From Candidatus Pacearchaeota archaeon UBA92 (GTDB lineage Archaea > Nanobdellota > Nanobdellia > Pacearchaeales > GW2011-AR1): a stretch of DNA of 64,000 nucleotides. The stretch spans positions 34,089 through 98,088 of the forward strand of contig DANJ01000014.1 in NCBI GenBank assembly GCA_002497285.1, given 5' to 3'. Under the pieces are notes generated by a model that was not told the DNA's origin, ran no database searches, and was given only the letters and a program-made list of their open reading frames with translations. Shown here one piece after another: positions 1 to 64,000 of the stretch. The stretch's first letter is position 1. The number at the start of each line of letters is the position of its first letter. The translations under genes were made by a program, and so were the position numbers.

Positions 1-1266
1 CTTCCAATAATCTTTTAATTTCCGCAGGAACTCCAATCTTTTCCTCTTTCATATTTTTAATTCCAAAACCAAAGATGCAGTCAAACTTTTCCAACAATTT
101 TAATTTCTTTCCATGTTCAAAATCAAAATCATTTATTACTTTCCATAAAACATCAATCGCCCTAGAAGTATTAAGATTATCATTAATCGCATTAATGAAT
201 TCATTCTCATAATCTTTTGTCCTATCTGTTCCTTTATGCCTCTCCTTTTTTAGTTCTACAATTTTCTTTTTCAATCTCTCATAAGCATTTCTAGCAGCAT
301 CCAAAATATCTAAAGAAAAATTAAGTTGTTTTCTATAATTAGTAAGAAAAAACAAATATCTAAGATGCATAGGGCTATAACCTTCTTTTTCTAAATCGGA
401 AATAGTATAAAGTCCTCCAGTGCTTTTAGAAATCTTTTTTCCCTTATTCATTAGAAAAGCCCCATGAATCCAATAATTAACAAACTTCTTTCCTGTGAGT
501 GCTTCAGATTGTGCAATTTCATTTGTATGGTGTACAGAAATATGGTCTTCTCCGCCCGTATGAATATCAAAGTGATTTCCTAAGTATTTCATACTCATAG
601 CAGAACATTCTAGATGCCATCCAGGAAAACCGATTCCCCATGGCGATTTCCATTCCTGCTGTCTTTCCCCAGGATTAGAAGAAAATTTCCAGAGAGCGAA
701 ATCAGTCTTATTCTTCTTTTCCCCAATCTCAACCCTTTTTCCAGCCCTTAGTTCTTTAATGTTGAGTTTTGCTAATTTACCATAACCCTTGAATTTCTTT
801 GAATCAAAATAAATCCCGTCTCTTGTTTTATAAGTAAACCCTTTCTTTTCTAATTTCTTGACAAGTTCAATCTGTTCTTTCACATGTTTTGTAGCCCAAG
901 CCCATTTCCAAGGTGAAAGGATGTTCATCTTTTTCAAATCTTTTTCAAATTCTTTAAAATAAAATCTTGCAATGTCTTCGGCCTTTTTACCTTCTCTTTC
1001 AGCTGCCTTTTCCATTTTGTCCTCTCCAGAGTCGGCATCCGAAGTTAAATGCCCTACATCAGTTACATTAATTACATGCTTTACCTTGTATTCATTATAA
1101 ATTAAAGTTCTTTTCAATAAATCTGCCAAAACATAGCTTCTTAAATTTCCAATATGCTGGTAAGAATAAACAGTTGGCCCACAGCTGTACATCTTAACCT
1201 CTTTTCCTATTGGTTTGAACTGCTCTTTTTTTCTAGTTAATGTATTATACAAATTCACCTTACTCA
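1..1266 (-). CDS. cysS: cysteine--tRNA ligase; start in window, C-terminus runs off the 5' edge
   Basis: Reverse-strand translation from ATG at 1266..1264 gives MSKVNLYNTLTRKKEQFKPIGKEVKMYSCGPTVYSYQHIGNLRSY, the class I HIGH motif in CysRS context. Downstream: FDIHTGGEDHISVHHTNEIAQSEAL and KISKST (KMSKS-like). Not in the ORF track because it is truncated by the window edge. Confidence 0.85.
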
Positions 1267-1291
1267 TCAATTAATCAGGTAAAAAGAGATT

Positions 1292-1801
1292 TTAAGCGTT
1301 TCTAATTATTCCGTGTTCATCTTGCCTTGGAAGTTTGATTAATCTTGGACTATTCGTTTTTTCTGCTTGTCTTAAATTAGTAAAACTTAAATCTAAACTA
1401 TAACCGAGCCTCCCCAAAAGAGTTTCACGCAAATATATTTGAGAAAGTTTGTTCAATTCAAGGCTTGAAAAATATTGACCAAAGATTAGAGAACTCTCTG
1501 GAACGATTATTAAATCGTAATCCCTTTTAACAATTGAAGGGCTTCCAAGGATAAATTCTTTTGCTCTTCCTTCAACAGATTCCAATATTTCATTGCATCT
1601 TCCAAAAGTTGGCCTCTGACTTGGATCTATAAGACTATGTGATAAGACATAACCAGAAAGAAACCTATCAACAAGGCTTGCTCCGTTCCTTCCCGTAAAA
1701 ACTCCGATTGGTTTTCTGCCTAAAAATCTTATCTCCACAACCGCAGAGGTTAATTTCAAATCTATTCCCAACCCATTTACACTTTCAACAGCCTGAATCA
1801 C
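1292..1801 (-). CDS. hypothetical protein (169 aa); weak, unconvincing resemblance to a Brix-type RNA-binding fold
   Basis: Intact ORF tightly packed between cysS and dus. No diagnostic motif. SQRPTFGRCNEI vaguely recalls the Brix SRKPSxRTRS segment but is not N-terminal as it is in Brix. Confidence 0.3.
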   Translation of the reverse strand: MIQAVESVNGLGIDLKLTSAVVEIRFLGRKPIGVFTGRNGASLVDRFLSGYVLSHSLIDPSQRPTFGRCNEILESVEGRAKEFILGSPSIVKRDYDLIIVPESSLIFGQYFSSLELNKLSQIYLRETLLGRLGYSLDLSFTNLRQAEKTNSPRLIKLPRQDEHGIIRNA

Positions 1802-1852
1802 TCGTCATCTCTCCATATTCCATTTATTAATCTGCCAAAAATAAAAAGCAAA

Positions 1853-2800
1853 TTATTTAAAACTTTCTATGAATTCCAGGATATCCTCAAAATTTTTCTT
1901 CTGCATTAATTTCTGCCTGATTTTTGCAGCGCCGTCAAATCCCTTCAAAAAACTACCTCCAAGATGCTTTACTCTTCCTAAATCAACAACCTCATGTTTC
2001 TCCGCCAATTTTAAATAATCCCTGAAAGCAGAAATTTTTTCCCCCTTTCCAATCTCCTTCTCACTTCCAGTTTTAAAATATCTCTCAATTCCTCTAAAAA
2101 TAAAAGGATTGCCAATAGCCCCCCTAGCAATCATCACTCCATCGCACAGATCTAAATATTTTTCAACATCTTTCCCAGAAAAAATATCTCCATTGGCTAT
2201 CAAAGGAATTCCAATTCTATCTTTTATCTTTGAAATCCATTTCCCATCTGCAGGAACGCTTGCACCTTGGTTAGCCAATCTTGTATGGACCGTAATGAGA
2301 TCAGCTCCAGCTTTTTCTATTTCTTTAACAACTTCAAGAGAATTGTTTTTATTAAAACCCAATCTAATTTTAGCAGTCACAGTCAAATCCCTATCTTTTA
2401 GAGTCTTTATCATTTCTCCTATTTTCTCTGGACTCTTAAGTAAATAACTCCCTGCCTGATTTCCGGTAATTCTAATACTTGGACATCCACAATTAATATC
2501 TATCAAACCATAACCATGCAATAGGTCCAATTTCGCAAATTTCTTAAATTCTTCAATACTGTTTCCAGTAACTTGTAGGCCAAGAGGTTTATCCTCTTTG
2601 CATGTCTTCATCAAACTCTTCGTCTTAGAATTTTCATGCAAAATAGCATCAATATAAATCATCTCTGTATAAGCCATTCCAGCCCCCTGCTTCCTGCATA
2701 ACAGCCTAAAAGCTAAATCGGTAACATCTACCATAGGTGATAAAAAAAGTCTATTTTTCACAAGAACATTGCCTATTTTCAAAGATTGACTAAATTTCAT
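1853..2800 (-). CDS. dus: tRNA-dihydrouridine synthase (Dus family, FMN TIM barrel)
   Basis: LSPMVDVTDLAFRLL near the N-terminus is the Dus signature. Conserved Cys in the INCGCP loop, KIRLG substrate-binding strand, 315 aa. Confidence 0.8.
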   Translation of the reverse strand: MKFSQSLKIGNVLVKNRLFLSPMVDVTDLAFRLLCRKQGAGMAYTEMIYIDAILHENSKTKSLMKTCKEDKPLGLQVTGNSIEEFKKFAKLDLLHGYGLIDINCGCPSIRITGNQAGSYLLKSPEKIGEMIKTLKDRDLTVTAKIRLGFNKNNSLEVVKEIEKAGADLITVHTRLANQGASVPADGKWISKIKDRIGIPLIANGDIFSGKDVEKYLDLCDGVMIARGAIGNPFIFRGIERYFKTGSEKEIGKGEKISAFRDYLKLAEKHEVVDLGRVKHLGGSFLKGFDGAAKIRQKLMQKKNFEDILEFIESFK

Positions 2801-2827
2801 ATTAAAAAATAGTAGAAAGAGTTTTTA

Positions 2828-3922
2828 TTACTTGACACTGCGTAATTCTCTTAGTAATCTTGGCCCCTTAAATATAAGGGGGGTAAATATCTGAATTCCG
2901 ACTACATCTTCTCCCTTAGTTCTCTCCTTAGCTCTTTCAGCAGAATTTATACCTCCACAGGCATTAATGTACAACTTGTAATTACCCATCCTAATAAAAT
3001 CCTCAAACATCGATTGTACATCGCTTGCACGCTTATAAAGCGCCTCACCGCTAGCACCTCCACGACCTTCAGGATTTGGAGGAGAAGTTATAAATCTAGG
3101 ATCATAGATAGCAGTAGTATTTGTTGTAGTAAATGCTCTGATTCCCTCAAGATTCCCTCCTCCTGGAAGGTTAATTGCACTTTTTTTATTATACTCTGCA
3201 CATATTCTAACAATATCCTGGACATCCTGCCATCCTAAATCTGGAGACACCTTTATATCGAGCTCTTGTCCTATATGCATTGCTCCCCTCACAACTTTTA
3301 CCATATCAAGCATTCCAGATTGATACTCATTTCTTGAATCTCCTCCAGTAGAACTATGCGTGTTGGGACAAGATATGTTTAGCTCAAACCTGCTAACCTT
3401 ATGTAAATCTCTTGTTTCAAGCACTGTTCCTTCTAAATCTCTCAGCAACTCATCTCCCTGTTTTTCAGGAGTAGACATTAAATTTACAGTTACAGGAACT
3501 CCATGCTCTCCAAATTCATTCATATTGTCTGCAACTGGTTTAGCTCCTGGCCCTGGCAATTTCATCCAATTAACCAGAGATTCAGTTTCAGGATATCTTT
3601 TTATCGTATTTCCTGAATTTCCATCATATTTATCATATGTAACGGTTCCAATGACTATTCTATCAAAACCCAAGTACTTAAGAAAAACAGGAGGAATATT
3701 TCCATTTTTATCAAATCCAGCAGCATTAGAAATCTCAAAACCGAGATCTTTCCTATTCTCTCTGCAATTTAAAAGAATCTTGCTTAGCCCTCGTGAATCA
3801 ACCCACCTAGCTAACCGAACAAATTCATCATGGGCCAATTTAACATTTTCTTTAGTTCTTTCAAATATACCGTCTCTTCTTAATTGATACCCTACCTCAA
3901 CAGCTTTTCTTAATAATTTCAT
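2828..3922 (-). CDS. pyrD: dihydroorotate dehydrogenase-like flavoprotein (class 2 DHODH-like)
   Basis: NAAGFDKNG, LGFDRIVIGTVT, LPGPG, NISCPNT (catalytic Ser/Cys loop), TTTNTT and a C-terminal CGGI..G.QI.T motif match the DHODH family order. Adjacent to pyrC. Confidence 0.6.
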   Translation of the reverse strand: MKLLRKAVEVGYQLRRDGIFERTKENVKLAHDEFVRLARWVDSRGLSKILLNCRENRKDLGFEISNAAGFDKNGNIPPVFLKYLGFDRIVIGTVTYDKYDGNSGNTIKRYPETESLVNWMKLPGPGAKPVADNMNEFGEHGVPVTVNLMSTPEKQGDELLRDLEGTVLETRDLHKVSRFELNISCPNTHSSTGGDSRNEYQSGMLDMVKVVRGAMHIGQELDIKVSPDLGWQDVQDIVRICAEYNKKSAINLPGGGNLEGIRAFTTTNTTAIYDPRFITSPPNPEGRGGASGEALYKRASDVQSMFEDFIRMGNYKLYINACGGINSAERAKERTKGEDVVGIQIFTPLIFKGPRLLRELRSVK

Positions 3923-3923
3923 A

Positions 3924-5072
3924 TTATAACTTATTTACCATCCCTAGCTCTTCTTCAAGTTTTCTCCAAGGATTAATTTCATAATCTCCTCTTCTGTCCT
4001 TAATGGGCTTTCTCTTCCTGATAACGTCCGCTCCAAATCTTTCCACAGCAGCGCTAAAAGTTATCTCTTCTATTCTTTTTTCTGTAAATCCTCTTCTTCT
4101 GAAAAATTCCTCAAATAAAGGCCACCAAGCTAAAGCATTAACACCAGAAGCACAAGCCTCGTACTTATCCTTTCTTGTATGTGGCGCATGATCTGTTTCA
4201 AGAAAATCAATTCTGCCTTCCCTTAAATCTTCCAATAGCAACTCAGGTTCACCTGGAGCCCTAAGGGGAGGATTCATCTTTTTTTCTAGACCTTGAATTC
4301 CAAGCATCTCCGTATAAGGAAGTAAAAGATGATGTGGACATACTCCTGCAGAAACATCTAACCCTCTTTTTTTTGCAAGGTTAATATATTCAACACCCTC
4401 ATGTGTAGAAACATGAACAAAATGCAATTTTCCCTTAAATCCTGTAAGATAAGCAAAACCAAGCATATCTCTTATTGATTCTGTTTCAGCAATAGCTGGC
4501 CTTGCAAAAGCATGAGTTATTGGATTTCTTGGATCCCAAATCTCTGGCTTCATTCTTGCTTCTTTTTCTGGATGTATCAATAAAGACCCATCATATCCTT
4601 CGTTTGAAAAAGTATTGAAAACATTAAAATGATCTCTGACATCCACTATTCCTAGTTGATTAGTTGAATTCCCCCCATACATTTTAAATCCTAAAACAAA
4701 AGGAAGTCTTCTGTAAGCCTGTATACCTCTCTTTATTTGCTCAGGATCTTTTGTCACACCCATCCAAATAAAATAAGCAACCTCAGGAATATTTGCAGCC
4801 TTTGCCAGATTATATCTTGCAACAGCAAGTTCTTCAGTAAAGATAGAAGGTTTAGTATTGGGCATAATCCCTATCCCATCCACTCCAGAATCTCTTGCGA
4901 CATTTAAGACATGTTCAACCGTCTCTTTATACGCCTCTTCCCAATCTCTATCATGAACATGACCATCAAAATACATGGTCTTATCCAATTCAAGCCATTT
5001 AAATAATTGATTAACTACTAAGATAGACAAAAAATCAGATAATCCAAAACAATTATAAGATGCCTTAATCAT
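3924..5072 (-). CDS. pyrC: dihydroorotase (cyclic amidohydrolase superfamily); true start probably the internal Met at about 4976 (MYFDGHVH)
   Basis: Metal ligand motifs in order: DGHVH, FKMY (carbamylated Lys region), HFVHVSTHEG, CPHHLLL, NPPLR, ETDHAPH. Confidence 0.75.
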   Translation of the reverse strand: MIKASYNCFGLSDFLSILVVNQLFKWLELDKTMYFDGHVHDRDWEEAYKETVEHVLNVARDSGVDGIGIMPNTKPSIFTEELAVARYNLAKAANIPEVAYFIWMGVTKDPEQIKRGIQAYRRLPFVLGFKMYGGNSTNQLGIVDVRDHFNVFNTFSNEGYDGSLLIHPEKEARMKPEIWDPRNPITHAFARPAIAETESIRDMLGFAYLTGFKGKLHFVHVSTHEGVEYINLAKKRGLDVSAGVCPHHLLLPYTEMLGIQGLEKKMNPPLRAPGEPELLLEDLREGRIDFLETDHAPHTRKDKYEACASGVNALAWWPLFEEFFRRRGFTEKRIEEITFSAAVERFGADVIRKRKPIKDRRGDYEINPWRKLEEELGMVNKL

Positions 5073-5080
5073 AATATCTG

Positions 5081-5297
5081 ATGAAAAGAGGGCATTTTAA
5101 CCGAAAAATAGATATTTATAATCATCTCATTAATTATTGTAATTTCAACCCTATATTTTTTAATTCAAAAGATAATAGTTTCTCCACTAAAAAGTCCAAC
5201 AATTAAAAGTATAAACTCTGAAACCAATTTTAGAAAAGTTAATCTTATTGCTTATGAATGGGAAAATGGCTCCACTAGTCAAGATAATCTTGTTCCC
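5081..5297 (+). pseudogene. degenerate 5' end of the 5298 gene: remnant of a class III signal peptide disrupted by a frameshift and an in-frame TAG
   Basis: ATG at 5081 encodes MKRG in frame 2. Frame 0, the frame of the 5298 ORF, then reads GILTEK-TAG(5109..5111)-IFIIISLIIVISTLYFLIQKIIVSP. This parallels MQKRGLSEVITTVLIILIVLISISIIWLF of the downstream paralog. No in-frame ATG/GTG/TTG lies between the TAG and 5298. Confidence 0.35.
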
Positions 5298-6605
5298 ATG
5301 TACCAACTCTGGCATCCAAACACTGAAAGAGCGATAAGAGAAACTAATAGTCAACCTGTAGGGCATAGAGTAATTATTGATAGAATATCATACTCTGGAA
5401 TAAATGCTAACCCTGCCGATAAATGTCAAGACCCAGTAAGCAAAAATTATTACGACTGCATCTGGTGGGATAGCGGAATAAATTCCACAAAAGAAAAATA
5501 TGAAGATTTTTTAGCTCCCTTTAATGCCTCAGGAGGAAAACTAGACTATTGGGTATTAGATACAGAAACTTGGCTTTCAAACTGGGCAATTGGTTCAAAT
5601 AAAAATGACTTATCCCAAAAAGAAAGATGGAGAGCAATTCAAAATGATCCTAGAAATGCTACATTATTTGCAGAGTTAAATGCTCTCGGATTCACAGGAC
5701 AAGATTTAATCGGAACAGTCTATAATTGGAGCAAAGGTGGAGACAATTATCTAATATGGAATTCATTAATGGGAAATAAAGTAGCCGATTATTATAATGA
5801 AGCAACATATGATGTAATCAAAAAATATTATCCTAATGTGGAAATGTTGAATTATGGTTTAGGTTATCGTAGTCAAGAATATCAAGTTCCTGATTTGAAC
5901 GGACATAAACAATATAAATATGGTCCTGGAAATAATGTCGGAACCGATCAAACTCAAGATGGGCTATATGGTCGGCTTGGGCAAATAACAAATCGAAATA
6001 GGCTAATTAATGGCTTCACCTATAATGCAACTGCGTTCAATGCTTTTAGATACGAAGTAAACAGAATGCGTTCAATGCTTCTTTCAAACCAATCAGTACC
6101 TATATCTCCTTGGATTTCTCACAAAAGCTGGAATAAAACGCTAGTTGATGATAATGATTATTATGAAGAAATGATTATTCACTTATCTTTAACAAACGCA
6201 AACGTCATTATATATTGGAATCCAAAATCAGGAGATGGCCTATTACAAGATAAAGATGATGAATTACTTAGCAATTTGCTAAATGAAGAAAATCAATTTA
6301 TAGGTTATATGAATAAAAAGCCAATTACTTCTAATTATATAACCTATTCAGATGACTGGTGGACTTCAGATTATGTATTATCTGGAATGAACGCAGGAGG
6401 ACAAAAAGTATGGAGATTCACGCCAGATGTTATAAATGGCACTTACAAATTAGTCAATGATCCAAATTCAATAGTATTTACGACAGCCCAATATAGAGTA
6501 ACAATTCCAGAAGGTACAATTTATCCCAATCAAGTATCTAAATATGGTTTTTGGATTACACAACCCCTAAATTCTATAGATCCTGAAGTGGAAAAGTTGA
6601 GATAA
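5298..6605 (+). CDS. hypothetical protein, N-terminally truncated tandem paralog of the 6682..8550 product (shared about 430-aa C-terminal domain of unknown function)
   Basis: Collinear similarity to residues about 190-622 of the downstream protein, e.g. CQDPVSKNYYDCIWWDSGINSTKEKYEDF..LDYWVLDTETWLSNWAIGSNKNDLSQ..RWRAIQNDPRN. Lacks the signal peptide and pilin-like N-domain. Confidence 0.6.
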   Translation: MYQLWHPNTERAIRETNSQPVGHRVIIDRISYSGINANPADKCQDPVSKNYYDCIWWDSGINSTKEKYEDFLAPFNASGGKLDYWVLDTETWLSNWAIGSNKNDLSQKERWRAIQNDPRNATLFAELNALGFTGQDLIGTVYNWSKGGDNYLIWNSLMGNKVADYYNEATYDVIKKYYPNVEMLNYGLGYRSQEYQVPDLNGHKQYKYGPGNNVGTDQTQDGLYGRLGQITNRNRLINGFTYNATAFNAFRYEVNRMRSMLLSNQSVPISPWISHKSWNKTLVDDNDYYEEMIIHLSLTNANVIIYWNPKSGDGLLQDKDDELLSNLLNEENQFIGYMNKKPITSNYITYSDDWWTSDYVLSGMNAGGQKVWRFTPDVINGTYKLVNDPNSIVFTTAQYRVTIPEGTIYPNQVSKYGFWITQPLNSIDPEVEKLR

Positions 6606-6681
6606 AATTTATCTTAATCCTTTGATAATTTGTAAAATCACAAATCCAGAACCATTATAAATTAAATATTCTTATCATTAT

Positions 6682-8550
6682 ATGCAAAAGAGGGGTTTAT
6701 CCGAGGTTATAACCACTGTTCTGATAATACTTATTGTTCTTATCAGCATATCCATAATCTGGCTCTTTATCAGGCCAGCAATAGATAGCGTTGTTGGAAA
6801 CAATGACGACAATCCTGGAGAAATTTCAAAACTGAGAAGTTGTCTTGATTTAGAGTTAAATGTTAAAAATTGCAATTTCTTAGGAAATGACTCATACCAA
6901 ATTAGAATCGAAAGAGGAAATGATGAATTAGAAATAAAAGAAATTGTCTTTAAATTTAAGACAAATAATAATGAATTTATATTGAGAAATAATACTCTAA
7001 TTCCAATGCAGTTTGGCTCAGCTATTTATACCTTCAATTTATCAAAAGAAACACAAGAGTCGATTAACTCTGTAGACATATCAGGAATATTATCAAACAA
7101 TAATCCTTGTAGCTTCTCAGGTTTGTCTTTTTCCTGCTCTCAGCAAACTATAGAAAATAATGGAGAAAATAATTTCGAACTTCTGACAACTTATGCATTA
7201 TCCTGGGAAGGAACACCTGGACTAAATTCTAATGTAATTCCAATGTATCAACTAAGAATACAGAACACCCCTGCTCAGGCACTGGCTTTTACATCACAAC
7301 AACCCTCCAGATACAGAACAATAATAGACAGAAGTAGATATCAAGGGATAAATACAAATGAATCAGACAAATGTCAAGATCCAGTAAGTGGCAATTTCTA
7401 CGATTGTATATGGTGGGACAACGGAATAAATGCAACAAAACAAAAATATGAAACTTTCCTCAGCCAATATTCTCAGCAGGGCGGAGAATTAGATTATTGG
7501 ATTTTAGATACAGAAACTTGGCTTTCAAACTGGGCAATTGGCTCAAATAAAAATGACCTATCACAACAGGCAAGATGGAGGGCAATTCAAAATGATCCTA
7601 GAAATGTTACATTATTTCAAGAATTAAATTCTCGTGGATTTAACGGTCAAGATTTGCTAGGAACCGTATTTGACTGGCAAAATGGAGGAGATAATTATCT
7701 AATCTGGAACTCTTTAATGAGAAATAAAGTTGCAACCTATTACAATGATTCTGTGTATAAAGAGGTCAAAAAATATTATCCTAATGTGAAAATGTCCAAT
7801 TATGGTTTAAATCATTGGAGTCAGGAATATGAGGTTCCAGAACTAAACGGGCATAAACAATACAAGTATGGCTCAGGAAGTCATGTTGGAACATATCAGA
7901 CCCAAGACGGCTTATATGGAAATTTAGGGCAAGTAACCTGGACAAACAGATTAATACAGGGCTACACATATGAAGGAACTCCATTCAACGCATTCAGATA
8001 TGAACTAAACAGAATGCGTTCTATGAAACTATCAAGCACCATAGAAATACAACCCTGGATTATCTATAAGGGGTGGAATAAGAGTTTAATGTTCGGAACA
8101 GATTATTATGAAGAATTAATGTTGCACCTAACCTTAATAAATCCAGAAACGTTTCTCTACTGGAATTATAGAGGGCAAGGAGAAAGCCCTCCTTCAAATG
8201 ATGGAAATGACACGCTATTCAGTAATATCCTATCTGAGGCAGACTCTCTAGTTGGATATAAAGATAAACAAATAATAACTTACAACTACGAATCTTACTC
8301 TGATGAGGAATGGTGGAAATCAGATTATGTTTTATCTGGAATGGAAGCCAAAGGGCAGAAAGTATGGAGATTCACTCCTAATTCAACGAACTATGAAATC
8401 AATACAAATAACATAAGAACAACATTCACAACTCAAAGGTATAATATAACAATTCCTCAAGGAGAAATAAGACCAAATAGTGTGTCCACAATAGGAATTT
8501 GGGTAACCCAACCCCTTGGAGCTGGAGAAATAACGATACAGTCCATTTAA
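6682..8550 (+). CDS. exported protein with archaeal class III (prepilin-type) signal peptide, conserved pilin-like N-domain and a C-terminal domain of unknown function
   Basis: N-terminus MQKRGLSEVITTVLIILIVLISISIIWLF has the KRG|LSxVIxTVLLI prepilin-peptidase substrate pattern. The N-domain carries the C..LDL.V..C motif also seen in the 58924 and 61970 proteins. The C-terminal 430 aa are paralogous to the 5298 gene. Confidence 0.7.
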   Translation: MQKRGLSEVITTVLIILIVLISISIIWLFIRPAIDSVVGNNDDNPGEISKLRSCLDLELNVKNCNFLGNDSYQIRIERGNDELEIKEIVFKFKTNNNEFILRNNTLIPMQFGSAIYTFNLSKETQESINSVDISGILSNNNPCSFSGLSFSCSQQTIENNGENNFELLTTYALSWEGTPGLNSNVIPMYQLRIQNTPAQALAFTSQQPSRYRTIIDRSRYQGINTNESDKCQDPVSGNFYDCIWWDNGINATKQKYETFLSQYSQQGGELDYWILDTETWLSNWAIGSNKNDLSQQARWRAIQNDPRNVTLFQELNSRGFNGQDLLGTVFDWQNGGDNYLIWNSLMRNKVATYYNDSVYKEVKKYYPNVKMSNYGLNHWSQEYEVPELNGHKQYKYGSGSHVGTYQTQDGLYGNLGQVTWTNRLIQGYTYEGTPFNAFRYELNRMRSMKLSSTIEIQPWIIYKGWNKSLMFGTDYYEELMLHLTLINPETFLYWNYRGQGESPPSNDGNDTLFSNILSEADSLVGYKDKQIITYNYESYSDEEWWKSDYVLSGMEAKGQKVWRFTPNSTNYEINTNNIRTTFTTQRYNITIPQGEIRPNSVSTIGIWVTQPLGAGEITIQSI

Positions 8551-8589
8551 TCCAACAATCTTTATATATTCTAATTTATATCATTATTA

Positions 8590-8970
8590 ATGGAAAAAGA
8601 CATCGACAGAATACCAAAAAATCAGGAAACGGACATAGTAATTAGAATTGACGACTTCGGCGGAAGAATAGGATTGACAATAAGAGAATTCGTAAAATCT
8701 GAAAGATACACCGGCTTCACAAAAGCAGGCACACGAATTCCAGCAGACCAGTTCAAGAACTTCAAGGCATCAATTAACTCGATAAAAGAATCTGATTTCG
8801 AACAAGAAGCAAGTGAAGAACAGAAAGAGGCAGAAGAGCCAGAATCAAGGCCCGCACACGACAAGCACGTATCAAAACAAGGCAGTAAGCAAGACAATAA
8901 ATCGGGCAATAAGCCAAGTCACAATCAAGGCCATAGTCATTCAGACGCTCCAGAAGAAATGGAGATGTAA
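8590..8970 (+). CDS. PC4/YdbC-like ssDNA-binding protein (transcriptional coactivator p15 fold) with acidic/His-rich tail
   Basis: DIVIRIDDFGGRIGLTIREFVKSERYTGFTKAGTRIPADQFKNFKASINSI matches the PC4 core pattern (K.LIDIREY....G...PGRKGISL..EQW..L...I..I). Confidence 0.5.
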   Translation: MEKDIDRIPKNQETDIVIRIDDFGGRIGLTIREFVKSERYTGFTKAGTRIPADQFKNFKASINSIKESDFEQEASEEQKEAEEPESRPAHDKHVSKQGSKQDNKSGNKPSHNQGHSHSDAPEEMEM

Positions 8971-8986
8971 TTTATTTTGTGAAAAT

Positions 8987-9241
8987 CTAGCACAACCTCT
9001 TCTCATCATCGCTTCTTCTATCTTCCCAATCATCACTAAAAGTGACAAGCCCTGTCAAAGGAACCATCTCAACCAATTCATTATCGCTACAAGTAATCAA
9101 AAAATCCTGGCACGAATTGCCCTGGCAGATTGCTTTGGTGTGTGTATAATCATAACTAATTCTTTCTTCTCCTTTAGTTAAAATTACAAATGCTGAAAAG
9201 ATAATTAATAGTAAAAGAATCAAAATCAAAGCTTTTTTCAT
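8987..9241 (-). CDS. small secreted/membrane Cys-rich protein (84 aa)
   Basis: N-terminal hydrophobic segment KKALILILLLLIIFSAFVIL, then 5 Cys in 50 aa. 4-nt start/stop overlap with the upstream gene at 9238. Confidence 0.35.
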   Translation of the reverse strand: MKKALILILLLLIIFSAFVILTKGEERISYDYTHTKAICQGNSCQDFLITCSDNELVEMVPLTGLVTFSDDWEDRRSDDEKRLC

Positions 9242-9654
9242 TGGGCTAAATCAATCTCCCCACTATCTGAACTATCATTTTCTTCTTTTAATTCTTTACG
9301 TTCTTCTTTTAATTCTTCACGAGCCTCTCTGCTTTCTTCAACTCGCTCATCATAATCTCCCCCAATTACAGGTAATTTTAATCTGGCTCTAAGCAAATTG
9401 TATTCTCCAACATCATACACAAGTAATCTTTCAGGAGTTCTAAGAATGTCACCAAAATAAGGCAAATTCATCAAACCTTTATCCTCCCGCCAATTATTGT
9501 TAGGTTTCCTAAATATCTCTTTCGCATCCGCCAATCCTATTTCAGCCCTGTGCCTTACAAAATCTTCATCAGGATGAGTTAAAAATTTAACTTGCACTCT
9601 GTCTGTTAAAGTTCTCTCCAAAAAAGCATAATAATGCTTCCGTCCTTCTGCCAT
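9238..9654 (-). CDS. hypothetical protein with acidic coiled-coil C-terminus
   Basis: 138-aa ORF with good coding appearance. No recognisable motif. Confidence 0.35.
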   Translation of the reverse strand: MAEGRKHYYAFLERTLTDRVQVKFLTHPDEDFVRHRAEIGLADAKEIFRKPNNNWREDKGLMNLPYFGDILRTPERLLVYDVGEYNLLRARLKLPVIGGDYDERVEESREAREELKEERKELKEENDSSDSGEIDLAQ

Positions 9655-9715
9655 AAAAAATCTAATAAAGGCAGATTAAAAACCTTTCTAATTTGTAACT
9701 AGAGGATTACTACAA

Positions 9716-11929
9716 CTATCTCTTTGCTCTCTTTGAACGAGATTTCAAAAGCCATAGGATGGCAAAGAAGATTATCACAAGAACTACCGCCAAAACGGAC
9801 AAGACAAATGAAGGCAGCTTTTCAGGTTCAACTGGAATGTCGAAAAATCCTTCAGAGGTTTTATCTGTCGGAATCTTTTCATTTATAGATTTTATAGTCA
9901 AAACCGCAGACAATTTAGAAGCAGCTATCTCATTCACTTCAACCTGCAAATCATAATAACCATCGACATCCATGTCAAATTTCCCAGTATTTCCAAGGAA
10001 AATTTCCTCTGTTATAGGCTCCGAAGAAACAGTCACAACCACAGAATTATTATTTATATCATCCAGCACCAATGAGTGCAGTTCATTGTTTAATAAAAAT
10101 TTCAAACTCCATTTCTTGAAGAAAGTTCTCTTGTATCCATCTTTCAAATTATCAGGAGTCAAAGAAATAATTGCAGCACTCCCTGAAGAGCCTGTAGATG
10201 CCGTAGCAGCAGAAGTCGTATAAGATATTGAAATTGTATTGCTACCTGAAGCCTGCTCCAAGCCAGTAACATTAAGATTAACAATTGAGTTTGAACACTC
10301 ATATTCTCCCGTTAAGTAGGTCTTTGAATAATTTCCACTGTGAGATGAATAAGATATTGACTGAATAGTCATGCATGAATCCGTATTGAATAAAACACTA
10401 ATATTAACTATACCTGTCAGGTTTGATGCAATATTCTTGCTCGTTGTTGAAACCGAAGAAAACCAGATAGGAGTATTATTTCTATTTGCTCCCTCAGTTA
10501 AATTGAACCAGTTTAAAACAAAAATACCTCTTCCAGGATTTAAAGTAAAATTGATATTAAGATCATTGCTAAAGAGATTACCACTCCCAATGACTGAATA
10601 ATTATCGAGGTAGAGCAAAGCATTGGTAAGATTATACACTTGGACATAGCTTTTTAATAATCCCGTGTTATTAAACAGCAATCCGGGATTATCCAAAGAA
10701 GTGTTACTCACTTTATAACTATCAGCAATCCAATCTATTCCATTTCGGCTGGAATTTTGGTTCGCTAGCCCTTTTACAATCTGGTTCCACATATAAGTCG
10801 CAAACTCCAATGCTCCCGCTTTGCTTGGATGTATTCCATCAATAGTATAAGTATTGTTCCAAGAGGTATAAGTTCCATTTGTATCATTGACAATACTTCT
10901 TAACTTAATCATTCCAATTTCAACATTGGCTATTGAAGTATTAACAGTAAGATTAACTAAGTCTGCTTCCAATGCAATTTTCTTATCTTCAGAATTGCTG
11001 GTATCATATTGAGAAACTAAAATAAAGTATAGTCTATCTGAAGAGTATCCAGCAGTATTATAGGCATCCCTATATCTTGTTATAATATTATAAATATTTC
11101 GAGAATAATTTTGTTTGCACCATTCTACATCATCTCCTCGTTCACACATAGTCCATGCATCAAAGAAGGTCAATGCAATTTTATCTTTTTTTATTAAACC
11201 TTCTTTTCCTGACCAAGGAACTAACACTCTACAAGTAGAATTATAACCCTCCGCCCAGTTTATAGTGAGATTTGTTCTTGTTAGAACATTTGTGATATAT
11301 GCCGTTGTATCAAACGAATCTCCCAAATAAGGATACCATAATTCTTTATGAATTTCTTTTCCATTAGCATATATATCAAATTGAACCTTACAAAATTCGC
11401 AATAATTATTGGTTACACTCTGTGGGACATCCAAATAACAATTATTTTCCGAATCTAAATAAACATCAGACCAAACTTTATCTGTATAAATTTGACAGCT
11501 AGTGTTAAGAAGAATATCTGTTTCTAAATTAAATCCAGAAGGCTCGTTTTGATATAGTGTGTTTTTTTGAAGTGTTGCTTTTTTTGGAGGAAGACCACAA
11601 AAAGTATAGGTAACTGCTAGGTTGTTAATATCTTTATCACCTACATTTTTGATACTAAATGGGATAATTGTTGCATTGTCTTTTACAATTGGGCTAAAAG
11701 AGGGATCAACACTCACATCGATTGTTCCAAACCAAACTGGAAAAATATTAAATTTTTGTATAATCTTGCTTTCATGTAAGAAAGCCCCTCCAAAAAACGA
11801 GATATAAAATAATAAAATGACTAATAAAATATAAATTAATGGTCTCTTTTTCAACTTAGTTTTAGTGCTTTCAATTTTCCTCTCAATTGTTTCTATATCG
11901 GCAACCATCTTATAGCTTATTAACCGCAC
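9716..11929 (-). CDS. membrane-anchored surface protein with central SGNH/GDSL-hydrolase domain, Ser/Thr-rich linker, and N- and C-terminal TM segments
   Basis: SGNH block I YPYLGDSFD (GDS nucleophile, about aa 203), block III-like VNDT, block V DGIHPSKAG (DxxH, about aa 365), spaced about 160 aa apart. Many N-x-S/T sequons. The C-terminal TM SVLAVVLVIIFFAILWLL is followed by a KSRSKRAKR tail. Confidence 0.55.
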   Translation of the reverse strand: MRLISYKMVADIETIERKIESTKTKLKKRPLIYILLVILLFYISFFGGAFLHESKIIQKFNIFPVWFGTIDVSVDPSFSPIVKDNATIIPFSIKNVGDKDINNLAVTYTFCGLPPKKATLQKNTLYQNEPSGFNLETDILLNTSCQIYTDKVWSDVYLDSENNCYLDVPQSVTNNYCEFCKVQFDIYANGKEIHKELWYPYLGDSFDTTAYITNVLTRTNLTINWAEGYNSTCRVLVPWSGKEGLIKKDKIALTFFDAWTMCERGDDVEWCKQNYSRNIYNIITRYRDAYNTAGYSSDRLYFILVSQYDTSNSEDKKIALEADLVNLTVNTSIANVEIGMIKLRSIVNDTNGTYTSWNNTYTIDGIHPSKAGALEFATYMWNQIVKGLANQNSSRNGIDWIADSYKVSNTSLDNPGLLFNNTGLLKSYVQVYNLTNALLYLDNYSVIGSGNLFSNDLNINFTLNPGRGIFVLNWFNLTEGANRNNTPIWFSSVSTTSKNIASNLTGIVNISVLFNTDSCMTIQSISYSSHSGNYSKTYLTGEYECSNSIVNLNVTGLEQASGSNTISISYTTSAATASTGSSGSAAIISLTPDNLKDGYKRTFFKKWSLKFLLNNELHSLVLDDINNNSVVVTVSSEPITEEIFLGNTGKFDMDVDGYYDLQVEVNEIAASKLSAVLTIKSINEKIPTDKTSEGFFDIPVEPEKLPSFVLSVLAVVLVIIFFAILWLLKSRSKRAKR

Positions 11930-11967
11930 TTTTTAGAGTTATCTTTTAGGGAGGGGATACGGATTAG

Positions 11968-11990
11968 ATATCTTTTTAAAAAGCATATCT
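11968..11990 (+). promoter_or_regulatory. putative archaeal TATA/BRE-like element upstream of the defense operon
   Basis: ctttttaaaaagcat lies 20-30 nt upstream of the ATG at 12002 (leaderless-type spacing). No SD before 12002, whereas the internal genes carry GGAGG. Confidence 0.2.
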
Positions 11991-12001
11991 CTAGGATAAA
12001 T

Positions 12002-13519
12002 ATGGGAACTGGCAACTCAGGAGAACGTCAAAAAATTCTAACTAAATCGAAGTATCTCAATGGGTTGCAGTGTTTAAAGTATCTATGGATTGCAGTTAAT
12101 GATCCTAAAAGAATACCTGCACCAGATGAGCAAGACGAGTTTAGATTTGATGAGGGGCATATTGTTGGGGAATATTCAAAAAAGCTTTTTCCTGATGGCA
12201 TTGATTTGCCTAGCTCACCTGCTGATTTTAGTAAGAACTTAGAAGAAACCCAGAAGTCGCTGGCTATTAGAAAGCCATTATTTGAAGCAGGATTCTTAAA
12301 AGAAAGAGTTTATTCTAGGGCAGATATTCTTGACCCAGTTAAAGGCTCTAAAGACATGTGGGATATTATAGAAGTTAAGAGTTCAACAGAAGTCAAAGAT
12401 GTTCATATTCAAGATGTAGCCTTTCAAAAGTTTTGTTACGAAAAAGCAGGATTAAAAATAAATAAATGTTTTCTTATGCATATTAATAAAGAATATGCTA
12501 AGAAGGGAAATATTAAGGTAGACCAGTTATTTGTTAAAGAAGATATAAGCGAGAAAATTGAAGAAGAGATATCTAACATTCCTGATCGATTAGGTCAAAT
12601 GTTTAAAGTAATGGATTGTAGTGAAGAACCTAAAAGTAAGATAGGGGAGTTTTGTAAAGACCCTTATGACTGTCCAATAAAAAGTGAATGTTGGGGTTTT
12701 CTTCCAGAGAATAGCGTGTTTAATCTTTATAGGGGTGGAAAGAGATCACTTGATTTATTTGAAAAAGGGATTTTGGCAATAAGAGACATTCCAGAAGATT
12801 ACGAGTTGGGAGATAAACAAAAAATCCAGCATTTTTGTGCTAAAACCGATAAACCTCATATAAACAAGGAAGCAATAAAATCTTTCATAAAGAGATTAAA
12901 ATATCCCTTATATTTCCTAGATTTTGAAACCTATCAAACGGTAATCCCCTTGTATGATGGATTGAAACCCTATCAGCAGATACCCTTTCAGTTTTCTTTA
13001 CATATAGTTGATAAAAAAGGAAATAAAAAGCATTACTCATTTGTTGCTGAAGGAAATACAGATCCACGACCTGAGTTTTTTAAACAACTAAAAAAGAAGT
13101 TAGCAAAAAAAGGGAGTATAATTGTTTACAACCAGAGTTTTGAGCAAGGAAGACTAAAAGAATTAGCAGAGCTATTCCCAAAAGAAAAGAAAACTGTAGA
13201 AGAATACATAAAAAGAATGGCTGACTTGTTAGTTCCATTTAGAAATTTCGATTATTATGATTGTAAACAACAAGGGAGTGCAAGTATAAAACATGTTCTT
13301 CCAGCATTAACAAAAGTTACATATAACGGAATGGATATCGCAAACGGCGGTCAAGCATCATTAAGGTATTTGTTTATTACTCACGGATCCAATGATGGAA
13401 AGAAAGCAACAAAAGAAGAGATAAAAAAAGTAAGAGAAGATTTAGAAAAATATTGTTGTCTTGATACTGAAGCTATGATAATGGTTATGAATAAATTAAA
13501 AGAAGTTACAAAAAAATGA
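12002..13519 (+). CDS. DUF2779-type protein: N-terminal PD-(D/E)xK (Cas4/RecB-like) nuclease fused to a DEDD/DnaQ-like 3'-5' exonuclease domain
   Basis: DILD...DIIEVKSS (D..ExK nuclease core). Cys cluster CSEE..C..PYDCPIKSEC. Then YFLDFET (Exo I), IIVYNQSFEQ (Exo II), CCLDTEAM (Exo III). Stop overlaps the start of the next gene (ATGA at 13516). Confidence 0.65.
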   Translation: MGTGNSGERQKILTKSKYLNGLQCLKYLWIAVNDPKRIPAPDEQDEFRFDEGHIVGEYSKKLFPDGIDLPSSPADFSKNLEETQKSLAIRKPLFEAGFLKERVYSRADILDPVKGSKDMWDIIEVKSSTEVKDVHIQDVAFQKFCYEKAGLKINKCFLMHINKEYAKKGNIKVDQLFVKEDISEKIEEEISNIPDRLGQMFKVMDCSEEPKSKIGEFCKDPYDCPIKSECWGFLPENSVFNLYRGGKRSLDLFEKGILAIRDIPEDYELGDKQKIQHFCAKTDKPHINKEAIKSFIKRLKYPLYFLDFETYQTVIPLYDGLKPYQQIPFQFSLHIVDKKGNKKHYSFVAEGNTDPRPEFFKQLKKKLAKKGSIIVYNQSFEQGRLKELAELFPKEKKTVEEYIKRMADLLVPFRNFDYYDCKQQGSASIKHVLPALTKVTYNGMDIANGGQASLRYLFITHGSNDGKKATKEEIKKVREDLEKYCCLDTEAMIMVMNKLKEVTKK

Positions 13520-16431
13520 AATCTCAAAAGCATTCAAAACTAATTCTGAAAGAAAAAAATACCCATTCAAATCTAACGGATTACCATGCAAAATATTATG
13601 CAAATGAATTAACAAAAAGAAATCCTTCAGATAGTATAGAAAAATTAACTACTTCGCTTGCTGATGCCCAAGTTGATTTAAATCCTCATCAAATTGATGC
13701 TGCACTTTTTGCATTCAAATCGCCTCTTTCTAAAGGAGTTATATTAGCGGATGAGGTTGGTTTAGGAAAAACAATCGAAGCAGGAATAGTATTATCTCAA
13801 AAATGGGCAGAGAGCAAAAGAAAAATATTAATTATAGTCCCTTCAAATTTAAGAAAGCAATGGAATCAAGAATTATTAGAGAAGTTTTTCTTAGAATCTC
13901 TAATTTTAGAAACAAAATCTTTTAATGAGATAAATGAGAAAATTAAAATCGGAAATCCATTTGAGCAGAACAAGATAGTTATTTGCTCTTATCATTTTGC
14001 AAGAATTAAAGAGGAATTTATCAAATCGATTAATTGGGATTTGATTATTATTGATGAAGCCCATAGATTAAGGAATGTTTATAAAAAAGGAAATAAGATT
14101 GCCAAGTCAATCAAAGAGTCAACAAAACATGCTCCAAAAATCCTACTTACTGCCACACCTTTACAAAATTCTTTATTAGAACTATATGGATTAGTGGGAT
14201 TTATTGATGATCATATCTTTGGAGATTTAGAAAGTTTTAAAGAACAATTTGTATGGGGGACTGAAGGGAATGGAGTTAATTTTGATGATTTGAAAAAAAG
14301 ATTGAGCCCAATCTGTCAGAGGACATTGAGAAAACAAGTTTTAGAATACATAAAATATACCAATAGACTCGCACTTACTCAAGATTTTATTCCAAATAAA
14401 GAGGAGCAAGAACTTTATAAAAAAGTATCAGATTACTTACAAAAAGAAGACCTTTTTGCATTACCTTCTGGTCAAAGACATTTAATGACTCTGATAATGA
14501 GAAAATTACTGGCATCTTCGACCTTTGCAATTGCGGGAACATTAAGATCTCTTACAAAAAGATTAAAAAAAGTTGTTGAAGCTGGTTCCTTTGAAGAAGT
14601 GGGTAGTTTGTTTAGGGGAGAATATGAGGGGCTAGACGAATTAAGTGAAGAATGGAATGATGAGGACGAACCAGAGAAAAAACAATTAACTCTTTCTGAA
14701 AAAGAACAACTTAAAAGAGAAATAAAAGAGCTGGAAGATTTTAGTAATCTTGCTGAATCCATAAAATCAAATGCAAAAGGAGAAGTTATGCAGACGGCAC
14801 TTGCAGAAGGTTTTTCAAAATTAAAAGAACTTAAAGCTCCAGAAAAAGCATTGATATTTACTGAATTTAGAAGAACCCAAGAATATCTTTATGAAATACT
14901 TTCAAAAACGGAGTATAAAGATAAAATAGTTCTATTTAATGGAACAAACAATGATGAGCTCTCGCAAAGGATATATCGAGAATGGTTAGATAAAAACCGA
15001 GGCACAGATAAATTTACAGGCTCTAAATCTGCTGATCTAAGATCTGCACTAGTTGAATATTTTAGAGATGAAGCTAAAATAATGATCGCTACCGAAGCTG
15101 CAGCAGAAGGCATCAATCTACAGTTCTGTTCATTAGTTGTTAATTACGATCTGCCTTGGAATCCTCAAAGAATAGAACAAAGAATAGGAAGATGTCATAG
15201 ATATGGGCAGAATCATGATGTCGTCGTTATCAACTTTTTGAATAAAAAAAATGAAGCAGACCAGAGAATTTTCCAATTACTTTCTGAGAAGTTTAAATTA
15301 TTTGATGGAGTTTTTGGTGCAAGCGATGAAGTTTTAGGAGCAATTGAATCGGGAGTAGATTTTGAAAAAAGAATAAGTCAGATTTATCAAGAATGTAGAG
15401 GTGCAGAAGAAATAAATAAATCATTTGATAATTTGCAGAAAGAATTAGAGTCACAGATTGAGGAAGGAATGAAAGTTACTCGTAAAAAGCTTTTAGAAAA
15501 TTTTGATGAGGCTGTTCACGAAAGGTTAAAAATAAGTTTAGACCAAAGCAAACAATATCTCAATAGATTTGAACAGTGGTTATGGAGTCTTACTAAATAT
15601 GGTCTTAATGACTCTGCAACATTCAATGACTCTGATTTTTCATTTGATTTGAAAAAATCTCCCTTTAGTGAAATAAACATTTCAACTGGGAGATATAAGC
15701 TAGGTAGAAAAGTTGAAGATGCCCACATTTATCGTATAGGACATCCGATCGCCCAGAGATTATTAGAGAGATTTAAATCTAAAAATCTTCAAGATAGGGA
15801 ATTAGTTTTTGACTTTTCAAACTATGGAAAGAAGATTAGTGTTTTGAATAACCTGCAGAAGAAGAAAGGAGAATTAATATTATGGAAATTAATTGTAGAC
15901 TCATTTGAAAGCGAAGACTATCTTATATTTACCGCTTTAACAGATAAAAAGGAAATTTTGGAAGAAGAGCAATGTAAGAGATTATTTAGTTTGCCTGCAA
16001 ATATGGGTGATGTTTCCAAGAGCTTAGAAATGGAATCAAATTTAAGATCTGAATTTGAAAAGAAAAAGGTTAAGCTCATATCTGAAATTGCAGGAAAAAA
16101 CAGTGTCTTCTTCGATGAGGAAATGGAGAAGTTAGATAAATGGGCGGAGGACAGGAAAAGAACATTAAAAAATAGCTTAAAAGAGCTTGATGAAAAGATA
16201 CAAATCCTAAAAAAAGATATTAGAGTAACCACTAATCTTCAAGATAAACTTAAAAAGCAGAAAGAAATTAGGAGTTTAGATAAAAAGAGGGATGAATCTT
16301 GGAAAGAATATGACCAAGAAGCCCAAAGGATAAACGTTAAAAAGGACGGATTGATTGATAATATTGAAGCGAGAATGGAGCAAAAGATAAAGGTCGAAAA
16401 GCTCTTCTCGATCAAATGGAGTGTTAAATAA
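13516..16431 (+). CDS. SNF2-family (SF2) helicase/translocase with a long C-terminal coiled-coil extension
   Basis: Motif I LADEVGLGKTIEAG, motif II IIIDEAHRLRN, motif III LLTATPLQNSLLELY, motif VI QRIGRCHRYGQ. About 350 aa Lys/Glu-rich coiled coil after the helicase core. Confidence 0.85.
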   Translation: MKSQKHSKLILKEKNTHSNLTDYHAKYYANELTKRNPSDSIEKLTTSLADAQVDLNPHQIDAALFAFKSPLSKGVILADEVGLGKTIEAGIVLSQKWAESKRKILIIVPSNLRKQWNQELLEKFFLESLILETKSFNEINEKIKIGNPFEQNKIVICSYHFARIKEEFIKSINWDLIIIDEAHRLRNVYKKGNKIAKSIKESTKHAPKILLTATPLQNSLLELYGLVGFIDDHIFGDLESFKEQFVWGTEGNGVNFDDLKKRLSPICQRTLRKQVLEYIKYTNRLALTQDFIPNKEEQELYKKVSDYLQKEDLFALPSGQRHLMTLIMRKLLASSTFAIAGTLRSLTKRLKKVVEAGSFEEVGSLFRGEYEGLDELSEEWNDEDEPEKKQLTLSEKEQLKREIKELEDFSNLAESIKSNAKGEVMQTALAEGFSKLKELKAPEKALIFTEFRRTQEYLYEILSKTEYKDKIVLFNGTNNDELSQRIYREWLDKNRGTDKFTGSKSADLRSALVEYFRDEAKIMIATEAAAEGINLQFCSLVVNYDLPWNPQRIEQRIGRCHRYGQNHDVVVINFLNKKNEADQRIFQLLSEKFKLFDGVFGASDEVLGAIESGVDFEKRISQIYQECRGAEEINKSFDNLQKELESQIEEGMKVTRKKLLENFDEAVHERLKISLDQSKQYLNRFEQWLWSLTKYGLNDSATFNDSDFSFDLKKSPFSEINISTGRYKLGRKVEDAHIYRIGHPIAQRLLERFKSKNLQDRELVFDFSNYGKKISVLNNLQKKKGELILWKLIVDSFESEDYLIFTALTDKKEILEEEQCKRLFSLPANMGDVSKSLEMESNLRSEFEKKKVKLISEIAGKNSVFFDEEMEKLDKWAEDRKRTLKNSLKELDEKIQILKKDIRVTTNLQDKLKKQKEIRSLDKKRDESWKEYDQEAQRINVKKDGLIDNIEARMEQKIKVEKLFSIKWSVK

Positions 16432-16433
16432 AA

Positions 16434-18377
16434 ATGGCAAAGAAGGAAACTAAAATTGAAAGAGTTGATTTGAAATCTAGGGATATTGTTGCTAATCAGA
16501 AAGAAAAGCTTAGACAATTGTTCCCAGAAATATTCTCTGAAGATAAAGTTAATTTTGAAAAACTAAAAAAGACATTAGGTGAAAATGTTGATGAATCTCA
16601 GGAAAGATATGAAATGACTTGGGCAGGAAAGACTAACTGTTTTAAAATTATACAAGAATCTTCATTAGGAACATTAAAACCTATTGAAAAGGAGTCGATT
16701 AATTGGGGCGAAACACAGAATTTGTTTATTGAAGGAGATAATTTAGAAGTTCTTAAACTTCTTCAAAAATCCTATAATGAAAAGATAAAAATGATTTACA
16801 TTGATCCTCCTTATAATACGGGTCATGATTTTGTGTATAAAGATAAATTCGGACAACAATTAGATGATTATCTAAAACTAACTGGACAAGTAGATGAAGA
16901 GGGTAAAGCCTTATCTACAAATACTGATGCAGATGGAAGGTATCATAGTAATTGGATGAATATGATGTATCCGAGATTATTTCTTGCAAGAAATCTTTTA
17001 AAAGAAGAAGGCGTGATTTTCATTTCTATTGATGATAATGAGGTAGATAATTTAAAGAAGGTTTGTAACGAAATATTTGGAGAGGAAAATCTTGTTGCTC
17101 AATTAGTTTGGAAGAAGAAAGCGGGAGGAGGAAACGATACTAAATATTTTGCTATTGATCATGAGTATATTTTATGTTATGCAAAGAATATAATCTCTAT
17201 GGGAAGATTATGGATAGGATTAACTGAAGAACAAAGAAGTAAATATGTTCTAAAAGATGAATTTTTTGATGAAAGAGGACCATACCAATTAAAAAATCTT
17301 TATCAAGGATCTATTGCAGAAGATCGTCCCAACTTAAAGTATCCAATAACTTGCCCTGATGGTTCTAAACTGCATAAGAAAAAGGATGGGGGACTTTATA
17401 GATGGAGATGGGAAGAGTCTCGGTTTTTGGAAGGTGTAAAAGATAGTAAAATAGAATTTAAAAAAATAAATGGAGAATGGCAGGTTTTTACTAAGCAATA
17501 TCTTTATGATGGAGAAGATGGAGATGAAAGAATGACTAAACCTAGATCAATTTTATTGAAGGAAGGAATGACTCGAGATGGTAAAGAAGAATTAAAATCT
17601 TTGTTTGATAAACCTCCTTTTGATTTTCCAAAACCTACAAAATTGATAAAGCATCTCATGAGTATAATGACTAATTCAGATTCAGATGAAATAATCTTAG
17701 ACTTTTTTGCTGGTTCTGGAACAACTGCTCATGCAGTTTTAGAGTTAAATAAGGAGGAGAACGGGAGGAGAAAGTTTATTCTTGTTCAATTACCCGAGCC
17801 AACCAACGAGGACTCAGAAGCCTTCAAGACAGGATATAAACATATAGCCCATATCTCTCAAGAAAGAATAAAGAGAGTAATTAAGAGAATTAAAGAAGAA
17901 CAAAAAGAAGCTGGAAAGCAAAAGAAAATTGGAGAAGAAAATAAAACAAATAACCTCGATTTAGGATTTAAGGTATTCCAATTAGATAAATCCAACTTTA
18001 AGATTTGGGATGCACAAACAAGAGATATTCAGACTGCCTTGAATGAACATATAAATCCGATAAGAAAAGAAAGTTCGCAAGAAGATGTCCTTTATGAACT
18101 GATACTAAAATCAGGATTATCTTTAACAACAGATATTAAAGAGATAAAAGTTGGCAATAAAAAATTGTTTTCTATTGAGGATGGAATGCTCCTAATTTGT
18201 TTAGAGAAAGAGCTAACTTCTGAATTAATAAAGAAAATTGCAGAAATGAAACCTGCGAGATTTTACTGTTTAGATGATGGATTTAAAGGAAATGATCAAC
18301 TAAAAGCCAACGCTGTTGAAATCTTTAAGAATGTTGAAACTGTTGATGGAGAAAAAATTGTCTTCAGAACAGTTTAA
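16434..18377 (+). CDS. mod: type III restriction-modification Mod subunit (N6-adenine DNA methyltransferase, beta class)
   Basis: IYIDPPYNTGHDF (motif IV DPPY) precedes FFAGSGTTAHAV (motif I, AdoMet binding). Size 647 aa. Immediately followed by Res. Confidence 0.85.
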   Translation: MAKKETKIERVDLKSRDIVANQKEKLRQLFPEIFSEDKVNFEKLKKTLGENVDESQERYEMTWAGKTNCFKIIQESSLGTLKPIEKESINWGETQNLFIEGDNLEVLKLLQKSYNEKIKMIYIDPPYNTGHDFVYKDKFGQQLDDYLKLTGQVDEEGKALSTNTDADGRYHSNWMNMMYPRLFLARNLLKEEGVIFISIDDNEVDNLKKVCNEIFGEENLVAQLVWKKKAGGGNDTKYFAIDHEYILCYAKNIISMGRLWIGLTEEQRSKYVLKDEFFDERGPYQLKNLYQGSIAEDRPNLKYPITCPDGSKLHKKKDGGLYRWRWEESRFLEGVKDSKIEFKKINGEWQVFTKQYLYDGEDGDERMTKPRSILLKEGMTRDGKEELKSLFDKPPFDFPKPTKLIKHLMSIMTNSDSDEIILDFFAGSGTTAHAVLELNKEENGRRKFILVQLPEPTNEDSEAFKTGYKHIAHISQERIKRVIKRIKEEQKEAGKQKKIGEENKTNNLDLGFKVFQLDKSNFKIWDAQTRDIQTALNEHINPIRKESSQEDVLYELILKSGLSLTTDIKEIKVGNKKLFSIEDGMLLICLEKELTSELIKKIAEMKPARFYCLDDGFKGNDQLKANAVEIFKNVETVDGEKIVFRTV

Positions 18378-18388
18378 GGAGAAAAAAT

Positions 18389-21313
18389 ATGGCTCTTAAA
18401 CTAAAATTCGACAGCGATTTACGACACCAAAATGATGCAATTAGTTCTATAGTTGATTTATTTGATGGTCAGCCATTAAATCAAGGAGATTTTGAAGTCT
18501 ATATGGCAAAGAAGAAGGGTGAGCTCCATAGTCATTTGGGATTGGGAAATAAAATTCTATTAGATGAAAAAGATATTTTAGAAAATTTGAAAAAGATACA
18601 AGAAAAAAATGAACTTCCACTTTCGGATAATTTAGATGGGCTTAATTTTTCTATTGAAATGGAAACAGGAACTGGAAAAACTTATGTTTATTTAAGAACG
18701 ATATTTGAATTAAACAAAAAATATGGTTTCAAGAAGTTTATTGTTGTAGTTCCAAGTGTTGCGATTAGGGAGGGAGTTAAGAAAAATATTGAAATTACAG
18801 AAGAACACTTCAAAAAGTTATATAATAATGTTCCATTCAAATGTCAGGTCTATGATTCTAAAAAAATAAATCAAGTTGGGGAGTTTGCAAGAAGTAATAA
18901 CATTCAGGTTCTAATTATCAATATTGATGCATTTAGGAAGACATTAGAAGATAAAGATGAACTCTCAAAGGCAAATGTTATTCATAGAGAACAAGATAAA
19001 CTCGGTGGTAGAAAACCAATTGAGTTCATTCAAGCAACAAAACCGATCGTAATTATAGATGAACCTCAAAGCGTAGACAATACAGATCTAGCTAAAAAAG
19101 CAATTTCTTTATTAAACCCTTCCTGCATATTAAGGTATTCTGCTACGCATAGAGAACAATATAATTTAGTTTACAAATTAGATCCTATAAAAGCGTATGA
19201 TTTGAAATTAGTTAAAAAAATAGAGGTGGCTTCTTTAACCGAAGACTTATCTGCAAATGAACCATACATCAAGTTAGAAAAAATGGATAATTCAAAGGGT
19301 CTCAGAACAAAAATATCTATTCTACAAAAAGGCTCTTCGGGAACAAATAAGAAAAGCTTGTTTGCAAAACAAGGCGAAGATTTGTATGATCTCTCTGGTG
19401 AGTTGGAAATTTACAGAGGATATATTATATCTGACATAGATGCTACCCCTAAAAATGAATTATTGACTTTCAGCAATGGCAAGTTTTTAACATTGGGTCA
19501 AGAAATGGGTGGAATAAAAGAAGAATTGATAAAACAACAAATTAAAGAGACTATTAAAGAACATCTTAAAAAAGAAGCTAAATTTAAGAAACTCGGTATA
19601 AAGGTTCTTTCTCTATTCTTTATTGATAGAGTTAATAATTATAGATATTATGATGAAAAGAATAAGGCACAAAAAGGAAAATATGCTCAATGGTTTGAAG
19701 AGTCATTTAAAGAGTTATTAAAAGAATCTTACTTTAAGTTTATTATAGATCAAGTTTATCCAGGATTTTCAGAAGAGTCCATTGAAAGGCTACATAACGG
19801 ATATTTTGCACAAGATAAAAGTGGAAATTGGAAAGATACAAATGGACAAACTCAAGCTGATGACGATATCTATGGGCTTATTATGAGAAACAAAGAGCAA
19901 TTATTGTCTATGGACGAACCATTGAGATTTATATTTAGCCACTCTGCTTTAAGAGAGGGTTGGGATAATCCTAATGTTTTTCAAATATGCACATTAAATG
20001 AGACTAAATCTACTATGAAAAAAAGACAAGAAATTGGACGAGGGTTAAGACTCCCCGTAAATCAAAAAGGAGAAAGAATTTATGATGATGAAATCAACAG
20101 ATTAACTGTCTTTGCTAATGAAAGCTATGAAGATTTTGTTAAGAAGTTACAAGAAGATTTTGAAGAAGACGGTATGAAATTTGGTATTGTTGACGAGATT
20201 ATATTTAGAAAAGTAAGGGAACTTATTGCTGGAGAGAAATTTATTCCTTCGGAAAAAGCCAAAGAGATTTTTATCGAATTAAAAGATAAAGGATACATAA
20301 ACAAAGATGGAAAGATTGAAGAGAAATTTGCCCCTGAAAAAGAAGGATTCAAATTGGAGCTTAAAGAGTCATTAGTCAAATATTCTCCGCAGATAACTGA
20401 TTTATTGAAGAAACAATTATTAACTAGTAGAGTTAAGAGAAAAAGAGATAGACAACCTGTAAAACTAAAGAAAGAAGTTATAGCTAGTCCAGAATTTAAA
20501 GCTCTTTGGCAAAAAATAAATAAGAAAACATTCTATTCAGTAGAATTTTCTACTAAAAAGCTTATAGACAATTGTTCAATCCTAATAAGACAAATTGATA
20601 AAATAAGACCATTGAAAATTGATTTTAAGAAAGCTGAAGTTGAATTAGAAAAGGAAGGACTAGACACAACCCTTTTAAGAACTCAAGAAATTGAAGTTAT
20701 GAAAGAGAACTCTCTTCCAGATATCTTATCTTATCTACAGAGAGAAACACATTTAACTAGAGACACGATAGCAGAAATTCTAATAAAATCAAATAGGATT
20801 GAAGAGTTTAAAATAAATCCTCAAAGATTCATGGATGCTATAATTGAAGTTGTCAAAAAAGAATTATTGAGCTTATTGCTATCGGGAATAAAATATGAAA
20901 GAATAGGCAATGAAGTTTATGAGATTCAAATATTTCAAGAAAAAGAAATTGAAGAATATTTAGATAAAATGATAGAAGTCAATAATAGCGTTTATGATTA
21001 TGTTGTTTATGATTCCGAAGTAGAGAAGAAGTTTGCTAAAGAACTTGACAAAAGAGAAGATGTAGAATTATTCATGAAACTTCCTCCAAAGTTCATTGTA
21101 AATACACCATTAGGATCTTATAATCCAGATTGGGCTGTTGTAAAAAAGGATGAAAAGGGAGCTAAAAAATTATATCTTGTAAGAGAAACAAAAGGTTCGC
21201 TTTCTGAAGAAGACCTTAGAGGTAGAGAAGCATATAAGATAGAATGTGGAAGAAGACATTTTAAGGCAATTGACGTTGACTTTGATGTTGTGACTAGTGC
21301 CAGCGAGGTTTAA
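18389..21313 (+). CDS. res: type III restriction enzyme Res subunit (SF2 helicase plus C-terminal PD-(D/E)xK endonuclease)
   Basis: Walker A EMETGTGKTYVY, DEAD-like IIDEPQ, helicase motif VI region QEIGRGLRL, C-terminal nuclease motif YNPDWAVV...LYLVRETKG. GGAG SD-like sequence 8 nt upstream. Confidence 0.85.
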   Translation: MALKLKFDSDLRHQNDAISSIVDLFDGQPLNQGDFEVYMAKKKGELHSHLGLGNKILLDEKDILENLKKIQEKNELPLSDNLDGLNFSIEMETGTGKTYVYLRTIFELNKKYGFKKFIVVVPSVAIREGVKKNIEITEEHFKKLYNNVPFKCQVYDSKKINQVGEFARSNNIQVLIINIDAFRKTLEDKDELSKANVIHREQDKLGGRKPIEFIQATKPIVIIDEPQSVDNTDLAKKAISLLNPSCILRYSATHREQYNLVYKLDPIKAYDLKLVKKIEVASLTEDLSANEPYIKLEKMDNSKGLRTKISILQKGSSGTNKKSLFAKQGEDLYDLSGELEIYRGYIISDIDATPKNELLTFSNGKFLTLGQEMGGIKEELIKQQIKETIKEHLKKEAKFKKLGIKVLSLFFIDRVNNYRYYDEKNKAQKGKYAQWFEESFKELLKESYFKFIIDQVYPGFSEESIERLHNGYFAQDKSGNWKDTNGQTQADDDIYGLIMRNKEQLLSMDEPLRFIFSHSALREGWDNPNVFQICTLNETKSTMKKRQEIGRGLRLPVNQKGERIYDDEINRLTVFANESYEDFVKKLQEDFEEDGMKFGIVDEIIFRKVRELIAGEKFIPSEKAKEIFIELKDKGYINKDGKIEEKFAPEKEGFKLELKESLVKYSPQITDLLKKQLLTSRVKRKRDRQPVKLKKEVIASPEFKALWQKINKKTFYSVEFSTKKLIDNCSILIRQIDKIRPLKIDFKKAEVELEKEGLDTTLLRTQEIEVMKENSLPDILSYLQRETHLTRDTIAEILIKSNRIEEFKINPQRFMDAIIEVVKKELLSLLLSGIKYERIGNEVYEIQIFQEKEIEEYLDKMIEVNNSVYDYVVYDSEVEKKFAKELDKREDVELFMKLPPKFIVNTPLGSYNPDWAVVKKDEKGAKKLYLVRETKGSLSEEDLRGREAYKIECGRRHFKAIDVDFDVVTSASEV

Positions 21314-22009
21314 ATGACACTAGCCCTAACTTTTCCAATAAGGGATGCATGGGTAGTTATTGCAGATAAAAAGATGATTAGTAAGGAGGATAATATTAAA
21401 GATAGCGATCTAATGTGCATAAAGTTTTTTACAGATAATAGACAAAAAATAGAAAAGATAGCTCATGGATTAATCTTTGTTGGTGCTGGAAATAAGGACA
21501 TATTAGATAAGACTATTGAGAGAATAAATCTTTCAAAAGACTTTGACGAGTTTTTGAAGTATTTAAAAGAAAAAATAGGTGAAGTATACTCTCATTTTGG
21601 TGATACTATAAATGAAGAGGAATTTTTGATTATTGAACAGAACAAACAAAGAGCTTTTAAGTTCAAGATTAAAGAAATAAAAAGAAGCGAGGGTAAAAAA
21701 GGCTGTTATCCTTTGATAGCCCAGAATCTTGAGAATAATTTCATTGGTTGTTATGAAAATTGCATAAATCTCGGGAATGTTAAATTAGAGATAAACCAAT
21801 TAAGAACTAATATTTCTACAAGTGCGGGCAAGAAATTTTATCAAGAGTGTAATAGAATTCTTTCGCTTCTCGCAATAGATAATCTATATTCAGTGGGACA
21901 TCCAGCAATACATGGATCAGACATCTGGTTAGTTTCAAATAATAAGATTAAAAAAGTTTACTCTTCGCCAGCAAATACATATCTATGGGAGGTTAAAGAA
22001 GATGATTAA
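21314..22009 (+). CDS. hypothetical protein of the defense operon; N-terminus resembles an Ntn-hydrolase (HslV/proteasome beta-like) fold
   Basis: MTLALTFPIRDAWVVIADKKMISKEDNIKDSD..IKFF..IAHGLIFVGAGNKDILD. Thr directly after Met1, Asp about 17 residues after it, Lys about 33-36, G-x-G-D further on. This copies the T1/D17/K33 spacing of HslV ([20 protein letters not shown]...KVRRL...IAGFAGGTAD). GAGG SD upstream. Start abuts the res stop. Confidence 0.3.
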   Translation: MTLALTFPIRDAWVVIADKKMISKEDNIKDSDLMCIKFFTDNRQKIEKIAHGLIFVGAGNKDILDKTIERINLSKDFDEFLKYLKEKIGEVYSHFGDTINEEEFLIIEQNKQRAFKFKIKEIKRSEGKKGCYPLIAQNLENNFIGCYENCINLGNVKLEINQLRTNISTSAGKKFYQECNRILSLLAIDNLYSVGHPAIHGSDIWLVSNNKIKKVYSSPANTYLWEVKEDD

Positions 22010-24185
22010 GGAATTTGAGGATATTCGATATAAATTTGAAGAACAAAAAGTAAGGTATACTTCTATTTCCAATAAATTTTCATTTGAAGATAAGAAAAAA
22101 ATAATAGAAACTATCTTGGAAGAGGATATCTGGGCATATTTTCAATTAGCAGTTGAAATATTATTTGAGTTTTGTTCTGATACTAAGGAATACATTAATC
22201 TGTTAGAAAGAACCTATAATAAAATAAAAAATGATATGGCATCTGCACCTTTCTTTGAGATGTTGATTAGAATCGGTAAGGAGAAGCCATCTATAGGTCT
22301 TGCAATTTATAAAGAAATAAATCAAAATAGCAATAGCGATGAGCTCAAAACAATAAGCGGTTTAATACTTGGGGGATATTCAATAAAAGAGAATAATCTT
22401 TTAAACAAGTTAATAGGAGAAAGAAAAATAGAATACCCTCTTACAAATCTGACTCTTAAGGCAATTCTGGTAAAATATGAAAATGAAAACGCTATTCCTG
22501 AAGAGGTAAAATCATTTATTGAATATGTCTCTAACTCTGAAGAGGAAAAACATTTGAGAGAACTTATGAATCTTTGTATTTTTTTATACAAATTAGATAA
22601 TAACTATTTTTATGATATAATTAAAAAGATAATGGAAAAGAAAAATAGTAGAGTAAATGAGATGATTTTTATTAGATGCAAAAGGCTAAACTTCTCAAGT
22701 AAACAGTTTATAGAATTAGCTGAGCTTACAAAAGATTGTGATGAACACGCTTTAAATGAACTGATGCATTCTTTTATTGATTATCCAGAGGAAGTTGAGA
22801 ATATATCAGAATTATTTATTTATTGGGTAAACAAGAACTTGGAGTTTAAAATTATAAATTTTGATTGGACATTAAAAGAATTGGCTAAAAAGAATAAGAA
22901 ATTCATAGAATACTTCATAGATAATTATAGCAAAATCCAGACTGAAAAGTTATCTTATTTTCATTTATTCCCAAGAATGTTTGAGAGATTAGCTTCTGAG
23001 GATATCTCTTTCGCCATAAAAATATTAATTATCAAGAAAGTATGGGAAAAGGACTTAAGACTATTCTTTGAATTGGTATCTAAAATTATAGGCGATATTT
23101 ATAAGTTGAGTGATAAAAACAAGGCATTTGATTTGTTCTTACCTCTTGCCAATGTAATTGAAAGCATCTCGGAGGGTTCAGATTTTGTAAATTATGACAA
23201 GGATAATTTTAATAAGATTATTCAAACAAAAAACTTTGATGAGTTAATCAATTATGTCAACTATTTGTTGGATGCTTTAAGGTTTCGTAAGAATAAATAT
23301 AACTTTGAAGAAATAGATAAGTCATTAGAAGAATTTAAAGAACTAAACTATGTTGTAAAAACTACTCTGGATAAAATAAAAAAAGAAAAGAGATACTCTC
23401 CATTATTCTGGCTAGGCGAACAAGAAAGAGATAAGGAGTTAAAGAAAGCATACCTAGAAGAATTAAACCAATATTTGAATTTAACCTCGGATATAGTGAA
23501 TGAAGAATGTTCTGAGAACAATAGGTCTTTGATTAATAATCTAAGTGATGAAAGTGGCTTTTTTGATGTCTTTAGTGAGGTGCTATTCATAAATAAATTT
23601 GTTGTTTTAAAGAGCAAGTATAGTTTAGTTATTGAACCAAAAATACCTAATAAGAGAGGTTATTCAGATTTATTAGTTCAGAATAAGCAAAGAAAGTTTT
23701 TCTTTGAGGTTAAAAATTCAAAAACAGATCGAAATTTAAGTTTAGATAACGGGGCAGTCTTAATAAAAAATAGGGTGGACAAGATAATTAAAGAAAAATC
23801 CAAGCAGTTCTTTGATGAAAAAACATTTAAGGAGATGGAAGATGGAAAAAGGACAGATCTCTACTTTATAGTAATTGATGCAGATAATTCAACTATCGAT
23901 GAATACATGATTGCCAATAGCTTTTTTGGAAGTTTAGCTTATCAGTTTTATAGAAATAATAAAACTGGGGAGACTACAGAACCCCAGTTAGTAAGGAATG
24001 ATGATGCAATAGCTAAGGATAAGAAAATTGTTAGCGGATTAATATATTTCAAAAAACAGTTAATCAATAAAGATGGAAAAATAAAATTTATTTTGGTAGG
24101 GGATATTATTGTAAATCCTTATGCAGTTAATCAACCAACAAAAGAAGAGGTTGAAGAGTTAAAGAAAATATTATTTAGTGCGTAA
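22002..24185 (+). CDS. large hypothetical protein (727 aa): N-terminal all-alpha repeat region plus C-terminal restriction-endonuclease-like (PD-(D/E)xK) motif
   Basis: C-terminal segment LVIEPKIPNKRGYSDLLVQNKQRKFFFEVKNSK (D-x11-E-x-K) then DLYFIVIDAD. GGAGG SD upstream. Start overlaps the previous stop (22002 vs 22009). Confidence 0.45.
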   Translation: MIKEFEDIRYKFEEQKVRYTSISNKFSFEDKKKIIETILEEDIWAYFQLAVEILFEFCSDTKEYINLLERTYNKIKNDMASAPFFEMLIRIGKEKPSIGLAIYKEINQNSNSDELKTISGLILGGYSIKENNLLNKLIGERKIEYPLTNLTLKAILVKYENENAIPEEVKSFIEYVSNSEEEKHLRELMNLCIFLYKLDNNYFYDIIKKIMEKKNSRVNEMIFIRCKRLNFSSKQFIELAELTKDCDEHALNELMHSFIDYPEEVENISELFIYWVNKNLEFKIINFDWTLKELAKKNKKFIEYFIDNYSKIQTEKLSYFHLFPRMFERLASEDISFAIKILIIKKVWEKDLRLFFELVSKIIGDIYKLSDKNKAFDLFLPLANVIESISEGSDFVNYDKDNFNKIIQTKNFDELINYVNYLLDALRFRKNKYNFEEIDKSLEEFKELNYVVKTTLDKIKKEKRYSPLFWLGEQERDKELKKAYLEELNQYLNLTSDIVNEECSENNRSLINNLSDESGFFDVFSEVLFINKFVVLKSKYSLVIEPKIPNKRGYSDLLVQNKQRKFFFEVKNSKTDRNLSLDNGAVLIKNRVDKIIKEKSKQFFDEKTFKEMEDGKRTDLYFIVIDADNSTIDEYMIANSFFGSLAYQFYRNNKTGETTEPQLVRNDDAIAKDKKIVSGLIYFKKQLINKDGKIKFILVGDIIVNPYAVNQPTKEEVEELKKILFSA

Positions 24186-24240
24186 AACGTCCGTTTTCTC
24201 CAGCCCCAGTTTTAACATCCTATCACGACGATTAGAATTC

Positions 24241-24705
24241 TTATTTTACATGGGGGGATTTTGGTCTGCCGAGCTTTTTGCCTTCCTGCCTTGCCCTTTC
24301 TAAGCCAGCCATAGTCCTTTCCCTGATAATATCCCTCTCAAATTGGGCAAATGACGAGAGAATGTTTATCATTAGCTTATTTGTTGGGTTATCATCTAAG
24401 ACTATATTCTCCTTTAGAGTTTTGAATTGAACATTATTTTGTTTAAGAAGTTCTAAGTCATTAATGAGTTCCTGCATGCTCCTTGCCCATCTGTCAAGTT
24501 TCCAAACTAAAATTAAATCCCATTTCTTTCTTAATGCATCTTGAAAAATATCGTTTTTTACAGGGCGAGTCTTTCTTGTTGACTCCTGTTCTTCAAATAT
24601 TTTATAATCATAGCCCATAGCTTTTGCATACTTTTCCAACTCTATCTTTTGATTCTCAGGATTCTGATCTATCTTTGAAGTTCTACAATATATCGCTACT
24701 TTCAT
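24241..24705 (-). mobile_element. serine recombinase (resolvase/invertase catalytic domain), C-terminal HTH missing and probably truncated
   Basis: MKVAIYCRTSKIDQNPENQ carries the catalytic Ser in the YxRxS context. Also ...DRWARS, LGRPK. 154 aa ending right after the GRPK linker, where the HTH would normally follow. Confidence 0.7.
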
Positions 24706-25164
24706 GTTTTCTTACCTTAGTTGGCTCTCTATGAATTTCACAAGGGCATTCAAAAGGATCAATCTTATATTTTTGTTTTAATTCTGTAACATACAACACT
24801 TCTCTTTCCCCTGCTCCGCCATTAACATGTCTATTCCAATAAAGATTGTTTACTAAAGAAATAATTGAGTTCTCTTGGGTTATCGATGCTATTTCATTTA
24901 ATTCTGTGCCCGCAAACCTGCCAAAAATATATTCATGGAAACCTTGTGCGACTTTTTTATTTAAACTTGTTAAAGATGAACATGCTCCTCCATCACCTTG
25001 ATAATTTCTATTCTTATCCCATGTTTTTTGCAGGCTTCTTCTATTGCAACTCTGCAAAAAACTTTCAGTTTTTCGCTTCTCATCATGCGATATCTGTACT
25101 TTGGTGTTATCTGAACATACTTCCTGTTTGCTCCGACAGAGCTCCCGCTATGTTTGTATTCCAT
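24683..25164 (-). pseudogene. tnpA: IS200/IS605-family Y1 transposase (tnpA) remnant split by a frameshift
   Basis: N-part ORF 24970..25164: KYVQITPKYRYRMMRSEKL...KVMEEHVHL (HuH motif). C-part in another frame, 24683..25057: ...EYIFGRFAGTELNE...LYWNRHVNGGAGEREVLYVTELKQ matches the tnpA C-terminus (Y-containing helix, GG...Y.E). The two frames overlap around 24970-25057. Confidence 0.6.
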
Positions 25165-25222
25165 TTTTTTACCTCCCGTTAAGTTTATTTAGTGAGAACC
25201 AGTTACAACTACAGGTTTGGTG

Positions 25223-25248
25223 CAGGGAGTAGCAACTTGCTCTCCCTG
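25223..25248. repeat. imperfect hairpin (cagggagtagcaa/ttgctctccctg), candidate IS200/IS605 subterminal LE hairpin
   Basis: 12-bp stem with one bulge, 60 nt upstream of the tnpA remnant start on the minus strand, in a locally GC-richer spacer. Confidence 0.3.
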
Positions 25249-25568
25249 TTTTATATTTATTTTAGTAGAAAAACATTACGGCGCCATTCATCTATGGGCT
25301 AAAGCCCACAGGGTTCTGGCACGTCTCTAAAAATCCACCTCTCATCTTCAAAACCTAAATGTCTCTAACGCTTATAAAATTTGCCTTTCGTTAACCTTTT
25401 TAAACAAACTTTCCTTTCAATAAAGCATGATAATCAGACAGCCAATCATATACAACACGAGTTATCTTGGAGATGTTAACTCTTTTTTATTAGCCTAATT
25501 AATTGAATAATGAAGAATATTTATACCTTTCTAGAAATAATTAAAAACATACTTTCTTTCTTAAAACT

Positions 25569-26003
25569 ATGAAAAAAGAGTGTATATTTTGTAAGATTAT
25601 AAAAGGAGAAATAGTTTCTTCAAAGGTTTATGAAGACAGGGATGTCTTGGCTTTTCTTGACATACAACCAGTAAACAATGGACATATACTTATTATTCCA
25701 AAAAAACATATTGAACTTATTATTGACTTGAATGACAGGATAGTAGAAAAAATGTTTAAAATAGCTAAAAAATTAAATCAAGCCTTGAGGAAGTCAGGGT
25801 TAAAATGCCAAGGTGTTAATTATTTCTTAGCTGATGGAGAAATAGCTATGCAAGAAGTTCCACATGTTCACTTACATGTCTTTCCACGATATAATGGAGA
25901 TGGTTTTGGTCTAAAGTTTCCAAAGAAATATTTTAAGTTGCCTTCTAGGAGATTATTAGATAATAGTGCTTCTAAAATAAGAACTAACTTGAAAAGAATC
26001 TAA
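25569..26003 (+). CDS. HIT-family (histidine triad) nucleotide hydrolase
   Basis: HVHLHVFPR histidine triad, NNGHILIIPKKH, 144 aa. Confidence 0.8.
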   Translation: MKKECIFCKIIKGEIVSSKVYEDRDVLAFLDIQPVNNGHILIIPKKHIELIIDLNDRIVEKMFKIAKKLNQALRKSGLKCQGVNYFLADGEIAMQEVPHVHLHVFPRYNGDGFGLKFPKKYFKLPSRRLLDNSASKIRTNLKRI

Positions 26004-26037
26004 GCTTTTCCTTAAGCAAAAGCTTTTAATGCATTAA

Positions 26038-27792
26038 TTGATTGTTTTCTGTATGAATGAACAAAGAATACGCCAGCCAATAATAACAGTAGTAGGTCAT
26101 GTAGACCATGGAAAAACATCCCTCTTGGATTGTTTTAGAGGTAGCTCTATTCAAACAGGCGAAGCAGGAGGCATTACACAGAAGATATCATTCACAAAAT
26201 ATCCGTACGAACAAATAATAAAATCATGCCCTCTAATAGAAAAGAGCAAGATAGACTTGAAAATTCCAGGATTTTTATTCATAGACACTCCTGGACACGC
26301 AGCATTTACAAACCTAAGAAAGAGGGGAGGTGCTTTAGCAGATATGGCAATCCTTGTTGTAGACATAAAAGAAGGAATTAAACCACAAACTGCAGAAGTC
26401 TTATCCATCTTAAAATCTAATAAAACTCCCTTTGTTATTGCATTAAACAAATTGGACACAATATCAGGATGGCAAAAAAAGTCAACAATCAAGGAATCAA
26501 TTGAATCACAAGCAATAAACGTTGAAGAAGAATTTAACACAGCCTTATTAACCTTTCAAGGCTCTTTGCAAAATCATGGATTTGATTCAGATTTATTCTA
26601 TCAAATGGAAGATTTTACAAAAAAAATAGCAATAGTGCCATGCTCCGCAAAAACAAAGCAGGGAATTCAGGAGTTATTGTTTGTCCTCTGCGGATTGTCT
26701 CAAAAGTTTCTGACAAAAAGTCTCCAGATTTCAAAAGAATCAAAAGGAGTTATATTAGAAGTAAAAAAAGACAAGGCAGTTGAACTGGCTGAAGCAATTC
26801 TTTATGACGGTCAATTAGAAGAAGGCGATGAAATAGCAGTTGCAACTCTTTCAGGAGACCCCTTAATAACAAAAATACGTTCAATACAGGAAATTCTACC
26901 CCTCTCTTCAAAATTCAAATCTGTAAAAAATGTAACTGCCGCAACCGGAATAAGACTACAATTCACACACAAAGAAGGCCTTGTTTCTGGAATGCCTTTC
27001 CAAAAGATACAAAATAATCTAAAGGAGATAAAAGAAACATTCAAAGAAGAAATAGCACAAGCAACAAAACCAGATAAACAGGGAATTATAATAAAGGCAG
27101 ATTCGTTAGGAAGTTTAGAAGCCCTTGTGACTCTGTTAAAACAATCGAACATCCAATTTGTAAAATCTGGAATAGGCTCCATAAACAAGGTAGATATAAT
27201 CAATGCAAAAGCCAATTTAGAAACAAATCCTTTAGACGCAATAATTGTCGGTTTTAATGTGAAAGCAGAAGAAGAACTAAATGCAGAAAACATCAAAGTA
27301 ATCACAGATGATATAGTTTACAAGTTAATAGAAAACTTAGAATTATGGAGAAAAAATAAACAATCCGAAATTGAGAAAGAAAGGCTAATGGAATTAGCAT
27401 TAATATGTAAGCTGGAAATCTTACCCCAATACCTCTTCCGTAATTCAAATCCTGCAATATTTGGGGTAAAAATTTTAGCTGGAAAGCTCAAAAATCATGT
27501 TAATTTAATAGATAATAATGACAACGTAATAGCCAGAGTAAAAGCAATTCAAGCAGACAAAAGTTCAGTCGAAGAAGCTTCAGAAGGCCAAGAAGTAGCC
27601 ATCTCCCTTCCAGGAACAAACTTTGAAAGACAAATAAAAAATACCAATGTCAAATTCCTTTATTCCCAACTGTCAGAATCACAATTCAAAAAATTTAAGG
27701 AAAATAGGGATTTATTGTCTCAATCAGAAATAAAAGCCTTGTCAGAGATAGCTGAAATAAAAAGAAGAAAAACAGAGAGCTGGGGTATCTGA
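26038..27792 (+). CDS. infB: translation initiation factor aIF5B (IF2 homolog); start may be Met at 26053
   Basis: G1 VVGHVDHGKTSLLD, G3 DTPGH, G4 NKLD, four-domain length 584 aa. Confidence 0.85.
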   Translation: MIVFCMNEQRIRQPIITVVGHVDHGKTSLLDCFRGSSIQTGEAGGITQKISFTKYPYEQIIKSCPLIEKSKIDLKIPGFLFIDTPGHAAFTNLRKRGGALADMAILVVDIKEGIKPQTAEVLSILKSNKTPFVIALNKLDTISGWQKKSTIKESIESQAINVEEEFNTALLTFQGSLQNHGFDSDLFYQMEDFTKKIAIVPCSAKTKQGIQELLFVLCGLSQKFLTKSLQISKESKGVILEVKKDKAVELAEAILYDGQLEEGDEIAVATLSGDPLITKIRSIQEILPLSSKFKSVKNVTAATGIRLQFTHKEGLVSGMPFQKIQNNLKEIKETFKEEIAQATKPDKQGIIIKADSLGSLEALVTLLKQSNIQFVKSGIGSINKVDIINAKANLETNPLDAIIVGFNVKAEEELNAENIKVITDDIVYKLIENLELWRKNKQSEIEKERLMELALICKLEILPQYLFRNSNPAIFGVKILAGKLKNHVNLIDNNDNVIARVKAIQADKSSVEEASEGQEVAISLPGTNFERQIKNTNVKFLYSQLSESQFKKFKENRDLLSQSEIKALSEIAEIKRRKTESWGI

Positions 27793-27827
27793 AAGATTTA
27801 AAAACCCTTCTTATCAAATAATCTAGT

Positions 27828-28415
27828 ATGGTGTTCAAAATAAACATATCTGGCAAAAACGGAAAGACCTGGAAGTTCGAAACAGAATCAGAGGTTCTAA
27901 TTGGAAAGAAACTAGGAGAAAAACTAAATGGCTCTGAAATATCTCCAGACTTAGCAGGATATGAGCTTACTATTAACGGGGCTTCAGATATAGCTGGATT
28001 TCCTCACAAGTTAGATGTTGAAGGTCCACAACTAAAAAGAGTTCTCTTATCTAAAGGTTGGGGAATGCATAAAAGGCCTAAAAAAGAAGGCAAGAGAAAA
28101 GTTCAAACTCCTAGAGGATTCAGGAAAAGAAAGACAGTAAGAGGAAACATAATCTCAGAAAAAACAACACAAATAAACTTAATGATAACAAGGGAAGGAA
28201 GCAAAAAAATATCTGAAATTTTCCCAGAACAAAATAAGATTATAGAAATTGAAAAGCCAACAGAAGTTATTAAAGAGGCCCCAAAAGAAGAGATAAAAGA
28301 AGAGGTTAAGAAAGAGATAAAAGATTCAATTCCTGAATCTCCAGAGACTGAAACCTCAGAATCGAAGGAAAATGCTGCTGAAGAGATTGCTGAAAAAGAA
28401 AAAAAGGAACAATAA
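27828..28415 (+). CDS. rps6e: 30S ribosomal protein S6e with K/E-rich C-terminal extension
   Basis: KINISGKNGKTWKFE...GASDIAGFPHKLDVEGPQLKRVLLSKGWGMHKRP...RKRKTVRGNIIS matches the S6e signature order (FPMKQGV...RLLLSKGHSCYRPRR...RKSVRGCIV). Confidence 0.8.
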   Translation: MVFKINISGKNGKTWKFETESEVLIGKKLGEKLNGSEISPDLAGYELTINGASDIAGFPHKLDVEGPQLKRVLLSKGWGMHKRPKKEGKRKVQTPRGFRKRKTVRGNIISEKTTQINLMITREGSKKISEIFPEQNKIIEIEKPTEVIKEAPKEEIKEEVKKEIKDSIPESPETETSESKENAAEEIAEKEKKEQ

Positions 28416-28506
28416 CTTTTAAACCTTTAACTTTTTCAAAAAATGAAAGTTTAAGGGCAAAGATTTGTAAGGCAAATCTTTAAAACACCTATTTCTAATT
28501 ATATTT

Positions 28507-29706
28507 ATGGTAAAAACCGATATAACAAATTTGGAAACCGTTAACATTGTAATAGTTGGGCACATAGACCACGGAAAGACAACATTATTACAAAAATTAT
28601 CTGGAAAGTGGACTGACACTCACTCAGAAGAATTAAAGAGAGGAATAACGATAAAACTTGGTTACGCTGATATAATTCTATCCAATGATAATGGAACTTA
28701 TAATATAGAAGGCAAAGGAGAGCCAGAAAGATATGTCTCATTTGTAGACGCCCCTGGACATGAGATGCTTATGGCCACAATGCTTTCAGGAGCTGCGATT
28801 GTTGATGCGGCAATCTTGGTCGTAGCAGCAAACGAAGGAATAAAACCACAAACCCAAGAACATTTAATTGCTTTACATACAAAGGGAATAAAACAAATAA
28901 TAATAGTGCAAAATAAAATTGATCTTGTTTCAAAAGAAAAAGCCCTTGAAAATTACAAAGCCATAAAGGAACTTGTAAAAGGAACAATTGCAGAAAATTC
29001 TCCTATAATTCCAGTATCTGCACAACAGGGAATAAACTTGCAAAGCATATTTGAAGAAATAGCCAAGATAAAAATTCCTGAAAGAGATTATGAAGGAACT
29101 CCCTTATTTGTTATTGCGAGAAGCTTTGACATTAATAAGCCGGGAACATCTCCTGAAAATCTACACGGGGCAGTTCTAGGAGGAGCAATGAAACATGGCA
29201 GATTAAAAGTCGGAGATGAAATAGAAATCAAGCCAGGAATAACAATAAAAGAAGCCAATCAAATAAAATATAAAACCCTTAAAACAAAAATTGTTTCACT
29301 GTTCAAAGGTGTACATAAAGTATCTGAAATTTCCCCTGGAGGAAGTCTTGCTATAGAAACAGAACTTGACATGTCCACAGGAAAAACAGATACCCTATCT
29401 GGAGGGGTAATTTCAATTCCGGGAAAACTACCTGAAATCACAACTTCCCTAAAATTAAAATACTCATTATTTGAAGAAATCTTTGGCACTGGAAAAAAAG
29501 AAAAAGTGGCACCCTTGAAGCCATCCGAAATGCTAATGCTCTCAGTAAATACAGCAACATCTGTAGGCATAATTAAAAGAATGTCAAATGGAATTATGGA
29601 CATGACCCTAAGAATTCCAGTTGTTCCGTTCAAAGGAGACAATGTCGGATTAGCAAGAAACATAAATAATCACTGGCGCCTTATTGGTTATGGGGAAATT
29701 CTGTAA
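28507..29706 (+). CDS. eif2g: translation initiation factor aIF2 gamma subunit
   Basis: VIVGHIDHGKTTL (G1), DAPGHE (G3), QNKIDL (G4), C-terminal beta-barrel domains, 399 aa. Confidence 0.9.
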   Translation: MVKTDITNLETVNIVIVGHIDHGKTTLLQKLSGKWTDTHSEELKRGITIKLGYADIILSNDNGTYNIEGKGEPERYVSFVDAPGHEMLMATMLSGAAIVDAAILVVAANEGIKPQTQEHLIALHTKGIKQIIIVQNKIDLVSKEKALENYKAIKELVKGTIAENSPIIPVSAQQGINLQSIFEEIAKIKIPERDYEGTPLFVIARSFDINKPGTSPENLHGAVLGGAMKHGRLKVGDEIEIKPGITIKEANQIKYKTLKTKIVSLFKGVHKVSEISPGGSLAIETELDMSTGKTDTLSGGVISIPGKLPEITTSLKLKYSLFEEIFGTGKKEKVAPLKPSEMLMLSVNTATSVGIIKRMSNGIMDMTLRIPVVPFKGDNVGLARNINNHWRLIGYGEIL

Positions 29707-30059
29707 TGACAAGACTTATCAGCATTGCCATTAATTGGGCAGGCAATAAAGCTGGAAAACTAACTAAAAAAGGTGAATTGAAAAAAAAATCAAATACAAT
29801 AATCTTCAATTATTTAGAAAGAGATGCAACAATAAGAGGCGTAATAGGAACTGCAAATTATAACGAAGATCAGTTAAGAATAATTTATGATAATGCAAAA
29901 AGTCAAAGGCCTGAGAGATTAAGAGAATATTTGAAATTATTACATTCCATTGTTGAGGACAGGGCATTTTATGATTTAACTGGTTTGGATTATGTGACTG
30001 GAGAAATACCTAAAGTAAAGGCCGGAATGGCTTTAGCAGTTTTAAGGGAAAATATATAA
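29706..30059 (+). CDS. hypothetical protein (117 aa), start overlaps the aIF2-gamma stop
   Basis: ATGA-type overlap with the upstream gene. No recognisable motif. Confidence 0.35.
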   Translation: MTRLISIAINWAGNKAGKLTKKGELKKKSNTIIFNYLERDATIRGVIGTANYNEDQLRIIYDNAKSQRPERLREYLKLLHSIVEDRAFYDLTGLDYVTGEIPKVKAGMALAVLRENI

Positions 30060-30081
30060 GAGCTTCTTTTTTAGAACAATA

Positions 30082-32988
30082 ATGCCCTCAGCTATAGAAA
30101 AAACATTCGGTCCATGTATTATTCTTGCAGGAGCAGGCACAGGAAAAACCTACAAAATAGTTGAGAAAATAGAATATCTGTTAAAAAATAATCTTTATCA
30201 GCCAGAAAAGATTGTCTGCCTTACATTTTCAAACGAAGCCGCAAATTCATTAAGAACAAAAATTCTCCCAATACTAAAAGACGATAGAGAACCAATAATG
30301 AGAACATTTCACGCATTTTGCTCTGACTTGATTAAAAAGCATGGAAAAAATATAGGAATAACAGAAAACTTCAGAATAATGACTCCAGAAGATGCGAAAA
30401 TAATTCTTCATAAACATTTTAAGATTCAGCCCTACTACTGTCACAGATACATTTCAACAATAGGAACTGCAAAAGACCTTGGAATAAAGATAGAAGAGCT
30501 TGACAAATATTTTATAGAAAATATGAATGCCCTTGGAAATCCAAATCTTGAAAAAACTCTTGAGAATTTAAATTTCACTCTAAAAACATCTCACTTAAAA
30601 AAAGAAAGTTATCACAAAAAAAGCGGATTGAGTGAATTAATAGAAAGACATCAAAAACTGCTAGATTTGAGAAAATTCGTGCAAACATGGAAAGCATACG
30701 AAAAAATAAAGAAAATAAAGAATTTCCAAGATTATTCTGATTTAAACAAAAATGCCATAGATTTACTTGAAAAAAATCCCCATCTTGCAAATGAATTTGA
30801 TTATATCATAGTAGATGAATTTCAGGATACAAACAAAATGCAATTTGACTTGTTAAAATTGATTTCTCCTAAAAAAAATATAACTGTCGTAGGCGACTTA
30901 AATCAATCGATTTACAGATTCAGAGGAGCTTACAAGGAAAACTTTAACCTTTTCAAGAAACATTTTTCAGTAAGAGATGAAGAAATATTTACCCTTACTA
31001 AATCATTCCGGTCCCCAGATTCAGTATTAAATCTCGCACATCAGTTGATAGAATACAATTACGAAAAAAAGGAAGATTGCTTTAAAGTTGAAAATGCCCA
31101 TAATAGAAAAGGTGAAAAGGCGCAGGTCTATGAATTAAAAAACGCAAAAGAAGAAACAAGGAAAATTATAGAAATAGTAAAACATGAAATCGGGAAAGGA
31201 ACACCGGAAAATGAGATATGCATTATGTTTCGAACCCATCAGCAATCGAGAATGTTGAAAAAGGCATTTGAATACGAAAAAATCCCTTATATTGCCATTG
31301 CCTCAAATTCTCTTTTAAAAATTCCAATTGTGAAAAAAGTAGTTGATTATTTGAAAATTATAAATTCAATAAAAACAAAAACAAATAATTCAGAGCATTC
31401 ATGGTGGAATTTGATACATGAAGCAAATCTTCCTGATTCGGATTTAATAAACCTCGGAAAGTTCATTAAAAATAACAAAGAGGAAGATTTAAACAAAGAA
31501 CTAACAGAGAACATACAAAAGTTCAATCTTTCAGAAGAAGGAAAGATAAAATTCGGAATTATAACAAAAAAAATAAATGACCTTGTTCCACATGCATCCG
31601 AAGATATACAAAAATTAATCTTAAAACTATATGAGATAACTGGAATAAGTTCGGAAGCAAGTGATAAGGAAAATTTCTTATGTCTTCAAAAGCTTCATGA
31701 AATAACTCAAGAATATTCAGAAACAGATTCCCCAGACATAGACTCTTTCATAAACCACCTCAAGATAATGGAAACCCTTGACATCGAAATAGATGCCCCT
31801 TCAGCTCAAGAGTCCGGAATAAGAATAATGACTCTGCATGCAACTAAAGGTTTGGAATATAAGGTGGTCATTGTAACTAACCTTGCCCAAAAACGTTTCC
31901 CGATGGAAAAGATTGGAAATAATTCAATTATACCTCCCGAATTATCTCCTGAACTAAAAGAAATGCTTAAACCAATTCCAGAAGTTGAAAGGAAATATAT
32001 TATAAAAGAATATGAAACCAAGAATCAGTTATTAGAAGAAAGGCGCTTGTGTTATGTAGCCTTCACAAGGTCTAAAGAAAACCTCTATTTAACATATGCA
32101 AAAGAATATGGAAATAAAAAATATTTACCATCACAATTTCTTAATGAGGTAGAATACAAGAAAAATCCAGATATCTTATTTATAGAAGATAATGAAGAAA
32201 AGTACCTTGAGCCAAATCTGGAAATAAAACCTGCACAAATTCAGAACAACCTCAAAAATATTAAGTTCTCACCCTCTTCTTTATTACTCTTTGACGAATG
32301 CCAGAAAAAATATGAGTACAAATATATTTATAACATGCCAGAACCAATTCCTCTTTCTTGGGAAGCAATAAAGCTCGGTTCTTTTGTGCATCATGTTGCA
32401 GAAATAGGGACAAAAAGCCTTATCAAAGAAGAAAAAGAATTCATAATTCTTGCAAAAACTCTTCAAGCTGAGGAAAAATGGGAATTCGTTAATTTAGATG
32501 AAGCTATTCCTCTAATAAGGGTATTTTTTGAAAGAAACAAAAACAAATATTCTAAAGACTCTAAAACGGAAATAAATCTTCAAGCAAATATTGAAGGAAT
32601 AAATTTTATAGGTTATGCAGACCGCATTGACTTCACAGATAAAGGAGTTGAAATAATTGACTACAAAACTGGGAATACTATTGTAAAACCAAAAGCCAGA
32701 GATTGGCAACTTGGATTTTACGCTCTAGCTGCAAAAGACAAATATGGAAAAATCTACAAGTTAACTTTGGATATGTTAAAAAAGGAAAAACCAATAGAAT
32801 TTGTCTTAGATTCTAAAGGAAATGCCGTAGAATCAATATCAGGAAGAATGTCTTTCAATTTAGATGAAGTCAAAGAGCAATTAATAGAAACTGCAAAAAA
32901 AATTCTTGCCTGTTATCAGTCAGGATTCAAACCCTGCCCTATAGAAAAGAACTGCGAATTCTGTAATGAATATGTCTGGAATATCTAG
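30082..32988 (+). CDS. UvrD/PcrA-like SF1 helicase fused to a C-terminal RecB/Cas4-like PD-(D/E)xK nuclease with Cys cluster
   Basis: N-terminus ILAGAGTGKTYKIVEKIEYLL (Walker A), IIVDEFQDTN (motif II), VGDLNQSIYRFRGA (motif III), TLHATKGLEYKVV and YVAFTRSKENLYL (motifs V/VI). C-terminus GYADRIDF...IIDYKTG (RecB nuclease motif) and CPIEKNCEFC. Confidence 0.7.
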   Translation: MPSAIEKTFGPCIILAGAGTGKTYKIVEKIEYLLKNNLYQPEKIVCLTFSNEAANSLRTKILPILKDDREPIMRTFHAFCSDLIKKHGKNIGITENFRIMTPEDAKIILHKHFKIQPYYCHRYISTIGTAKDLGIKIEELDKYFIENMNALGNPNLEKTLENLNFTLKTSHLKKESYHKKSGLSELIERHQKLLDLRKFVQTWKAYEKIKKIKNFQDYSDLNKNAIDLLEKNPHLANEFDYIIVDEFQDTNKMQFDLLKLISPKKNITVVGDLNQSIYRFRGAYKENFNLFKKHFSVRDEEIFTLTKSFRSPDSVLNLAHQLIEYNYEKKEDCFKVENAHNRKGEKAQVYELKNAKEETRKIIEIVKHEIGKGTPENEICIMFRTHQQSRMLKKAFEYEKIPYIAIASNSLLKIPIVKKVVDYLKIINSIKTKTNNSEHSWWNLIHEANLPDSDLINLGKFIKNNKEEDLNKELTENIQKFNLSEEGKIKFGIITKKINDLVPHASEDIQKLILKLYEITGISSEASDKENFLCLQKLHEITQEYSETDSPDIDSFINHLKIMETLDIEIDAPSAQESGIRIMTLHATKGLEYKVVIVTNLAQKRFPMEKIGNNSIIPPELSPELKEMLKPIPEVERKYIIKEYETKNQLLEERRLCYVAFTRSKENLYLTYAKEYGNKKYLPSQFLNEVEYKKNPDILFIEDNEEKYLEPNLEIKPAQIQNNLKNIKFSPSSLLLFDECQKKYEYKYIYNMPEPIPLSWEAIKLGSFVHHVAEIGTKSLIKEEKEFIILAKTLQAEEKWEFVNLDEAIPLIRVFFERNKNKYSKDSKTEINLQANIEGINFIGYADRIDFTDKGVEIIDYKTGNTIVKPKARDWQLGFYALAAKDKYGKIYKLTLDMLKKEKPIEFVLDSKGNAVESISGRMSFNLDEVKEQLIETAKKILACYQSGFKPCPIEKNCEFCNEYVWNI

Positions 32989-33386
32989 AATTTTACATTC
33001 ATCATAAATTCCTTAACCATCTTCCTTGTCTCTTTCTCGCTTCTGACAGAATGATGTATAATTTCATGGACAAAAGTATCTAATAATTCTTTATTCAATA
33101 ATTTCCCTTTAAATTTAGCAAATGGTTTCGTATAAATATCAATTACAATAACATTCTTTGATATTCTCTTGCCCTGAACATAATAAAACCCATAAAGCTC
33201 TCCCTCGCCTTCCTTGAAATTTATCAGAACTTCCTCAGGAAGTTCATACTCGTCCATCAATCCCTCAAGTTCATAAGAAAAATTATCTATAATCTTAAAA
33301 AAGGAGTTATATATTTCAGAATTACATTCGTCAGAACATCTTATTCCTAAAACCCTTCTTCCTAAAACAAGTCTCTTTTCCATCAT
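32985..33386 (-). CDS. hypothetical protein with HExxH motif (FVHEIIHHS), possible small metalloprotease
   Basis: 133 aa. Single HEIIH motif near the C-terminus. 4-nt overlap with the upstream membrane-protein gene. Confidence 0.3.
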   Translation of the reverse strand: MMEKRLVLGRRVLGIRCSDECNSEIYNSFFKIIDNFSYELEGLMDEYELPEEVLINFKEGEGELYGFYYVQGKRISKNVIVIDIYTKPFAKFKGKLLNKELLDTFVHEIIHHSVRSEKETRKMVKEFMMNVKF

Positions 33387-33961
33387 TTATTTCTAACATA
33401 AACGATGATAGTAGCCAACAATGCCCCTAAAGTGTTGAACACTAAGTCCCATGCGTTATTATAATATCCTCCAACCCCACTACTTTCTAAGAACAAAACC
33501 ATCATAAATTCAACTATCTCATTCAAAGCTCCAATACCCACGCTAATTAAAGCTAAGGCAACAAAAACAAGCCAGTGTTTTTTCTTCAAATTTCCTTTCA
33601 ACAAATGCCATATTGCAAAGACAACTACAAAATACAAGTATGCATGAATAAACTGATCCATTTTTAGCACATAAAAGTTCTCAGTAACCCATATAGGAAT
33701 TAATTGTAATGAATACAATGTTGCCCCCTTAACTATCAAACCGCCTCCTAACATATGAAGAAGTCCCCATATAGATAAGCCCCATAATATTCCATAACCA
33801 AACTTAGTCCTTCTTAGAGTTCCAGCAACTACCAAAAATAAGATGACAAGAATTGCAATATATCCAAGGAATTCATAATCGTTTATAGAAATATAATATA
33901 TTGCAGCTCCAATTATATATGCAAGGTTGAAAACAAGAAGTAACCACTCACCTTTTTTCAT
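33383..33961 (-). CDS. integral membrane protein (about 6 TM), function unknown
   Basis: Alternating hydrophobic segments across 192 aa. Co-transcribed with the HExxH protein. Confidence 0.45.
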   Translation of the reverse strand: MKKGEWLLLVFNLAYIIGAAIYYISINDYEFLGYIAILVILFLVVAGTLRRTKFGYGILWGLSIWGLLHMLGGGLIVKGATLYSLQLIPIWVTENFYVLKMDQFIHAYLYFVVVFAIWHLLKGNLKKKHWLVFVALALISVGIGALNEIVEFMMVLFLESSGVGGYYNNAWDLVFNTLGALLATIIVYVRNK

Positions 33962-34076
33962 AATCTATAAAGGAAACTTCAGCTTAAAAACCTAATTGTT
34001 ATTCTAATTCTTTAACACATAGCTTCAAGACAAAATCCAGCAGTTTCATCTAAGATAGGAAACTTCTACCGAGCAT

Positions 34077-34346
34077 TCATAAGTATTCTATGAGCTTCCG
34101 CATAAATAATATCATCAGCTCCTTCGGATTATTTATATGAGCAAAATCAAGAAATTTTATAGAATCTTTAATCACTTGTTTATTAGCATATTCGCCCCTA
34201 AATAAAAAATAACTAAACTCTTCTGGAATCGCGGCCACAACTATTCCCTTATTATCAACCTTATTAACTTTATATCCCCAAGGATTTGGAGCCTCTCTAG
34301 GTTTAGGAATTTTATTGTACCTTAATAATCTTACTTCTTCATCCAT
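34077..34346 (-). CDS. hypothetical protein (89 aa)
   Basis: ORF only. Confidence 0.25.
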   Translation of the reverse strand: MDEEVRLLRYNKIPKPREAPNPWGYKVNKVDNKGIVVAAIPEEFSYFLFRGEYANKQVIKDSIKFLDFAHINNPKELMILFMRKLIEYL

Positions 34347-34404
34347 AAAAATTATCCTTTTAGAACCTATTTAAAGATTATGAAGAATTAATACTAATTA
34401 GAAT

Positions 34405-36933
34405 TTATTCGCCTTCCAAAACAACATCTTCCCTTACAAGTTTAACAACATCTGCAACTCTGTCTCCAGGTTTAAGCTTAACAACGTGAACTCCTTGTGT
34501 TGCCCTTCCCATCACACGAAGCTGTTTCATCCCAATTCTAATTATCATTCCCTTTGTTGTTGTAAGGATTACAGAATCTTTGTCATCTACACTAACGCTC
34601 TTCACAATATTACCTGTCTTCTCGCCTGCTTTAAGATTAATGACTCCCTTTCCACCTCTCGCAGTCTTTCTATAATCTTCAAGAGCAGACCTTTTTCCAA
34701 AGCCTTTTTCAGCTATAGTCAAAATCGTTGTCTTCCCCTCTTTATCCAAAGGAACAAGAGCAACTACTTCATCTCCATTTCCAAGATCAATCCCCTTAAC
34801 CCCATAACTTGCTCTACCCATACTTCTGACATCATTAGAATTAAACCTCACTGCTTGTCCTTTCTTTGTTGTGAGTAACACTTCTTGCCCATCTTCAATA
34901 CGACTTACACTAATTAAATTATCACTTCCATCTACAGGAAGATTAATTGCACGGACTCCTGCAGACCTTGGTTTGCTTAAATCTTTCAAAGGCAATTTCT
35001 TCACAATTCCAAGTTTCGTAGCAAACATCAGATAGTCTTTATCAAAATCTTTTACAGCCATTATATTTGTAACTTCCTCGTCTCTCAAATTAAGAAGATT
35101 TGCAATGCTTCTGCCCTTGCCTTGTCTCATAGCATCAGAAACATCATTTGCCTTAAGCCAATAAACTCTACCTCTTGAACTGAAGAAAAGCAAATAATCA
35201 TGAGTTGAACAAGTTATCAATTCTTTCACAAAGTCTTCTTCCTTCAGTCCTGCCCCTGTGACTCCAGAACCTCCTCTCTTCTGCTCCTTGTAAGTCTTTG
35301 TATCTGTTCTCTTTATATATCCCGAATGAGTAAGTGTTACAACAACCTCTTTCTTTTCAATTAAATCTTTTTCCTTAATTTCGGCAATTTTCTTTAATAC
35401 AGTAGTTCTTCTTTCATCCCCATATTCTTTCTTCAAATCCTGAACCTCTTTCTTTATTACTCCGAGTATTTCTTGTTCACTTCCAAGCAATTTCTGAAGA
35501 TGAGCAATTATTTCATTCAGTTTCTTTTCCTCATCTCTAAGTTTACCATCTTCAAGTTTCGTTAATTGTTGTAATCTCATTTCAAGAACAGCTTTCGCCT
35601 GTCTAATTGTAAGCTTAAACTTACCCATTAACTCATCCTGAGCATCAGAAACATTCTTTGACCTCTTTATAGCTGCAACAACTGCATCTATATCTTTCAA
35701 AGCCAATAGCAAACCAAGAACAATCTCAAGTCTATCTTCTGCCTTTTTTAAATCAAACTTACTTCTTTTTGTTACGACTAATTTCCTATAATTAATGTAG
35801 ACTCCAAGATAATCATTAAGATTCAAAATCTTAGGCTTTCCATCAACCAAAGCAAGAATGTTAGCATCAAAATTAGTCTGTAACTTTGTTAGTTTATACA
35901 ATTTATTCAATGTAAACTTAGAGTCGGCTCCCTTTTTCAATTCTATAACAATTCTCACAAGCCCCTTTGCACTTTCATCTCTCAAATCAGAAACATCAGG
36001 AAGTTTTTTGTCAGTAGCAAGTTTGGCAATGTCTTTAACTAAATCAGCCTTGTTAACCATATATGGAATCTCTGTTATAACTATTGAAGACTTGCCTTTG
36101 ATTTCTTCTATCTTTGTCTTAGCCCTCATAATTAATTTTCCTTTTCCGAACTTGTACATTTCTTGAATTCCTAATCCAGTCACATATCCGCCAGTTGGAA
36201 AATCAGGACCTGTAACTATTTCCATCAAAGCATTTTCATCTATGTTCGGTTTATTGATTTTAGCGACAATGGCATCACATAATTCAGTAAGATTGTGAGG
36301 CGGAATATTTGTAGCCATTCCAACTGCAATTCCTGTAGCTCCATTCAAAAACAAATTTGGTAACTTTCCAGGAACAGTCTCGGGTTCCTTAAGAGAATTA
36401 TCATAGTTGGCATTCATTTTCACAGTTTCTTTCTCAATATCTTTCAATAATTCCTGAGAAATCTTGCTCATTTTTGCTTCAGTGTATCTTTGAGCAGCCG
36501 GACTATCTCCGTCCATGCTTCCAAAATTACCTTGCCCATAAACAAGAGGGTATCTCAAAGAAAAATCTTGAGCCATTCTAACCATTGCATCATAAACTGC
36601 TACATCTCCATGAGGATGAAACTTTCCAAGAGTCTCTCCAACTATTCTAGCAGATTTCATAGTAGGCTTACTTGGATCCAATCCGAGCAAATGCATAGCA
36701 TAAAGAATTCTTCTATGAACAGGCTTTAAGCCATCTTCAGCATTTGGCAAAGCCCTTTGAACAATGACTGACATTGCATAGTCTATGTAAGATTTCTCCA
36801 TCTCTTCGACAATTTCTCTTCCTGCAATTCCCTTCTCTTCTCCAAGCTGATCTTTCAATCTTCTTTTTATTTCTAAGTCTTCTAACTTCTTCTCAATAAG
36901 ACTTTCGCCGTTTTCATTTGTTTCTTCAGTCAT
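34405..36933 (-). CDS. gyrA: DNA gyrase subunit A
   Basis: [16 protein letters not shown] (active-site region; catalytic Tyr in [17 protein letters not shown] context), GyrA-box-like beta-pinwheel C-terminal domain, 842 aa. Confidence 0.9.
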
Positions 36934-37112
36934 TCTTCCTCCTCTTCATTTTCTGAATAGTGTATTAAAAGATCATTATCTTCATCTATGCTAAAACCAA
37001 TATGCCCCTTCGTTTCCATAAGTTCATTCAATTTTCCCATAAGTTCCTCTATTCCATCTCTGTCAAGTTCAAATTCAAGAACATCAACTTCATCCTTTTC
37101 ATTTTCTTCCAT
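36930..37112 (-). CDS. small highly acidic protein (60 aa) encoded between gyrB and gyrA
   Basis: ATG at 37112..37110 lies 2 nt after the gyrB stop (37114..37116). The [63 protein letters not shown] ends with ATGA overlapping the gyrA start at 36933. It exactly fills the 180-nt gyrB-gyrA spacer. Confidence 0.4.
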
Positions 37113-37113
37113 C

Positions 37114-39003
37114 TTAAATGTCAACCTCCGCTTCATGTGCCTTAGCAAGTATAAACTCTCTTCTAGGTCCAACATCATCTCCCATAAGCCTAGAAAACAC
37201 TTCATTCGCCTTAACTGCATCTTCTATAGTGATTCTATTAAGTAATCTGGTTTTAGGGTTCATTGTTGTATCCCATAGCTGCTCAGAATTCATTTCACCT
37301 AATCCCTTAAATCTCTGCACATTTGAGCCAGAACCAAGACTTCCTATAACTGTTTTAAGCTCTTCATCAGTATAAACATAATGATCTTTCTTCTTTCTTA
37401 TTTTATACAAAGGAGAAACAGCAACATATATATTTCCATTATCAATCAAATCTTTCATAAATCTAAAGAAAAAAGTCAGTAATAAAGTTCTTATGTGAGC
37501 CCCATCAACGTCCGCATCTGTCATTATAATGACTTTTGAATATCTCAACTTATTAACATCGAAAGATTCTCCAACTCCAGTCCCTATAGCAGTAATAAGA
37601 TTTGCAATCTCTTCATTGGCAAAAACTTTAACCAGATTAGATTTTTCAACATTCAGTATCTTTCCCTTTAATGGTAATATCGCCTGATATTCCTTATTTC
37701 TTGCCTGCTTAGCCGTACCACCTGCAGAATCTCCCTCAACAAGGTATAATTCCGTCTCCTCTGCTTTCTTATTCGAACAATCGGAAAGCTTTCCTGGAAG
37801 ACCTCCAAGACTAAATGCATTTTTTCTCCTTACAAGATCCTTTGCTTTTTTCGCAGCATCTCTTGCCCTCTTAGAATCTATTACCTTGCTAACTATCCTT
37901 TTTGCTATAGCTGGATTTTCCTCAAAAAACTGCGAAAGTCCAATCATAGAAATACTATCAACAATTCCTTTTATTTCGCTATTCCCAAGTTTGGTTTTAG
38001 TCTGTCCTTCGAACTGCGGTTCAGGTACTTTCACAGATATTATCGCAGTTAACCCTTCTCTAACATCGTCTCCGGTAAAACTTTCAGATTTCAAAAGATT
38101 ATTTTTTTTGGCATACTCATTTATTGCTCTTGTTAGTGCCGTTCTAAAACCTACAACATGGGTTCCGCCTTCAACAGTATTAATTGTATTTACAAAACTC
38201 AAAACGTTCTCCTGATATCCAGAATTATATTGTATTGCTCCTTCAACAACTACACCGTTATCCTGTTTCATAAAGTAAATGGGTTTTGCATATAACACTT
38301 CCTTACCCTCATTAACCCATTTAGCAAATTCAATTAAACCACCTTCAAAGTAAAAGGTCTCTTTCTTTCCAGATTCATAATCGGATAGTTTAATTTTCAA
38401 ACCTTTATTAAGAAAAGCAATTTCTCTAAGTCTTGTTTCCAAAATAGAAAAATCAAACTTGAGTGTAGAAAAGATATCTTTGTCCGGGGAAAAAGTAACT
38501 TCCGTTCCAGTTTCGTCACTATCTGTCTCACCCACAACTTTCAACTTGTACAATGATTTTCCGATTCCATATTCTTGCTGGTAAATTTTTTTGTCTCTCT
38601 TAATCCTTACCTTCATATTACTACTTAATGCAGCCACAACACTAATTCCAACTCCGTGCAAACCTCCAGAAACAGCATAGCTTCCCTTATCGAATTTACC
38701 TCCAGCATGCAACTTAGTCACAACAACTTCAACTGCAGGAAGATTATAAACGGGATGCATATCAACAGGAATTCCTCTTCCATTGTCAATTACTGTAACA
38801 CTTCCATCTTTATTTATTGAAACATCAATAAGATTACAGAAACCAGCCATTGCCTCATCAACTGAATTATCAACTACCTCATAAACTAAATGATGCAAAC
38901 CCTGCTTACCTGTATTTCCAATATACATGGCAGGCCTTCTTCTGACTCCTTCTAAGCCCTCTAAAACTTTTATTTTTTCTGCTGAATATTCTTTTTTCTC
39001 CAT
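37114..39003 (-). CDS. gyrB: DNA gyrase subunit B
   Basis: GHKL ATPase motifs (HHLVYEVVDNSVDEA, GLHGVG), Toprim EGDSAGG and DADVDGAHI, QLWDTTMNP. 629 aa. Confidence 0.9.
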   Translation of the reverse strand: MEKKEYSAEKIKVLEGLEGVRRRPAMYIGNTGKQGLHHLVYEVVDNSVDEAMAGFCNLIDVSINKDGSVTVIDNGRGIPVDMHPVYNLPAVEVVVTKLHAGGKFDKGSYAVSGGLHGVGISVVAALSSNMKVRIKRDKKIYQQEYGIGKSLYKLKVVGETDSDETGTEVTFSPDKDIFSTLKFDFSILETRLREIAFLNKGLKIKLSDYESGKKETFYFEGGLIEFAKWVNEGKEVLYAKPIYFMKQDNGVVVEGAIQYNSGYQENVLSFVNTINTVEGGTHVVGFRTALTRAINEYAKKNNLLKSESFTGDDVREGLTAIISVKVPEPQFEGQTKTKLGNSEIKGIVDSISMIGLSQFFEENPAIAKRIVSKVIDSKRARDAAKKAKDLVRRKNAFSLGGLPGKLSDCSNKKAEETELYLVEGDSAGGTAKQARNKEYQAILPLKGKILNVEKSNLVKVFANEEIANLITAIGTGVGESFDVNKLRYSKVIIMTDADVDGAHIRTLLLTFFFRFMKDLIDNGNIYVAVSPLYKIRKKKDHYVYTDEELKTVIGSLGSGSNVQRFKGLGEMNSEQLWDTTMNPKTRLLNRITIEDAVKANEVFSRLMGDDVGPRREFILAKAHEAEVDI

Positions 39004-39412
39004 TATTATCCTAGGATTTTATATCAAATCTAACCAAAAAAGTCAAACTGCCTTTATAAACCTTTATATACCAAAATTACATTTTATCGACGATAAACTA
39101 GAAATCAATCTAAGGTTGTTAGAAGCAGTACAATCTATTAAATCCTAAACCACAAACAGTACTGCCTGCACTAGTCAATCTAACATCTACTTGACCAATT
39201 ACTCCACAAGTTCCAGTTGAGCCACTTCTATCAAACCAATTACAACAAATCCGGTTATACTTACAAAGGGATTCAAAATATAAACAATGCCCAAAAAATC
39301 CTATTACTGAATAAATTATTCTACTAATCTGTGACCTCTCTTTTATAACCCTAAATCAAAGAATGAAATATGCAAAAATCTGTTGTTATTCAAAAAAATT
39401 TATCTTGGATAA

Positions 39413-39673
39413 CTACTTATTTCCAGCACTCTTCTTTTTTTCAGCCTTTTCAGCCCTAGAACTATCCGCTTTTTCCTTTTCTTTAATCACTCTTTTTCCT
39501 CTAGCAAGATGAAATGCCTCAGTCCATTTCATTTTTCGCTTATCTCTCTTTAGCTTTAGACTATTCTTTCTACATTTACTAGTACAAAAATAAATACTTG
39601 TTCCATCATTCTTCAAAAGATAAATACCTTTGTAATCATCCTGTTCTTTTCCACAAAAAACACATTTAGCCAT
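39413..39673 (-). CDS. rpl24e: 50S ribosomal protein L24e
   Basis: CVFCGKEQDDYKGIYLLKNDGTSIYFCTSKCRKN is the L24e zinc-ribbon-like fold. Confidence 0.8.
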   Translation of the reverse strand: MAKCVFCGKEQDDYKGIYLLKNDGTSIYFCTSKCRKNSLKLKRDKRKMKWTEAFHLARGKRVIKEKEKADSSRAEKAEKKKSAGNK

Positions 39674-39960
39674 TAACTATGCGCTCCCTTTGTAATCTTT
39701 CCCTTGACTCTTCTAGCTTCAATTTCACTTTCCCTTAGAATAAGCAAATCTCCAATTCTCACAGAACCCCTAACATTTCTTCTCATACTTTTTCCCTCAT
39801 TTCTTCCACTTAACACTTTAACTTTAACCTGAGTAATTTCTCCTCTGGTTCCAGTTCTAGCACTTATCTCTTCAACTACTGCATTAACTGGCTCACTCGT
39901 TAAACTTGCTTTTGTATTTTCTACAGATTTTCCTTCCTTAGTTTTCTGAGTCTTTGCCAT
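39673..39960 (-). CDS. rps28e: 30S ribosomal protein S28e
   Basis: GTRGEITQVKVKVL..GR....RNVRGSVRIGDLLILRESEIEARR is the S28e signature. Confidence 0.8.
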   Translation of the reverse strand: MAKTQKTKEGKSVENTKASLTSEPVNAVVEEISARTGTRGEITQVKVKVLSGRNEGKSMRRNVRGSVRIGDLLILRESEIEARRVKGKITKGAHS

Positions 39961-39961
39961 C

Positions 39962-40267
39962 CTACTTCTCCTTCAAATTAGAAATATCTTTTTCGGCATC
40001 ACCTGCATCAATCACAGCAACAGTGCTTGTATTAACAGAAATGCCGACTGCAAGTCCTAACTTCTGTTTAGAATCAACTTCAATACACAAAATATTTTTT
40101 TCCTTACAAATTGCAGATAAATGCTGAACTATTTCTTTTGGTTCAACATCTGTAGCATAAACAACAAGCTTTGCCACACTTCTCTCTATGGCTTTTGTAA
40201 CTTCATTTACACCTTTATCAACTTTTCCAGTTTTTCTTGCCTTCTCAATGATATTGTAAACATCCAT
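39962..40267 (-). CDS. rpl7ae: 50S ribosomal protein L7Ae (also a box C/D and H/ACA RNP component)
   Basis: KTGKVDKGVNEVTKAIERSVAKLVVYATDVEP..IVQHLSAICKEKNI is the L7Ae/L30e K-turn-binding fold. Heads the L7Ae-S28e-L24e operon typical of archaea. Confidence 0.85.
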   Translation of the reverse strand: MDVYNIIEKARKTGKVDKGVNEVTKAIERSVAKLVVYATDVEPKEIVQHLSAICKEKNILCIEVDSKQKLGLAVGISVNTSTVAVIDAGDAEKDISNLKEK

Positions 40268-40375
40268 TTTTAACCTCCGCTGACACTAAAGCGTCATTGG
40301 TTAAGATTTGATGATAAAAGTGGTTTATAAACTTTGCTGTAAGATTTTGCAAAGTTTATCTCAAGGATATAAATT

Positions 40376-41350
40376 CTATTTCCAGCTAACTTTGACATCG
40401 TCAGTCCTTTCCCTCGGAGAAATATCCAACTTATCAGGATGGATTAATAATTTTTTATCCCTCTTTGCCATTATCTCTCCTGTAAATGCAATCATTGCCC
40501 CATTATCTACCAATAGACTTCTATCCGGACAAAAATATTTTGCCCCTCTTTCTTTACACATTATATTTGCCATATCCTGTAATCTTGCATTACAAGCAAC
40601 TCCTCCACCGAGAACAAGCTCTTTCTTTCCTGTATGCGCTAATGCCCTTTCAGCAGCCTCAATAAGCATTGCAAAGGCAATCTCCTGCATTGAATAACTA
40701 ATATCTTTCAATTTCTCGCCTTTATCATATAATTGTTTCATCTTAGTCTGCATTCCAGAAAAAGAAACGTCCATTCCTTTAATTGAATAAGGCAACTCAA
40801 TATATTTTCCATTTAAAGCTAATTTTTCAATTTCAGGCCCTCCAGGAAAGGGGATTCCACAATACCTTGCAAAAGTATCAATAAAATTTCCTATCCCTGA
40901 ATCTAGCGTTTCTCCAAATACCCTATACTTTCCAGATGAATAAGCAATTATCTGTGTATTCGCTCCTGACGCATATAATAACACCGGATTTTCAGCTCCA
41001 AGAGACTGCCCGATTTCCAGATGAGCAATACAATGATTCACAGGAATAATTCTTATCTTTAATTTTCTTGCTTTCTCCTTAGCAAAATGCATTCCAGAAA
41101 GCAAACACGGGGCTAATCCAGGAGCGTTAGAAATCGCAATTACATCGATATCTTTCTCGCTTATCTCTGCCTCCTCCAAAGCCTCCTGATAAACAGTCTC
41201 TGCAACTTCTTTATGATGATTAGCAGAATCCATTGGGATTATCCCTCCTTTCTCTGGCTTATACATATCTTTAACATTAGCGAGAATTTTTCCATTATTA
41301 ACAATACCAATTCCAAAAGTATGGGCAGTACATTCAATACCAAGTATCAT
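40376..41350 (-). CDS. kae1: tRNA N6-adenosine threonylcarbamoyltransferase Kae1 (stand-alone, no Bud32 fusion); start taken at MILGIECTAHT
   Basis: ILGIECTAHTFGIGIV, metal-binding HCIAHLEIG (HxxH), SGGVACN, 324 aa. Confidence 0.8.
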   Translation of the reverse strand: MILGIECTAHTFGIGIVNNGKILANVKDMYKPEKGGIIPMDSANHHKEVAETVYQEALEEAEISEKDIDVIAISNAPGLAPCLLSGMHFAKEKARKLKIRIIPVNHCIAHLEIGQSLGAENPVLLYASGANTQIIAYSSGKYRVFGETLDSGIGNFIDTFARYCGIPFPGGPEIEKLALNGKYIELPYSIKGMDVSFSGMQTKMKQLYDKGEKLKDISYSMQEIAFAMLIEAAERALAHTGKKELVLGGGVACNARLQDMANIMCKERGAKYFCPDRSLLVDNGAMIAFTGEIMAKRDKKLLIHPDKLDISPRERTDDVKVSWK

Positions 41351-41763
41351 TGAAAGATGAAGACGATTATATTTATAAACTAAACCCATATTATTTTGTG
41401 ATGACTGAAAACATCTATCCTTTCTTCCAGGATTGCGGAGAAAGAGGGATTATCCCAAACATAACACTCCCAAGAGATTATGAAATCCTTGTCCCTCAAT
41501 TTTATGCAAGGGGTGGAAAAAAAGAAATAGATGATTTAGTAAGTAATCTAAATCGATTTAATTCACAGCGAATTCGTTCCTTGCCTGAAATTCGGCTTGG
41601 ATGGAATGAAAAGAAAGGTCTTGCGCACATTTCAATGTGCCATGGAGGCCTTGACATAAATCAACGAGATCAATTCCAAGAACATAATTTAGGTATAGAA
41701 AATGGATTATACGTCGGAGCAGTAGCTATTACATACATAAAAAAACTCATAAACATAAAATAA
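41350..41763 (+). CDS. hypothetical protein (divergent from kae1; true start probably a downstream Met)
   Basis: 137-aa ORF with no known motifs. It starts at the kae1 start codon position, so an internal Met (MTENIYPFF, about 41401) is more plausible. Confidence 0.3.
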   Translation: MKDEDDYIYKLNPYYFVMTENIYPFFQDCGERGIIPNITLPRDYEILVPQFYARGGKKEIDDLVSNLNRFNSQRIRSLPEIRLGWNEKKGLAHISMCHGGLDINQRDQFQEHNLGIENGLYVGAVAITYIKKLINIK

Positions 41764-41802
41764 AAAACACCAATAAAAAATAAAAATAAAAAAACTCCGA
41801 GA

Positions 41803-41967
41803 TTATCTTCTCTTCTTTGCGACCTTTCTCTTAGTTGTCTTCTTTGTGGCTTTTTTTCTTCTTCCGCCTCGAGCCATCATAGCCTCACAAACATTACCAG
41901 CACCATCTACATAGTAAAGATAACCCTTTCTTCTGGTTACAACATTCTTAGCAATTATTTTTCCCAT
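41803..41967 (-). CDS. small Lys/Arg-rich protein (54 aa), not in the supplied ORF track; likely nucleic-acid-binding or ribosome-associated
   Basis: Hand translation of the minus strand: MGKIIAKNVVTRRKGYLYYVDGAGNVCEAMMARGGRRKKATKKTTKRKVAKKRR, stop TAA at 41805..41803. Structured N-terminal beta-hairpin-like segment plus a poly-basic tail. T-rich tract downstream. Confidence 0.4.
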   Translation of the reverse strand: MGKIIAKNVVTRRKGYLYYVDGAGNVCEAMMARGGRRKKATKKTTKRKVAKKRR

Positions 41968-42016
41968 TTAGCACCTCCTTTTTAATCATTACATCGATAC
42001 ATATCAAATATCATAT

Positions 42017-42361
42017 TTAAACTTTTCCTTTACCGACGAATAAACTTATAATTTTTCTATTTTCACCATTGATAGGAATTTCTACAAGTCGCCTAAATTT
42101 TATTTTTGGCTTAATTCTGAAAGTAAATGGTTTTACAACTTTCCATTCAATTATTTTATTTTTATCGTCGAGCCATATGGCCAGAAAAGGAAAAAAAACA
42201 AAATAAGAATGTATTGAAATTCCAGTATTCTTCTTAAATTCAAAAAGTAAATTTCCAGAATTTCTAGATTTAAACATAAGCCCTACCCCTTTAGAAAAAT
42301 ACCCTAATCTTTTAACGTCAACACTTAACTTCTTCCCCTTATAAGGAAAATAAATTATCAT
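42017..42361 (-). CDS. DUF192 (COG1430) family protein
   Basis: KGVGLMFKSR matches the DUF192 RGLMFR signature, with typical size and beta-rich composition. Confidence 0.5.
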   Translation of the reverse strand: MIIYFPYKGKKLSVDVKRLGYFSKGVGLMFKSRNSGNLLFEFKKNTGISIHSYFVFFPFLAIWLDDKNKIIEWKVVKPFTFRIKPKIKFRRLVEIPINGENRKIISLFVGKGKV

Positions 42362-42364
42362 CGA

Positions 42365-42688
42365 TTAAATATCGGACATTTCAGATCTTATCTTAGAAAT
42401 CTTATTTACCTTATCAGAAACCCTATCAACCTCTGCCTGCAAAGTTTTTTTCTTTTTGTTTAACGAAGCTTCCTTTTCAATGAGCCTTGCAATTTTCTTT
42501 TGTAACTCCCTTTCCTTGTCGTGATCACCATCCAAAGAAGAAGAGACACTCTTCAAATCAGCCCTAAGTTCTATTCTTTCCTTAGACAAACTCCTAATTT
42601 CACTACCCAAATCTCTAATGGCGCCAGATAAAGGAGACTTCTTAATTACAGAAATTTTCTTACTCCCAACCCTCTTTTTCATACCCAT
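42365..42688 (-). CDS. basic coiled-coil protein (107 aa), hypothetical
   Basis: Heptad-like K/E-rich sequence. Stop abuts the DUF192 start. Confidence 0.35.
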   Translation of the reverse strand: MGMKKRVGSKKISVIKKSPLSGAIRDLGSEIRSLSKERIELRADLKSVSSSLDGDHDKERELQKKIARLIEKEASLNKKKKTLQAEVDRVSDKVNKISKIRSEMSDI

Positions 42689-42704
42689 CTTAAAACAATA
42701 TTAT

Positions 42705-43718
42705 TTATAAACGTTTCTTTAGTTGATTTAAAAGCTCATTAATCTTCTTCCGGCTATTCTCATAAGAAATTTTCTTAATATACCCTTTACTATAAGCGCT
42801 ATCCAAAAGCTTTTTTTTATATTCCAAATCATGAATTTCTTTAGCAACATTTCCGAGTTTTATTTTCCTAATATCGACAACTTTCTTATTCCAATAAGAA
42901 GCATTATCCTTAATCTTCTTATTCCAAAAAAAATTAAAAACAAAAAAAACAACAATTAAAACACCTGCTAGAATCATAACTGCATATAAATATTGGTTAG
43001 ATTCGTTAAACTTTGGTCCTAAATTAACTTGTTCTCCAACACTAAAAATAGAGCTACTTGTAGCCACAAATCCTTCGCTCTCAGTAAGGACATAAAAAAT
43101 ATAATCTCCATATTCTAAATTTTCAGGCAAATAAAAACTTTTGCCAAGTTGTACTTGATTTCCTACTTCCACATACTGACTTTCAGAAAAAATTGTATTA
43201 CCCAAAAAATCTTTTATAATAAAATTAACATGGGCTCTACCTGTTTTTGATTTTAAATTAAAAATTTTAACATCGACATTCAAATCATTTCCTGGAATAA
43301 TATTAAACTGGGCAGAAGGAATCTCAAAAAAAGAATCAAACAATACTTCTGTGCTTTCAATTTCAAAAACTACCGGAATAGTTAATATTTCATTCTTATC
43401 ATCTATAAAAATTCTTCCTACATAAACTCCCGGAGCCAAATTTAATGAATCCAATTCAATTAAAAAACTTAAATCTCTTTCAGATTCAAAAGAAAGAATT
43501 TTCTTATCAATATTAATAAAACTACCAGATGATTCTGATGAAATGAACAATTCTCCCTTGCCATCAAGATTGATAATATTAATCTGAACATTAACTTTTT
43601 CGCCTGCCTTAACCACAACTTTCACAGATAATGGGTTTACATTGAAATTATCTAAAGCCGTAACAAAAAAAATAGATATGAAAAGAGCAAAAAGAGCAAA
43701 AACAATCAATTTATTCAT
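42705..43718 (-). CDS. type I membrane surface protein (signal peptide plus Ig-like/CARDB-like beta domains plus C-terminal TM anchor)
   Basis: N-terminal LIVFALFALFISIFFVTA. C-terminal YLYAVMILAGVLIVVFFVFNFFW followed by a KK-rich tail. 4-nt overlap with the upstream gene. Confidence 0.55.
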   Translation of the reverse strand: MNKLIVFALFALFISIFFVTALDNFNVNPLSVKVVVKAGEKVNVQINIINLDGKGELFISSESSGSFINIDKKILSFESERDLSFLIELDSLNLAPGVYVGRIFIDDKNEILTIPVVFEIESTEVLFDSFFEIPSAQFNIIPGNDLNVDVKIFNLKSKTGRAHVNFIIKDFLGNTIFSESQYVEVGNQVQLGKSFYLPENLEYGDYIFYVLTESEGFVATSSSIFSVGEQVNLGPKFNESNQYLYAVMILAGVLIVVFFVFNFFWNKKIKDNASYWNKKVVDIRKIKLGNVAKEIHDLEYKKKLLDSAYSKGYIKKISYENSRKKINELLNQLKKRL

Positions 43719-44752
43719 CTTTTCTTCAACCTCTTATTTAACTGCCTTGTAGCTTTTTTATATTTATATATCGAAAAGATAACTACTAAAATAGTCAATA
43801 AAACAAGAACTATCATATAAATAATCCCTTTGTTTATAATTTTCTCAGCCACTGTGAAATGTGCGCTCGAAGTAGCAAATCCTTCAGGATATATAACCTC
43901 GATACCAACTATATAATCTCCAGAAGACAATTTTTCAGTAGAAAATTCCCTAACATAACTTTTTTCCTTGAAAACTCTAAACGTCTCAGTTTCTGATGAA
44001 AGGGTATTTCCATCAAAGTCCTTAATCACATAGTTAATAACTGTATCAACTTCTCCTAATTCACCAAGCTGAATTAAAGAAATAAAGGCTTTGACTTTTT
44101 TACCTATAGATATAAGCCTAGAAGAATCTGGAATAAATAAAGAAACATCAAACAAAGCCTTTCCTGCACTTCTAACATTCATCAAAACAAAGGCTTTCCG
44201 TTCTATATTTCCAGTAGTAAACTTAATACTTCCAGCATATATTCCTTGTCCAGGAGCACGAACACTTAAAAGCACCGTTTTTTCTTCACCTTTCTTTAAA
44301 GACAATTGATTACTATCCAAACCAACATAATTACCAATTCCAGTAACGCTTATACTTATAACTATATCGCTATTAAAAGAATTTTTAACAGTAATTAACT
44401 GCTCCTGCTGTTCGCCTTCCTGTAAAAACAAATTAAGTTCTTCAGGGGTAATTGAAAAATCAACTAATTTCTCTGATGAAGAAGCTCCGCCTCCGCCTCC
44501 CCCACTTCCACCTCCTCCTGTGCTTCCTCCTCCAGAAGGTGGAGATGGTGCTGGAGTAGGAGCAGCTTCTATAGTAATAGAGGCAGTAGCAGTTTCGCTT
44601 GTAGTCTTCGCATTTATGAACCCCTTAGAAAAATTAGAACTATTTTTATACAAAATAAAATTGCCAAAAATAACAAAAATAGAAGCTATTATAATCAGAA
44701 TAATTATAACTCTATAAATTAAAATTTCCTTCTTAGAATTTGTTTTGCCCAT
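43715..44752 (-). CDS. type I membrane surface protein with Pro/Gly-rich linker (PAPSPPSGGGSTGGGGSGGGGGG) and C-terminal TM anchor
   Basis: Signal anchor ILIYRVIIILIIIASIFVIF. C-terminal IIYMIVLVLLTILVVIFSIYKYKK. Paralogous architecture to its neighbours. Confidence 0.55.
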   Translation of the reverse strand: MGKTNSKKEILIYRVIIILIIIASIFVIFGNFILYKNSSNFSKGFINAKTTSETATASITIEAAPTPAPSPPSGGGSTGGGGSGGGGGGASSSEKLVDFSITPEELNLFLQEGEQQEQLITVKNSFNSDIVISISVTGIGNYVGLDSNQLSLKKGEEKTVLLSVRAPGQGIYAGSIKFTTGNIERKAFVLMNVRSAGKALFDVSLFIPDSSRLISIGKKVKAFISLIQLGELGEVDTVINYVIKDFDGNTLSSETETFRVFKEKSYVREFSTEKLSSGDYIVGIEVIYPEGFATSSAHFTVAEKIINKGIIYMIVLVLLTILVVIFSIYKYKKATRQLNKRLKKR

Positions 44753-44753
44753 A

Positions 44754-45188
44754 TCAGCCTTTATCCTCAGACTTATAAATTTTAAACACTAAACTCCCCG
44801 AATAATTTCTAAAATTAACATCTCCTGGAACTTCAAGCAAAACGCCTATTGGCATCTCCTGTCCTTCTTCAATATAAATATCTCTATCTGTTTGAACATA
44901 ATCAGCAATCTCTTTACTTGCAAAAATTTTTACAGTTATGGGGAAACCATAATCATTCTTTATAAAAACTTTTTTAGTTGCAGAATTCCCCGGAACAACC
45001 CTTCCAAAATTAAGATAATCTAATTTATCTACATTAAATCCAGTAGTCTCACCAGTAGAAAATACTACATTAACTTTCGTTACTTCAATAGGACTTGAAA
45101 GTAAAATTGAAAAGAATAAAAAAATAATTATAAGACTAACTGCTATAACTATTAAATAAAATAGTTTATTACTTTTAAGTTCTTTCAT
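44754..45188 (-). CDS. small secreted/membrane-anchored beta-rich protein (144 aa)
   Basis: N-terminal TM LFYLIVIAVSLIIIFLFFSILL. Sits within the coupled surface-protein operon. Confidence 0.45.
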   Translation of the reverse strand: MKELKSNKLFYLIVIAVSLIIIFLFFSILLSSPIEVTKVNVVFSTGETTGFNVDKLDYLNFGRVVPGNSATKKVFIKNDYGFPITVKIFASKEIADYVQTDRDIYIEEGQEMPIGVLLEVPGDVNFRNYSGSLVFKIYKSEDKG

Positions 45189-46270
45189 CGTTTAATTTTC
45201 TTTAGCCTCATTATTAAAAAGACAATTACTATTATCAATAAGACAAATCCGACAATTATTCCATACAACAGATAATTAATTTCCTTTTCAAATCCAAAAT
45301 CAACTATCTGTTCTGTTGTTCTGCCTTTATAATGTAAAGTTATATTTCCCTTAATTGTGTCCTCCTCTATACCAGTAGTATCAAAATATCCTGTTAATTT
45401 GCCTTTCGTCCACGAATCTAAGATTATAGAAGGGGTCAAAAAATCAATATCTTTATTTATAATATCAACACTTGCATATAGCTCGCCAATTTCCGAATTC
45501 CAAAAACTTTCAACATCAATATAAAAAGGATTTATTCCATTCCTCTTGAGAATTTTCGAATAACCTATAATTTTTACATTTAATTCTCCAACTCTGACGA
45601 TTCTTTCTTCATTTAGTTCATCAGCACCATAATCAACAACCGCAATAGCTCGATAATCCCCAGGCTTATAATTAGAAGTATTCAATTCGCTATAAAATTC
45701 TTTAGCTTCTCCAGTTCCAAAAATCGCATTTCCAAGATTAACTGTCTCTAATTTTTGTTCCCCTTCATAAAAATCAACGCGAACATTTGCGCTAATATTT
45801 TCCTTTCCAAGACTATTTACCTTTACAGTAAGTCTTACAGGATCTCCAAGATTAACATTTCCCGTAAGAAACTCCATAGTTGCATATTTTCCAGGATATG
45901 GAACTTTAATTTTAATAACTCCTCTAACATCTGCTATGGCTCCAATTCCACTGCCGGTATCGATAGGAACAGCACCGATATATAGCCGATGTGTTCCAGG
46001 CAATTCAATATTTTCAGGGAGTTGCAAAAGAGCATTTACTGTCCCTTTTCCCTCAAGGGACTCGGCACTTAATTCGATGTATTCTGCTAAATCCCCCTCT
46101 GTATAAACCCTCAATTTTTCATAATCTCCAAAAAATTCAAAATGAAAAACCTGCTTCAGCCCGGGCTGAAAATCAATTTCATAATAAGCTGGACTGACTC
46201 CAAGTGCCGCATACGCTCCAGGAGCTAAAACTAAAAATAAAAAAATAAATAGTATTTCCCTCTTTACCAT
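45185..46270 (-). CDS. type I membrane surface protein (signal peptide, beta domains, C-terminal TM anchor)
   Basis: ILFIFLFLVLAPGAYAALG signal. C-terminal LLYGIIVGFVLLIIVIVFLIMRLKK. Confidence 0.55.
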   Translation of the reverse strand: MVKREILFIFLFLVLAPGAYAALGVSPAYYEIDFQPGLKQVFHFEFFGDYEKLRVYTEGDLAEYIELSAESLEGKGTVNALLQLPENIELPGTHRLYIGAVPIDTGSGIGAIADVRGVIKIKVPYPGKYATMEFLTGNVNLGDPVRLTVKVNSLGKENISANVRVDFYEGEQKLETVNLGNAIFGTGEAKEFYSELNTSNYKPGDYRAIAVVDYGADELNEERIVRVGELNVKIIGYSKILKRNGINPFYIDVESFWNSEIGELYASVDIINKDIDFLTPSIILDSWTKGKLTGYFDTTGIEEDTIKGNITLHYKGRTTEQIVDFGFEKEINYLLYGIIVGFVLLIIVIVFLIMRLKKIKR

Positions 46271-46313
46271 AACAAGAACAAAGTAAAATAGTTTTTATAG
46301 CTTTCTAAGAAAA

Positions 46314-46955
46314 TTAAGCCGCAGCAATTGTAGCAGTAACAACATCTCCCAAATCTCCAGTAGTTGCGTCTTCGGGAATAGTCATGTTAAAGTCTATCCT
46401 TAGAATATCTAAACCCGTATTAAAATTAAACGTTGCACAAAATCTCATTCCAGAAGTATTAACTGGATAAAAGTAGCCAAGCTCATGGCCTCCATTAAGA
46501 AGTGTTGTTGTATTTCCACACGTTCCGCCTACATCAGCAGCAGTACCGTTAGCAGTAACATTCCACTGGTACCCTGGATTAGTACCTCCAAATAAAGTCG
46601 TTGAATTCTTATTAGTTTTCAAATCCAAAGTAACATTAACATTTCCTATATTTTCAAGTATAAATCCTTCCTGTGCAGTCCAGTTTCCATTTGTAACACT
46701 TCCCTTGTGTGTTGTGAGCAATTGTGCCCTTGTCTGCCCTCCATTTATTCTTCCAGAACTCCAATTGATAATCGCATTAGAAAAATTAATAGAAACTGCA
46801 GATTCAATTGTAAGATTTGCCTGTCCTGAAGAAACAAATCCTGTAACCCACGTGTTTTTAAAATTGTTTATTGCTGAATATGTAAATCCTGCTCCAATCG
46901 CGGAAACAAGAACAGCGAAAACTGCAACGATAATCAAAACATTATCAAAGTTCAC
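46314..46955 (-). CDS. secreted Thr/Asn/Gly-rich protein with N-terminal hydrophobic anchor; possible minor pilin-like or S-layer-associated subunit
   Basis: MNFDNVLIIVAVFAVLVSAIGAGF, then a low-complexity N/T/G-rich beta region with many N-x-T sequons. Confidence 0.4.
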   Translation of the reverse strand: MNFDNVLIIVAVFAVLVSAIGAGFTYSAINNFKNTWVTGFVSSGQANLTIESAVSINFSNAIINWSSGRINGGQTRAQLLTTHKGSVTNGNWTAQEGFILENIGNVNVTLDLKTNKNSTTLFGGTNPGYQWNVTANGTAADVGGTCGNTTTLLNGGHELGYFYPVNTSGMRFCATFNFNTGLDILRIDFNMTIPEDATTGDLGDVVTATIAAA

Positions 46956-47143
46956 TTTCCATCTCCTTCTATAATCAAAGCAACATTTCCGCCGGAACTA
47001 ACCGCGCCCCCATTATCTGCAGGAGCAGAATTTTGTCCGACTGGTTTTAAACTAATTAAAGAAAAATTAAGAGCTAAAGAAACGACTGAAAAAACAATCG
47101 CCACAATTAAAAGTGTTACAATAATTTTCTGTGTCTTATTCAT
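46952..47143 (-). CDS. small membrane protein (about 63 aa from MNKTQK), first gene of the minus-strand surface operon
   Basis: MNKTQKIIVTLLIVAIVFSVVSLALNF single TM. The track ORF extends to 47194, but the internal Met at 47143 fits promoter spacing. Confidence 0.35.
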   Translation of the reverse strand: MNKTQKIIVTLLIVAIVFSVVSLALNFSLISLKPVGQNSAPADNGGAVSSGGNVALIIEGDGK

Positions 47144-47169
47144 CTCTTCTTCTCTCCACAAATAAATAA

Positions 47170-47290
47170 ACAAGATATATAAATCTTTCTCCAATTCAGC
47201 ATATACCTAAACACTATTGTCAATGCAGAAACAAAAGTGATTTTCTATAATTGTTTATTACGCCCAAATAGCAAAATTTATATATCCCAA
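47170..47290. promoter_or_regulatory. divergent intergenic region with two TATA-like boxes (ttatatatct for the minus operon, aatttatatatc for the plus gene)
   Basis: A/T-rich TATA-like octamers about 25-40 nt upstream of the respective ATGs (47143 minus, 47306 plus). Archaeal leaderless-type spacing. Confidence 0.2.
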
Positions 47291-47305
47291 ACACCTTATA
47301 AAAAC

Positions 47306-48346
47306 ATGAGTTTAACAGACAAATTAGGAAATAATGTAAAATCAGTAGCGTTAGCTGGAATTATAGGACTCTCTAGCTCTTCGGCTCTTGCAGATACGAT
47401 TTACATAGACACTAACTGGACATTTGATGAAATTAATAATCTCCTGGATGGAAACCCTGAAACCTTTGGAAAAGACGGGCAAACTGACCCAGTGAGAAAT
47501 GATGTAGTTGAATTTGCATTAGGAACATACCAAGTACCATTAATTCGAGATGCAAAATTCAAGTCAAATATAGATGGAATAACAATTATAGGACAAGGGC
47601 CAGGTTTAACAATCTTCAGAGGTAATAGCCCAGATGGTGGATTGATATGGGAAGTACAAGGTCAAGATGTCTCAATCGGATTATTCAGCATGGAGAACAG
47701 CAGAGGCGGATTAAAAGTAGACGGAGACAGAGCTTACAACAACGTTTACGTAGGATATATAGATTCAGAGGGATTGGATATACATTATATTTATGATCAG
47801 CAAAAGGCAAGCGGAAGAATAGACACGCCAAGTGTTTTCGTTGACCACTTAAATCTTATAGACGGAACTACTTCATTCCATTGGAATGACCGAGATCAAA
47901 TAGTTGATTACACAGATAAGTTTATGGAAGGGGATAATGTATCAATAGACGGAACAGGCAATGGAATAGACCCGCCAATGATTATAGAAGATGGACATGT
48001 AATTGAAACAAGGGGAACTGACTGGCGCAATTGTCTATTTCAAAATATGCAGTCAACATTTGTTCCTAGGGCATATGAAGGATTGCCTGGTAGATTAAGT
48101 GGGAATGCACCTTCGTTCTGCGGAGAAAGCAATATTAATCATGCAACTCTTTATGAATTAGGCATAGGCGTTGGAAACTGGGAAGAAAATAATCCAAACA
48201 AATTTCTTGATAACGAAGGAAGACCAATCTGGGGCTCAATAGCAACAGGACCATGGTACAAAGACAGACAAAATAGATTCATTGGATATATCGGAGCAAA
48301 AGAGCCCGCATTCATTCCAAGAGTAAGTGCAGTAAGACCAAGATAA
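47306..48346 (+). CDS. secreted protein with Sec-type signal peptide (start taken at MSLTDK), function unknown; locally GC-richer gene
   Basis: VKSVALAGIIGLSSSSALA|DT signal. No TM after it. Composition noticeably less AT-rich than flanking genes. Confidence 0.45.
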   Translation: MSLTDKLGNNVKSVALAGIIGLSSSSALADTIYIDTNWTFDEINNLLDGNPETFGKDGQTDPVRNDVVEFALGTYQVPLIRDAKFKSNIDGITIIGQGPGLTIFRGNSPDGGLIWEVQGQDVSIGLFSMENSRGGLKVDGDRAYNNVYVGYIDSEGLDIHYIYDQQKASGRIDTPSVFVDHLNLIDGTTSFHWNDRDQIVDYTDKFMEGDNVSIDGTGNGIDPPMIIEDGHVIETRGTDWRNCLFQNMQSTFVPRAYEGLPGRLSGNAPSFCGESNINHATLYELGIGVGNWEENNPNKFLDNEGRPIWGSIATGPWYKDRQNRFIGYIGAKEPAFIPRVSAVRPR

Positions 48347-48392
48347 ATAAGCTCATCTAATTTCTATTTTAAGGTTATATTTTAAAAGACTT

Positions 48393-49595
48393 TTATTTAC
48401 TTCTTCCCTTCAATTTCTTTCTCAAGAAGATAAACCACAAGGCATTGACAATTATCAGCAAGACAATTCCAACGGCCAAAACAACAACTATCGGATTGCT
48501 GAAAAGACTTGAGCTACTTCCTTCTGAAATTACATAACCAATTCCAATAACATTTATTCTATTATTTGAAACATCAAGCTGTAACTCTCTCTGATCCGAC
48601 TTTGAACCATATCTTAAGAACAATGTCGCATCATAAACTCCTGCCTTAACTCCCTCACTATCCCAAAATGCAACCATCACCGACTTGCTCAATGCTGAAA
48701 TATCGTAAGTAGGAGACTTGAAGTCTGCCATGACTTCTCCTTTATTGTTATAAATCTGCATCTCGGCATAAGTTCCTGAAAGTTCTCTATTCCATTTATT
48801 CTCAACTAAAATCTCAAACTTTGCAATACCTCCTAATGAGAAATCATTTACAACTATACTGCTAACATCAAGAACTTGTTGTCCTAAATCAAACTCTCTC
48901 TCTAGTTTCAAAGTTTGTTCATCATAAACTAACGTTGCAACAGCCCTATATGGTCCAGGAGGAACGTCTCCTTTCCAAACAACTGCAACCTCTTTTCTCT
49001 CCCCACTTTTAATTTCAATCTGATTTGTAGTTACACTATCAATTTTCTCATTCAAAGAACTATAAATATCAATGTCTGCTCTAACTCTTACAAGATCTAA
49101 ATCTCCTCTGCTTGTAACTGGAATAACAAAGGTAACACTCCCATCAGCATCTGGACCAAGAACATCAAGGCTTGCCTCAGCATACTTTCCAGGATAGAGA
49201 ACGAATACATGAACTTGTGTAGCTACTGCAACGGCTGCGCCAATAAAAGCCCCTCCCGTTCCTGATTTCTTAGGAAGTTGAACAACAACAATTTCTCCTT
49301 TATGCAATCCTGGAGAAAGAGAATTAGGAATATCTATTTTATACTTCAATTTCTTCTCACTTTCTCCCGCAAGCATTTTAAATGAAACTTCAGAAACCGA
49401 AATACTTTCATTCAAGTCTCCTTGTATAAGAACTGCAAAGTCAGAGTCCTGTGCATCTGTATTAATGACAATGAATTCTATTTCTCTTGATGTTCCAGGA
49501 TTATAATCTACATCAGTCTTTCCAGGAGTTATTCCTATAGCAAAAACATTTGTTGCAAGTAAAATAAACAACAATATTAAACTAATTTTCTTCAT
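48393..49595 (-). CDS. type I membrane surface protein (start at MKKISLILLFILLATNVFA; C-terminal TM anchor)
   Basis: Signal peptide at the internal Met (49595). C-terminal VVLAVGIVLLIIVNALWFIFLRKKLKGRSK. Same architecture as the 42705-46270 proteins. Confidence 0.55.
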   Translation of the reverse strand: MKKISLILLFILLATNVFAIGITPGKTDVDYNPGTSREIEFIVINTDAQDSDFAVLIQGDLNESISVSEVSFKMLAGESEKKLKYKIDIPNSLSPGLHKGEIVVVQLPKKSGTGGAFIGAAVAVATQVHVFVLYPGKYAEASLDVLGPDADGSVTFVIPVTSRGDLDLVRVRADIDIYSSLNEKIDSVTTNQIEIKSGERKEVAVVWKGDVPPGPYRAVATLVYDEQTLKLEREFDLGQQVLDVSSIVVNDFSLGGIAKFEILVENKWNRELSGTYAEMQIYNNKGEVMADFKSPTYDISALSKSVMVAFWDSEGVKAGVYDATLFLRYGSKSDQRELQLDVSNNRINVIGIGYVISEGSSSSLFSNPIVVVLAVGIVLLIIVNALWFIFLRKKLKGRSK

Positions 49596-50082
49596 TTTCT
49601 CCTCCAACAAATTTATTTCCAGAAACTTCTTTTCCCTCGTCAACTCGAAGAACAACACTTCCACTAAGCTCATCATTCTCATAAATATCCACATTGAGAA
49701 CATTATTACCAGCATTTACAACTTCATAACTATCCTCTCCTAATGACTTAACTTTTAAAGCAATCCCAGAAACAATGGTTAGTTTTCTCACCTCGCTTGA
49801 CAATGGTCCTTGAACCTTCCAGTAATAAACTCCCGACTTCAAATTTATCACTAAATTGTCCTCTGCAAAGATTTCCTGAGGTGAAGTGAAAGAAGGATTA
49901 TCATCTAAAAGTATCAAATTAGCATTATTAAATTCAAATAGTACGGAAGAATTAGTTGTTTCATATCCATTAACAGGTGAAATAACAAGCGGCGTCACAT
50001 AACCAACTACAAAAAATAAACTGATTAAAGTTCCAACTATTATAACAAAATCAATCGCCAAAATATGTCTATTCGTTATCAT
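49582..50082 (-). CDS. small N-terminally anchored surface protein (166 aa)
   Basis: TM ILAIDFVIIVGTLISLFFVVGYV. Stop overlaps the downstream start by 14 nt. Start abuts the giant gene's stop. Confidence 0.45.
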   Translation of the reverse strand: MITNRHILAIDFVIIVGTLISLFFVVGYVTPLVISPVNGYETTNSSVLFEFNNANLILLDDNPSFTSPQEIFAEDNLVINLKSGVYYWKVQGPLSSEVRKLTIVSGIALKVKSLGEDSYEVVNAGNNVLNVDIYENDELSGSVVLRVDEGKEVSGNKFVGGENEEN

Positions 50083-53000
50083 TTATTCTCCCAAGCTTGC
50101 AGTAAAGGTAATAGTTGAATTCCTAGCTCCTGCAAATTCCTCCGTAGGTACAGTAACATTGATATCAATTTCAGCCGTATCTGTAGCATTTGTATAATTT
50201 AGCTCCACTATAGCCAACACAGAAGAACCTGTGTCCGGAATTTGAGTATAGATAAATTTAGATAACAACCAGTTAAAAGAACTATTTTCAAGAGTGTTGT
50301 TGTCTGCTTTAAAAGTATAATAATTGCTTGGATTCGCCTGTGTAATCCAAAGACCAGTTGCACCTAAAGTAATGTTCACAAAAGAATTTCCATCATTCTG
50401 TAAAAGGAAAGGTCTCGGAGAATTATCAGAAGTATCATTGAATCCAAACTGTGCTATGGATCCAAAATCAACGGTTGAATTTAGAAGGCTTATCTGAATA
50501 AGTGCTGAAACATTTAAGGCAAAAGATTCAGTCCATGCAGAGAATTCTTCAGCATCATAAACCCTTATGCTCCAGTTATACCTATAAGAATTATCATACA
50601 AATAAACCAAATCCCCTCCGCCTATTGGTTCACTTCCTAAATCATAGCTGTTAGTATCAATAGTTTCTACATACCTTGTATCATCTCCTCTGTTTGTGCA
50701 TCCTCCTCCGGAAGTGTGAAAACAGGTGATGTTAAGGTCATAATAAAGCACGTCAGAATCATCATCACTGCTTGCACCCCATGCGAAAACAGGAGTCCTG
50801 TCTGTGGTCGACGCCCCATTAGCCGGCGTTGAAAGCGCAGGCACTATTGGAGGCGTGTTCAATATTTTAATTGTCTGCGTGGAATTAGCCCAGTTACTCT
50901 GTGAAATCTGATTATCGAACAATCTCAATGAACATGTCCAATTCTGTCCCTTTGTTGTGTTACCAGAATATAAAATTGCATCAAAGGCACTTCCATTTGC
51001 ATAGCTGTTATTAAATTCTGCAGTCAAATGTATCTTGCTTTCATTATACCATAGAACTGTAACATTCATAGCTTCATTGTCCTGGTCATATATTGTATCT
51101 ATACAATGTAGGTTCTGAGCTGTCTTGTTAGTTCCAAGAGTTGAATTTATTTCAGGAGTTGGAGTGTCTGGAGCTAAATTTCCTTGGGCAGAATTCACAT
51201 CAAAATCTCTAATCTGACTTTCGTTATTATTACCGCCATTATCGGTGGCATTCAATCTCCAATTATACTTGCCAACCCCAAGCGTGTATGTGTCAGCTAT
51301 TTCACTTGCAGTCAGAGTCTTATTCCAAATTGCAATTTCATCTATAGTTCCATTAAATCCTCCAGGAGCTCCAGAACCAACAGCAGTTTTAGTAGTAGAA
51401 CCAATTAGTAAGGGATTTGTATTACTAAATATTGAATACGTGCCTTCATTCGTACCAGCAACAGCTCCGTTAATATAAAATTTAATTGTCGTTGCATTGA
51501 CGGTAACTGCTACATGATTCCATTTATTTCTTGAAATAATATTTGAACTGGAATTGACAGGAGAGTCTGCTCCTGTATCAAACATCGTTCCATTTGATGT
51601 ATAATTAAACATGAACCAGAATCCATCATTTCCCCCTCCCGTCTCATCATCCTTAGAGACTATAAATCCATCATATCCATCTAAGTTAGGATATATCCAA
51701 ACCATAACAGTTAAATTTGAGACATTTAACAAAGCACCGCTTGGAGAAGACAAATAACTGGTATAACTAACTCCTGGAAGAATAATTCCTCCGCCAAGCT
51801 TGCCGCCGCTTTCATTAACTAATGCACCTCCAGAAAGATTACCGCTGCCTCCATGATCACTATAATCATAATACCTTGTATCATTCTCCCCATACTCGCT
51901 TCTATTATCCAAATGCAGTAGCAGAACACTAAATTCATCTGGAATAATAACTGGAGATGTCCAATTATAAATCACAAAAGAATTATTAGGGATAGTATTT
52001 TGATAGATAAGCCCGTGCTTGTAAAGATTTGCCTGTAAACTTGAATTTATTCCGAATATTCTTGTCTTCAAAACATCATTATAAGTATCATTTACAGTCG
52101 CATTTAAAATAATATTGAGAGAACCATAAGTAAATTGACTTGCATTATTAGGAGAATTTAATATAAAGTTTGGCGAGGGATTATTAAGGTTTGTAAATAC
52201 AATATTCAAATTTCTTGTAACATTGAGAGGTATTCCACTATCACTATATCCTATCTTGCTTGTATTCACACTATAATTGCTCTGAAGAATTACAACTCCT
52301 CCTGCTAAAGTTCCATTAACTATATATTCGGATATTCTATATCCCGCATCTCCAGTTGAATTTGTTAGTTCAGAGTCTGTAGCAGAACCGGTATTATTGA
52401 AAAAAGTCACGTTAACATTTGATACAAAATTACTCAATGTGTCATTAGTTTTAACATTCACAAACCACTGCTTATACAATCTTCCTCCAGGGTTGACGGT
52501 ATGGGTGCTGTAATTTGAGCTGACAAGATAAATACTCTGATTTCCGCTGATAACAATATTAGAAAGAAAGGACCCTGAAAGATTAGAATCAAGTATGCTA
52601 ACATTGTTACAGAATACACAGAAAATATTGTAATTTGACCTTCCTCCAGCCCCATCAGCCCCAAAAAATCGGGAGTTAGTAAGAATAATATTTTCTGATA
52701 AAATTTCTATATCTGCATCAAAAGCCTTGGAAACTGTATTATTATCAAAAACTAAACTAGATGTATTTATAGAAAGTCCTCTTCTCATATTAATTGCTTC
52801 TGTATTTCCAGTATAACTGACATAAGAATTCTTCAGGCTAAGATTAGAGCCCTGCCCAACTTGAAATAAAAATCTGAAATCATTATTTTTAGTTATGTTA
52901 GAATAATTAGCTGACAATGTTCCGCCATCAGAAACATAAAGATTGAACTCTCCGTCAAAATTCGAATTGCTCATTTCCAAAGTGCAGGATTCCAGAATTA

Positions 53001-56000
53001 ACTTTCCAATTGTTATGTTTATATTTGCATGACTAATATACCAGCATGGGTTCACAGAAGTACTAGAGTTAGTAAATACAGTATTATCATTAATCCTTGT
53101 ATAAATATCATACAGACTTTCAGTTGTGCTGACAACAATTGTATGAAAAACGCTGATTGGGAGATTCAATTCTTTATCCGTAGTCATATTAATACTTGCG
53201 CCAGTTGCAGGCTGATATCCAGCTTTAGAATAATTAACAGTATAGTTATTCCAAATAACCTTTCCAGCTCCTGTATCTGTATATTGAGTAAGATTATAGA
53301 ATACCGAACCTTGAGCATCTGTATTAATGGAAAATACCTTAGTTCCTGTCCTGTTTGTTGCAGTCATATTAACTCCTGAAATTACTGCTCCAGCACTTTT
53401 TACTGTCGCATTAAGTCTAAACTTTCTTTCTAAAACACTATTAGCTCCAACACTATATGAAGTAATGTCAGTAGAGTTGATAAGTGTAAAAGTATTATTT
53501 ATCTTTATATTGCTGAATGAAATCAAACTATCACTAATATTAATAGGGGTATTGAAGTTGGCTTCAGTAATACTTCCTTTAGAATCAACAAAGAAGTAAG
53601 GATCGCCAATAATACTAAAGTTATAATTATTTGCAATAACTACTGCATTCATAGATCCTACACTCAAATTAAGAGTTCCTGAAAGATACAATGAATATTG
53701 CCCCTCATAACTTGAATTAAAGAATACTGTACATCTTGAATCAACATCAAGTCTACCCGAATTAGTAATGTTCAAATTCGTATCAAGGGAAATACAACTA
53801 ACAAGAGTTGAATCTCCAACCTGGCACGTTGAAGTATAATTGGTTCCAAACCCAAGTTCCAGAGCTTTTGAAAGCAAATCATCACAAGTAAAGGTATTTG
53901 AAATTTTCAGATGTTCTGGTCTTGTAATAATTTTCCTTTGGTTAGTTTGATTCTTATTACCTGCCTTATCAACCACATAAGCAGTGAACGGATGAATTGT
54001 AGAATTAAGATTAGTAAAATTATTCTCATACCTATTGATTCCAGAGTCATACAAAGCAAGAATCTCGCTCTGATTTAATTCCCTAGAAAACATGAATACT
54101 TCATCCATCGTTCCGTTCATATAAAAAGTCTGAGTTCCAGATCTCCCAACATATAAATTATTTGTTGAATCTGATGTAACTGTATAAGTTCCATTTCCAT
54201 CAATTGTTCCATTCAGATACAAATAAGCATAACTTCCGTTATAAGTGACTGCAATATGATACCATCTTCCTGTACTAAGAGTTGTTGCTCCTGGTAATGA
54301 CTGCAAGCCCGGGTCAAAAAGAGTTAATTTATTACTTGCTACACGAAGAGAGACTCCATTACTTAAACTACCAGTTTTACCCATAAGTCCCTGATTGACT
54401 GTATCATTAAGATAAATCCAAGAAGCCCAAGTGAAAGGACCATTTAGAGTAAGACTATTAGCCTTTCCAAAATCAATATAATCTGTCGCGCCATCGAAAT
54501 AAAACCCATTCCCATAAAATCCAGCATCAACCTGAACAGCATCACCCTGTTTTGTACCATTATTGCCCCAAGAAGACAAGTCCACAACATCTCCAGAATC
54601 ATTAACATCATCCATCCTAGCCCACAAAACTAAACTCCTATTAAAATCAACAAATGAATAATGCCTATTCGCATCTGAAGTCGATAAGTTAACATATATT
54701 GCATTTCCCGTTATCGCAGTATCATTTGCAGGAGTTGGAGAGATAAAGCTCACTCCGGGTTTAGCGTCATCAAAACTGAAATTGACAAATTGGCTATAAT
54801 TTTTATTTCCTGTTGTATCATTAGCATAAACTCTGAAAATAAAACTTCCAGAGCCCAATGAAGAATTAGTTGCATTAAGTTCTACACCCAAAACTCCTCT
54901 GGAAAGATTAAGCATAGTTAAATTGTTAATTCCTTCATCAAGAGTATATTGGGCGCTTCCACTCTCACTCAAAGTTACATTAAATAACAGCGGTAAATCT
55001 GACAAGCCGTAATAAGCTCCTCCTTGAGGCTTACGAATAATCACTCCAGGAGCACTTGTATCTGACTCTGGCGGGGAAGTCAAGGGAAGCGTTATCACTT
55101 GCCAAGCAACATAAGCATCATTGTTTCCTGCTTCCCTGTGTAGGCTTAATGCTGTAGGACTGTCTAAAGCGTTTGTATAAAAAAGATTAGCAAAGATAAT
55201 TCCTGTTCCGGTGAGATTATTGGAAGCGAGCGAGAAGCTCCTGTTTTGAACGACAGAACTTATGGTTATAACATCATCCCCACTACTTAAATAATAAGAA
55301 GAACCATTCTGGACAACAGCTCCCGGGGTCGATATAACATAAGCCCCGATGTAAGCAGCACCTCCAGAACCTTCTCTAGCAACTCTAAGAGTTGTAGAAT
55401 TCCATATTTCTACAGTTGTACCTATCTCGGCCAGAACATTTGCCGTGGCTGTAAACGTCTGTGAATAATAGACCCATGAATTTGACGTGTTTATTACTGC
55501 TCCTATTGGCACAAAATCATTTGTTCCTAGGAGGTCTTCGACATGGTAGACTGTAGAGCCATCATTGAACTCAACAACAAAATAACTTATATTTCCTGCG
55601 CAAGCACCAGAATCAGCTCTTTGAAGGTTTAAGTTTGTGTTGCTAGTAAAATTAGCCGCCCAATATTGTTCGTTTTCATTGGCGGTATTAGTAGTTGTAC
55701 AGCTACCATAATTGACAAATGGAACTGTCTTAGTCAAATCAACAGAATCTAGAGTAATATCAAAATTAGTATCTGTTGTTATATATTCTACTGTTCCGTT
55801 TTGGACACTAATATTGTTTCCTTCTATAACATACCATGCAACTGTAGTGGTTGAAGAAGCGCCAACATTATTCAATGCAAATCTTGTAGTATTTACCCAC
55901 GTTGCATATATTCCAGTGTTATCAGGATCATCTCCTGAGGTTGTCGCTCTTCTTGAAAGAAGAATAAAAGATTTATTCAACTGTACTGCTTGGGAAATAT

Positions 56001-58803
56001 CTACAAAGCTCGGACTTGAAGCCATTGTTACCTCTCCACCTTCTGTCCACCACTGAACATTATTATCTACAGGGTCTATTATATGGTCAAACTCGACGCT
56101 TCCTCCAATAATTTTCAAGTCAAATGTATCCTGTTCGCCTTGTAATCCTGATAAAAATACTTTATTATACTCATTGTCATTTAGATTATCAAATTCTGCA
56201 ATTATTTCATTTCCATTAAATTCGTATACTTCAATTCTTGGTGTCCCATTGACTGCCCTTGGATAAACAGTTATATCGTTTTCACTTGTCAGATTTTTTT
56301 CAAAAGTAACTCGAACATAATGTGTATCTGGAATTATTTCAGTCCAGTTCCCATCCAATTCCCTCGCCTGCTCATATATATCCGAAATGAACGTTCTATT
56401 TTCATCCAAATGCTCCGCATTTGTAATTACAATAATATCAAATGTTTGATTAGACAAACGAGGAGCTATCCATTCAACGTAATCCATTATGCCGTTGCTA
56501 TTATTATCACTGGCGCCTAAAACAGAAAGATAGGTCATATTTTCAACCCAATAAATTCTTATTTTGGATGCATCTGCAATTCCAAGGCTTTCATTCAATT
56601 CTGTAAATGCAAGAACATTTTCATAATGCACATCGGCCGGTGAGAATATTCTTACCCTCTTGCCATTCACAAGTTCCTCTTCTTCAGAATAAGGCGCATC
56701 AGTATAATACTCTATTTCAACGGCATCTTCAGTTGCATTTAATTCTACAAGAACCTCCTGCGTTGCATTTTCCTCCTCGGAAACAACGAGTCCTGTAAAT
56801 CTCAAAAGCCCCCTAAAAAATTTAGAGAAAGCAGATTTCCTTTCAATATTCAATTCAGCAGTGACTTTTCCAGAAATAACATTTCCGGACAAGCCGACAC
56901 TTATTTCCTTTGGCTCCTCTGCATTTTCAACTGCATTTTCATCGCTTGCACCCGCATTTTCGACATTTGTATTTTCATTCTCGGCAATTGTATTTTCACT
57001 TTCAGGAACATTAGTTTGAGTTATATTTTCATCTGCAGGAGCAATTGTATTTTCCTCTTCTGCAATTGTATTTTCACCTTCTGAAGCATTTCCATTTTCA
57101 GCATTTGCATTTCCACTTTCGGAAGCATCTGCATTTTTACCTTCGGCAATTGTATTTTCATTTTCAGGAATATTTTCGTCCTCATCTAATTTTACAACCG
57201 AAATATTTCCCGCACTTAAAGGCAGTTCAACAACAACATTGGCAGGCCCTGCAATTTCAACTTTCTTATTCCACTTGACAGGTTTGCCCAAAACTGCAGA
57301 ATATTGGGTAATATTAACACTTACATTTTCAACCAAGCTAACATTTGCAAGCGTGTTATTTGCAAGAGTGATATTTTTATCTAGAAGAGTAACATTAGTT
57401 TCATTAAAATCAGGCAATGTAACATTTTCTTCGGGCAAAACAACTTCTTCATCAACGGCCTCAACAGAAATGTCTTTTTCGACATCAACTATGATTTCAT
57501 CGCCATAAACAAGTCTAACACTGAAGATAGAATTATTTTTAGCGACAAAGGCAAAAGATGACAAATCCACTTCAAGCTTCAAATTGCCACTGCTCAAATA
57601 TTCTTCGCCAAACCCTTCTTCGCTTACAGAATATTTAGTAGAAACTTCAAGATTATTTTTCTGAACCTTCAAGTCTATCTCGCCGTCGCCAATCTCTTCT
57701 CCATCAACATTAACACTCCCTGAAACTATTCTCGCACCCTCGCCTTCATTAATTTCATACTCAAAGCTATTGTCTTTGCTTACTTTTCCTGAAATGATAT
57801 TTCCTTCAGATATAACTCCTCCTGTAATTCCTGAATCTCCGCCTGAATCTCCGCCTGAATCGCCACTACTCGAATCACCTCCGGAACTTCCGCCATCCCC
57901 GCCAGAATCGCCGCTTGAACTGCCCGAATCGCCTCCACTTGAACTTTCACTGCCAGAGCTTCCATCGCTTCCTGATTCTGTTCCTGCACTTCCGCCCTCC
58001 CCCGAACTTCCATCCACTCCAGAATTCCCAGCATTTCCAGAGTCGCCAGTTCCTTCAGTCAAACCTCCATCATTAGAATTTGTAGAATCAACAGGCGCAT
58101 TTGTAGAATCGGAAGGTATATCTTCGGGAGGAAGAGCACCATCGGCAACAGAACCATCTCCAGATGTATCAACCCCAGTTTCTCCAGAAGCATCGGAACC
58201 AGAAGCATCGGAGCCAGAAGCATCAGTAGCACTATCTCCACTCTCTTCAGAAGTTGCATTGTCACCATTTGAGCCATCATTGCCCCCTTCAACTGCACCC
58301 TTGTCACTATTAAAAATTTCCAGCTGGAATTCAACATCAGGATAAACTTCTTTCTCTCCAATCAGCCCATATCCTTCTCCTGCCCCAGAAATACTTCTGC
58401 CTTCAGCATAAAAATCACCATCAGTCGTTTCAGAATTTACAAGCTCGGAAAGCAAAAACTCTTTCTCCTCTCCGTTATAACTGACAATTACTTTTGAATC
58501 TGCAGGAATCAATTCTCCAGATTTTAAATTTAGATTTAAATTTCCCGCAATTTCCTCGCCAATTTGATAATTTGATTTTATATCTAATGAAACTCTTCCG
58601 GTAAATCCTGAAAAAAAGAAAAATAAAAGTAAGAGAACTGCAAACAATCCAAAAAGAAAAATCGGTAAAATTAATCTTCTATTACTTCGAGGCGGTTCAC
58701 TGCCTAAATAAGTTGTAACGACCTCTCCATTGACTCTTTTAGTTTCATAATAATATGGACCAAACCTCTTTCCATCTTTGTAAGTATACTTCTTATGAAC
58801 CAT
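50083..58803 (-). CDS. giant (2906 aa) N-terminally anchored surface adhesin-like protein with Ser/Gly/Asp low-complexity stalk, beta-helix-like repeats and two LamG/ConA-like lectin modules
   Basis: N-terminal cytoplasmic segment plus TM (RRLILPIFLFGLFAVLLLLFFFF). SGD-rich stalk. LamG_3-like endings MDEVFMFSRELNQSEILALYDSG and IDEIAIWNKTLTASEIADTY. Very many N-x-S/T sequons. Intact single ORF of 8.7 kb. Confidence 0.7.
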   Translation of the reverse strand: MVHKKYTYKDGKRFGPYYYETKRVNGEVVTTYLGSEPPRSNRRLILPIFLFGLFAVLLLLFFFFSGFTGRVSLDIKSNYQIGEEIAGNLNLNLKSGELIPADSKVIVSYNGEEKEFLLSELVNSETTDGDFYAEGRSISGAGEGYGLIGEKEVYPDVEFQLEIFNSDKGAVEGGNDGSNGDNATSEESGDSATDASGSDASGSDASGETGVDTSGDGSVADGALPPEDIPSDSTNAPVDSTNSNDGGLTEGTGDSGNAGNSGVDGSSGEGGSAGTESGSDGSSGSESSSGGDSGSSSGDSGGDGGSSGGDSSSGDSGGDSGGDSGITGGVISEGNIISGKVSKDNSFEYEINEGEGARIVSGSVNVDGEEIGDGEIDLKVQKNNLEVSTKYSVSEEGFGEEYLSSGNLKLEVDLSSFAFVAKNNSIFSVRLVYGDEIIVDVEKDISVEAVDEEVVLPEENVTLPDFNETNVTLLDKNITLANNTLANVSLVENVSVNITQYSAVLGKPVKWNKKVEIAGPANVVVELPLSAGNISVVKLDEDENIPENENTIAEGKNADASESGNANAENGNASEGENTIAEEENTIAPADENITQTNVPESENTIAENENTNVENAGASDENAVENAEEPKEISVGLSGNVISGKVTAELNIERKSAFSKFFRGLLRFTGLVVSEEENATQEVLVELNATEDAVEIEYYTDAPYSEEEELVNGKRVRIFSPADVHYENVLAFTELNESLGIADASKIRIYWVENMTYLSVLGASDNNSNGIMDYVEWIAPRLSNQTFDIIVITNAEHLDENRTFISDIYEQARELDGNWTEIIPDTHYVRVTFEKNLTSENDITVYPRAVNGTPRIEVYEFNGNEIIAEFDNLNDNEYNKVFLSGLQGEQDTFDLKIIGGSVEFDHIIDPVDNNVQWWTEGGEVTMASSPSFVDISQAVQLNKSFILLSRRATTSGDDPDNTGIYATWVNTTRFALNNVGASSTTTVAWYVIEGNNISVQNGTVEYITTDTNFDITLDSVDLTKTVPFVNYGSCTTTNTANENEQYWAANFTSNTNLNLQRADSGACAGNISYFVVEFNDGSTVYHVEDLLGTNDFVPIGAVINTSNSWVYYSQTFTATANVLAEIGTTVEIWNSTTLRVAREGSGGAAYIGAYVISTPGAVVQNGSSYYLSSGDDVITISSVVQNRSFSLASNNLTGTGIIFANLFYTNALDSPTALSLHREAGNNDAYVAWQVITLPLTSPPESDTSAPGVIIRKPQGGAYYGLSDLPLLFNVTLSESGSAQYTLDEGINNLTMLNLSRGVLGVELNATNSSLGSGSFIFRVYANDTTGNKNYSQFVNFSFDDAKPGVSFISPTPANDTAITGNAIYVNLSTSDANRHYSFVDFNRSLVLWARMDDVNDSGDVVDLSSWGNNGTKQGDAVQVDAGFYGNGFYFDGATDYIDFGKANSLTLNGPFTWASWIYLNDTVNQGLMGKTGSLSNGVSLRVASNKLTLFDPGLQSLPGATTLSTGRWYHIAVTYNGSYAYLYLNGTIDGNGTYTVTSDSTNNLYVGRSGTQTFYMNGTMDEVFMFSRELNQSEILALYDSGINRYENNFTNLNSTIHPFTAYVVDKAGNKNQTNQRKIITRPEHLKISNTFTCDDLLSKALELGFGTNYTSTCQVGDSTLVSCISLDTNLNITNSGRLDVDSRCTVFFNSSYEGQYSLYLSGTLNLSVGSMNAVVIANNYNFSIIGDPYFFVDSKGSITEANFNTPINISDSLISFSNIKINNTFTLINSTDITSYSVGANSVLERKFRLNATVKSAGAVISGVNMTATNRTGTKVFSINTDAQGSVFYNLTQYTDTGAGKVIWNNYTVNYSKAGYQPATGASINMTTDKELNLPISVFHTIVVSTTESLYDIYTRINDNTVFTNSSTSVNPCWYISHANINITIGKLILESCTLEMSNSNFDGEFNLYVSDGGTLSANYSNITKNNDFRFLFQVGQGSNLSLKNSYVSYTGNTEAINMRRGLSINTSSLVFDNNTVSKAFDADIEILSENIILTNSRFFGADGAGGRSNYNIFCVFCNNVSILDSNLSGSFLSNIVISGNQSIYLVSSNYSTHTVNPGGRLYKQWFVNVKTNDTLSNFVSNVNVTFFNNTGSATDSELTNSTGDAGYRISEYIVNGTLAGGVVILQSNYSVNTSKIGYSDSGIPLNVTRNLNIVFTNLNNPSPNFILNSPNNASQFTYGSLNIILNATVNDTYNDVLKTRIFGINSSLQANLYKHGLIYQNTIPNNSFVIYNWTSPVIIPDEFSVLLLHLDNRSEYGENDTRYYDYSDHGGSGNLSGGALVNESGGKLGGGIILPGVSYTSYLSSPSGALLNVSNLTVMVWIYPNLDGYDGFIVSKDDETGGGNDGFWFMFNYTSNGTMFDTGADSPVNSSSNIISRNKWNHVAVTVNATTIKFYINGAVAGTNEGTYSIFSNTNPLLIGSTTKTAVGSGAPGGFNGTIDEIAIWNKTLTASEIADTYTLGVGKYNWRLNATDNGGNNNESQIRDFDVNSAQGNLAPDTPTPEINSTLGTNKTAQNLHCIDTIYDQDNEAMNVTVLWYNESKIHLTAEFNNSYANGSAFDAILYSGNTTKGQNWTCSLRLFDNQISQSNWANSTQTIKILNTPPIVPALSTPANGASTTDRTPVFAWGASSDDDSDVLYYDLNITCFHTSGGGCTNRGDDTRYVETIDTNSYDLGSEPIGGGDLVYLYDNSYRYNWSIRVYDAEEFSAWTESFALNVSALIQISLLNSTVDFGSIAQFGFNDTSDNSPRPFLLQNDGNSFVNITLGATGLWITQANPSNYYTFKADNNTLENSSFNWLLSKFIYTQIPDTGSSVLAIVELNYTNATDTAEIDINVTVPTEEFAGARNSTITFTASLGE
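56870..57190. repeat. in-frame short tandem repeats (ENTIAE-type) inside the giant gene
   Basis: gcaattgtattttc recurs four or more times (56984, 57041, 57062, 57139), encoding ENTIAE/NENTIA units. Confidence 0.5.
57820..58260. repeat. low-complexity codon repeats (SGD/SGS and GSDAS units) inside the giant gene
   Basis: cctgaatctccgcct x3 and agaagcatcgga(a/g)cc x3, encoding SGDSGG... and GSDASGSDASGSDAS. Confidence 0.5.
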
Positions 58804-58923
58804 TCCTCTTTTTATTGTAAGAGAACCTCTTTTTCTCCGAATATATACAGAAAAATAGATTTATAAGCATTTCTAAAGACAATAATAGTTTATTTGTAGA
58901 GTTCTCTTACACTATTTTATGCA

Positions 58924-60846
58924 TTAAAAGTAAATTCCGGTCTCGTTAAATTCAACATCTACTCCGCCACTGTTGTTGAAATATCCATCGCCACAATAAT
59001 CTAACTCTCCGCCATCAACCAGTCCATCATTATCATTATCCAATGTATCAGAACATTGCTCATATGTCGTAGGAATTGCCGGAACTCCCTCACTCAAATT
59101 CAGCCTTCCTATTTCATCATCACTTGCATTAAGGAAAACATAAGTATCGGTGCCTATAAGCCTTATCTTTGAATATCCCTTTGATTCATCCGTAAATCTC
59201 TTATATCCATCCCTTGCATACTGCCTTGCCCCTCCGTTGAAGTTAGTCATAGCTTCCAACCCAAAATTAACTTTAAAAGTAAGTTTTTTAGCAGGCACCC
59301 ATGAAGCCCAGGCGATAGAATCAAATCCCTCAAAGAATGAATGCGTCAAAGATGAAGGTATAAAATATTTCTGATAATCTGTAGTATAAAAATAAAATGG
59401 TCCTCCATATTCTGTAGATGAAAGCCCTTTACCCATGATTCCATTATCTTTCCATAAATCTCTTATCCATTGCGCAACATATCCATGATCTTGATAGTAA
59501 TTTGACCTAAAGTGTATATCAAGGTAATCATAATAAGATGAGGAGTTTATTATGAAGTCTTCTATTTTCTCAACCGAACTTTCATCAATATCTTTAGGTG
59601 TGTTGTTTATAATCCCATTTTCAAGAAACCCATCATAAGTTATGTTCTCAAGATTAAATCCTCTCTTTAAAGCAAAATTATCTACTCCTGTCAATCCATA
59701 AGTTATCATTGGAAGTCTTTCTTCTCCAGGATTCAGGCTCTCTTGAGCTTCCTGCATTGCAGAATAAGTTAAGTTCATCAACTTTATCATGCTTTCAAAC
59801 TTAACCTCCTGGATCGTGTTCCTAGGGTCGCAAGTCGGATTACCTGTAGTGTTAACAACAAACTGATGACTCCATTCATTCCCTAATTGTATCCCTGCAA
59901 GAACTGATTCCGACCCGTTATTTACAGGCTGCACATAATACTTGTCAACGACAAACTTAACATAATTTGTCCATTCGGCTTCATTCTTAGGATAAGAATC
60001 TCTTTCATCAATACTTCTCTCTCCAATTTGATAAGAACATGTACTTCGGTTAGGGTCATTTGCCTTTATTGTCAAAAGGATTTTAGTATTCTCGCTTTTA
60101 TAGAATAAAGTTGCATTATTAAATATATCTTCCTTGAAACTCCCATCCCCATTATAAACATTATGCCATGAGATTATTAGTCTATGAAACTCTGCCCCTA
60201 CTGCCGAAGTAGCTGGAAGATGTAAAGCACCGACACTATGAAACCCTATATAAGGCATAGGCTCTATATTTGAATTAATCAAACCATTTCTTATTCTCGT
60301 GCAATTATCCTCAAAATCGTCAAGATAAACTATTCCTTTATTTATCTCACATCCATCTCCTTCAGTTTCATTACCTTCCCCGAGCCCTGATAATTCTTCA
60401 GAGCATGAAACAGAAGCGCCGGTAAATCCACAGATATTATTTCCAAGAACTGAAGCGACATCAACACTCACAATCTCTCTCCCAGAGCGGTTAAAATCAA
60501 ATATATAATTCTTAGATCCAAATTCTCTCGGAACGCTATTATTCGACAAAATAAAAGTCTTGCCCTTAGAATCCTTAAACAAAAATTTCAGTTCACTAAT
60601 CTGCGAACTACCTATTCCCCTATTAACCTTTACAGAATAGATTGCCTCTCCCGAATCGCTACAACTCTTTACAGCTAAATCAAGTTTGGCGCAAACAATT
60701 AAATTATTTATCGAACCATTTTCATTCGAACCAAGTTTTTCAAGCAATAAAGGCTGAACAAAAAGCCAGATTATTGAAATAGAAATCAAAGAGATGAGAA
60801 TTATGAGAACAATCGCAATTATCTCACTCAACCCCCTCTTTAACAT
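58924..60846 (-). CDS. exported protein with class III (prepilin-type) signal peptide, pilin-like N-domain, TIM-barrel glycoside-hydrolase-like domain (GNEW motif) and C-terminal Ca-binding DxDxDG-like module
   Basis: MLKRGLSEIIAIVLIILISLISISIIWLF; C..LDL.V..C N-domain; AGIQLGNEWSHQF (clan GH-A-like acid/base NE); C-terminal CSDTLDNDNDGLVDGGELDYC. Confidence 0.65.
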   Translation of the reverse strand: MLKRGLSEIIAIVLIILISLISISIIWLFVQPLLLEKLGSNENGSINNLIVCAKLDLAVKSCSDSGEAIYSVKVNRGIGSSQISELKFLFKDSKGKTFILSNNSVPREFGSKNYIFDFNRSGREIVSVDVASVLGNNICGFTGASVSCSEELSGLGEGNETEGDGCEINKGIVYLDDFEDNCTRIRNGLINSNIEPMPYIGFHSVGALHLPATSAVGAEFHRLIISWHNVYNGDGSFKEDIFNNATLFYKSENTKILLTIKANDPNRSTCSYQIGERSIDERDSYPKNEAEWTNYVKFVVDKYYVQPVNNGSESVLAGIQLGNEWSHQFVVNTTGNPTCDPRNTIQEVKFESMIKLMNLTYSAMQEAQESLNPGEERLPMITYGLTGVDNFALKRGFNLENITYDGFLENGIINNTPKDIDESSVEKIEDFIINSSSYYDYLDIHFRSNYYQDHGYVAQWIRDLWKDNGIMGKGLSSTEYGGPFYFYTTDYQKYFIPSSLTHSFFEGFDSIAWASWVPAKKLTFKVNFGLEAMTNFNGGARQYARDGYKRFTDESKGYSKIRLIGTDTYVFLNASDDEIGRLNLSEGVPAIPTTYEQCSDTLDNDNDGLVDGGELDYCGDGYFNNSGGVDVEFNETGIYF

Positions 60847-60887
60847 GCCTGATTAAGCTAAAATGATTATATAAATCTTAATAACAT

Positions 60888-61268
60888 TTAAAAAAATCTT
60901 CCTCTTTTCATATTCGCAAATTTCCTATGCATAATCTCAACATTCCTGTCGCAGACAAAATCGTGCTGCCTGAAACCCCCGCCGAAAGTTTTAGGAATAT
61001 GCATAAGCTCATGTATAATCACCTTGTCCTGTTCATCTTTATTCATCCGTTCAAATCTCTCCAAAAATTCTATTGCATAATGCGCCTTAACTCCTATTGC
61101 CTTCTGCATTAGCTTTCCTATTGTATGACAACGCGCGATAATCCTCTTAGTTGAACTTCCAGAACTCCTAAAACATTTCACCCTCTCAATGGCTATATGC
61201 TCCATCTCAAGGAATTTCGCAATTTCTTCCATCCTATTTTGTAAGTCTTCAGCGTATTCGTATTTCAT
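60888..61268 (-). CDS. DUF45/YgjP-like HExxH metal-dependent hydrolase (SprT-like fold)
   Basis: VKCFRSSGSSTKRIIARCH (like RxWGSCS..G.IRLN) followed by IIHELMHIPKTFGGGFRQH (HExxH...H). Confidence 0.5.
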   Translation of the reverse strand: MKYEYAEDLQNRMEEIAKFLEMEHIAIERVKCFRSSGSSTKRIIARCHTIGKLMQKAIGVKAHYAIEFLERFERMNKDEQDKVIIHELMHIPKTFGGGFRQHDFVCDRNVEIMHRKFANMKRGRFF

Positions 61269-61753
61269 CTAAATTTTTCAAACCACCCTTTCATATCTTT
61301 CAATACATCATCAGAATTTGTATCAATCTTCTCCAACAGCTGTTTTTCATTAAACCAGCCAACTTGGGCAACCTCATCTTTATTAATTTTAAGTTTGTCT
61401 AAATCAATATCTTTTTTTAGGATAAACCATTGAGTAAAATGTTTATATTGTCCTAAAACCAATTCCTTGAATCCCTTTTTGGGATTAATATTCTTCAATC
61501 CAAGCTCTTCTTCAGCTTCCTTAACAATATTTGATTCATAGGTCTCTCCCTCTTCAATAGTCCCTGCAACTGCAGGACCCCATTTTCCAGGATTTTGTTT
61601 TTTACTCAAAGCTCTGCGAGCCAGCAATATTTCTTTTTTATTATTCAAAACCCATAAAGCAGAAACTCGGTAAATGTCCTTGGAATAATCTAACGCCTCC
61701 CTTTCTTTTGAGTCAATAACATTATCCTTATCATCAACAATAATTATTTTCAT
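61265..61753 (-). CDS. NUDIX hydrolase
   Basis: Nudix box GKWGPAVAGTIEEGETYESNIVKEAEEELGL (GX5EX7REUXEEXGU pattern). Confidence 0.75.
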   Translation of the reverse strand: MKIIIVDDKDNVIDSKEREALDYSKDIYRVSALWVLNNKKEILLARRALSKKQNPGKWGPAVAGTIEEGETYESNIVKEAEEELGLKNINPKKGFKELVLGQYKHFTQWFILKKDIDLDKLKINKDEVAQVGWFNEKQLLEKIDTNSDDVLKDMKGWFEKFR

Positions 61754-61968
61754 TCTTTCACCTCTATAATTTTATCTCTGCTTTTGGGATTTTTAATCTT
61801 TATGGCTCTAAAATTCACGCCCAATTTCTTAGCCAACAGGTTAATCAGCCTTTTATTTGCCTTCCCGTCTTCAGCCCTTTCCTTCAGGCTAATAAGATAT
61901 TTATCCTCTGCAATTTTCTCAATGCTCTCTTCCTTCATCCCCGGTTTAACTTTGACATAAATTATCAT
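61750..61968 (-). CDS. DUF167/UPF0235 (YggU-like) small protein
   Basis: VKVKPGMKEE..I.L.ERAEDGKANKRLINLLAKKLGV....IKIKNPKSRDKII matches the DUF167 pattern (V.VKP.AK.......I.....P.DGKAN..LI.FLA..L.V......I..G..SR.K.I). Confidence 0.65.
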   Translation of the reverse strand: MIIYVKVKPGMKEESIEKIAEDKYLISLKERAEDGKANKRLINLLAKKLGVNFRAIKIKNPKSRDKIIEVKE

Positions 61969-61969
61969 T

Positions 61970-64000
61970 TTAGAACGTAAATATCCAATTATTTTCAGAA
62001 AATCCTTCAGGGTCTATGCAGTTTAGAGTCTGCCTTTTTTGACCATTGCACTTAGTAGGATCCGCTAAATTGTAATAATCATAACATCCTGAATCAGCTT
62101 GATCAGGTAAACCATCTCCGTCATTATCCATTCCATCAGAACATTGGTACAAGCTCGGATATGGGGGCAAGTCCTTGCTAAGATTAAGTTCTTTCTCAAC
62201 AGCTCCAATCTTGAAAGATAATAATTCTCCATGTCTGGAGACCGTATCAAAATTCTTAGACAAGCCCTGAAAGTAAGTGTAATTATAGATTTGCGGAAGC
62301 TGATACCCAGCGCCCCCGTTAAACTTCATGGATGTCTGCAGCAGGTTAGGTGATGCAGGAGAAGGATTCCAGTTTCCCCATACAATTGCATCAAAGCCTG
62401 AATGATAAGCAACTGCCTGTGCTGCTTTGATATTATAACTATGGAGGTCATAACTGTAATTGTATATTGGATTCGCAAACTCGGTAGAGATAAGCCCTTT
62501 TCCCGTTATTCCATTAAGTCTCCACGTGTCCCTGACGAAATTAGCCACATATCTTGCGCCCTCTGGGGATTGGAAATATATATGTGCATCAAAATAATCA
62601 TAAAATGCAGAACCATTGACCACGGCAGATTTCGCACTAGTTATAGGGTCCTGCTTAACACTCTGCCGGGTTGCGATTGTGATTCCATTCAGCCCGTTAT
62701 TAGTTTTATAATATATTCCATCGTATTTCCATCCCTGCTCATCATAGCCTGCTCCAAGAGCCATGTTTGGGGTATCGGAAATCGCAAAAGCTATCACTGG
62801 AATATTTGGGGATACCTCTTTTATAAAATTGTAGCTTAGGTTCATAAGGTCAAGAATAGCCTGTTGTTCTTCTTCCTGTGTATATCGGCCATATGACTCA
62901 TTGACCTTAAATTGATGTCCCCATTCATTACCGACCTGGATGGCGACAAGAACTCCCTGATGCTCTGGAGTAGGATTGGCATAATACCTATCAGTAACAT
63001 TTTTTAGATAATCAACCCAATCATCTTCCTGACCAAATTTAGGCCAGGAATCATCCTGGAGTAAGGTCTGAGAATTTGGATTAAATTCAATCTCAGAACG
63101 GATAGGGTGATTAGCTCTTAAAGTCAAAATTACTTTCATATTTGCAGCCTTGTATCCAACAATTTTCTGGTCAAGTTCAGTAAAATCAAGCGGTGCATCC
63201 AATTCTAGAGTATCATACATTTCATACCACTGTATTATGTCCCTTCCATAAGAAGCTCCTGTTGCTGCAGCTCTGCTCCAATCAGATCCTATAACTCTCA
63301 AGCCTGCTGAAGGGATTTTGTCTACTCCGCTGGCAACAAGCCCATTTCTCGTTCTTGTGCATGTTGATTCATCAAAGTCTGATAAAGGAATGATAGTTAT
63401 ACCAAAATCATCGCAAGATTGACCCAATTGCCCTTCTAATTGACAAGTAGAGCTACATCCATCACCATCCTCAATATTCCCGTCATCACATTCTTCTCCT
63501 ATTTCTTTATTTCCATTACCGCACTCGATATTAGATTCGGGCTCTTCCAAACAGTTTACAGGCGTATCCGTAAACTCACATGCTTCTCCGTTTTGAAATA
63601 TAATTGTTGTCCTGACATTTTTAGGAATCTGTTCGAACTTATCCAAACTAAAGACTATTGTTGAATGTCCAAATTCATTAGGAACTTCCCCTCTTAAGGA
63701 ATCTTTTAAGAATAGATTGGAAACACTTCCATCAAACTTAAAAGCCAAACTAGATATCTCTTGTTGTCCCACTCCTCTGCCAACTCCAACCTTTACCGAG
63801 CTTTCGTTATAAAAACATGAATCTGTTCTAATATCCAATTCAGCACATGAAATAAAACTTGTAAGTTGCCCATTATCTTCTCCGCTTCCAATTATTCCAA
63901 TTATAGAAGGTTGAATAAAAAGCCAGATTATTGAAATACTTACAATAGAAATTAATAGTAAAAGGAGAACAGTTACAACACCCGACAGCCCTCTTTTTTG
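61970..64000 (-). CDS. exported protein with class III signal peptide, pilin-like N-domain and GH-like TIM-barrel domain (paralog of 58924..60846); N-terminus runs off the window
   Basis: Reverse translation of 63839..64000 continues the ORF upstream of the track's Met: QKRGLSGVVTTVLLLLISIVSISIIWLFIQPSIIGIIGSGEDNGQLTSFISCAELDIRTDSC. Then VAIQVGNEWGHQF and C-terminal CSDGMDNDGDGLPDQADSGCYDY. Confidence 0.65.
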   Translation of the reverse strand, partial: QKRGLSGVVTVLLLLLISIVSISIIWLFIQPSIIGIIGSGEDNGQLTSFISCAELDIRTDSCFYNESSVKVGVGRGVGQQEISSLAFKFDGSVSNLFLKDSLRGEVPNEFGHSTIVFSLDKFEQIPKNVRTTIIFQNGEACEFTDTPVNCLEEPESNIECGNGNKEIGEECDDGNIEDGDGCSSTCQLEGQLGQSCDDFGITIIPLSDFDESTCTRTRNGLVASGVDKIPSAGLRVIGSDWSRAAATGASYGRDIIQWYEMYDTLELDAPLDFTELDQKIVGYKAANMKVILTLRANHPIRSEIEFNPNSQTLLQDDSWPKFGQEDDWVDYLKNVTDRYYANPTPEHQGVLVAIQVGNEWGHQFKVNESYGRYTQEEEQQAILDLMNLSYNFIKEVSPNIPVIAFAISDTPNMALGAGYDEQGWKYDGIYYKTNNGLNGITIATRQSVKQDPITSAKSAVVNGSAFYDYFDAHIYFQSPEGARYVANFVRDTWRLNGITGKGLISTEFANPIYNYSYDLHSYNIKAAQAVAYHSGFDAIVWGNWNPSPASPNLLQTSMKFNGGAGYQLPQIYNYTYFQGLSKNFDTVSRHGELLSFKIGAVEKELNLSKDLPPYPSLYQCSDGMDNDGDGLPDQADSGCYDYYNLADPTKCNGQKRQTLNCIDPEGFSENNWIFTF

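What the first reader, a model, noticed from the sequence alone, without database searches (positions are those of the whole stretch)
12002..24185. Six-gene translationally coupled defense operon: DUF2779 dual nuclease, SNF2 helicase, type III Mod, type III Res, Ntn-like protein and a large alpha-helical nuclease-like protein
All six ORFs are co-directional with overlapping or abutting stops and starts: ATGA at 13516, TAA-aa-ATG at 16434, 11-nt gaps with GGAG/GAGG/GGAGG SD-like boxes before 18389, 21314 and 22002, and a 22002/22009 overlap. The core is an ordinary type III R-M pair (Mod with DPPY, Res with helicase plus PD-ExK). It is sandwiched between four extra genes that do not belong to canonical type III systems. 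Upstream is a PD-(D/E)xK plus DEDD-exonuclease fusion (DUF2779 architecture) and a SNF2 translocase with a 350-aa coiled-coil tail. Downstream is a 231-aa protein with an HslV-like N-terminal Thr and a 727-aa HEAT-like protein ending in a D..ExK motif. SNF2 next to an N6-adenine MTase recalls DISARM class 1 (DrmD-DrmMI). The remaining DISARM genes (DrmA/DUF1998, DrmB, PLD DrmC) are absent and a bona fide Res is present instead. That suggests an undescribed hybrid or expanded R-M-like system. The operon sits in the most AT-rich stretch of the window and is bounded 3' by transposon debris, consistent with a mobile defense island.
Basis: partly seen in the sequence, partly recalled or inferred. 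Interest (0 to 1): 0.85.

Follow-up and report, generated by a model that had tools for sequence, protein, structure and literature searches.

The report
Composite restriction locus with protease cassette
The six genes exist as described, but they are two independently conserved modules joined end to end in a DPANN archaeon: a type III restriction-modification system with a helicase and a nuclease added, and an uncharacterised two-gene cassette (a proteasome-like protease plus a large HEAT-repeat protein) that in related archaea sits inside other kinds of restriction operons.

Summary
The window comes from a Candidatus Pacearchaeota (DPANN) archaeon. The six genes are not one conserved system.

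Module 1 is SNF2 helicase, type III Mod and type III Res. This trio recurs in all 8 independent contexts examined, in bacteria, conjugative plasmids and DPANN-like contigs. Variable cargo genes are often inserted into it. The DUF2779 nuclease (Cas4-like plus 3'-5' exonuclease) accompanies it only in the nearest relative.

DNA comparison shows G5-G6 is a discrete 2.9 kb cassette. The closest relative of module 1 lacks it, and the homology break falls at the Res stop codon. No Pfam, PADLOC, NCBIfam or PHROGs family matches G5 or G6.

Best reading: a helicase-augmented type III system with a novel restriction-operon-embedded accessory cassette, probably a defence module. Its mechanism is unproven.

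The parts
12002..13519 (+). G1: DUF2779 protein (505 aa). The N-terminal half is a Cas4-like PD-(D/E)xK nuclease with 4 Cys. The C-terminal half is an RNase H-like 3'-5' exonuclease.
   Evidence: Pfam PF11074 154.8 bits and RNase_H_2; weak PADLOC Cas4 hit. This architecture is described in PMC13621843 and PMC3985635. Also found upstream of the SNF2 gene in L026 and next to HsdM-G5-G6 in L005.
13516..16431 (+). G2: SNF2-family helicase (971 aa), DrmD/RapA-like.
   Evidence: SNF2-rel_dom 131 bits and Helicase_C 78 bits. DrmD_b 743 bits, below the 950 cut-off. Thousands of full-length homologues at about 60% identity in bacteria. Always followed by type III Mod and Res.
16434..18377 (+). G3: type III Mod, an N6-adenine methyltransferase (647 aa). 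DPPY comes before FxGxG. The central target-recognition region is variable.
   Evidence: PADLOC MTase_III 700.6 bits; Pfam N6_N4_Mtase. The region 17095-17687 shows no DNA match to L026 although the flanks are 79-86% identical.
18389..21313 (+). G4: type III Res (974 aa). SF2 helicase motifs plus a C-terminal PD...ExK endonuclease.
   Evidence: PADLOC REase_III 1022 bits; Pfam ResIII plus RE_endonuc 135.5 bits; NCBIfam PRK15483 413.8 bits, below the 564 cut-off.
21314..22009 (+). G5: proteasome beta/HslV-fold protein (231 aa) with Thr directly after the initiator Met.
22002..24185 (+). G6: 727-aa protein. Residues 1 to about 500 form a HEAT/ARM-like alpha-solenoid. Residues about 515-727 form an alpha/beta domain with restriction-endonuclease-like topology and conserved E526, D556, E569, N590, R/K591 and D626.
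21314..24185 (+). The G5-G6 cassette as a unit (2.87 kb), swapped in between the Res stop codon and the recombinase region.
   Evidence: blastn against L026 matches 11955-21313 and 24183-24988 only. blastn against L010 matches 21314-24176 only, at 84.5%.
24241..24705 (-). Small serine recombinase (154 aa) that travels with the SNF2-Mod-Res module.
   Evidence: Pfam Resolvase 124.7 bits. Found at the same position and 92% DNA identity in L026. Recombinase genes also flank the module on the Rhizobium and Salmonella plasmids.
24683..25057 (-). Remnant (124-aa ORF) of a gene that is 427 aa in L026.
   Evidence: DNA homology to L026 ends at window position 24988. No Pfam family.

Best explanation
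The locus is a composite of two independently conserved, mobile modules that are co-transcribed here.

Module 1 (12002-21313) is a helicase-augmented type III restriction-modification system.
- Mod methylates one strand of an asymmetric site. Res uses ATP to leave its site and cuts unmodified DNA. This is established type III biology, inferred here from family membership.
- The SNF2 helicase is a constant third partner. Its role is unknown. I infer an auxiliary DNA translocase, as in the SNF2 plus methylase pairs of DISARM and ARMADA.
- The DUF2779 protein (Cas4-like 5' nuclease plus 3'-5' exonuclease) is a lineage-specific add-on. I infer that it degrades the ends of restricted DNA, a RecBCD-like job.

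Module 2 (21314-24185) is a self-contained two-gene cassette found mainly in DPANN archaea. It has landed precisely behind the Res stop codon.
- G5 is a proteasome-family N-terminal-threonine hydrolase.
- G6 is a HEAT-repeat scaffold fused to a metal-dependent nuclease-like domain.
- The cassette habitually sits inside restriction operons of three different types and depends on them for expression.
- I infer that it is an accessory defence module. G6 would bind a trigger or a partner through its solenoid and act as the nuclease effector, and G5 would control it or its target by proteolysis. It would act as a second layer alongside whichever restriction system hosts it.

Shown: the fold of G5, the conserved residues, the gene linkages and the cassette boundaries. 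Inferred: every activity and the defence role of G5-G6.
For: Module 1:
- SNF2-Mod-Res is present in 8 of 8 contexts. These are L025 Geoanaerobacter, L026, L027-29, L030, L031 and L032 and plasmids L033 Rhizobium and L034 Salmonella IncFIB.
- Cargo is inserted at different points: SMC-like ATPases, DUF262, Abi plus IS256, and a DSPc phosphatase. Hachiman lies downstream in L027.
- DUF2779 occurs only in L026.
- The Mod target-recognition region has diverged between the window and L026, as expected for an active system.

Module 2:
- A G5-like gene lies directly upstream of G6, usually overlapping it, in 17 of 18 distinct loci.
- 13 of those 17 loci are embedded among HsdR/HsdS/HsdM, Mod plus ResIII, or PLD-SNF2 plus Eco57I-type methylase genes.
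- The cassette boundaries are sharp.
- The G5 fold and catalytic residues are supported.
- The G6 model and its invariant acidic triad are supported.
- G5 and G6 pairwise identities are correlated (Mantel test, 1 of 2000 permutations reached the observed value).
- No relative was found in viral contigs.
Against: - No experiment exists on any member of the G5 or G6 families.
- The nuclease identity of the G6 C-terminal domain rests on predicted topology and an E/D/E triad only. Fold searches returned only solenoid hits. The canonical Lys is not conserved. A profile comparison with Cas4-like proteins gave nothing.
- Four pairs (L003, L013, L017, L036) have no restriction genes nearby. Distant G6-like proteins occur alone. 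The link to restriction may therefore be island co-location rather than function.
- G5 can be replaced by a barely alignable version next to a 74%-identical G6. This argues against a tight, specific G5-G6 interface.
- The tight packing of all six genes is compatible with functional integration in this particular host.
Confidence: 0.6

Rival explanations
1. One reading: all six proteins form one obligate, expanded restriction-like machine in which the nuclease, helicase, protease and HEAT protein all work with Mod and Res.
For: All six genes are co-directional with overlapping or abutting stops and starts. There is no room for an internal promoter before G5. G5-G6 is habitually found in restriction operons.
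Against: None of 23 other G6 loci carries this SNF2, Mod or Res, and none of 8 SNF2-Mod-Res loci carries G5-G6. The nearest relative of genes 1-4 lacks the cassette, with breakpoints exactly at gene ends. The cassette works with unrelated partners (type I, BREX-related) and also occurs with no restriction genes at all.
Confidence: 0.12
2. G5-G6 is a regulator of its host restriction enzyme. It would be a dedicated protease-adaptor pair that degrades the restriction subunit (HsdR or Res) when the chromosome is unprotected, analogous to ClpXP-dependent restriction alleviation in E. coli. This reading assumes DPANN archaea lack ClpXP, which was not checked here.
For: The cassette most often sits directly after the restriction subunit gene: HsdR in L001, L002, L009/10, L018 and L019, and Res in the window and L006. 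G5 has a protease fold with an intact catalytic Thr. A HEAT solenoid is a typical adaptor. One such function could serve type I, type III and other systems alike.
Against: It does not explain the strictly conserved acidic triad in the G6 C-terminal domain. It does not explain pairs with no restriction genes (L003, L013, L017, L036). In L005 the pair follows HsdM rather than HsdR. Type III enzymes are not known to need proteolytic alleviation (my own knowledge).
Confidence: 0.18
3. G5-G6 is not a defence function at all. It would be a selfish or housekeeping proteolysis module, or an addiction-type pair, that merely accumulates in the same variable genomic islands as restriction systems in small DPANN genomes.
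For: Four pairs lack restriction neighbours, and L036 lies among integrases. Distant G6-like genes sit next to metal-transport genes. Fuchs et al. 2021 found no informative context for 22 families of proteasome homologues.
Against: 13 of 17 pairs lie inside restriction operons, on the same strand and often overlapping the flanking restriction genes. My rough estimate is that restriction loci occupy about 1% of a 1 Mb genome, so this is far more than expected by chance. Other neighbours are defence-type genes: Cas4-like, Shedu SduA_C, AlbA_2-HATPase, DUF3800, HEPN-like and AbiEii.
Confidence: 0.1

Closest known systems
Type III restriction-modification systems (EcoP15I / EcoP1I type, Mod2Res1)
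   Same: G3 and G4 have the defining Mod (DPPY before FxGxG, variable target-recognition region) and Res (SF2 helicase plus C-terminal PD...ExK endonuclease) in mod-res order. PADLOC type III models score 700 and 1022 bits.
   Different: An SNF2 helicase gene is a constant upstream partner (8 of 8 contexts), which canonical type III systems lack. Res scores below the NCBIfam cut-off for the EcoP15I-like equivalog (413.8 against 564). I found no paper describing the SNF2-Mod-Res trio in the searchable library.
DISARM class 1 and ARMADA (SNF2 helicase plus adenine methylase plus YprA-family helicase)
   Same: An SNF2 helicase (best hit DrmD_b) sits directly upstream of an N6-adenine methyltransferase, as with DrmD-DrmMI and ArmA-ArmB.
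   Different: There is no YprA/DUF1998 helicase (DrmA/DrmB, ArmC) and no PLD DrmC. The effector is a genuine type III Res. G2 is below the DrmD_b cut-off and its C-terminal third does not match the model. The methylase matches type III Mod models.
Accessory genes embedded in restriction operons (for example the PrrC anticodon nuclease inside EcoprrI, or DUF262/Abi genes inside restriction operons)
   Same: A cassette is inserted between restriction genes, co-transcribed with them and exchangeable between systems. The same behaviour is seen for DUF262 and Abi genes inside SNF2-Mod-Res on plasmids. PrrC is cited from my own knowledge.
   Different: The components (a proteasome-fold hydrolase plus a HEAT-nuclease-like protein) match no family in PADLOC, Pfam, NCBIfam or PHROGs. 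The same cassette serves type I, type III-like and BREX-related hosts.
Proteasome-like prokaryotic homologues (HslV, Anbu, BPH and the 22 families of Fuchs, Alva and Lupas 2021)
   Different: There is no sequence-level hit to Pfam Proteasome or to any PDB chain. There is no AAA+ partner. Instead G5 has a conserved HEAT-repeat neighbour and a restriction-operon context, whereas Fuchs et al. reported no informative genomic context for their families. Membership in one of their families could not be checked.
BREX-related 'BR type 2' systems (HKD/PLD-SNF2 helicase plus N6-methyltransferase; PMC12839542)
   Same: This is the host context of the cassette in L007 and L020: a PLDc_2 plus SNF2 helicase followed by an Eco57I/MmeI-type methylase.
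   Different: It is not present in this window. It is relevant only as a third type of host operon for G5-G6.

Membership tests
Type III restriction-modification | Mod: beta-class N6-adenine methyltransferase with motif IV (DPPY) before motif I (FxGxG) | tested here: met
   IDPPYNTG at about residue 123 and DFFAGSGTT at about residue 425 in the G3 translation. PADLOC MTase_III 700.6 bits; Pfam N6_N4_Mtase 122.8 bits.
Type III restriction-modification | Res: SF2 helicase motifs plus a C-terminal PD-(D/E)xK endonuclease, encoded directly after mod | tested here: met
   ResIII 59 bits plus RE_endonuc 135.5 bits; PADLOC REase_III 1022 bits; TGTGKT, DEPQ and PD...ETK visible in the sequence. The NCBIfam EcoP15I-type equivalog scores 413.8, below its 564 cut-off.
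Type III restriction-modification | ATP-dependent cleavage requiring two inversely oriented unmodified sites, with hemimethylation by Mod | not testable with these tools
   Requires biochemistry and methylome data.
DISARM class 1 | DrmD SNF2 helicase at the family threshold | tested here: not met
   NF038318 DrmD_b 743.4 bits against a 950 cut-off; only model positions 22-698 of 868 are matched.
DISARM class 1 | DrmA (YprA-like helicase), DrmB (DUF1998) and DrmC (PLD) present | tested here: not met
   None of the other five proteins hits these models. The only DrmA hit is the generic helicase core of G2.
ARMADA | ArmC YprA-family helicase-nuclease and ArmD UvrD-like helicase in the operon | tested here: not met
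   Absent from the six genes. Definition taken.
DUF2779 (PF11074) | Pfam model above the gathering score, with a Cas4-like N-terminal nuclease plus an RNase H-like exonuclease | tested here: met
   154.8 bits against a 23.3 cut-off; RNase_H_2 23.5 bits; PADLOC Cas4 E=1.8e-4 over residues 109-231. Architecture as described.
Proteasome-like Ntn hydrolases (peptidase family T1) | Proteasome beta-subunit fold | tested here: met
Proteasome-like Ntn hydrolases (peptidase family T1) | N-terminal Thr nucleophile with conserved Asp17 and Lys33 equivalents | tested here: met
   T2 and D18 are invariant in both G5 subfamilies and in L036. K45 is invariant in the G5a subfamily, and a Lys at about position 33 is present in G5b. 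Equivalence to the proteasome residues is by position in the model and alignment, not by superposed coordinates.
Proteasome-like Ntn hydrolases (peptidase family T1) | Sequence-level membership (Pfam Proteasome PF00227 or a hit to a solved homologue) | tested here: not met
   No Pfam hit at E<=0.01. A profile search against PDB sequences found nothing relevant.
Proteasome-like Ntn hydrolases (peptidase family T1) | Ring or barrel oligomer and peptidase activity | not testable with these tools
   Structure-prediction jobs were exhausted. Requires biochemistry.
PD-(D/E)xK nucleases (G6 C-terminal domain) | alpha-beta-beta-beta-alpha-beta core with an acidic residue at the start of strand 2 and (D/E)xK in strand 3 | tested here: inconclusive
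HEAT/ARM alpha-solenoids (G6 N-terminal region) | Stacked helical-hairpin repeats | tested here: met

The most novel reading that the evidence does not exclude
G5-G6 is a previously unrecognised class of immune module. In it a proteasome-family threonine protease and a HEAT-repeat nuclease plug into restriction-modification operons of any type. They would either guard the restriction enzyme (firing when it is inhibited) or proteolytically control it. This would be the first defence system built on a proteasome homologue, and the first functional context for the many orphan proteasome-like families. Separately, SNF2-Mod-Res may be an undescribed, very widespread helicase-dependent variant of type III restriction, present on Salmonella and Klebsiella conjugative plasmids.
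Probability: 0.3. Interest if true: 0.8.

Novelty: new variant of a known kind. Interest (0 to 1): 0.6.

Why it matters
There are three reasons.

1. It gives a proteasome homologue its first conserved genomic partner and context: a HEAT-repeat, nuclease-like protein inside restriction operons. The survey by Fuchs et al. 2021 found no informative context for 22 such families. This makes the function of at least one orphan proteasome-like family directly testable.

2. It shows that restriction operons in DPANN archaea act as landing pads for exchangeable accessory cassettes. The same pattern is seen for SNF2-Mod-Res on bacterial plasmids. That is useful for finding new defence genes in organisms with tiny genomes and few known systems.

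3. The SNF2-Mod-Res trio has thousands of close homologues, including on clinically relevant plasmids. Current tools label it as plain type III plus an orphan helicase. If the helicase is required, textbook type III mechanisms would need a variant.

Tried and rejected
- Sequence searches of G5 and G6 profiles against all PDB chains found nothing.
- PHROGs gave nothing for G1, G5 or G6.
- hhalign of the G6 C-terminal domain against the Cas4-like/DUF2779 N-terminal alignment gave probability 0.3%, so no relationship.
- Pfam on 10 distant G6 relatives found nothing above threshold. Cluster look-up gave no names or taxonomy.
- A viral-contig scan for G6 relatives found none.
- tRNA, Rfam and repeat scans of 8-28 kb for attachment sites or terminal repeats around the island found nothing meaningful.
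- Literature searches for a described SNF2 plus type III system, or for a proteasome-like defence component, found none. This library is incomplete, so absence is weak evidence.
- DISARM and ARMADA membership was considered and rejected.
- I considered that G5 might be a diverged housekeeping proteasome subunit. I rejected this because of its strict pairing with G6 and its cassette behaviour.

Full report
**Observation**

ORF listing confirms six co-directional ORFs at exactly the reported coordinates. The junctions are as described, with one correction. There is an ATGA overlap at 13516, a TAA-aa-ATG junction at 16434, and an 11-nt gap with GGAG before 18389. TAA is followed immediately by ATG at 21314, so that gap is 0 nt rather than 11. 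There is an 8-nt overlap at 22002-22009 with GGGAGG upstream. GC content is 0.28-0.32 across the operon, against 0.29-0.40 across the rest of the window. The G6 bin is the lowest in the window at 0.279. G6 is 100% identical to a protein of Candidatus Pacearchaeota archaeon CG1_02_32_132, so the window is from a DPANN archaeon.

**Domain content**

- G1 is a DUF2779 protein (154.8 bits). Its RNase H-like exonuclease half is detected, and there is a weak Cas4 hit on the N-terminal half. The literature describes this family as a Cas4-like nuclease fused to a predicted 3'-5' exonuclease.
- G2 is an SNF2 helicase. Its best named relative is DISARM DrmD_b, but it scores 743 bits against a cut-off of 950, and the last third of the model is unmatched.
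- G3 and G4 are a clear type III Mod and Res pair. The PADLOC models score 700 and 1022 bits, Res carries RE_endonuc, and the DPPY, FxGxG, Walker A, DEPQ and PD...ExK motifs are visible.
- G5 and G6 hit nothing in Pfam, PADLOC, NCBIfam or PHROGs.

**Are the six genes one system?**

G6 has a small family: 37 proteins in the word-indexed search, mostly Pace-, Woese- and Nanoarchaeota. I fetched 24 loci encoding relatives and compared their ORFs with the six window proteins.

None of these loci carries the window's SNF2, Mod or Res. L005 has a DUF2779 gene. In contrast, nearly every locus has a 199-237-aa gene directly upstream of G6, usually overlapping it, that begins MTL... or MTS.... An HMM built from these proteins hits only that position. 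After collapsing duplicate contigs and adding L036, G5-like plus G6 are adjacent in 17 of the 18 distinct loci where the upstream DNA is visible. The exception is L008, which has a HEPN-like ORF there instead.

Pfam annotation of the neighbours gave the following host contexts:
- Type I operons in most loci: HsdR, then 0-2 small genes, then G5-G6, then HsdS and HsdM.
- A different type III-like pair (N6_N4_Mtase plus ResIII) in L006.
- A PLD-SNF2 helicase plus an Eco57I/MmeI-type methylase in L007 and L020. This arrangement matches the 'BR type 2' BREX-related systems of PMC12839542.
- No restriction genes near four pairs (L003, L013, L017, L036).

**The cassette is discrete**

blastn of the window against L026 was decisive. 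L026 is the closest relative of genes 1-4, with an SNF2 protein 95% identical. Homology runs over 11955-21313 and resumes at 24183-24988. It breaks exactly at the Res stop codon and just after the G6 stop codon. L026 has 0.7 kb of unrelated DNA in place of G5-G6, followed by the same 154-aa serine recombinase.

Conversely, the closest relative of G5-G6 is L010, whose G6 is 88% identical at the protein level. It matches the window only over 21314-24176, at 84.5% DNA identity, and it lies in a type I operon. G5-G6 is therefore a 2.9 kb cassette that moves between restriction operons.

**The SNF2-Mod-Res module**

G2 has thousands of full-length homologues at about 60% identity in bacteria. All eight independent contexts I looked at have the SNF2 gene followed by a type III Mod and Res. 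They are:
- Geoanaerobacter (L025)
- L026
- L027-29
- L030
- L031
- L032
- a Rhizobium conjugative plasmid
- a Salmonella IncFIB plasmid

Different cargo is inserted at different points: SMC-like ATPases, DUF262, Abi plus IS256, and a DSPc phosphatase. Hachiman lies downstream in L027. DUF2779 accompanies the trio only in L026. DISARM and ARMADA both require a YprA-family helicase, which is absent here. I found no publication describing this trio.

**What G5 is**

Thr2, Asp18, Lys45 and a GxG motif are invariant in the subfamily. Thr2 and Asp18 are also kept in the very divergent second subfamily (MTSI...GDTQHTY) and in L036, which additionally has an IGSGSEA motif. The protein starts Met-Thr, as HslV does, so removal of the initiator Met would expose the nucleophile without propeptide processing. 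That last step is an inference.

**What G6 is**

Residues about 515-727 form an alpha/beta domain whose secondary-structure order, alpha-beta-beta-beta-alpha-beta, matches the restriction-endonuclease fold. D556 sits at the start of strand 2 and E569 in strand 3. E526, D556 and E569 are conserved almost throughout the wider family, including in stand-alone copies of this domain. N590, R/K591 and D626 are also mostly conserved. The canonical Lys (K571) is not conserved. I could not confirm the fold by search, so the nuclease assignment is probable but not shown.

An exhaustive profile search found 245 representatives among 1.84 billion proteins. All are unnamed metagenomic proteins, and none of 10 tested has a Pfam family. 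Two distant relatives occur without G5. One of them lies next to a type I operon on the opposite strand.

**Coupling between G5 and G6**

Pairwise identities of the two proteins across 15 loci are correlated: Pearson r 0.43, and only 1 of 2000 Mantel permutations reached the observed value. The rank correlation is weak, with Spearman rho 0.18. Strikingly, L001 and L002 have G6 proteins that are 74% identical while their G5 proteins are barely alignable (29% identity over 56 residues). The protease partner has therefore been swapped, or it evolves much faster than G6. I cannot explain this. It is compatible with G5 being the diversifying component, or with a loose interface between the two proteins.

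**Interpretation**

The best-supported reading is a composite locus. It combines a helicase-augmented type III restriction system, with a lineage-specific dual exonuclease, and an inserted accessory cassette that uses the operon for expression.

For the cassette I favour an independent second-layer defence role: a HEAT sensor or scaffold, a nuclease effector and a proteolytic switch. A regulator-of-restriction role, analogous to proteolytic restriction alleviation, is a serious rival. A non-defence role is less likely given the neighbours. All activities are inferred.

The interpretation as one hybrid six-gene system is only partly supported.

Noticed in passing
L001:9340-12172 versus L002:9340-12178: The G6 proteins are 74% identical, but the adjacent G5 proteins are barely alignable (29% over 56 aa). 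Two deeply divergent G5 lineages (MTL...ADKK and MTSI...GDTQHTY) are interchangeable next to closely related G6 proteins.
   Followed up: partly
L006:12253-12930, L007:9725-10387, L020:6212-6883, L021:2064-2735; also L005:6409-7899 and window 12002-13519: A Cas4-like PD-(D/E)xK nuclease gene recurs next to G5-G6. It is either a 220-225-aa PDDEXK_1 gene directly after G6 or a DUF2779 gene upstream. This may be a third, optional component of the cassette. Hudaiberdiev et al. 2017 noted solo-Cas4 genes next to restriction systems in DPANN archaea.
   Followed up: partly
window 30082-32988 (+): A 968-aa UvrD helicase fused to a PDDEXK_1 (Cas4-like) nuclease. The Cas4 phylogenomics paper reports this fusion as typically neighbouring type III Mod/Res. 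Here it lies about 9 kb downstream, separated by housekeeping genes.
   Followed up: no
window 17095-17687 versus L026: The central part of Mod has no DNA match to the 95%-related locus, although the flanks are 79-86% identical. This is consistent with a swapped target-recognition domain and a different specificity.
   Followed up: no
L025, L030, L032, L033, L034, L027: The SNF2-Mod-Res trio carries different inserted cargo in each locus: 740-1035-aa SMC/AAA ATPases between SNF2 and Mod, DUF262 or a DSPc phosphatase between Mod and Res, Abi plus IS256, and Hachiman HamA/HamB directly downstream. It behaves as a hotspot for accessory defence genes.
   Followed up: partly
L008:16-456: In this short contig, G6 is preceded by a 146-aa ORF with an RNNIVH (HEPN-like Rx4-6H) motif rather than by a G5-like gene. 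The contig is binned as Pseudomonadota, which is probably a mis-binning.
   Followed up: no
L026:5431-8408 (-): Directly upstream of the DUF2779 gene in the closest relative lies a three-gene cluster with CTD12, MC6/MC8 and DUF2326 domains, which look like conflict-system components. The window has an unannotated 737-aa ORF (9716-11929, -) at that position.
   Followed up: no
L006:12932-13960: A Shedu SduA_C-domain gene follows the Cas4-like gene after G5-G6.
   Followed up: no
window 50083-58803 (-): A 2906-aa ORF with Laminin_G_3 domains, presumably a giant surface protein.
   Followed up: no
window 5298-8550, 42705-44752, 58924-63838: Several ORFs of 337-640 aa have no Pfam family at E<=1e-4. 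The 42-44 kb stretch is nearly as AT-rich (GC 0.290) as the cassette.
   Followed up: no

Follow-up and report, generated by a model that had tools for sequence, protein, structure and literature searches.

Genomic context of the DUF2779 gene

A gene encoding a protein with two predicted nuclease domains stands directly in front of an SNF2-type ATPase gene and a Type III restriction-modification (R-M) system, and this arrangement raises the question of whether the three form one functional unit. The original prediction, made from the DNA alone, regarded the gene as the head of a defence operon whose product works together with the SNF2 motor. The features that bear on this question are collected in Table 1, in which the window denotes the whole 64-kb stretch of DNA that was analysed.

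Table 1. Features of the DUF2779 locus and of the gene array behind it (coordinates of the window)
Feature	Position	Strand	Basis
Upstream block GGATACGGATTAGATATCTTTTTAAAAAGC	11955..11984	+	Shared with L001/L003 and L004
DUF2779 (PF11074) ORF, two-nuclease protein, 505 aa	12002..13519	+	Pfam, AlphaFold2
N-terminal Cas4/RecB-like PD-(D/E)xK domain, aa ~12-232	12035..12697	+	PADLOC, Foldseek, conservation
Linker, mostly helical, aa ~233-300	12698..12901	+	AlphaFold2 secondary structure, pLDDT
C-terminal DnaQ-like DEDDy 3'-5' exonuclease domain (predicted), aa ~301-504	12902..13513	+	Pfam, Foldseek, conservation
ATGA overlap, DUF2779 TGA (13517-13519) / SNF2 ATG (13516-13518)	13516..13519	+	ORF positions
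SNF2 18-codon N-terminal extension, locus-specific (MKSQKHSKLILKEKNTHS)	13516..13569	+	Homologue alignment
DrmD-like SNF2 ATPase, 971 aa, neighbour outside the DUF2779 unit	13516..16431	+	Pfam SNF2-rel_dom, Helicase_C
Type III R-M Mod	16434-18377	+	PADLOC MTase_III, E 6e-211
Type III R-M Res	18389-21313	+	PADLOC REase_III, 1022 bits
Two tightly packed co-directional ORFs, 231 aa and 727 aa	21314..24185	+	Gaps 0 and -8 nt
Serine recombinase (resolvase), right edge of the co-directional array	24241..24705	-	Pfam Resolvase, E 3.9e-36

Architecture of the two-nuclease protein

The ORF, which opens with ATG, is confirmed exactly as first described. Pfam places its product in DUF2779, and not in an unrelated family, with 154.8 bits against a cut-off of 23.3 (aa 304-428, model positions 1-126 of 126). 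RNase_H_2 (PF13482) matches aa 305-499, and a weak PADLOC match to Cas4 covers aa 109-231 (E 1.8e-4). A hypothetical protein of Candidatus Pacearchaeota archaeon CG1_02_32_132 has the identical sequence (100%).

All motifs quoted in the original prediction are present, namely ADILD (D108), DIIEVKSS (E124, K126), YFLDFET (D307, E309), YNQSFEQ (E381), and CCLDTEAM (Y484, D488). Their residues are invariant or near-invariant across 117 close homologues. Among 137 cluster representatives of 36-50% identity, which served as the distant conservation set, the nuclease and cysteine motif residues are 86-100% conserved. Since the motif residues are conserved in both sets, they do not occur by chance. 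A PDB search with the single protein sequence returned no match, and the family profile returned only a weak one in the Exo II region (IVYNQSFE, against the exonuclease region of the Pol I-like chain 9qhs). Comparison of folds was therefore needed. The AlphaFold2 model (pLDDT 94.3, pTM 0.87) matches both Cas4 and DEDD exonuclease structures in Foldseek.

In the N-terminal half, one Cas4 match is 8d3l_I (E 4.6e-6, probability 1.0, TM 0.55 normalised to the target), and further matches include 7mi4, 4r5q, 4ic1, and EXO5 (7lw9). The characteristic residues of this domain are E95, D108, E124-x-K126, and Q142; in the 137 distant relatives D108, K126, and Q142 reach 100% and E124 reaches 99%. Four cysteines, Cys24 and C218-x5-C224-x5-C230, are conserved at 86-95% in the same set and are putative Fe-S ligands. 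Fold (Foldseek probability 1.0), D/ExK catalytic triad, and the arrangement of one N-terminal and three C-terminal cysteines are all shared with Cas4 (8D3L, 7MI4, 4IC1, 4R5Q) and with the Fe-S PD-(D/E)xK nucleases EXO5 and AddB. Unlike Cas4, however, the protein is fused to a second nuclease, spaces its cysteines as C-x5-C-x5-C, conserves the Y of QxxxY in just 24%, and has no cas1, cas2, or CRISPR context.

This last difference bears on a role as a "solo Cas4" in CRISPR adaptation, in which the Cas4 domain would cut the PAM side and the DEDD domain would trim the 3' overhangs of prespacers. Prespacer trimming by DEDD-type nucleases is familiar from CRISPR systems, and the structures that match best are Cas4 subunits taken from Cas4-Cas1-Cas2 complexes. 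Nevertheless, the 64-kb window contains no CRISPR array or cas gene, and Cas1 and Cas2 are absent from the commonest neighbour families of 85 DUF2779 loci. A CRISPR link was rejected on these grounds, and such a role is highly improbable.

The linker has invariant columns at P235, L242, I263, Q276, and C279. Behind it, Exo I reads D307-x-E309, Exo II reads N377-x2-F380-E381, and Exo III reads Y484-x3-D488. Across the distant relatives D307, E309, and D488 are conserved at 99%, E381 and Y484 at 98%, and N377 at 70%. Foldseek aligns this half with the PolB exonuclease domain (5mdn), 3'hExo (1w0h/4l8r), RNase T (3ngy), and ExoI (3c94). The RNase H-like fold, the order of Exo I, II, and III, and the Y-x3-D (DEDDy) form of Exo III correspond to those of DnaQ-like DEDD exonucleases (5MDN, 1W0H, 3NGY, 3C94). 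In contrast to these enzymes, the Exo II acid is Glu (E381) rather than Asp, an extra invariant acidic residue is present (D408), and no polymerase or helicase is attached.

Pfam, Foldseek, and the conservation of both catalytic sets thereby bear out the proposed fusion. Within one polypeptide, a nuclease of the Cas4/RecB-type PD-(D/E)xK class and one of the DnaQ-type DEDDy class are rigidly connected.

Place within the DUF2779 family

The two-nuclease fusion is known from earlier in silico work (Majorek 2014; mSphere 2026), and DUF2779/PF11074 corresponds to clade F.17 of the RNase H-like proteins (Majorek et al. 2014). A total of 8,414 cluster representatives (50% identity) match at E<=1e-3. 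Most of the best 150 of these are ~470-530 aa long and align near full length, roughly over aa 10-500, and the 505-aa protein has the same full-length two-domain architecture (~490 aa). Nuclease assays or other biochemistry on any DUF2779 member were not found in the literature searched.

Two observations were counted in favour of a role beyond defence. One is the quasi-essentiality of the distant homologue MMSYN1_0389 in JCVI-syn3.0 (PMC13621843), and the other is a cell-culture growth screen whose recovered mutants included one with a transposon in the M. bovis homologue (PMC7373297). With MMSYN1_0389 and clade F.17 the protein shares a Cas4/DUF83-like PD-(D/E)xK N-terminal half, a DEDD(y) RNase H-like C-terminal half, and the D...ExK and D-E-(D/E)-Y-D residues. 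All four Cas4-type cysteines are retained, against two in the Mycoplasma protein, and the source is a DPANN archaeon. The model of the Mollicutes UU173 subfamily (NCBIfam NF045869) scores 58.2 bits, below its cut-off of 225, and covers aa 271-504 only. A further comparison concerns COG2251 / TM0106-type RecB-like proteins, which pair a PD-(D/E)xK domain (DUF83) with a clade-F exonuclease domain (Majorek et al. 2014). PF13482 matches these proteins and the one studied here, but COG2251 proteins often carry tandem AAA domains and the protein studied here carries none. The best reading is that of an ordinary new member of a known, uncharacterised family.

Linkage to the SNF2 and Type III R-M genes

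The DUF2779 gene opens a series of six co-directional ORFs. Because the gaps between them are at most 11 nt and no T-run terminator was seen after its stop, it is likely to be co-transcribed with the R-M genes. The SNF2 protein strongly matches DrmD models (PADLOC DrmD, E 1e-222; NCBIfam DISARM_DrmD_b, 743 bits, under the cut-off of 950). Class 1 DISARM comprises a DrmD SNF2 protein, DrmMI, and DrmA/B/C, whereas the SNF2 gene here is partnered by Mod and Res genes of the canonical Type III kind. In the products of the six-gene operon and of the genes upstream of it, PADLOC, Pfam, and NCBIfam detected only DrmD-like, MTase_III, and REase_III proteins, and no DrmA, DrmB (DUF1998), or DrmC. The operon was for this reason rejected as a DISARM system, and DUF2779 is not a DISARM component. 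The 231-aa and 727-aa ORFs have no family match in Pfam, PADLOC, NCBIfam, or PHROGs, and the literature searched gives the SNF2 + Type III module no name.

Comparison across genomes separates the DUF2779 gene from its neighbours. Within 10 kb of SNF2 homologues, Mod occurs at 60 of 80 loci and Res at 44 of 80, and this co-occurrence identifies both as conserved partners of the SNF2 gene. In a cassette of the L117 type, SNF2 and Res are 95% identical to the copies here. A DUF2779 gene is found at 0 of the same 80 loci. In the reverse direction, the 85 DUF2779 loci include SNF2 within 10 kb once (9 kb away), Mod twice, and Res never. Neither a position at the head of a defence operon nor joint action with the SNF2 motor finds support in these counts, and from gene content the DUF2779 gene does not appear to be a component of the SNF2 + Type III R-M module. 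A conserved operon partner of any other kind did not emerge when 614 neighbour ORFs from 80 loci were clustered; the largest cluster, an ABC ATPase, is present at 10 of 80 DUF2779 loci.

The stop/start overlap that had suggested a partnership does exist. Such overlaps are nonetheless frequent in this genome segment: 12 of 40 same-strand neighbour pairs in the window overlap, eight of them by exactly 4 nt. SNF2 homologues begin with M-x-LTDYHAKY at the position of residue ~19, and the 18 residues that precede it occur in no homologue but only in the SNF2 copy here. The ORF lacks the start codon that homologues use, has no other canonical start codon upstream of the conserved N-terminus, and begins at the ATG that overlaps the DUF2779 stop codon. 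Since 4-nt overlaps are common and this one depends on the extension, it constitutes weak evidence of partnership.

A looser association could still apply, in which DUF2779 proteins are plug-in accessories of restriction systems that degrade DNA ends. Here the protein would destroy restriction fragments or prepare ssDNA together with SNF2 and Type III R-M, and elsewhere its partners would be GmrSD or Type I/IIG systems. The ATGA overlap and the six-gene array are consistent with this account, as is the GmrSD/SLFN gene that lies 3 nt downstream in the closest relative, of 87% aa identity. Among tightly linked neighbours at other loci, the commonest likewise belong to R-M and defence families (n=54: GIY-YIG 3, C5 MTase 2, GmrSD 2, N6_Mtase 2, HEPN 2). 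Within +-3 genes (n=148), N6_Mtase and integrase occur five times each and HsdM_N four times, and genes at least six positions away are mostly housekeeping. Plasmid contexts add a PD-(D/E)XK + WYL pair and a DEAD helicase - ATPase - DUF2779 - PLD array. Together, these observations hint that the family has some connection to defence or mobile regions. However, no partner is fixed, none of the 80 SNF2/Type III loci carries DUF2779, and a same-strand gene follows within 100 nt at only 28 of 72 loci. The near/far contrast amounts to ~5 versus <=2 counts and is statistically insecure; it suggests more R-M methylases and integrases nearby (+-3) than farther off (>=6), on counts too small for a significant defence-island enrichment to be claimed. 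Moreover, the family lies outside PADLOC defence and candidate models, bar the weak Cas4 match, the minimal cell in which a homologue is quasi-essential is free of phages, and the overlap is explained by the locus-specific SNF2 extension. A general accessory function is thus unlikely. An opportunistic functional link with the R-M genes may still exist at this locus, because co-transcription here is likely.

Nearest relatives, probable promoter, and possible mobility

Nucleotide homology to the nearest relatives (loci L001, L003, and L004) is limited to positions 11952-13530, that is, to the gene and a 50-bp promoter block. Identity in this segment is 82-84%, and the flanks are unrelated on both sides. 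The GGATACGGATTAGATATCTTTTTAAAAAGC block is the only flanking DNA common to L001/L003 and L004. It occurs once in the window, where 0 chance matches are expected, and a palindromic TATA-like element within it lies 18-29 nt ahead of the ATG. It is likely to be the gene's own archaeal promoter. What follows the gene varies: in the nearest relative it is the GmrSD/SLFN gene, and another relative (84%) has an opposite-strand gene next. Positions 13520-13530 retain a suggestive similarity to the 3' tail of a relative's DUF2779 gene. The R-M cassette would then have landed behind the DUF2779 gene in this genome only, a history based on ~15 nt of residual similarity and the missing canonical SNF2 start codon.

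The sharp borders of the homology invite the alternative that the 1.58-kb unit of promoter and gene is a horizontally mobile cassette, or a landmark beside an integration hotspot, whose nuclease serves the maintenance or transfer of the element rather than host repair or defence. Amino-acid identity of 45-55% between DPANN archaea and Dehalococcoidia, Scalindua, Verrucomicrobiota, and others would fit such a history. Tyrosine integrases are among the commonest near neighbours (5/148), one lies directly upstream of DUF2779 in L001-L003, and a resolvase gene closes the far end of the array here. Yet no recombinase is consistently linked to the gene, and low synteny is usual in these lineages. 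A search for att-like direct or inverted repeats around the gene or the R-M array yielded only AT-rich two-copy matches of the kind expected by chance. One well-placed 30-nt pair (13404/24133, 77%) was rejected, as the homology to relatives runs ~100 nt past its left copy. Phage or plasmid origin was likewise rejected: the protein has no PHROG match, and DUF2779 occurs in 0 of 50,697 phage records and in only 32 of 72,556 plasmids. A mobile cassette is accordingly an improbable explanation.

Proposed function

The reading that we consider probable is that of an autonomous, stand-alone DUF2779 two-nuclease DNA-end exonuclease outside the SNF2 + Type III R-M module. The fold, the motifs with their conservation, and the absence of a conserved linkage are shown by the comparisons above, and we infer polarity, substrate, and Fe-S binding from homology. 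The PD-(D/E)xK domain, with its probable four-cysteine Fe-S cluster, would attack ssDNA or 5' ends in the manner of Cas4, AddB, and EXO5, and the DEDDy domain is expected to act as a 3'-to-5' exonuclease. Together they most likely trim or degrade free DNA ends and single-stranded tails of both polarities in a metal-dependent reaction, with no built-in motor. The biological role would be general DNA-end processing or clearance, as in repair or the recycling of linear DNA. The gene would run from its own conserved promoter block, and only in this genome does the SNF2 + Type III R-M cassette, with the resolvase gene at its far side, lie directly behind it. The R-M genes would probably be transcribed by read-through from the DUF2779 promoter, since the SNF2 ORF lacks the start of its homologues and begins at an ATG inside the DUF2779 3' end.

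A more speculative and rather doubtful extension holds that these proteins are promiscuous "finishing" nucleases, repeatedly recruited beside unrelated restriction systems to destroy cleaved invader DNA in both polarities, in lineages without end-degrading machines of the RecBCD/AddAB type. Translational coupling at this locus would capture a single instance of such recruitment. Examples of such recruitment would be SNF2 + Type III at this locus, GmrSD in the nearest relative, and Type I/IIG methylase loci elsewhere.

Implications

For compact DPANN genomes, these results indicate that a 4-nt stop/start overlap is common and does not prove functional partnership. When relatives are compared, the SNF2 + Type III R-M module emerges as a conserved unit, and the gene in front of it as unrelated. 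DUF2779 itself comprises more than 8,000 clusters at 50% identity across bacteria and archaea, and its function has so far been predicted only. The 505-aa protein, complete in its two catalytic sets and its four cysteines, offers a compact and confidently modelled representative that is suited to biochemistry.

A predicted fusion of two nucleases

The 505-codon ORF with an ATG start, as originally read from the sequence, was recovered with all of its quoted motifs. Its product matches, at 100% identity, a hypothetical protein of the DPANN archaeon Candidatus Pacearchaeota archaeon CG1_02_32_132. The same window encodes gyrase A/B, aIF5B, and a giant LamG surface protein, which indicates that it is chromosomal.

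Pfam assigns residues 304-428 to DUF2779 (PF11074; 154.8 bits against a cut-off of 23.3) and residues 305-499 to RNase_H_2 (PF13482), and PADLOC reports a weak Cas4 match at residues 109-231. Plain sequence search of the PDB recovered almost nothing for this protein. The AlphaFold2 model, built from 117 homologues, reached a pLDDT of 94.3 and a pTM of 0.87; this very high confidence predicts that the two halves sit in a fixed mutual orientation. Foldseek searches of the PDB returned a Cas4-like and a DEDD exonuclease-like half. The N-terminal half resembles Cas4 (8d3l_I; E 4.6e-6, probability 1.0, TM 0.55 to the target), the Cas4 subunits 7mi4, 4r5q, and 4ic1, and human EXO5. The C-terminal half resembles the PolB proofreading domain 5mdn, 3'hExo, RNase T, and ExoI.

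Many low-probability (0.15-0.44) Foldseek alignments of the model (ma22951dc7d09) to spliceosomal Prp8 chains span its whole length. Prp8, too, pairs an RNase H-like domain with an endonuclease-like one, and these alignments probably reflect merely a common order of domain types.

Residue conservation was assessed in 117 homologues (54-87% identity) and 137 cluster representatives (36-50% identity). The PD-(D/E)xK set is near-invariant in relatives (D108 100%, E124 99%, K126 100%, Q142 100%), and the Cas4-type cysteines are widely kept (C24 95%, C218 91%, C224 93%, C230 86%). Conservation of the exonuclease set is equally pronounced (D307 99%, E309 99%, E381 98%, Y484 98%, D488 99%). The Exo II acid is Glu, not Asp, and Exo III takes the Y-x3-D, or DEDDy, form. 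An additional acid outside the canonical DEDD residues, D408, is 98% conserved family-wide. Since the family match is to DUF2779 and the predicted catalytic residues and cysteines are 86-100% conserved, the molecular reading of the original prediction stands: family assignment, Foldseek matches, and residue conservation all support a predicted Cas4/RecB-like and DEDD fusion.

This fusion is not new, and the protein is a new member of a previously described family. Majorek et al. 2014 (PMC3985635) assigned PF11074 to the RNase H-like superfamily, within its clade of 3'-5' exonucleases, and pointed out that it occurs together with a PD-(D/E)xK (DUF83) domain. The JCVI-syn3.0 homologue MMSYN1_0389 has been described as joining a Cas4-like nuclease to one of the DEDD(y) type, with catalytic residues conserved across PF11074; its gene is quasi-essential, with a role "beyond bacterial immunity" (mSphere 2026; PMC13621843). 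No biochemical study of DUF2779 proteins was found in the literature searched. The family is very large: in a word-index search, 6,492 of 8,000 candidates scored as homologues, and at E<=1e-3 an exhaustive search returned 8,414 cluster representatives. Among 150 representatives listed, most are about 470-530 aa long and align over nearly their full length.

Features in the window and in related loci
Feature	Location	Strand	Remark
622-aa protein	6682-8550	+	pilin-like N-terminus
Start of 126-aa ORF	8590-8729		shared with L004:9333-9472
Upstream block GGATACGGATTAGATATCTTTTTAAAAAGC	11955-11984	+	single occurrence in window
DUF2779 gene	12002-13519	+	505 codons
D408 codon	13223-13225	+
SNF2 N-terminal extension MKSQKHSKLILKEKNTHS	13516-13569	+	18 codons, to ATG overlapping DUF2779 stop
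SNF2 gene (DrmD-like)	13516-16431	+
Mod	16434-18377	+	Type III R-M
Res	18389-21313	+	Type III R-M
231-aa and 727-aa ORFs	21314-24185	+	directly behind Res, gaps 0 and -8 nt
Serine recombinase (resolvase)	24241-24705	-	far array end, 55 nt past last ORF
UvrD-type helicase-nuclease fusion	30082-32988	+	968 aa
Laminin_G_3 ORF	50083-58803	-	2,906 aa
Internal tandem repeats (21/39 nt)	56955-57160		within Laminin_G_3 ORF
Integrase, DUF2779, GmrSD_N + SLFN/AlbA_2	L001:2910-8295		relative's contig
SNF2-Mod-Res cassette	L117:1-3834		SNF2 locus
Helicase, ATP-binding protein, DUF2779, phospholipase D	L167:2439-8449		Planktothrix agardhii plasmid p2

Three further proteins of the window may be recorded. 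The 968-aa fusion of a UvrD-type helicase and a PD-(D/E)XK nuclease (AddA/PcrA-like) lies 16 kb from the DUF2779 gene. The 2,906-aa ORF with Laminin_G_3 domains is probably a surface protein. Over its first 30 residues, the 622-aa protein scores 20.5 bits against TIGR02537, the archaellin/type IV pilin N-terminal signal; the remainder has no family match.

A conserved SNF2-Mod-Res module without DUF2779

The nuclease had been proposed to head a defence operon, a reading that gene neighbourhoods argue against from both sides. In 80 metagenomic loci with SNF2 homologues, mostly 51-65% identical over their full length, a Type III Mod-like gene follows in 60 and a Res-like gene in 44, many contigs stopping too early to show them. 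PADLOC detected MTase_III and REase_III in close and more distant loci (L086, L093, L122), representing two different Type III subfamilies. The SNF2 gene is usually preceded by an intergenic gap and by variable genes; one to three extra small genes sometimes separate SNF2, Mod, and Res, and DrmA/B/C are absent from these loci. DUF2779 occurs in 0/80. The DrmD-like SNF2 ATPase, Mod, and Res thus form a real, conserved module, and DUF2779 lies outside it. No published name for this module was found in the literature searched. In one locus (L117), the SNF2 and Res segments are 95% identical to those of the window and Mod only 65%, which suggests from sequence that the methylase or its specificity domain was swapped inside an otherwise near-identical cassette.

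The reciprocal survey covered 85 DUF2779 loci (42-87% identity) from DPANN archaea, Dehalococcoidia, Scalindua, Verrucomicrobiota, Methanosarcinales, and others, queried by tblastn with the window's SNF2, Mod, Res, and two ORFs on either side. SNF2 was found once, 9 kb away, a Mod-like methylase twice, and Res and the four flanking ORFs in none of the 85. Clustering of 614 neighbour ORFs from 80 loci revealed no conserved partner; the biggest cluster, an ABC ATPase, occurs in 10 loci at scattered offsets. A same-strand gene within 100 nt downstream is present in only 28 of 72 loci. In three close relatives (L001-L003), a tyrosine integrase precedes DUF2779 and a 1014-aa GmrSD_N + SLFN/AlbA_2 protein follows, so the SNF2 slot is filled by a different restriction-type gene; in the closest relative (87% identical) the gap to it is 3 nt. 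In an 84%-identical relative, the next gene lies on the opposite strand.

The junction and the array borders

Nucleotide homology covers 11952 to ~13530 against L001/L003 (84%) and 11952-13461 against L004 (82%). The homologous span thus comprises the DUF2779 gene and a 50-bp upstream block, with neither flank otherwise included. With a TATA-like palindrome some 18-29 nt ahead of the ATG, this block is, we infer, the gene's own promoter. The sole other stretch common to the window and a relative's contig (L004; 75% nucleotide identity) is the first part of a 126-aa ORF that lacks a Pfam match and has elevated GC (0.41). In the window this stretch precedes DUF2779 by 3 kb; in L004 it is inverted and follows the gene at a distance of 7.5 kb.

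The ATGA overlap between the DUF2779 stop and the SNF2 start had been taken as a sign of joint work. SNF2 homologues start with M-x-LTDYHAKY, and the window's SNF2 gene has no start codon there; its 18-residue extension is found in 0/10 homologues inspected. The overlap is therefore specific to this junction and does not reflect a conserved coupling. Nor is it unusual in the window, where 12 of 40 same-strand neighbour pairs overlap, eight by exactly 4 nt.

The resolvase at the far end is a hint of present or past mobility of the R-M array. A search for att-like repeats around the gene or the array found none. The 231-aa and 727-aa ORFs have no matches in Pfam, PADLOC, NCBIfam, or PHROGs and no counterpart in the 80 SNF2 loci, save one weak match to the 727-aa ORF, whose GC (0.277) is the array minimum.

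Genomic context and proposed role

A Pfam census leaves a residual signal for a link with defence. Among 54 tightly linked neighbours, the most frequent families are GIY-YIG, three times, and C5 methylase, GmrSD, N6_Mtase, and HEPN, twice each. Within three genes on either side in about 28 loci, N6_Mtase (5), Phage_integrase (5), HsdM_N (4), and Eco57I (3) rank highest. Control genes at least six positions away in the same loci are led by HAD hydrolases, tRNA synthetases, and P-type ATPases, with HsdR and integrases at two each. These small counts suggest that the DUF2779 gene is frequently located within, or next to, variable R-M or mobile regions. Plasmid contexts include a PD-(D/E)XK + DUF2779 + WYL cluster and a helicase-ATPase-DUF2779-PLD cluster. 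In the latter, on Planktothrix agardhii plasmid p2 (L167), a DEAD/DEAH helicase, an ATP-binding protein, DUF2779, and a phospholipase D family protein are co-directional, possibly a multi-gene defence-type cluster.

The dual-nuclease part of the original prediction is upheld by conserved residues and fold, whereas operon membership finds no conserved linkage. The six ORFs of the array are separated by gaps of at most 11 nt and no T-run follows the DUF2779 stop, so the R-M cassette is probably transcribed by read-through from the DUF2779 promoter. The nuclease could then act incidentally on restriction products. Nothing indicates an evolved partnership with the R-M genes, and a plug-in finishing nuclease for restriction systems seems an improbable role for DUF2779.

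Beyond the observed fold, motifs, and motif conservation, homologous families suggest polarity, Fe-S binding, and a biological role. The Cas4/AddB/EXO5-type Fe-S domain would target ssDNA or 5' ends, with the DEDDy domain working in the 3'-to-5' direction. The proposed role is that of a stand-alone nuclease, lacking a built-in motor, that would attack single-stranded tails or free DNA ends from both polarities in general end processing or clearance.

Follow-up and report, generated by a model that had tools for sequence, protein, structure and literature searches.

Organization of the locus and its host operon

The window analysed here, a stretch of 64,000 nucleotides from the DPANN archaeon Candidatus Pacearchaeota archaeon UBA92, contains a block of co-oriented genes (12002-24185, + strand) in which the mod and res genes of a Type III restriction-modification (R-M) system are joined at their 3' end to a two-gene cassette, formed by a 231-aa partner gene and the 727-aa target gene. 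The features of the locus are as follows:

12002-13519 (+): DUF2779/RecB-Cas4-like protein (PF11074, E 2e-45)
13516-16431 (+): DrmD-like SNF2 helicase (SNF2-rel_dom, E 5e-38; NCBIfam DISARM_DrmD_b, 743 bits for a cutoff of 950)
16434-18377 (+): mod gene of the host Type III R-M system (PADLOC MTase_III, E 6e-211; Pfam N6_N4_Mtase)
18389-21313 (+): res gene of the host Type III R-M system (PADLOC REase_III, 1022 bits; Pfam ResIII, RE_endonuc)
21314-22009 (+): partner gene, 231 aa, predicted divergent proteasome-beta/Anbu/HslV-like Ntn (threonine) peptidase (AF2, Foldseek)
22002-22009 (+): 8-nt overlap of the two cassette genes, ATGATTAA, read from the sequence
22002-24185 (+): target gene, 727 aa, ORF with an ATG start
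22002-23483 (+): predicted HEAT/ARM-like alpha-solenoid of the target, residues 1-494, about 30 helices (DSSP of the AF2 model)
23514-24185 (+): putative PD-(D/E)xK-like domain of the target, residues 505-727 (AF2 element order, profile, weak PF08011 match)
24241-24705 (-): serine recombinase remnant, 154 aa, catalytic domain only, convergent (PF00239, E 4e-36)

Several elements of an earlier annotation of this DNA (hereafter the original prediction) were recovered at this locus, namely the 727-aa ORF itself, its R-M setting, which Pfam and PADLOC ascribed to the Type III mod/res genes upstream, its position as the last gene of the operon, where it closes the + strand block, and the 55 nt that separate its stop codon from the truncated, convergent recombinase. 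This serine recombinase remnant marks the edge of the island, beyond which lie housekeeping translation genes (HIT, aIF5B, S6e, aIF2-gamma).

The genes of the cassette are tightly packed against the R-M system and against each other. The start codon of the partner (21314) directly follows the stop codon of res (21313), and the start codon of the target falls within the last codons of the partner, with a GGAGG motif at 21988-21992, 10 nt 5' of this start. As far as can be read from the sequence, the overlap and the GGAGG motif together are a signature of translational coupling, and an overlapping arrangement of the two genes was likewise observed in four other loci (L001, L004, L006 and L009).

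A conserved protein with a predicted N-terminal solenoid

The 727-aa gene is a real, conserved and uncharacterised gene. Its ORF is not a product of chance because it has 37 homologs, almost all full length, that share 36-100% identity with it, and because a profile search with the C-terminal domain reached 192 cluster representatives. The whole protein and its halves gave no above-threshold match in Pfam, NCBIfam, PADLOC or PHROGs, and no match was obtained from the PDB, queried with the sequence alone and with three profiles, nor from phage records by tblastn. In addition, a homolog search with a divergent alignment did not reach annotated relatives.

The AF2 model of the protein (pLDDT 90.9, pTM 0.74) predicts a large all-helical N-terminal region, which the original prediction had described as some 500 residues of low-complexity alpha-helical repeats. 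The all-helical character is confirmed by AF2 and DSSP, whereas low complexity and sequence repeats are not: none of 489 twelve-residue windows had an entropy of 2.2 bits or less, and BLAST self-comparison detected no internal sequence repeats in the solenoid. Many residues of this N-terminal part are invariant. Searching the PDB with the whole model (Foldseek) retrieved IntS4, importins and exportins (E 8.5e-4 to 2e-2, TM 0.15-0.27), the matches in both PDB and BFVD being dominated by the N-terminal solenoid. Based on this model, the solenoid is presumed to act as a protein-binding scaffold or sensor.

One relative, P0037, carries a 240-aa N-terminal extension with an RNNVAH motif. A HEPN domain was considered for this extension and rejected, as Pfam gave no match, and comparison of the extension with the 273-aa neighbour gene in locus L006 revealed no similarity.

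Fold and active-site residues of the C-terminal domain

The ~220 C-terminal residues are modelled as a separate alpha/beta domain, composed of a core (517-642), a beta-rich subdomain (645-704) and a C-terminal helix. The elements assigned by DSSP on the AF2 model run H517-534, E541-544, E557-561, E564-572, H591-603, E620-626 and H634-642, with a core pLDDT above 85 except in the loop 576-587. This layout, a1(E526)-b1-b2(D556)-b3(E569,K571)-a2-b4, corresponds to the core order of the PD-(D/E)xK fold. The residues of its putative active site were surveyed in 104 full-length relatives, with counts given out of 103, or out of the 99 aligned at E526:

23577-23579 (+): E526, helix a1, putative metal ligand (E in 97/99 aligned full-length relatives)
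23667-23669 (+): D556, N-terminal end of strand b2, putative 'PD' aspartate (102/103 full-length relatives)
23706-23714 (+): E569-V570-K571, strand b3 (E569 is E in 101/103 full-length relatives and D in 2)
23769-23774 (+): N590-R591, start of helix a2 (N in 90/103 and K/R in 92/103 full-length relatives)

Altogether, E526, D556 and E569 are retained in at least 97% of the full-length relatives, and in an alignment of 42 relatives sharing 19-31% identity no column other than D556 and E569 is invariant. Since the three acids remain near-invariant down to about 20% identity, a metal site is favoured over a degenerate fold.

The motifs on which the original prediction had based a PD-(D/E)xK arrangement are present in the protein, as G553-YSD556-LLV, F566-FFE569-V-K571-NSK and D619-LYFIVID626-AD, although the spacer between the first two counts 6 residues instead of the 10 announced. 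The element order and the conservation of D556 and E569 agree with this arrangement, but the lysine does not hold across the family: K571 is a lysine in 24/103 full-length and 4/71 short relatives, is therefore missing in about 77% of the full-length ones, and is elsewhere usually replaced by I, T, Y, V or F. On the evidence of these alignments, the lysine of the D...ExK signature belongs to the window protein and proteins closely related to it rather than to the family as a whole. The conserved polar/basic pair N590-R591 could replace the function of the missing lysine.

Nor did a significant match to a nuclease profile accompany this arrangement. Scans of the 17- and 42-member domain sets against Pfam, NCBIfam, PADLOC and PHROGs returned a sub-threshold PDDEXK_9 match alone (PF08011, E 0.0017, 18.7 bits for a gathering score of 25.5), restricted to the window member (1/17 and 1/42 set members), and PDB profile searches with the domain sets gave no match. 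Remote homology to nuclease families was likewise not significant: comparing a 58-sequence core alignment by hhalign with nuclease alignments built from the loci of the present analysis yielded probabilities of 0.06% for the HsdR N-terminus, 0.3% for the DUF2779 N-terminus and 2.1% for the Type III Res C-terminus. Against the Pyrococcus furiosus Holliday junction resolvase Hjc (1gef_A, query E 2e-77) the probability was 0.1%, the D and ExK stretches nonetheless falling in register. A nuclease fold of the C-terminal domain is best described as likely, not proven, on the basis of the model.

A predicted proteasome-like partner

The AF2 model of the partner (pLDDT 84, pTM 0.83) matched 855 PDB structures by Foldseek at E<=1e-3, the top 50 being all Anbu or 20S beta subunits, with 5nyg_B as the best match (E 1.4e-7, TM 0.58). 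All of 14 partner homologs keep M1-T2, D18, K45, G57 and G59, and T2 and D18 are invariant also in a partner set at 19-47% identity. T2 thereby takes the place of the N-terminal threonine nucleophile and D18 that of the Asp17-type residue of these peptidases. K45 would be the equivalent of Lys33, an insertion of ~12 residues, modelled with low confidence, separating it from D18. Sequence profiles were less informative: PF00227 was matched below threshold only, in 4/14 partner homologs (best E 0.0054) and not in the window partner, and PDB sequence profiles gave no match. Judging from the modelled fold, the partner is probably a proteasome-beta/Anbu-like N-terminal-threonine peptidase with an Ntn alpha-beta-beta-alpha sandwich. 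This gene (21314-22009) had been overlooked in the original prediction.

Distribution and mobility of the gene pair

Across the DPANN loci, the partner lies immediately 5' of the target homolog in 14 of 15 cases, L010 being the locus where it is absent. In 12/14 informative loci the cassette lies within an R-M operon or at its end, and these operons belong to three types. Ten loci (L001, L004, L006, L007, L008, L009, L010, L017, L018 and L023) have Type I or Type I-like hosts, the window and L019 have Type III hosts, and L012 has an MmeI-like Type IIG system, while L011 and L016 have no adjacent R-M genes. With two Type III loci among these, a constant association with mod/res does not hold. 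Integrases or recombinases adjoin the cassette in the window, L011, L016 and L021.

The closest relative of the 727-aa protein (88% aa identity) is encoded in a Type I operon. Blastn aligned the window with L023 over one block only, 21314-24176 (84.5% identity), which comprises exactly the two genes, within unrelated flanks: a Type III res gene and the recombinase in the window, and a Type I HsdR...HsdS/HsdM operon in L023. A DNA block that respects the boundaries of the two genes and sits in a Type I operon therefore identifies a portable cassette rather than an extension of the Type III system. The target had originally been viewed as a second effector appended to the Type III core; it is instead the second gene of a cassette found in Type I, III and IIG operons.

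The distribution is patchy: 185,579 species genomes yielded 7 loci, every one of them DPANN. Homologs on haloarchaeal plasmids are solo genes without the peptidase, including the full-length solo homolog WP_129452634.1 on a megaplasmid of the cultured Halorubrum ezzemoulense Fb21. The peptidase is consequently not obligatory for the family, as these haloarchaeal genes and L010 do without it. A short-form relative, P0081, was found on a 2.4-kb contig beside a membrane-protein gene, a context that is uninformative.

A candidate accessory defence module and its alternatives

A mobile gene pair that resides inside the R-M operons of tiny DPANN archaea is therefore a candidate accessory immune module. 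The reading that we prefer, and to which we give about even chances, is that of a portable, R-M-embedded accessory defence module associating a peptidase with a solenoid sensor-nuclease effector, through a mechanism that we infer as follows. Plugged into DPANN R-M operons, the cassette would be co-expressed with them, and both proteins would form a complex in which the solenoid serves as a protein-binding platform, holding the peptidase and/or recognising a protein cue. Candidate cues include an anti-restriction factor made by a virus and a restriction enzyme that has stalled or been disabled. The most likely role of the E526/D556/E569 triad is to bind a divalent metal and cut nucleic acid. 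The nuclease domain would be the effector, which the peptidase may gate or complement. With such a complex, a nuclease effector and a gating peptidase, the cassette would thus provide a second-line defence in support of its host R-M system, of whatever type, like other R-M-embedded defences. The sensor-plus-nuclease architecture of the original prediction survives here in its two halves, the protein-binding type of solenoid and the nuclease-like domain order, but not as the property of a lone gene. More tentatively, and with considerable doubt on our side, the pair may constitute a kind of archaeal immunity not described before: a proteasome-family threonine peptidase and a solenoid-nuclease would together form a portable plug-in guarding R-M systems of any type, for instance by firing when a virus disables the restriction enzyme.

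The same genes could be organised around the protease instead of the nuclease. The solenoid would then cap the proteasome-like peptidase or act as its adaptor, the C-terminal domain would be a DNA-binding, catalytically altered nuclease fold recognising restriction complexes on DNA, and the peptidase would degrade either the R subunit (restriction alleviation) or viral anti-restriction proteins. Possible analogues of such roles are ClpXP, which ensures restriction alleviation for EcoKI in Escherichia coli, and the HEAT-repeat protein Blm10/PA200, which caps the 20S core. The complete Thr/Asp/Lys set and proteasome fold of the partner, the HEAT/ARM-like solenoid, the absence of the ExK lysine in most members and the attachment of the cassette to ATP-dependent restriction enzymes of different types are all consistent with a regulator of the host enzyme. 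We nevertheless consider it unlikely, given the near-invariance, down to about 20% identity, of three acids at canonical catalytic positions, the existence of family members without the peptidase and the MmeI-type host of L012, which has no separate R subunit. A selfish addiction cassette of the toxin-antitoxin kind, in which a nuclease toxin would be checked or matured by the peptidase and the pair would hitch-hike in and stabilise R-M islands, in the absence of any invader sensing, appears distinctly unlikely. The sharp boundaries of the mobile two-gene block, the tight coupling of both genes and the integrases or recombinases near four of the loci (window, L011, L016 and L021) would suit such an element, but its insertions recur inside R-M operons of three types (12/14 loci) rather than at random island positions, 727 residues with a large conserved solenoid are atypical for a toxin, and solo homologs persist without the presumed antitoxin.

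The view closest to the original prediction, that of a single-gene sensor-nuclease with a classical D...ExK site, acting as a second effector for this Type III R-M/SNF2 operon alone, draws on the D...ExK string of the window protein, on the weak PDDEXK_9 match and on the terminal position of the gene in the operon. At the sequence level it is already contradicted on two points, its Type III specificity and its lysine: the nearest relative, at 88% aa identity, belongs to a Type I operon whose DNA is homologous to that of the window over the two genes only, and K571 is not conserved. Considering also that the DPANN homologs are paired with the peptidase gene (14/15 loci), we regard it as very improbable. 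Slighter still is the probability that these are housekeeping genes for DNA repair or proteostasis whose proximity to R-M systems is coincidental. The two loci without adjacent R-M genes would be expected under such a coincidence, to which are opposed the R-M operons at 12/14 informative loci, the patchy occurrence in DPANN alone (7 loci among the 185,579 species genomes) and the island-like mobility of the cassette.

Few defence systems beyond R-M have been recognised in DPANN archaea (PMC12988326). As an accessory defence module, the cassette would add a candidate DPANN system built from two families unrecognised by the libraries searched, bringing into prokaryotic immunity a proteasome-family peptidase together with a nuclease family whose active-site signature is atypical. 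If the pair does guard R-M systems, this would be the first immune role for a proteasome homolog in prokaryotes. Its sharp borders and its occurrence with three R-M types offer a clean test case for the coupling between accessory modules and restriction enzymes. A possible experimental entry point is the megaplasmid homolog of Halorubrum ezzemoulense.

Comparison with known systems

At the level of protein architecture, the solenoid shares with HEAT/ARM adaptors (IntS4, importin-beta family) an all-alpha superhelical repeat organisation of about 500 residues. This structural similarity is only generic (TM 0.15-0.27), and the target lacks sequence repeats. Like members of the PD-(D/E)xK superfamily (Hjc, PF08011), the C-terminal domain is predicted to follow the order a-b-b-b-a-b, with a Glu on a1, an Asp at the start of b2 and a Glu on b3, and the 13 residues from D556 to E569 equal the D-to-E spacing of P. 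furiosus Hjc (D33...E46-x-K48). It departs from these families by its signature lysine, mostly replaced by a hydrophobic residue or Thr (family consensus E-[IV]-x-[TS/N]-P), and by two features of its own, the N-[KR] pair conserved where a2 begins and the extra beta-rich subdomain. With Anbu, HslV and 20S beta subunits, the partner has in common the predicted fold (TM 0.58) and invariant Asp and Lys residues at the expected places, as well as, with HslV and Anbu, a Thr directly after the initiator Met. In contrast, its sequence similarity to them is below the Pfam threshold, an insertion separates D18 and K45, and it is teamed with a solenoid-nuclease in R-M operons, not with HslU or Anbu operon genes.

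Regarding whole systems, the operon around the cassette resembles DISARM through its DrmD-like SNF2 helicase only (NF038318, 743 bits, below the cutoff of 950), and its proteins gave no match to DrmA, DrmB (DUF1998) or DrmC in PADLOC. ARMADA was also checked and is a different system. Literature searches on proteins resembling the proteasome, Anbu or HslV in defence or R-M settings, and on DUF2779/DrmD/Type III combinations, turned up no account of the pair.

What lies within a Type I R-M, BREX or DISARM locus often proves to be a defence system, an argument termed guilt by embedding (Payne et al. 2024, bioRxiv 10.1101/2024.01.29.577857). The cassette can be compared with such genes, for instance PrrC in the Type I system EcoprrI. 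No PADLOC v2.0.0, Pfam or NCBIfam model matches either cassette protein above threshold. The proteins of PrrC and of the cassette are unrelated, the latter having no ABC-ATPase or anticodon-nuclease domain, and the resemblance would be a functional analogy only. The cassette is alike in its position, between or after hsdR/S/M or after res, and, as for embedded defences, it is co-oriented with its hosts and moves as a unit between them. It differs in consisting of two genes, one of them for a predicted proteasome-family peptidase, carried by DPANN archaea within three types of R-M hosts.

The two-gene cassette and its operon

The open reading frame at window 22002-24185 (+) begins with ATG and encodes 727 aa, in agreement with the original prediction. 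It also proved, as had been proposed, to be the final gene of its operon.

Genes of the operon and its downstream edge (window coordinates, strand, product)
12002-13519, +, DUF2779/RecB-Cas4-like protein
13516-16431, +, DrmD-like SNF2 helicase (NCBIfam DISARM_DrmD_b 743 bits against a cutoff of 950; PADLOC DrmD E 1e-222)
16434-18377, +, Type III Mod
18389-21313, +, Type III Res
21314-22009, +, unannotated 231-aa protein (the partner)
22002-24185, +, 727-aa protein (the target), ATG start, last gene of the co-oriented block
24241-24705, -, serine-recombinase ORF of 154 aa, catalytic domain only, convergent with the target

The partner start codon lies one base past the res stop codon, partner and target overlap by 8 nt (ATGATTAA), and a GGAGG motif occurs 10 nt upstream of the target ATG. 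The target stop codon is 55 nt from the truncated recombinase, beyond which housekeeping genes follow (HIT, aIF5B, S6e, aIF2-gamma). A 124-aa ORF without matches overlaps the 5' end of the recombinase remnant (region 24241-25057, -), and no tRNA gene marking an integration site was found in window 5000-30000. On the other side, a 737-aa ORF (9716-11929, -), divergent from the operon, had no match in Pfam, PADLOC or NCBIfam. The SNF2 helicase is translationally coupled to the Type III mod/res pair and no DrmA, DrmB or DrmC lies alongside it, a Type III R-M + SNF2 combination that differs from both DISARM and ARMADA.

Association with R-M systems and mobility

In 14 of 15 DPANN loci, the partner lies immediately upstream of the target homolog, overlapping or abutting it, and 12/14 informative loci have the pair inside an R-M operon or at its end. 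The hosts are Type I or Type I-like (L001, L004, L006, L007, L008, L009, L010, L017, L018, L023), Type III (the window, and L019 with a confirmed N6_N4_Mtase Mod and a confirmed ResIII helicase) or an MmeI-like Type IIG system (L012); loci L011 and L016 carry no adjacent R-M genes and have integrases nearby. With these pairings and hosts, the target is neither a lone second effector nor specific to the window R-M system. In L010 the partner is absent and the target homolog (P0037, 998 aa) bears a 240-aa N-terminal extension (6226-6960), which contains RNNVAH, a HEPN-reminiscent Rx4H string, had no Pfam match and does not resemble the 273-aa gene that occupies the corresponding position in L006.

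The closest relative (88% aa identity to the target) resides in the Type I operon of L023. Nucleotide comparison (blastn) of the window with this locus returned a single block (21314-24176, 84.5% identity) coincident with the two cassette genes, the flanks being unrelated; partner and target thus form a discrete mobile cassette rather than an elaboration of the window Type III system. Divergence within the block is uneven: between window 21314-22150 and L023 9321-10150, aa identity is ~64% for the peptidase and 64% for the first 50 target residues, well below the 78-96% per 50-residue bin over the rest of the target. This stretch may be under diversifying selection or recombinant.

Solo full-length target homologs, without the peptidase, occur on haloarchaeal plasmids (hhalign 97%, E 5e-11, 617 columns): WP_129452634.1 on the Halorubrum ezzemoulense Fb21 megaplasmid (L021 7399-9477), where its neighbours are a recombinase, an IS6 transposase and a BREX-5 system, and another on a Halomontanus rarus plasmid (L022 7393-9486), beside type IV secretion genes.

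Several neighbouring genes recur. A ~500-aa DUF2779 gene (RecB/Cas4-like + RNase-H-like) accompanies the R-M/cassette loci on four independent contigs (window 12002-13519; L009 4960-6471, -; L012 10948-12456, -; L017 2876-4366), upstream within the operon in the window and L017 and divergent elsewhere, which suggests that it is linked to these R-M islands in its own right. The DPANN Type I R-M operons are crowded with embedded genes (DUF3800, DUF4145, SLFN/AlbA_2 + HATPase_c_4 + HTH, NYN, KilA-N) and many small ORFs without matches besides the cassette (L001 4785-18044; L007 3480-17849; L008 1875-13082; L009 6561-16417; L023 5396-16157). A few kb upstream of its Type I operon, L023 (1-3517) encodes a family-B DNA polymerase and a solo Cas1, a pairing resembling that of casposons.

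A proteasome-like partner

The AF2 model of the partner (pLDDT 84, pTM 0.83) gave 855 PDB matches at E<=1e-3 (best 5nyg_B, E 1.4e-7, TM 0.58), with only Anbu and 20S proteasome beta subunits in the top 50. Met1-Thr2, D18, K45 and G57/G59 are invariant across 14 partner homologs, T2 and D18 being kept in homologs as low as 19% identity. Ntn threonine peptidases use a Thr1/Asp17/Lys33 arrangement, matched here by T2/D18/K45, and HslV and Anbu, in which Thr directly follows Met as in the partner, expose it once Met is removed. Since PF00227 matched only 4/14 family members, below threshold, and sequence profiles retrieved no PDB entry, the partner is predicted from its model to be a very divergent proteasome-family member.

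Target family and structure

We recovered 37 target homologs at 36-100% identity, nearly all of 715-760 aa and named only 'hypothetical protein', from Pacearchaeota, archaeon GW2011_AR13 and one Patescibacteria-labelled MAG; the protein of Candidatus Pacearchaeota archaeon CG1_02_32_132 is 100% identical to that of the window. Scanning 185,579 species genomes yielded 7 target loci, each from a DPANN archaeon (Nano-, Woese- or Pacearchaeota), and no phage record encoded the protein. At full length, the target matched no model in Pfam, NCBIfam, PADLOC or PHROGs and no PDB sequence. A C-terminal-domain profile retrieved 192 cluster representatives from 1.84 billion proteins, most of ~700-760 aa with target-like architecture. 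Some are short forms of ~300-330 aa (P0081, P0093, P0094, P0096, P0106 and others) placing this domain after an unrelated ~100-aa N-terminus; the single context recovered (L020 763-1695) comes from a higher-GC genome and has a polytopic membrane protein encoded upstream.

The AlphaFold2 model of the target (pLDDT 90.9, pTM 0.74; alignment of 30 sequences) comprises ~30 helices over residues 1-494 and an alpha/beta region over 505-727. Helical repeats of low complexity had been proposed for the N-terminal 500 aa, but this region is not of low complexity: none of 489 twelve-residue windows had entropy <=2.2 bits and BLAST found no internal repeats. Foldseek matched HEAT/ARM solenoids in the PDB (Integrator IntS4, importins, exportins) with modest scores (best E 8.5e-4, TM 0.15-0.27), whole-model searches being dominated by the solenoid and not by the C-terminal domain.

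In the latter, the modelled elements (H517-534, E541-544, E557-561, E564-572, a disordered loop at 576-587, H591-603, E620-626, H634-642, then a beta-rich subdomain and a terminal helix) match the alpha-beta-beta-beta-alpha-beta order of restriction-endonuclease-like nucleases. E526 falls in helix one, D556 where strand two begins and E569-x-K571 in strand three, the canonical positions of this superfamily. The GYSDLLV, FFFEVK and DLYFIVIDAD motifs of the original prediction are present, with a different spacer: 6 residues, not 10, separate the first two, placing D556 and E569 13 residues apart.

Of the D/E/K residues expected to be conserved, the acids held and the lysine did not. Across the 104 full-length members, conservation reaches 97/99 for E526, 102/103 for D556 and 101/103 for E569, whereas K571 survives in just 24/103, with I, T, Y, V or F elsewhere; in the C-terminal alignment of 42 distant relatives (19-31% identity), no columns other than D556 and E569 are invariant. 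The third-strand consensus reads E-[IV]-x-[TS/N]-P, and the conserved basic feature is an N-[KR] pair opening the next helix (N590 90/103, K/R591 92/103). No significant sequence-level link to known nucleases emerged: PDDEXK_9 matched one member only, under its gathering score (E 0.0017), and hhalign gave 0.06-2.1% against the nuclease domains of related loci and P. furiosus Hjc. Element order and conserved acids nevertheless make a metal-dependent nuclease-fold domain likely, if not of the classical D...ExK type; that it is catalytically active is putative, and somewhat less probable.

Discussion

Two unrecognised protein families thus make up a mobile two-gene cassette, one of them a predicted proteasome homolog in an immune-type context; PADLOC-DB v2.0.0 matched neither, and a full-text literature search found no description of such a peptidase + solenoid-nuclease pair. 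PrrC is the classical example of R-M-embedded defence. Of the readings considered, an accessory defence module carried inside R-M operons has the best support. The argument from position follows Payne et al. 2024 (bioRxiv 10.1101/2024.01.29.577857), who showed that a gene lying within an Hma, BREX, DISARM or Type I R-M locus is often a defence system. Under such a scheme, peptidase and solenoid-nuclease would be co-translated and probably form a complex, the solenoid would bind protein partners or cues, and the C-terminal domain would cut nucleic acid; the peptidase might act as a gate on the nuclease, break down viral anti-restriction proteins or regulate the R subunit.

The pair could instead be a protease-centred regulator acting in restriction alleviation, its nuclease fold degenerate, a degeneracy that the near-invariance of the three acidic residues argues against. 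It could also be an addiction cassette, or its association with R-M systems could be due to chance; against chance stands its repeated insertion into three R-M types. As an accessory defence module, the cassette would belong with two known kinds of system, namely R-M-embedded accessory modules and PD-(D/E)xK-type effectors.
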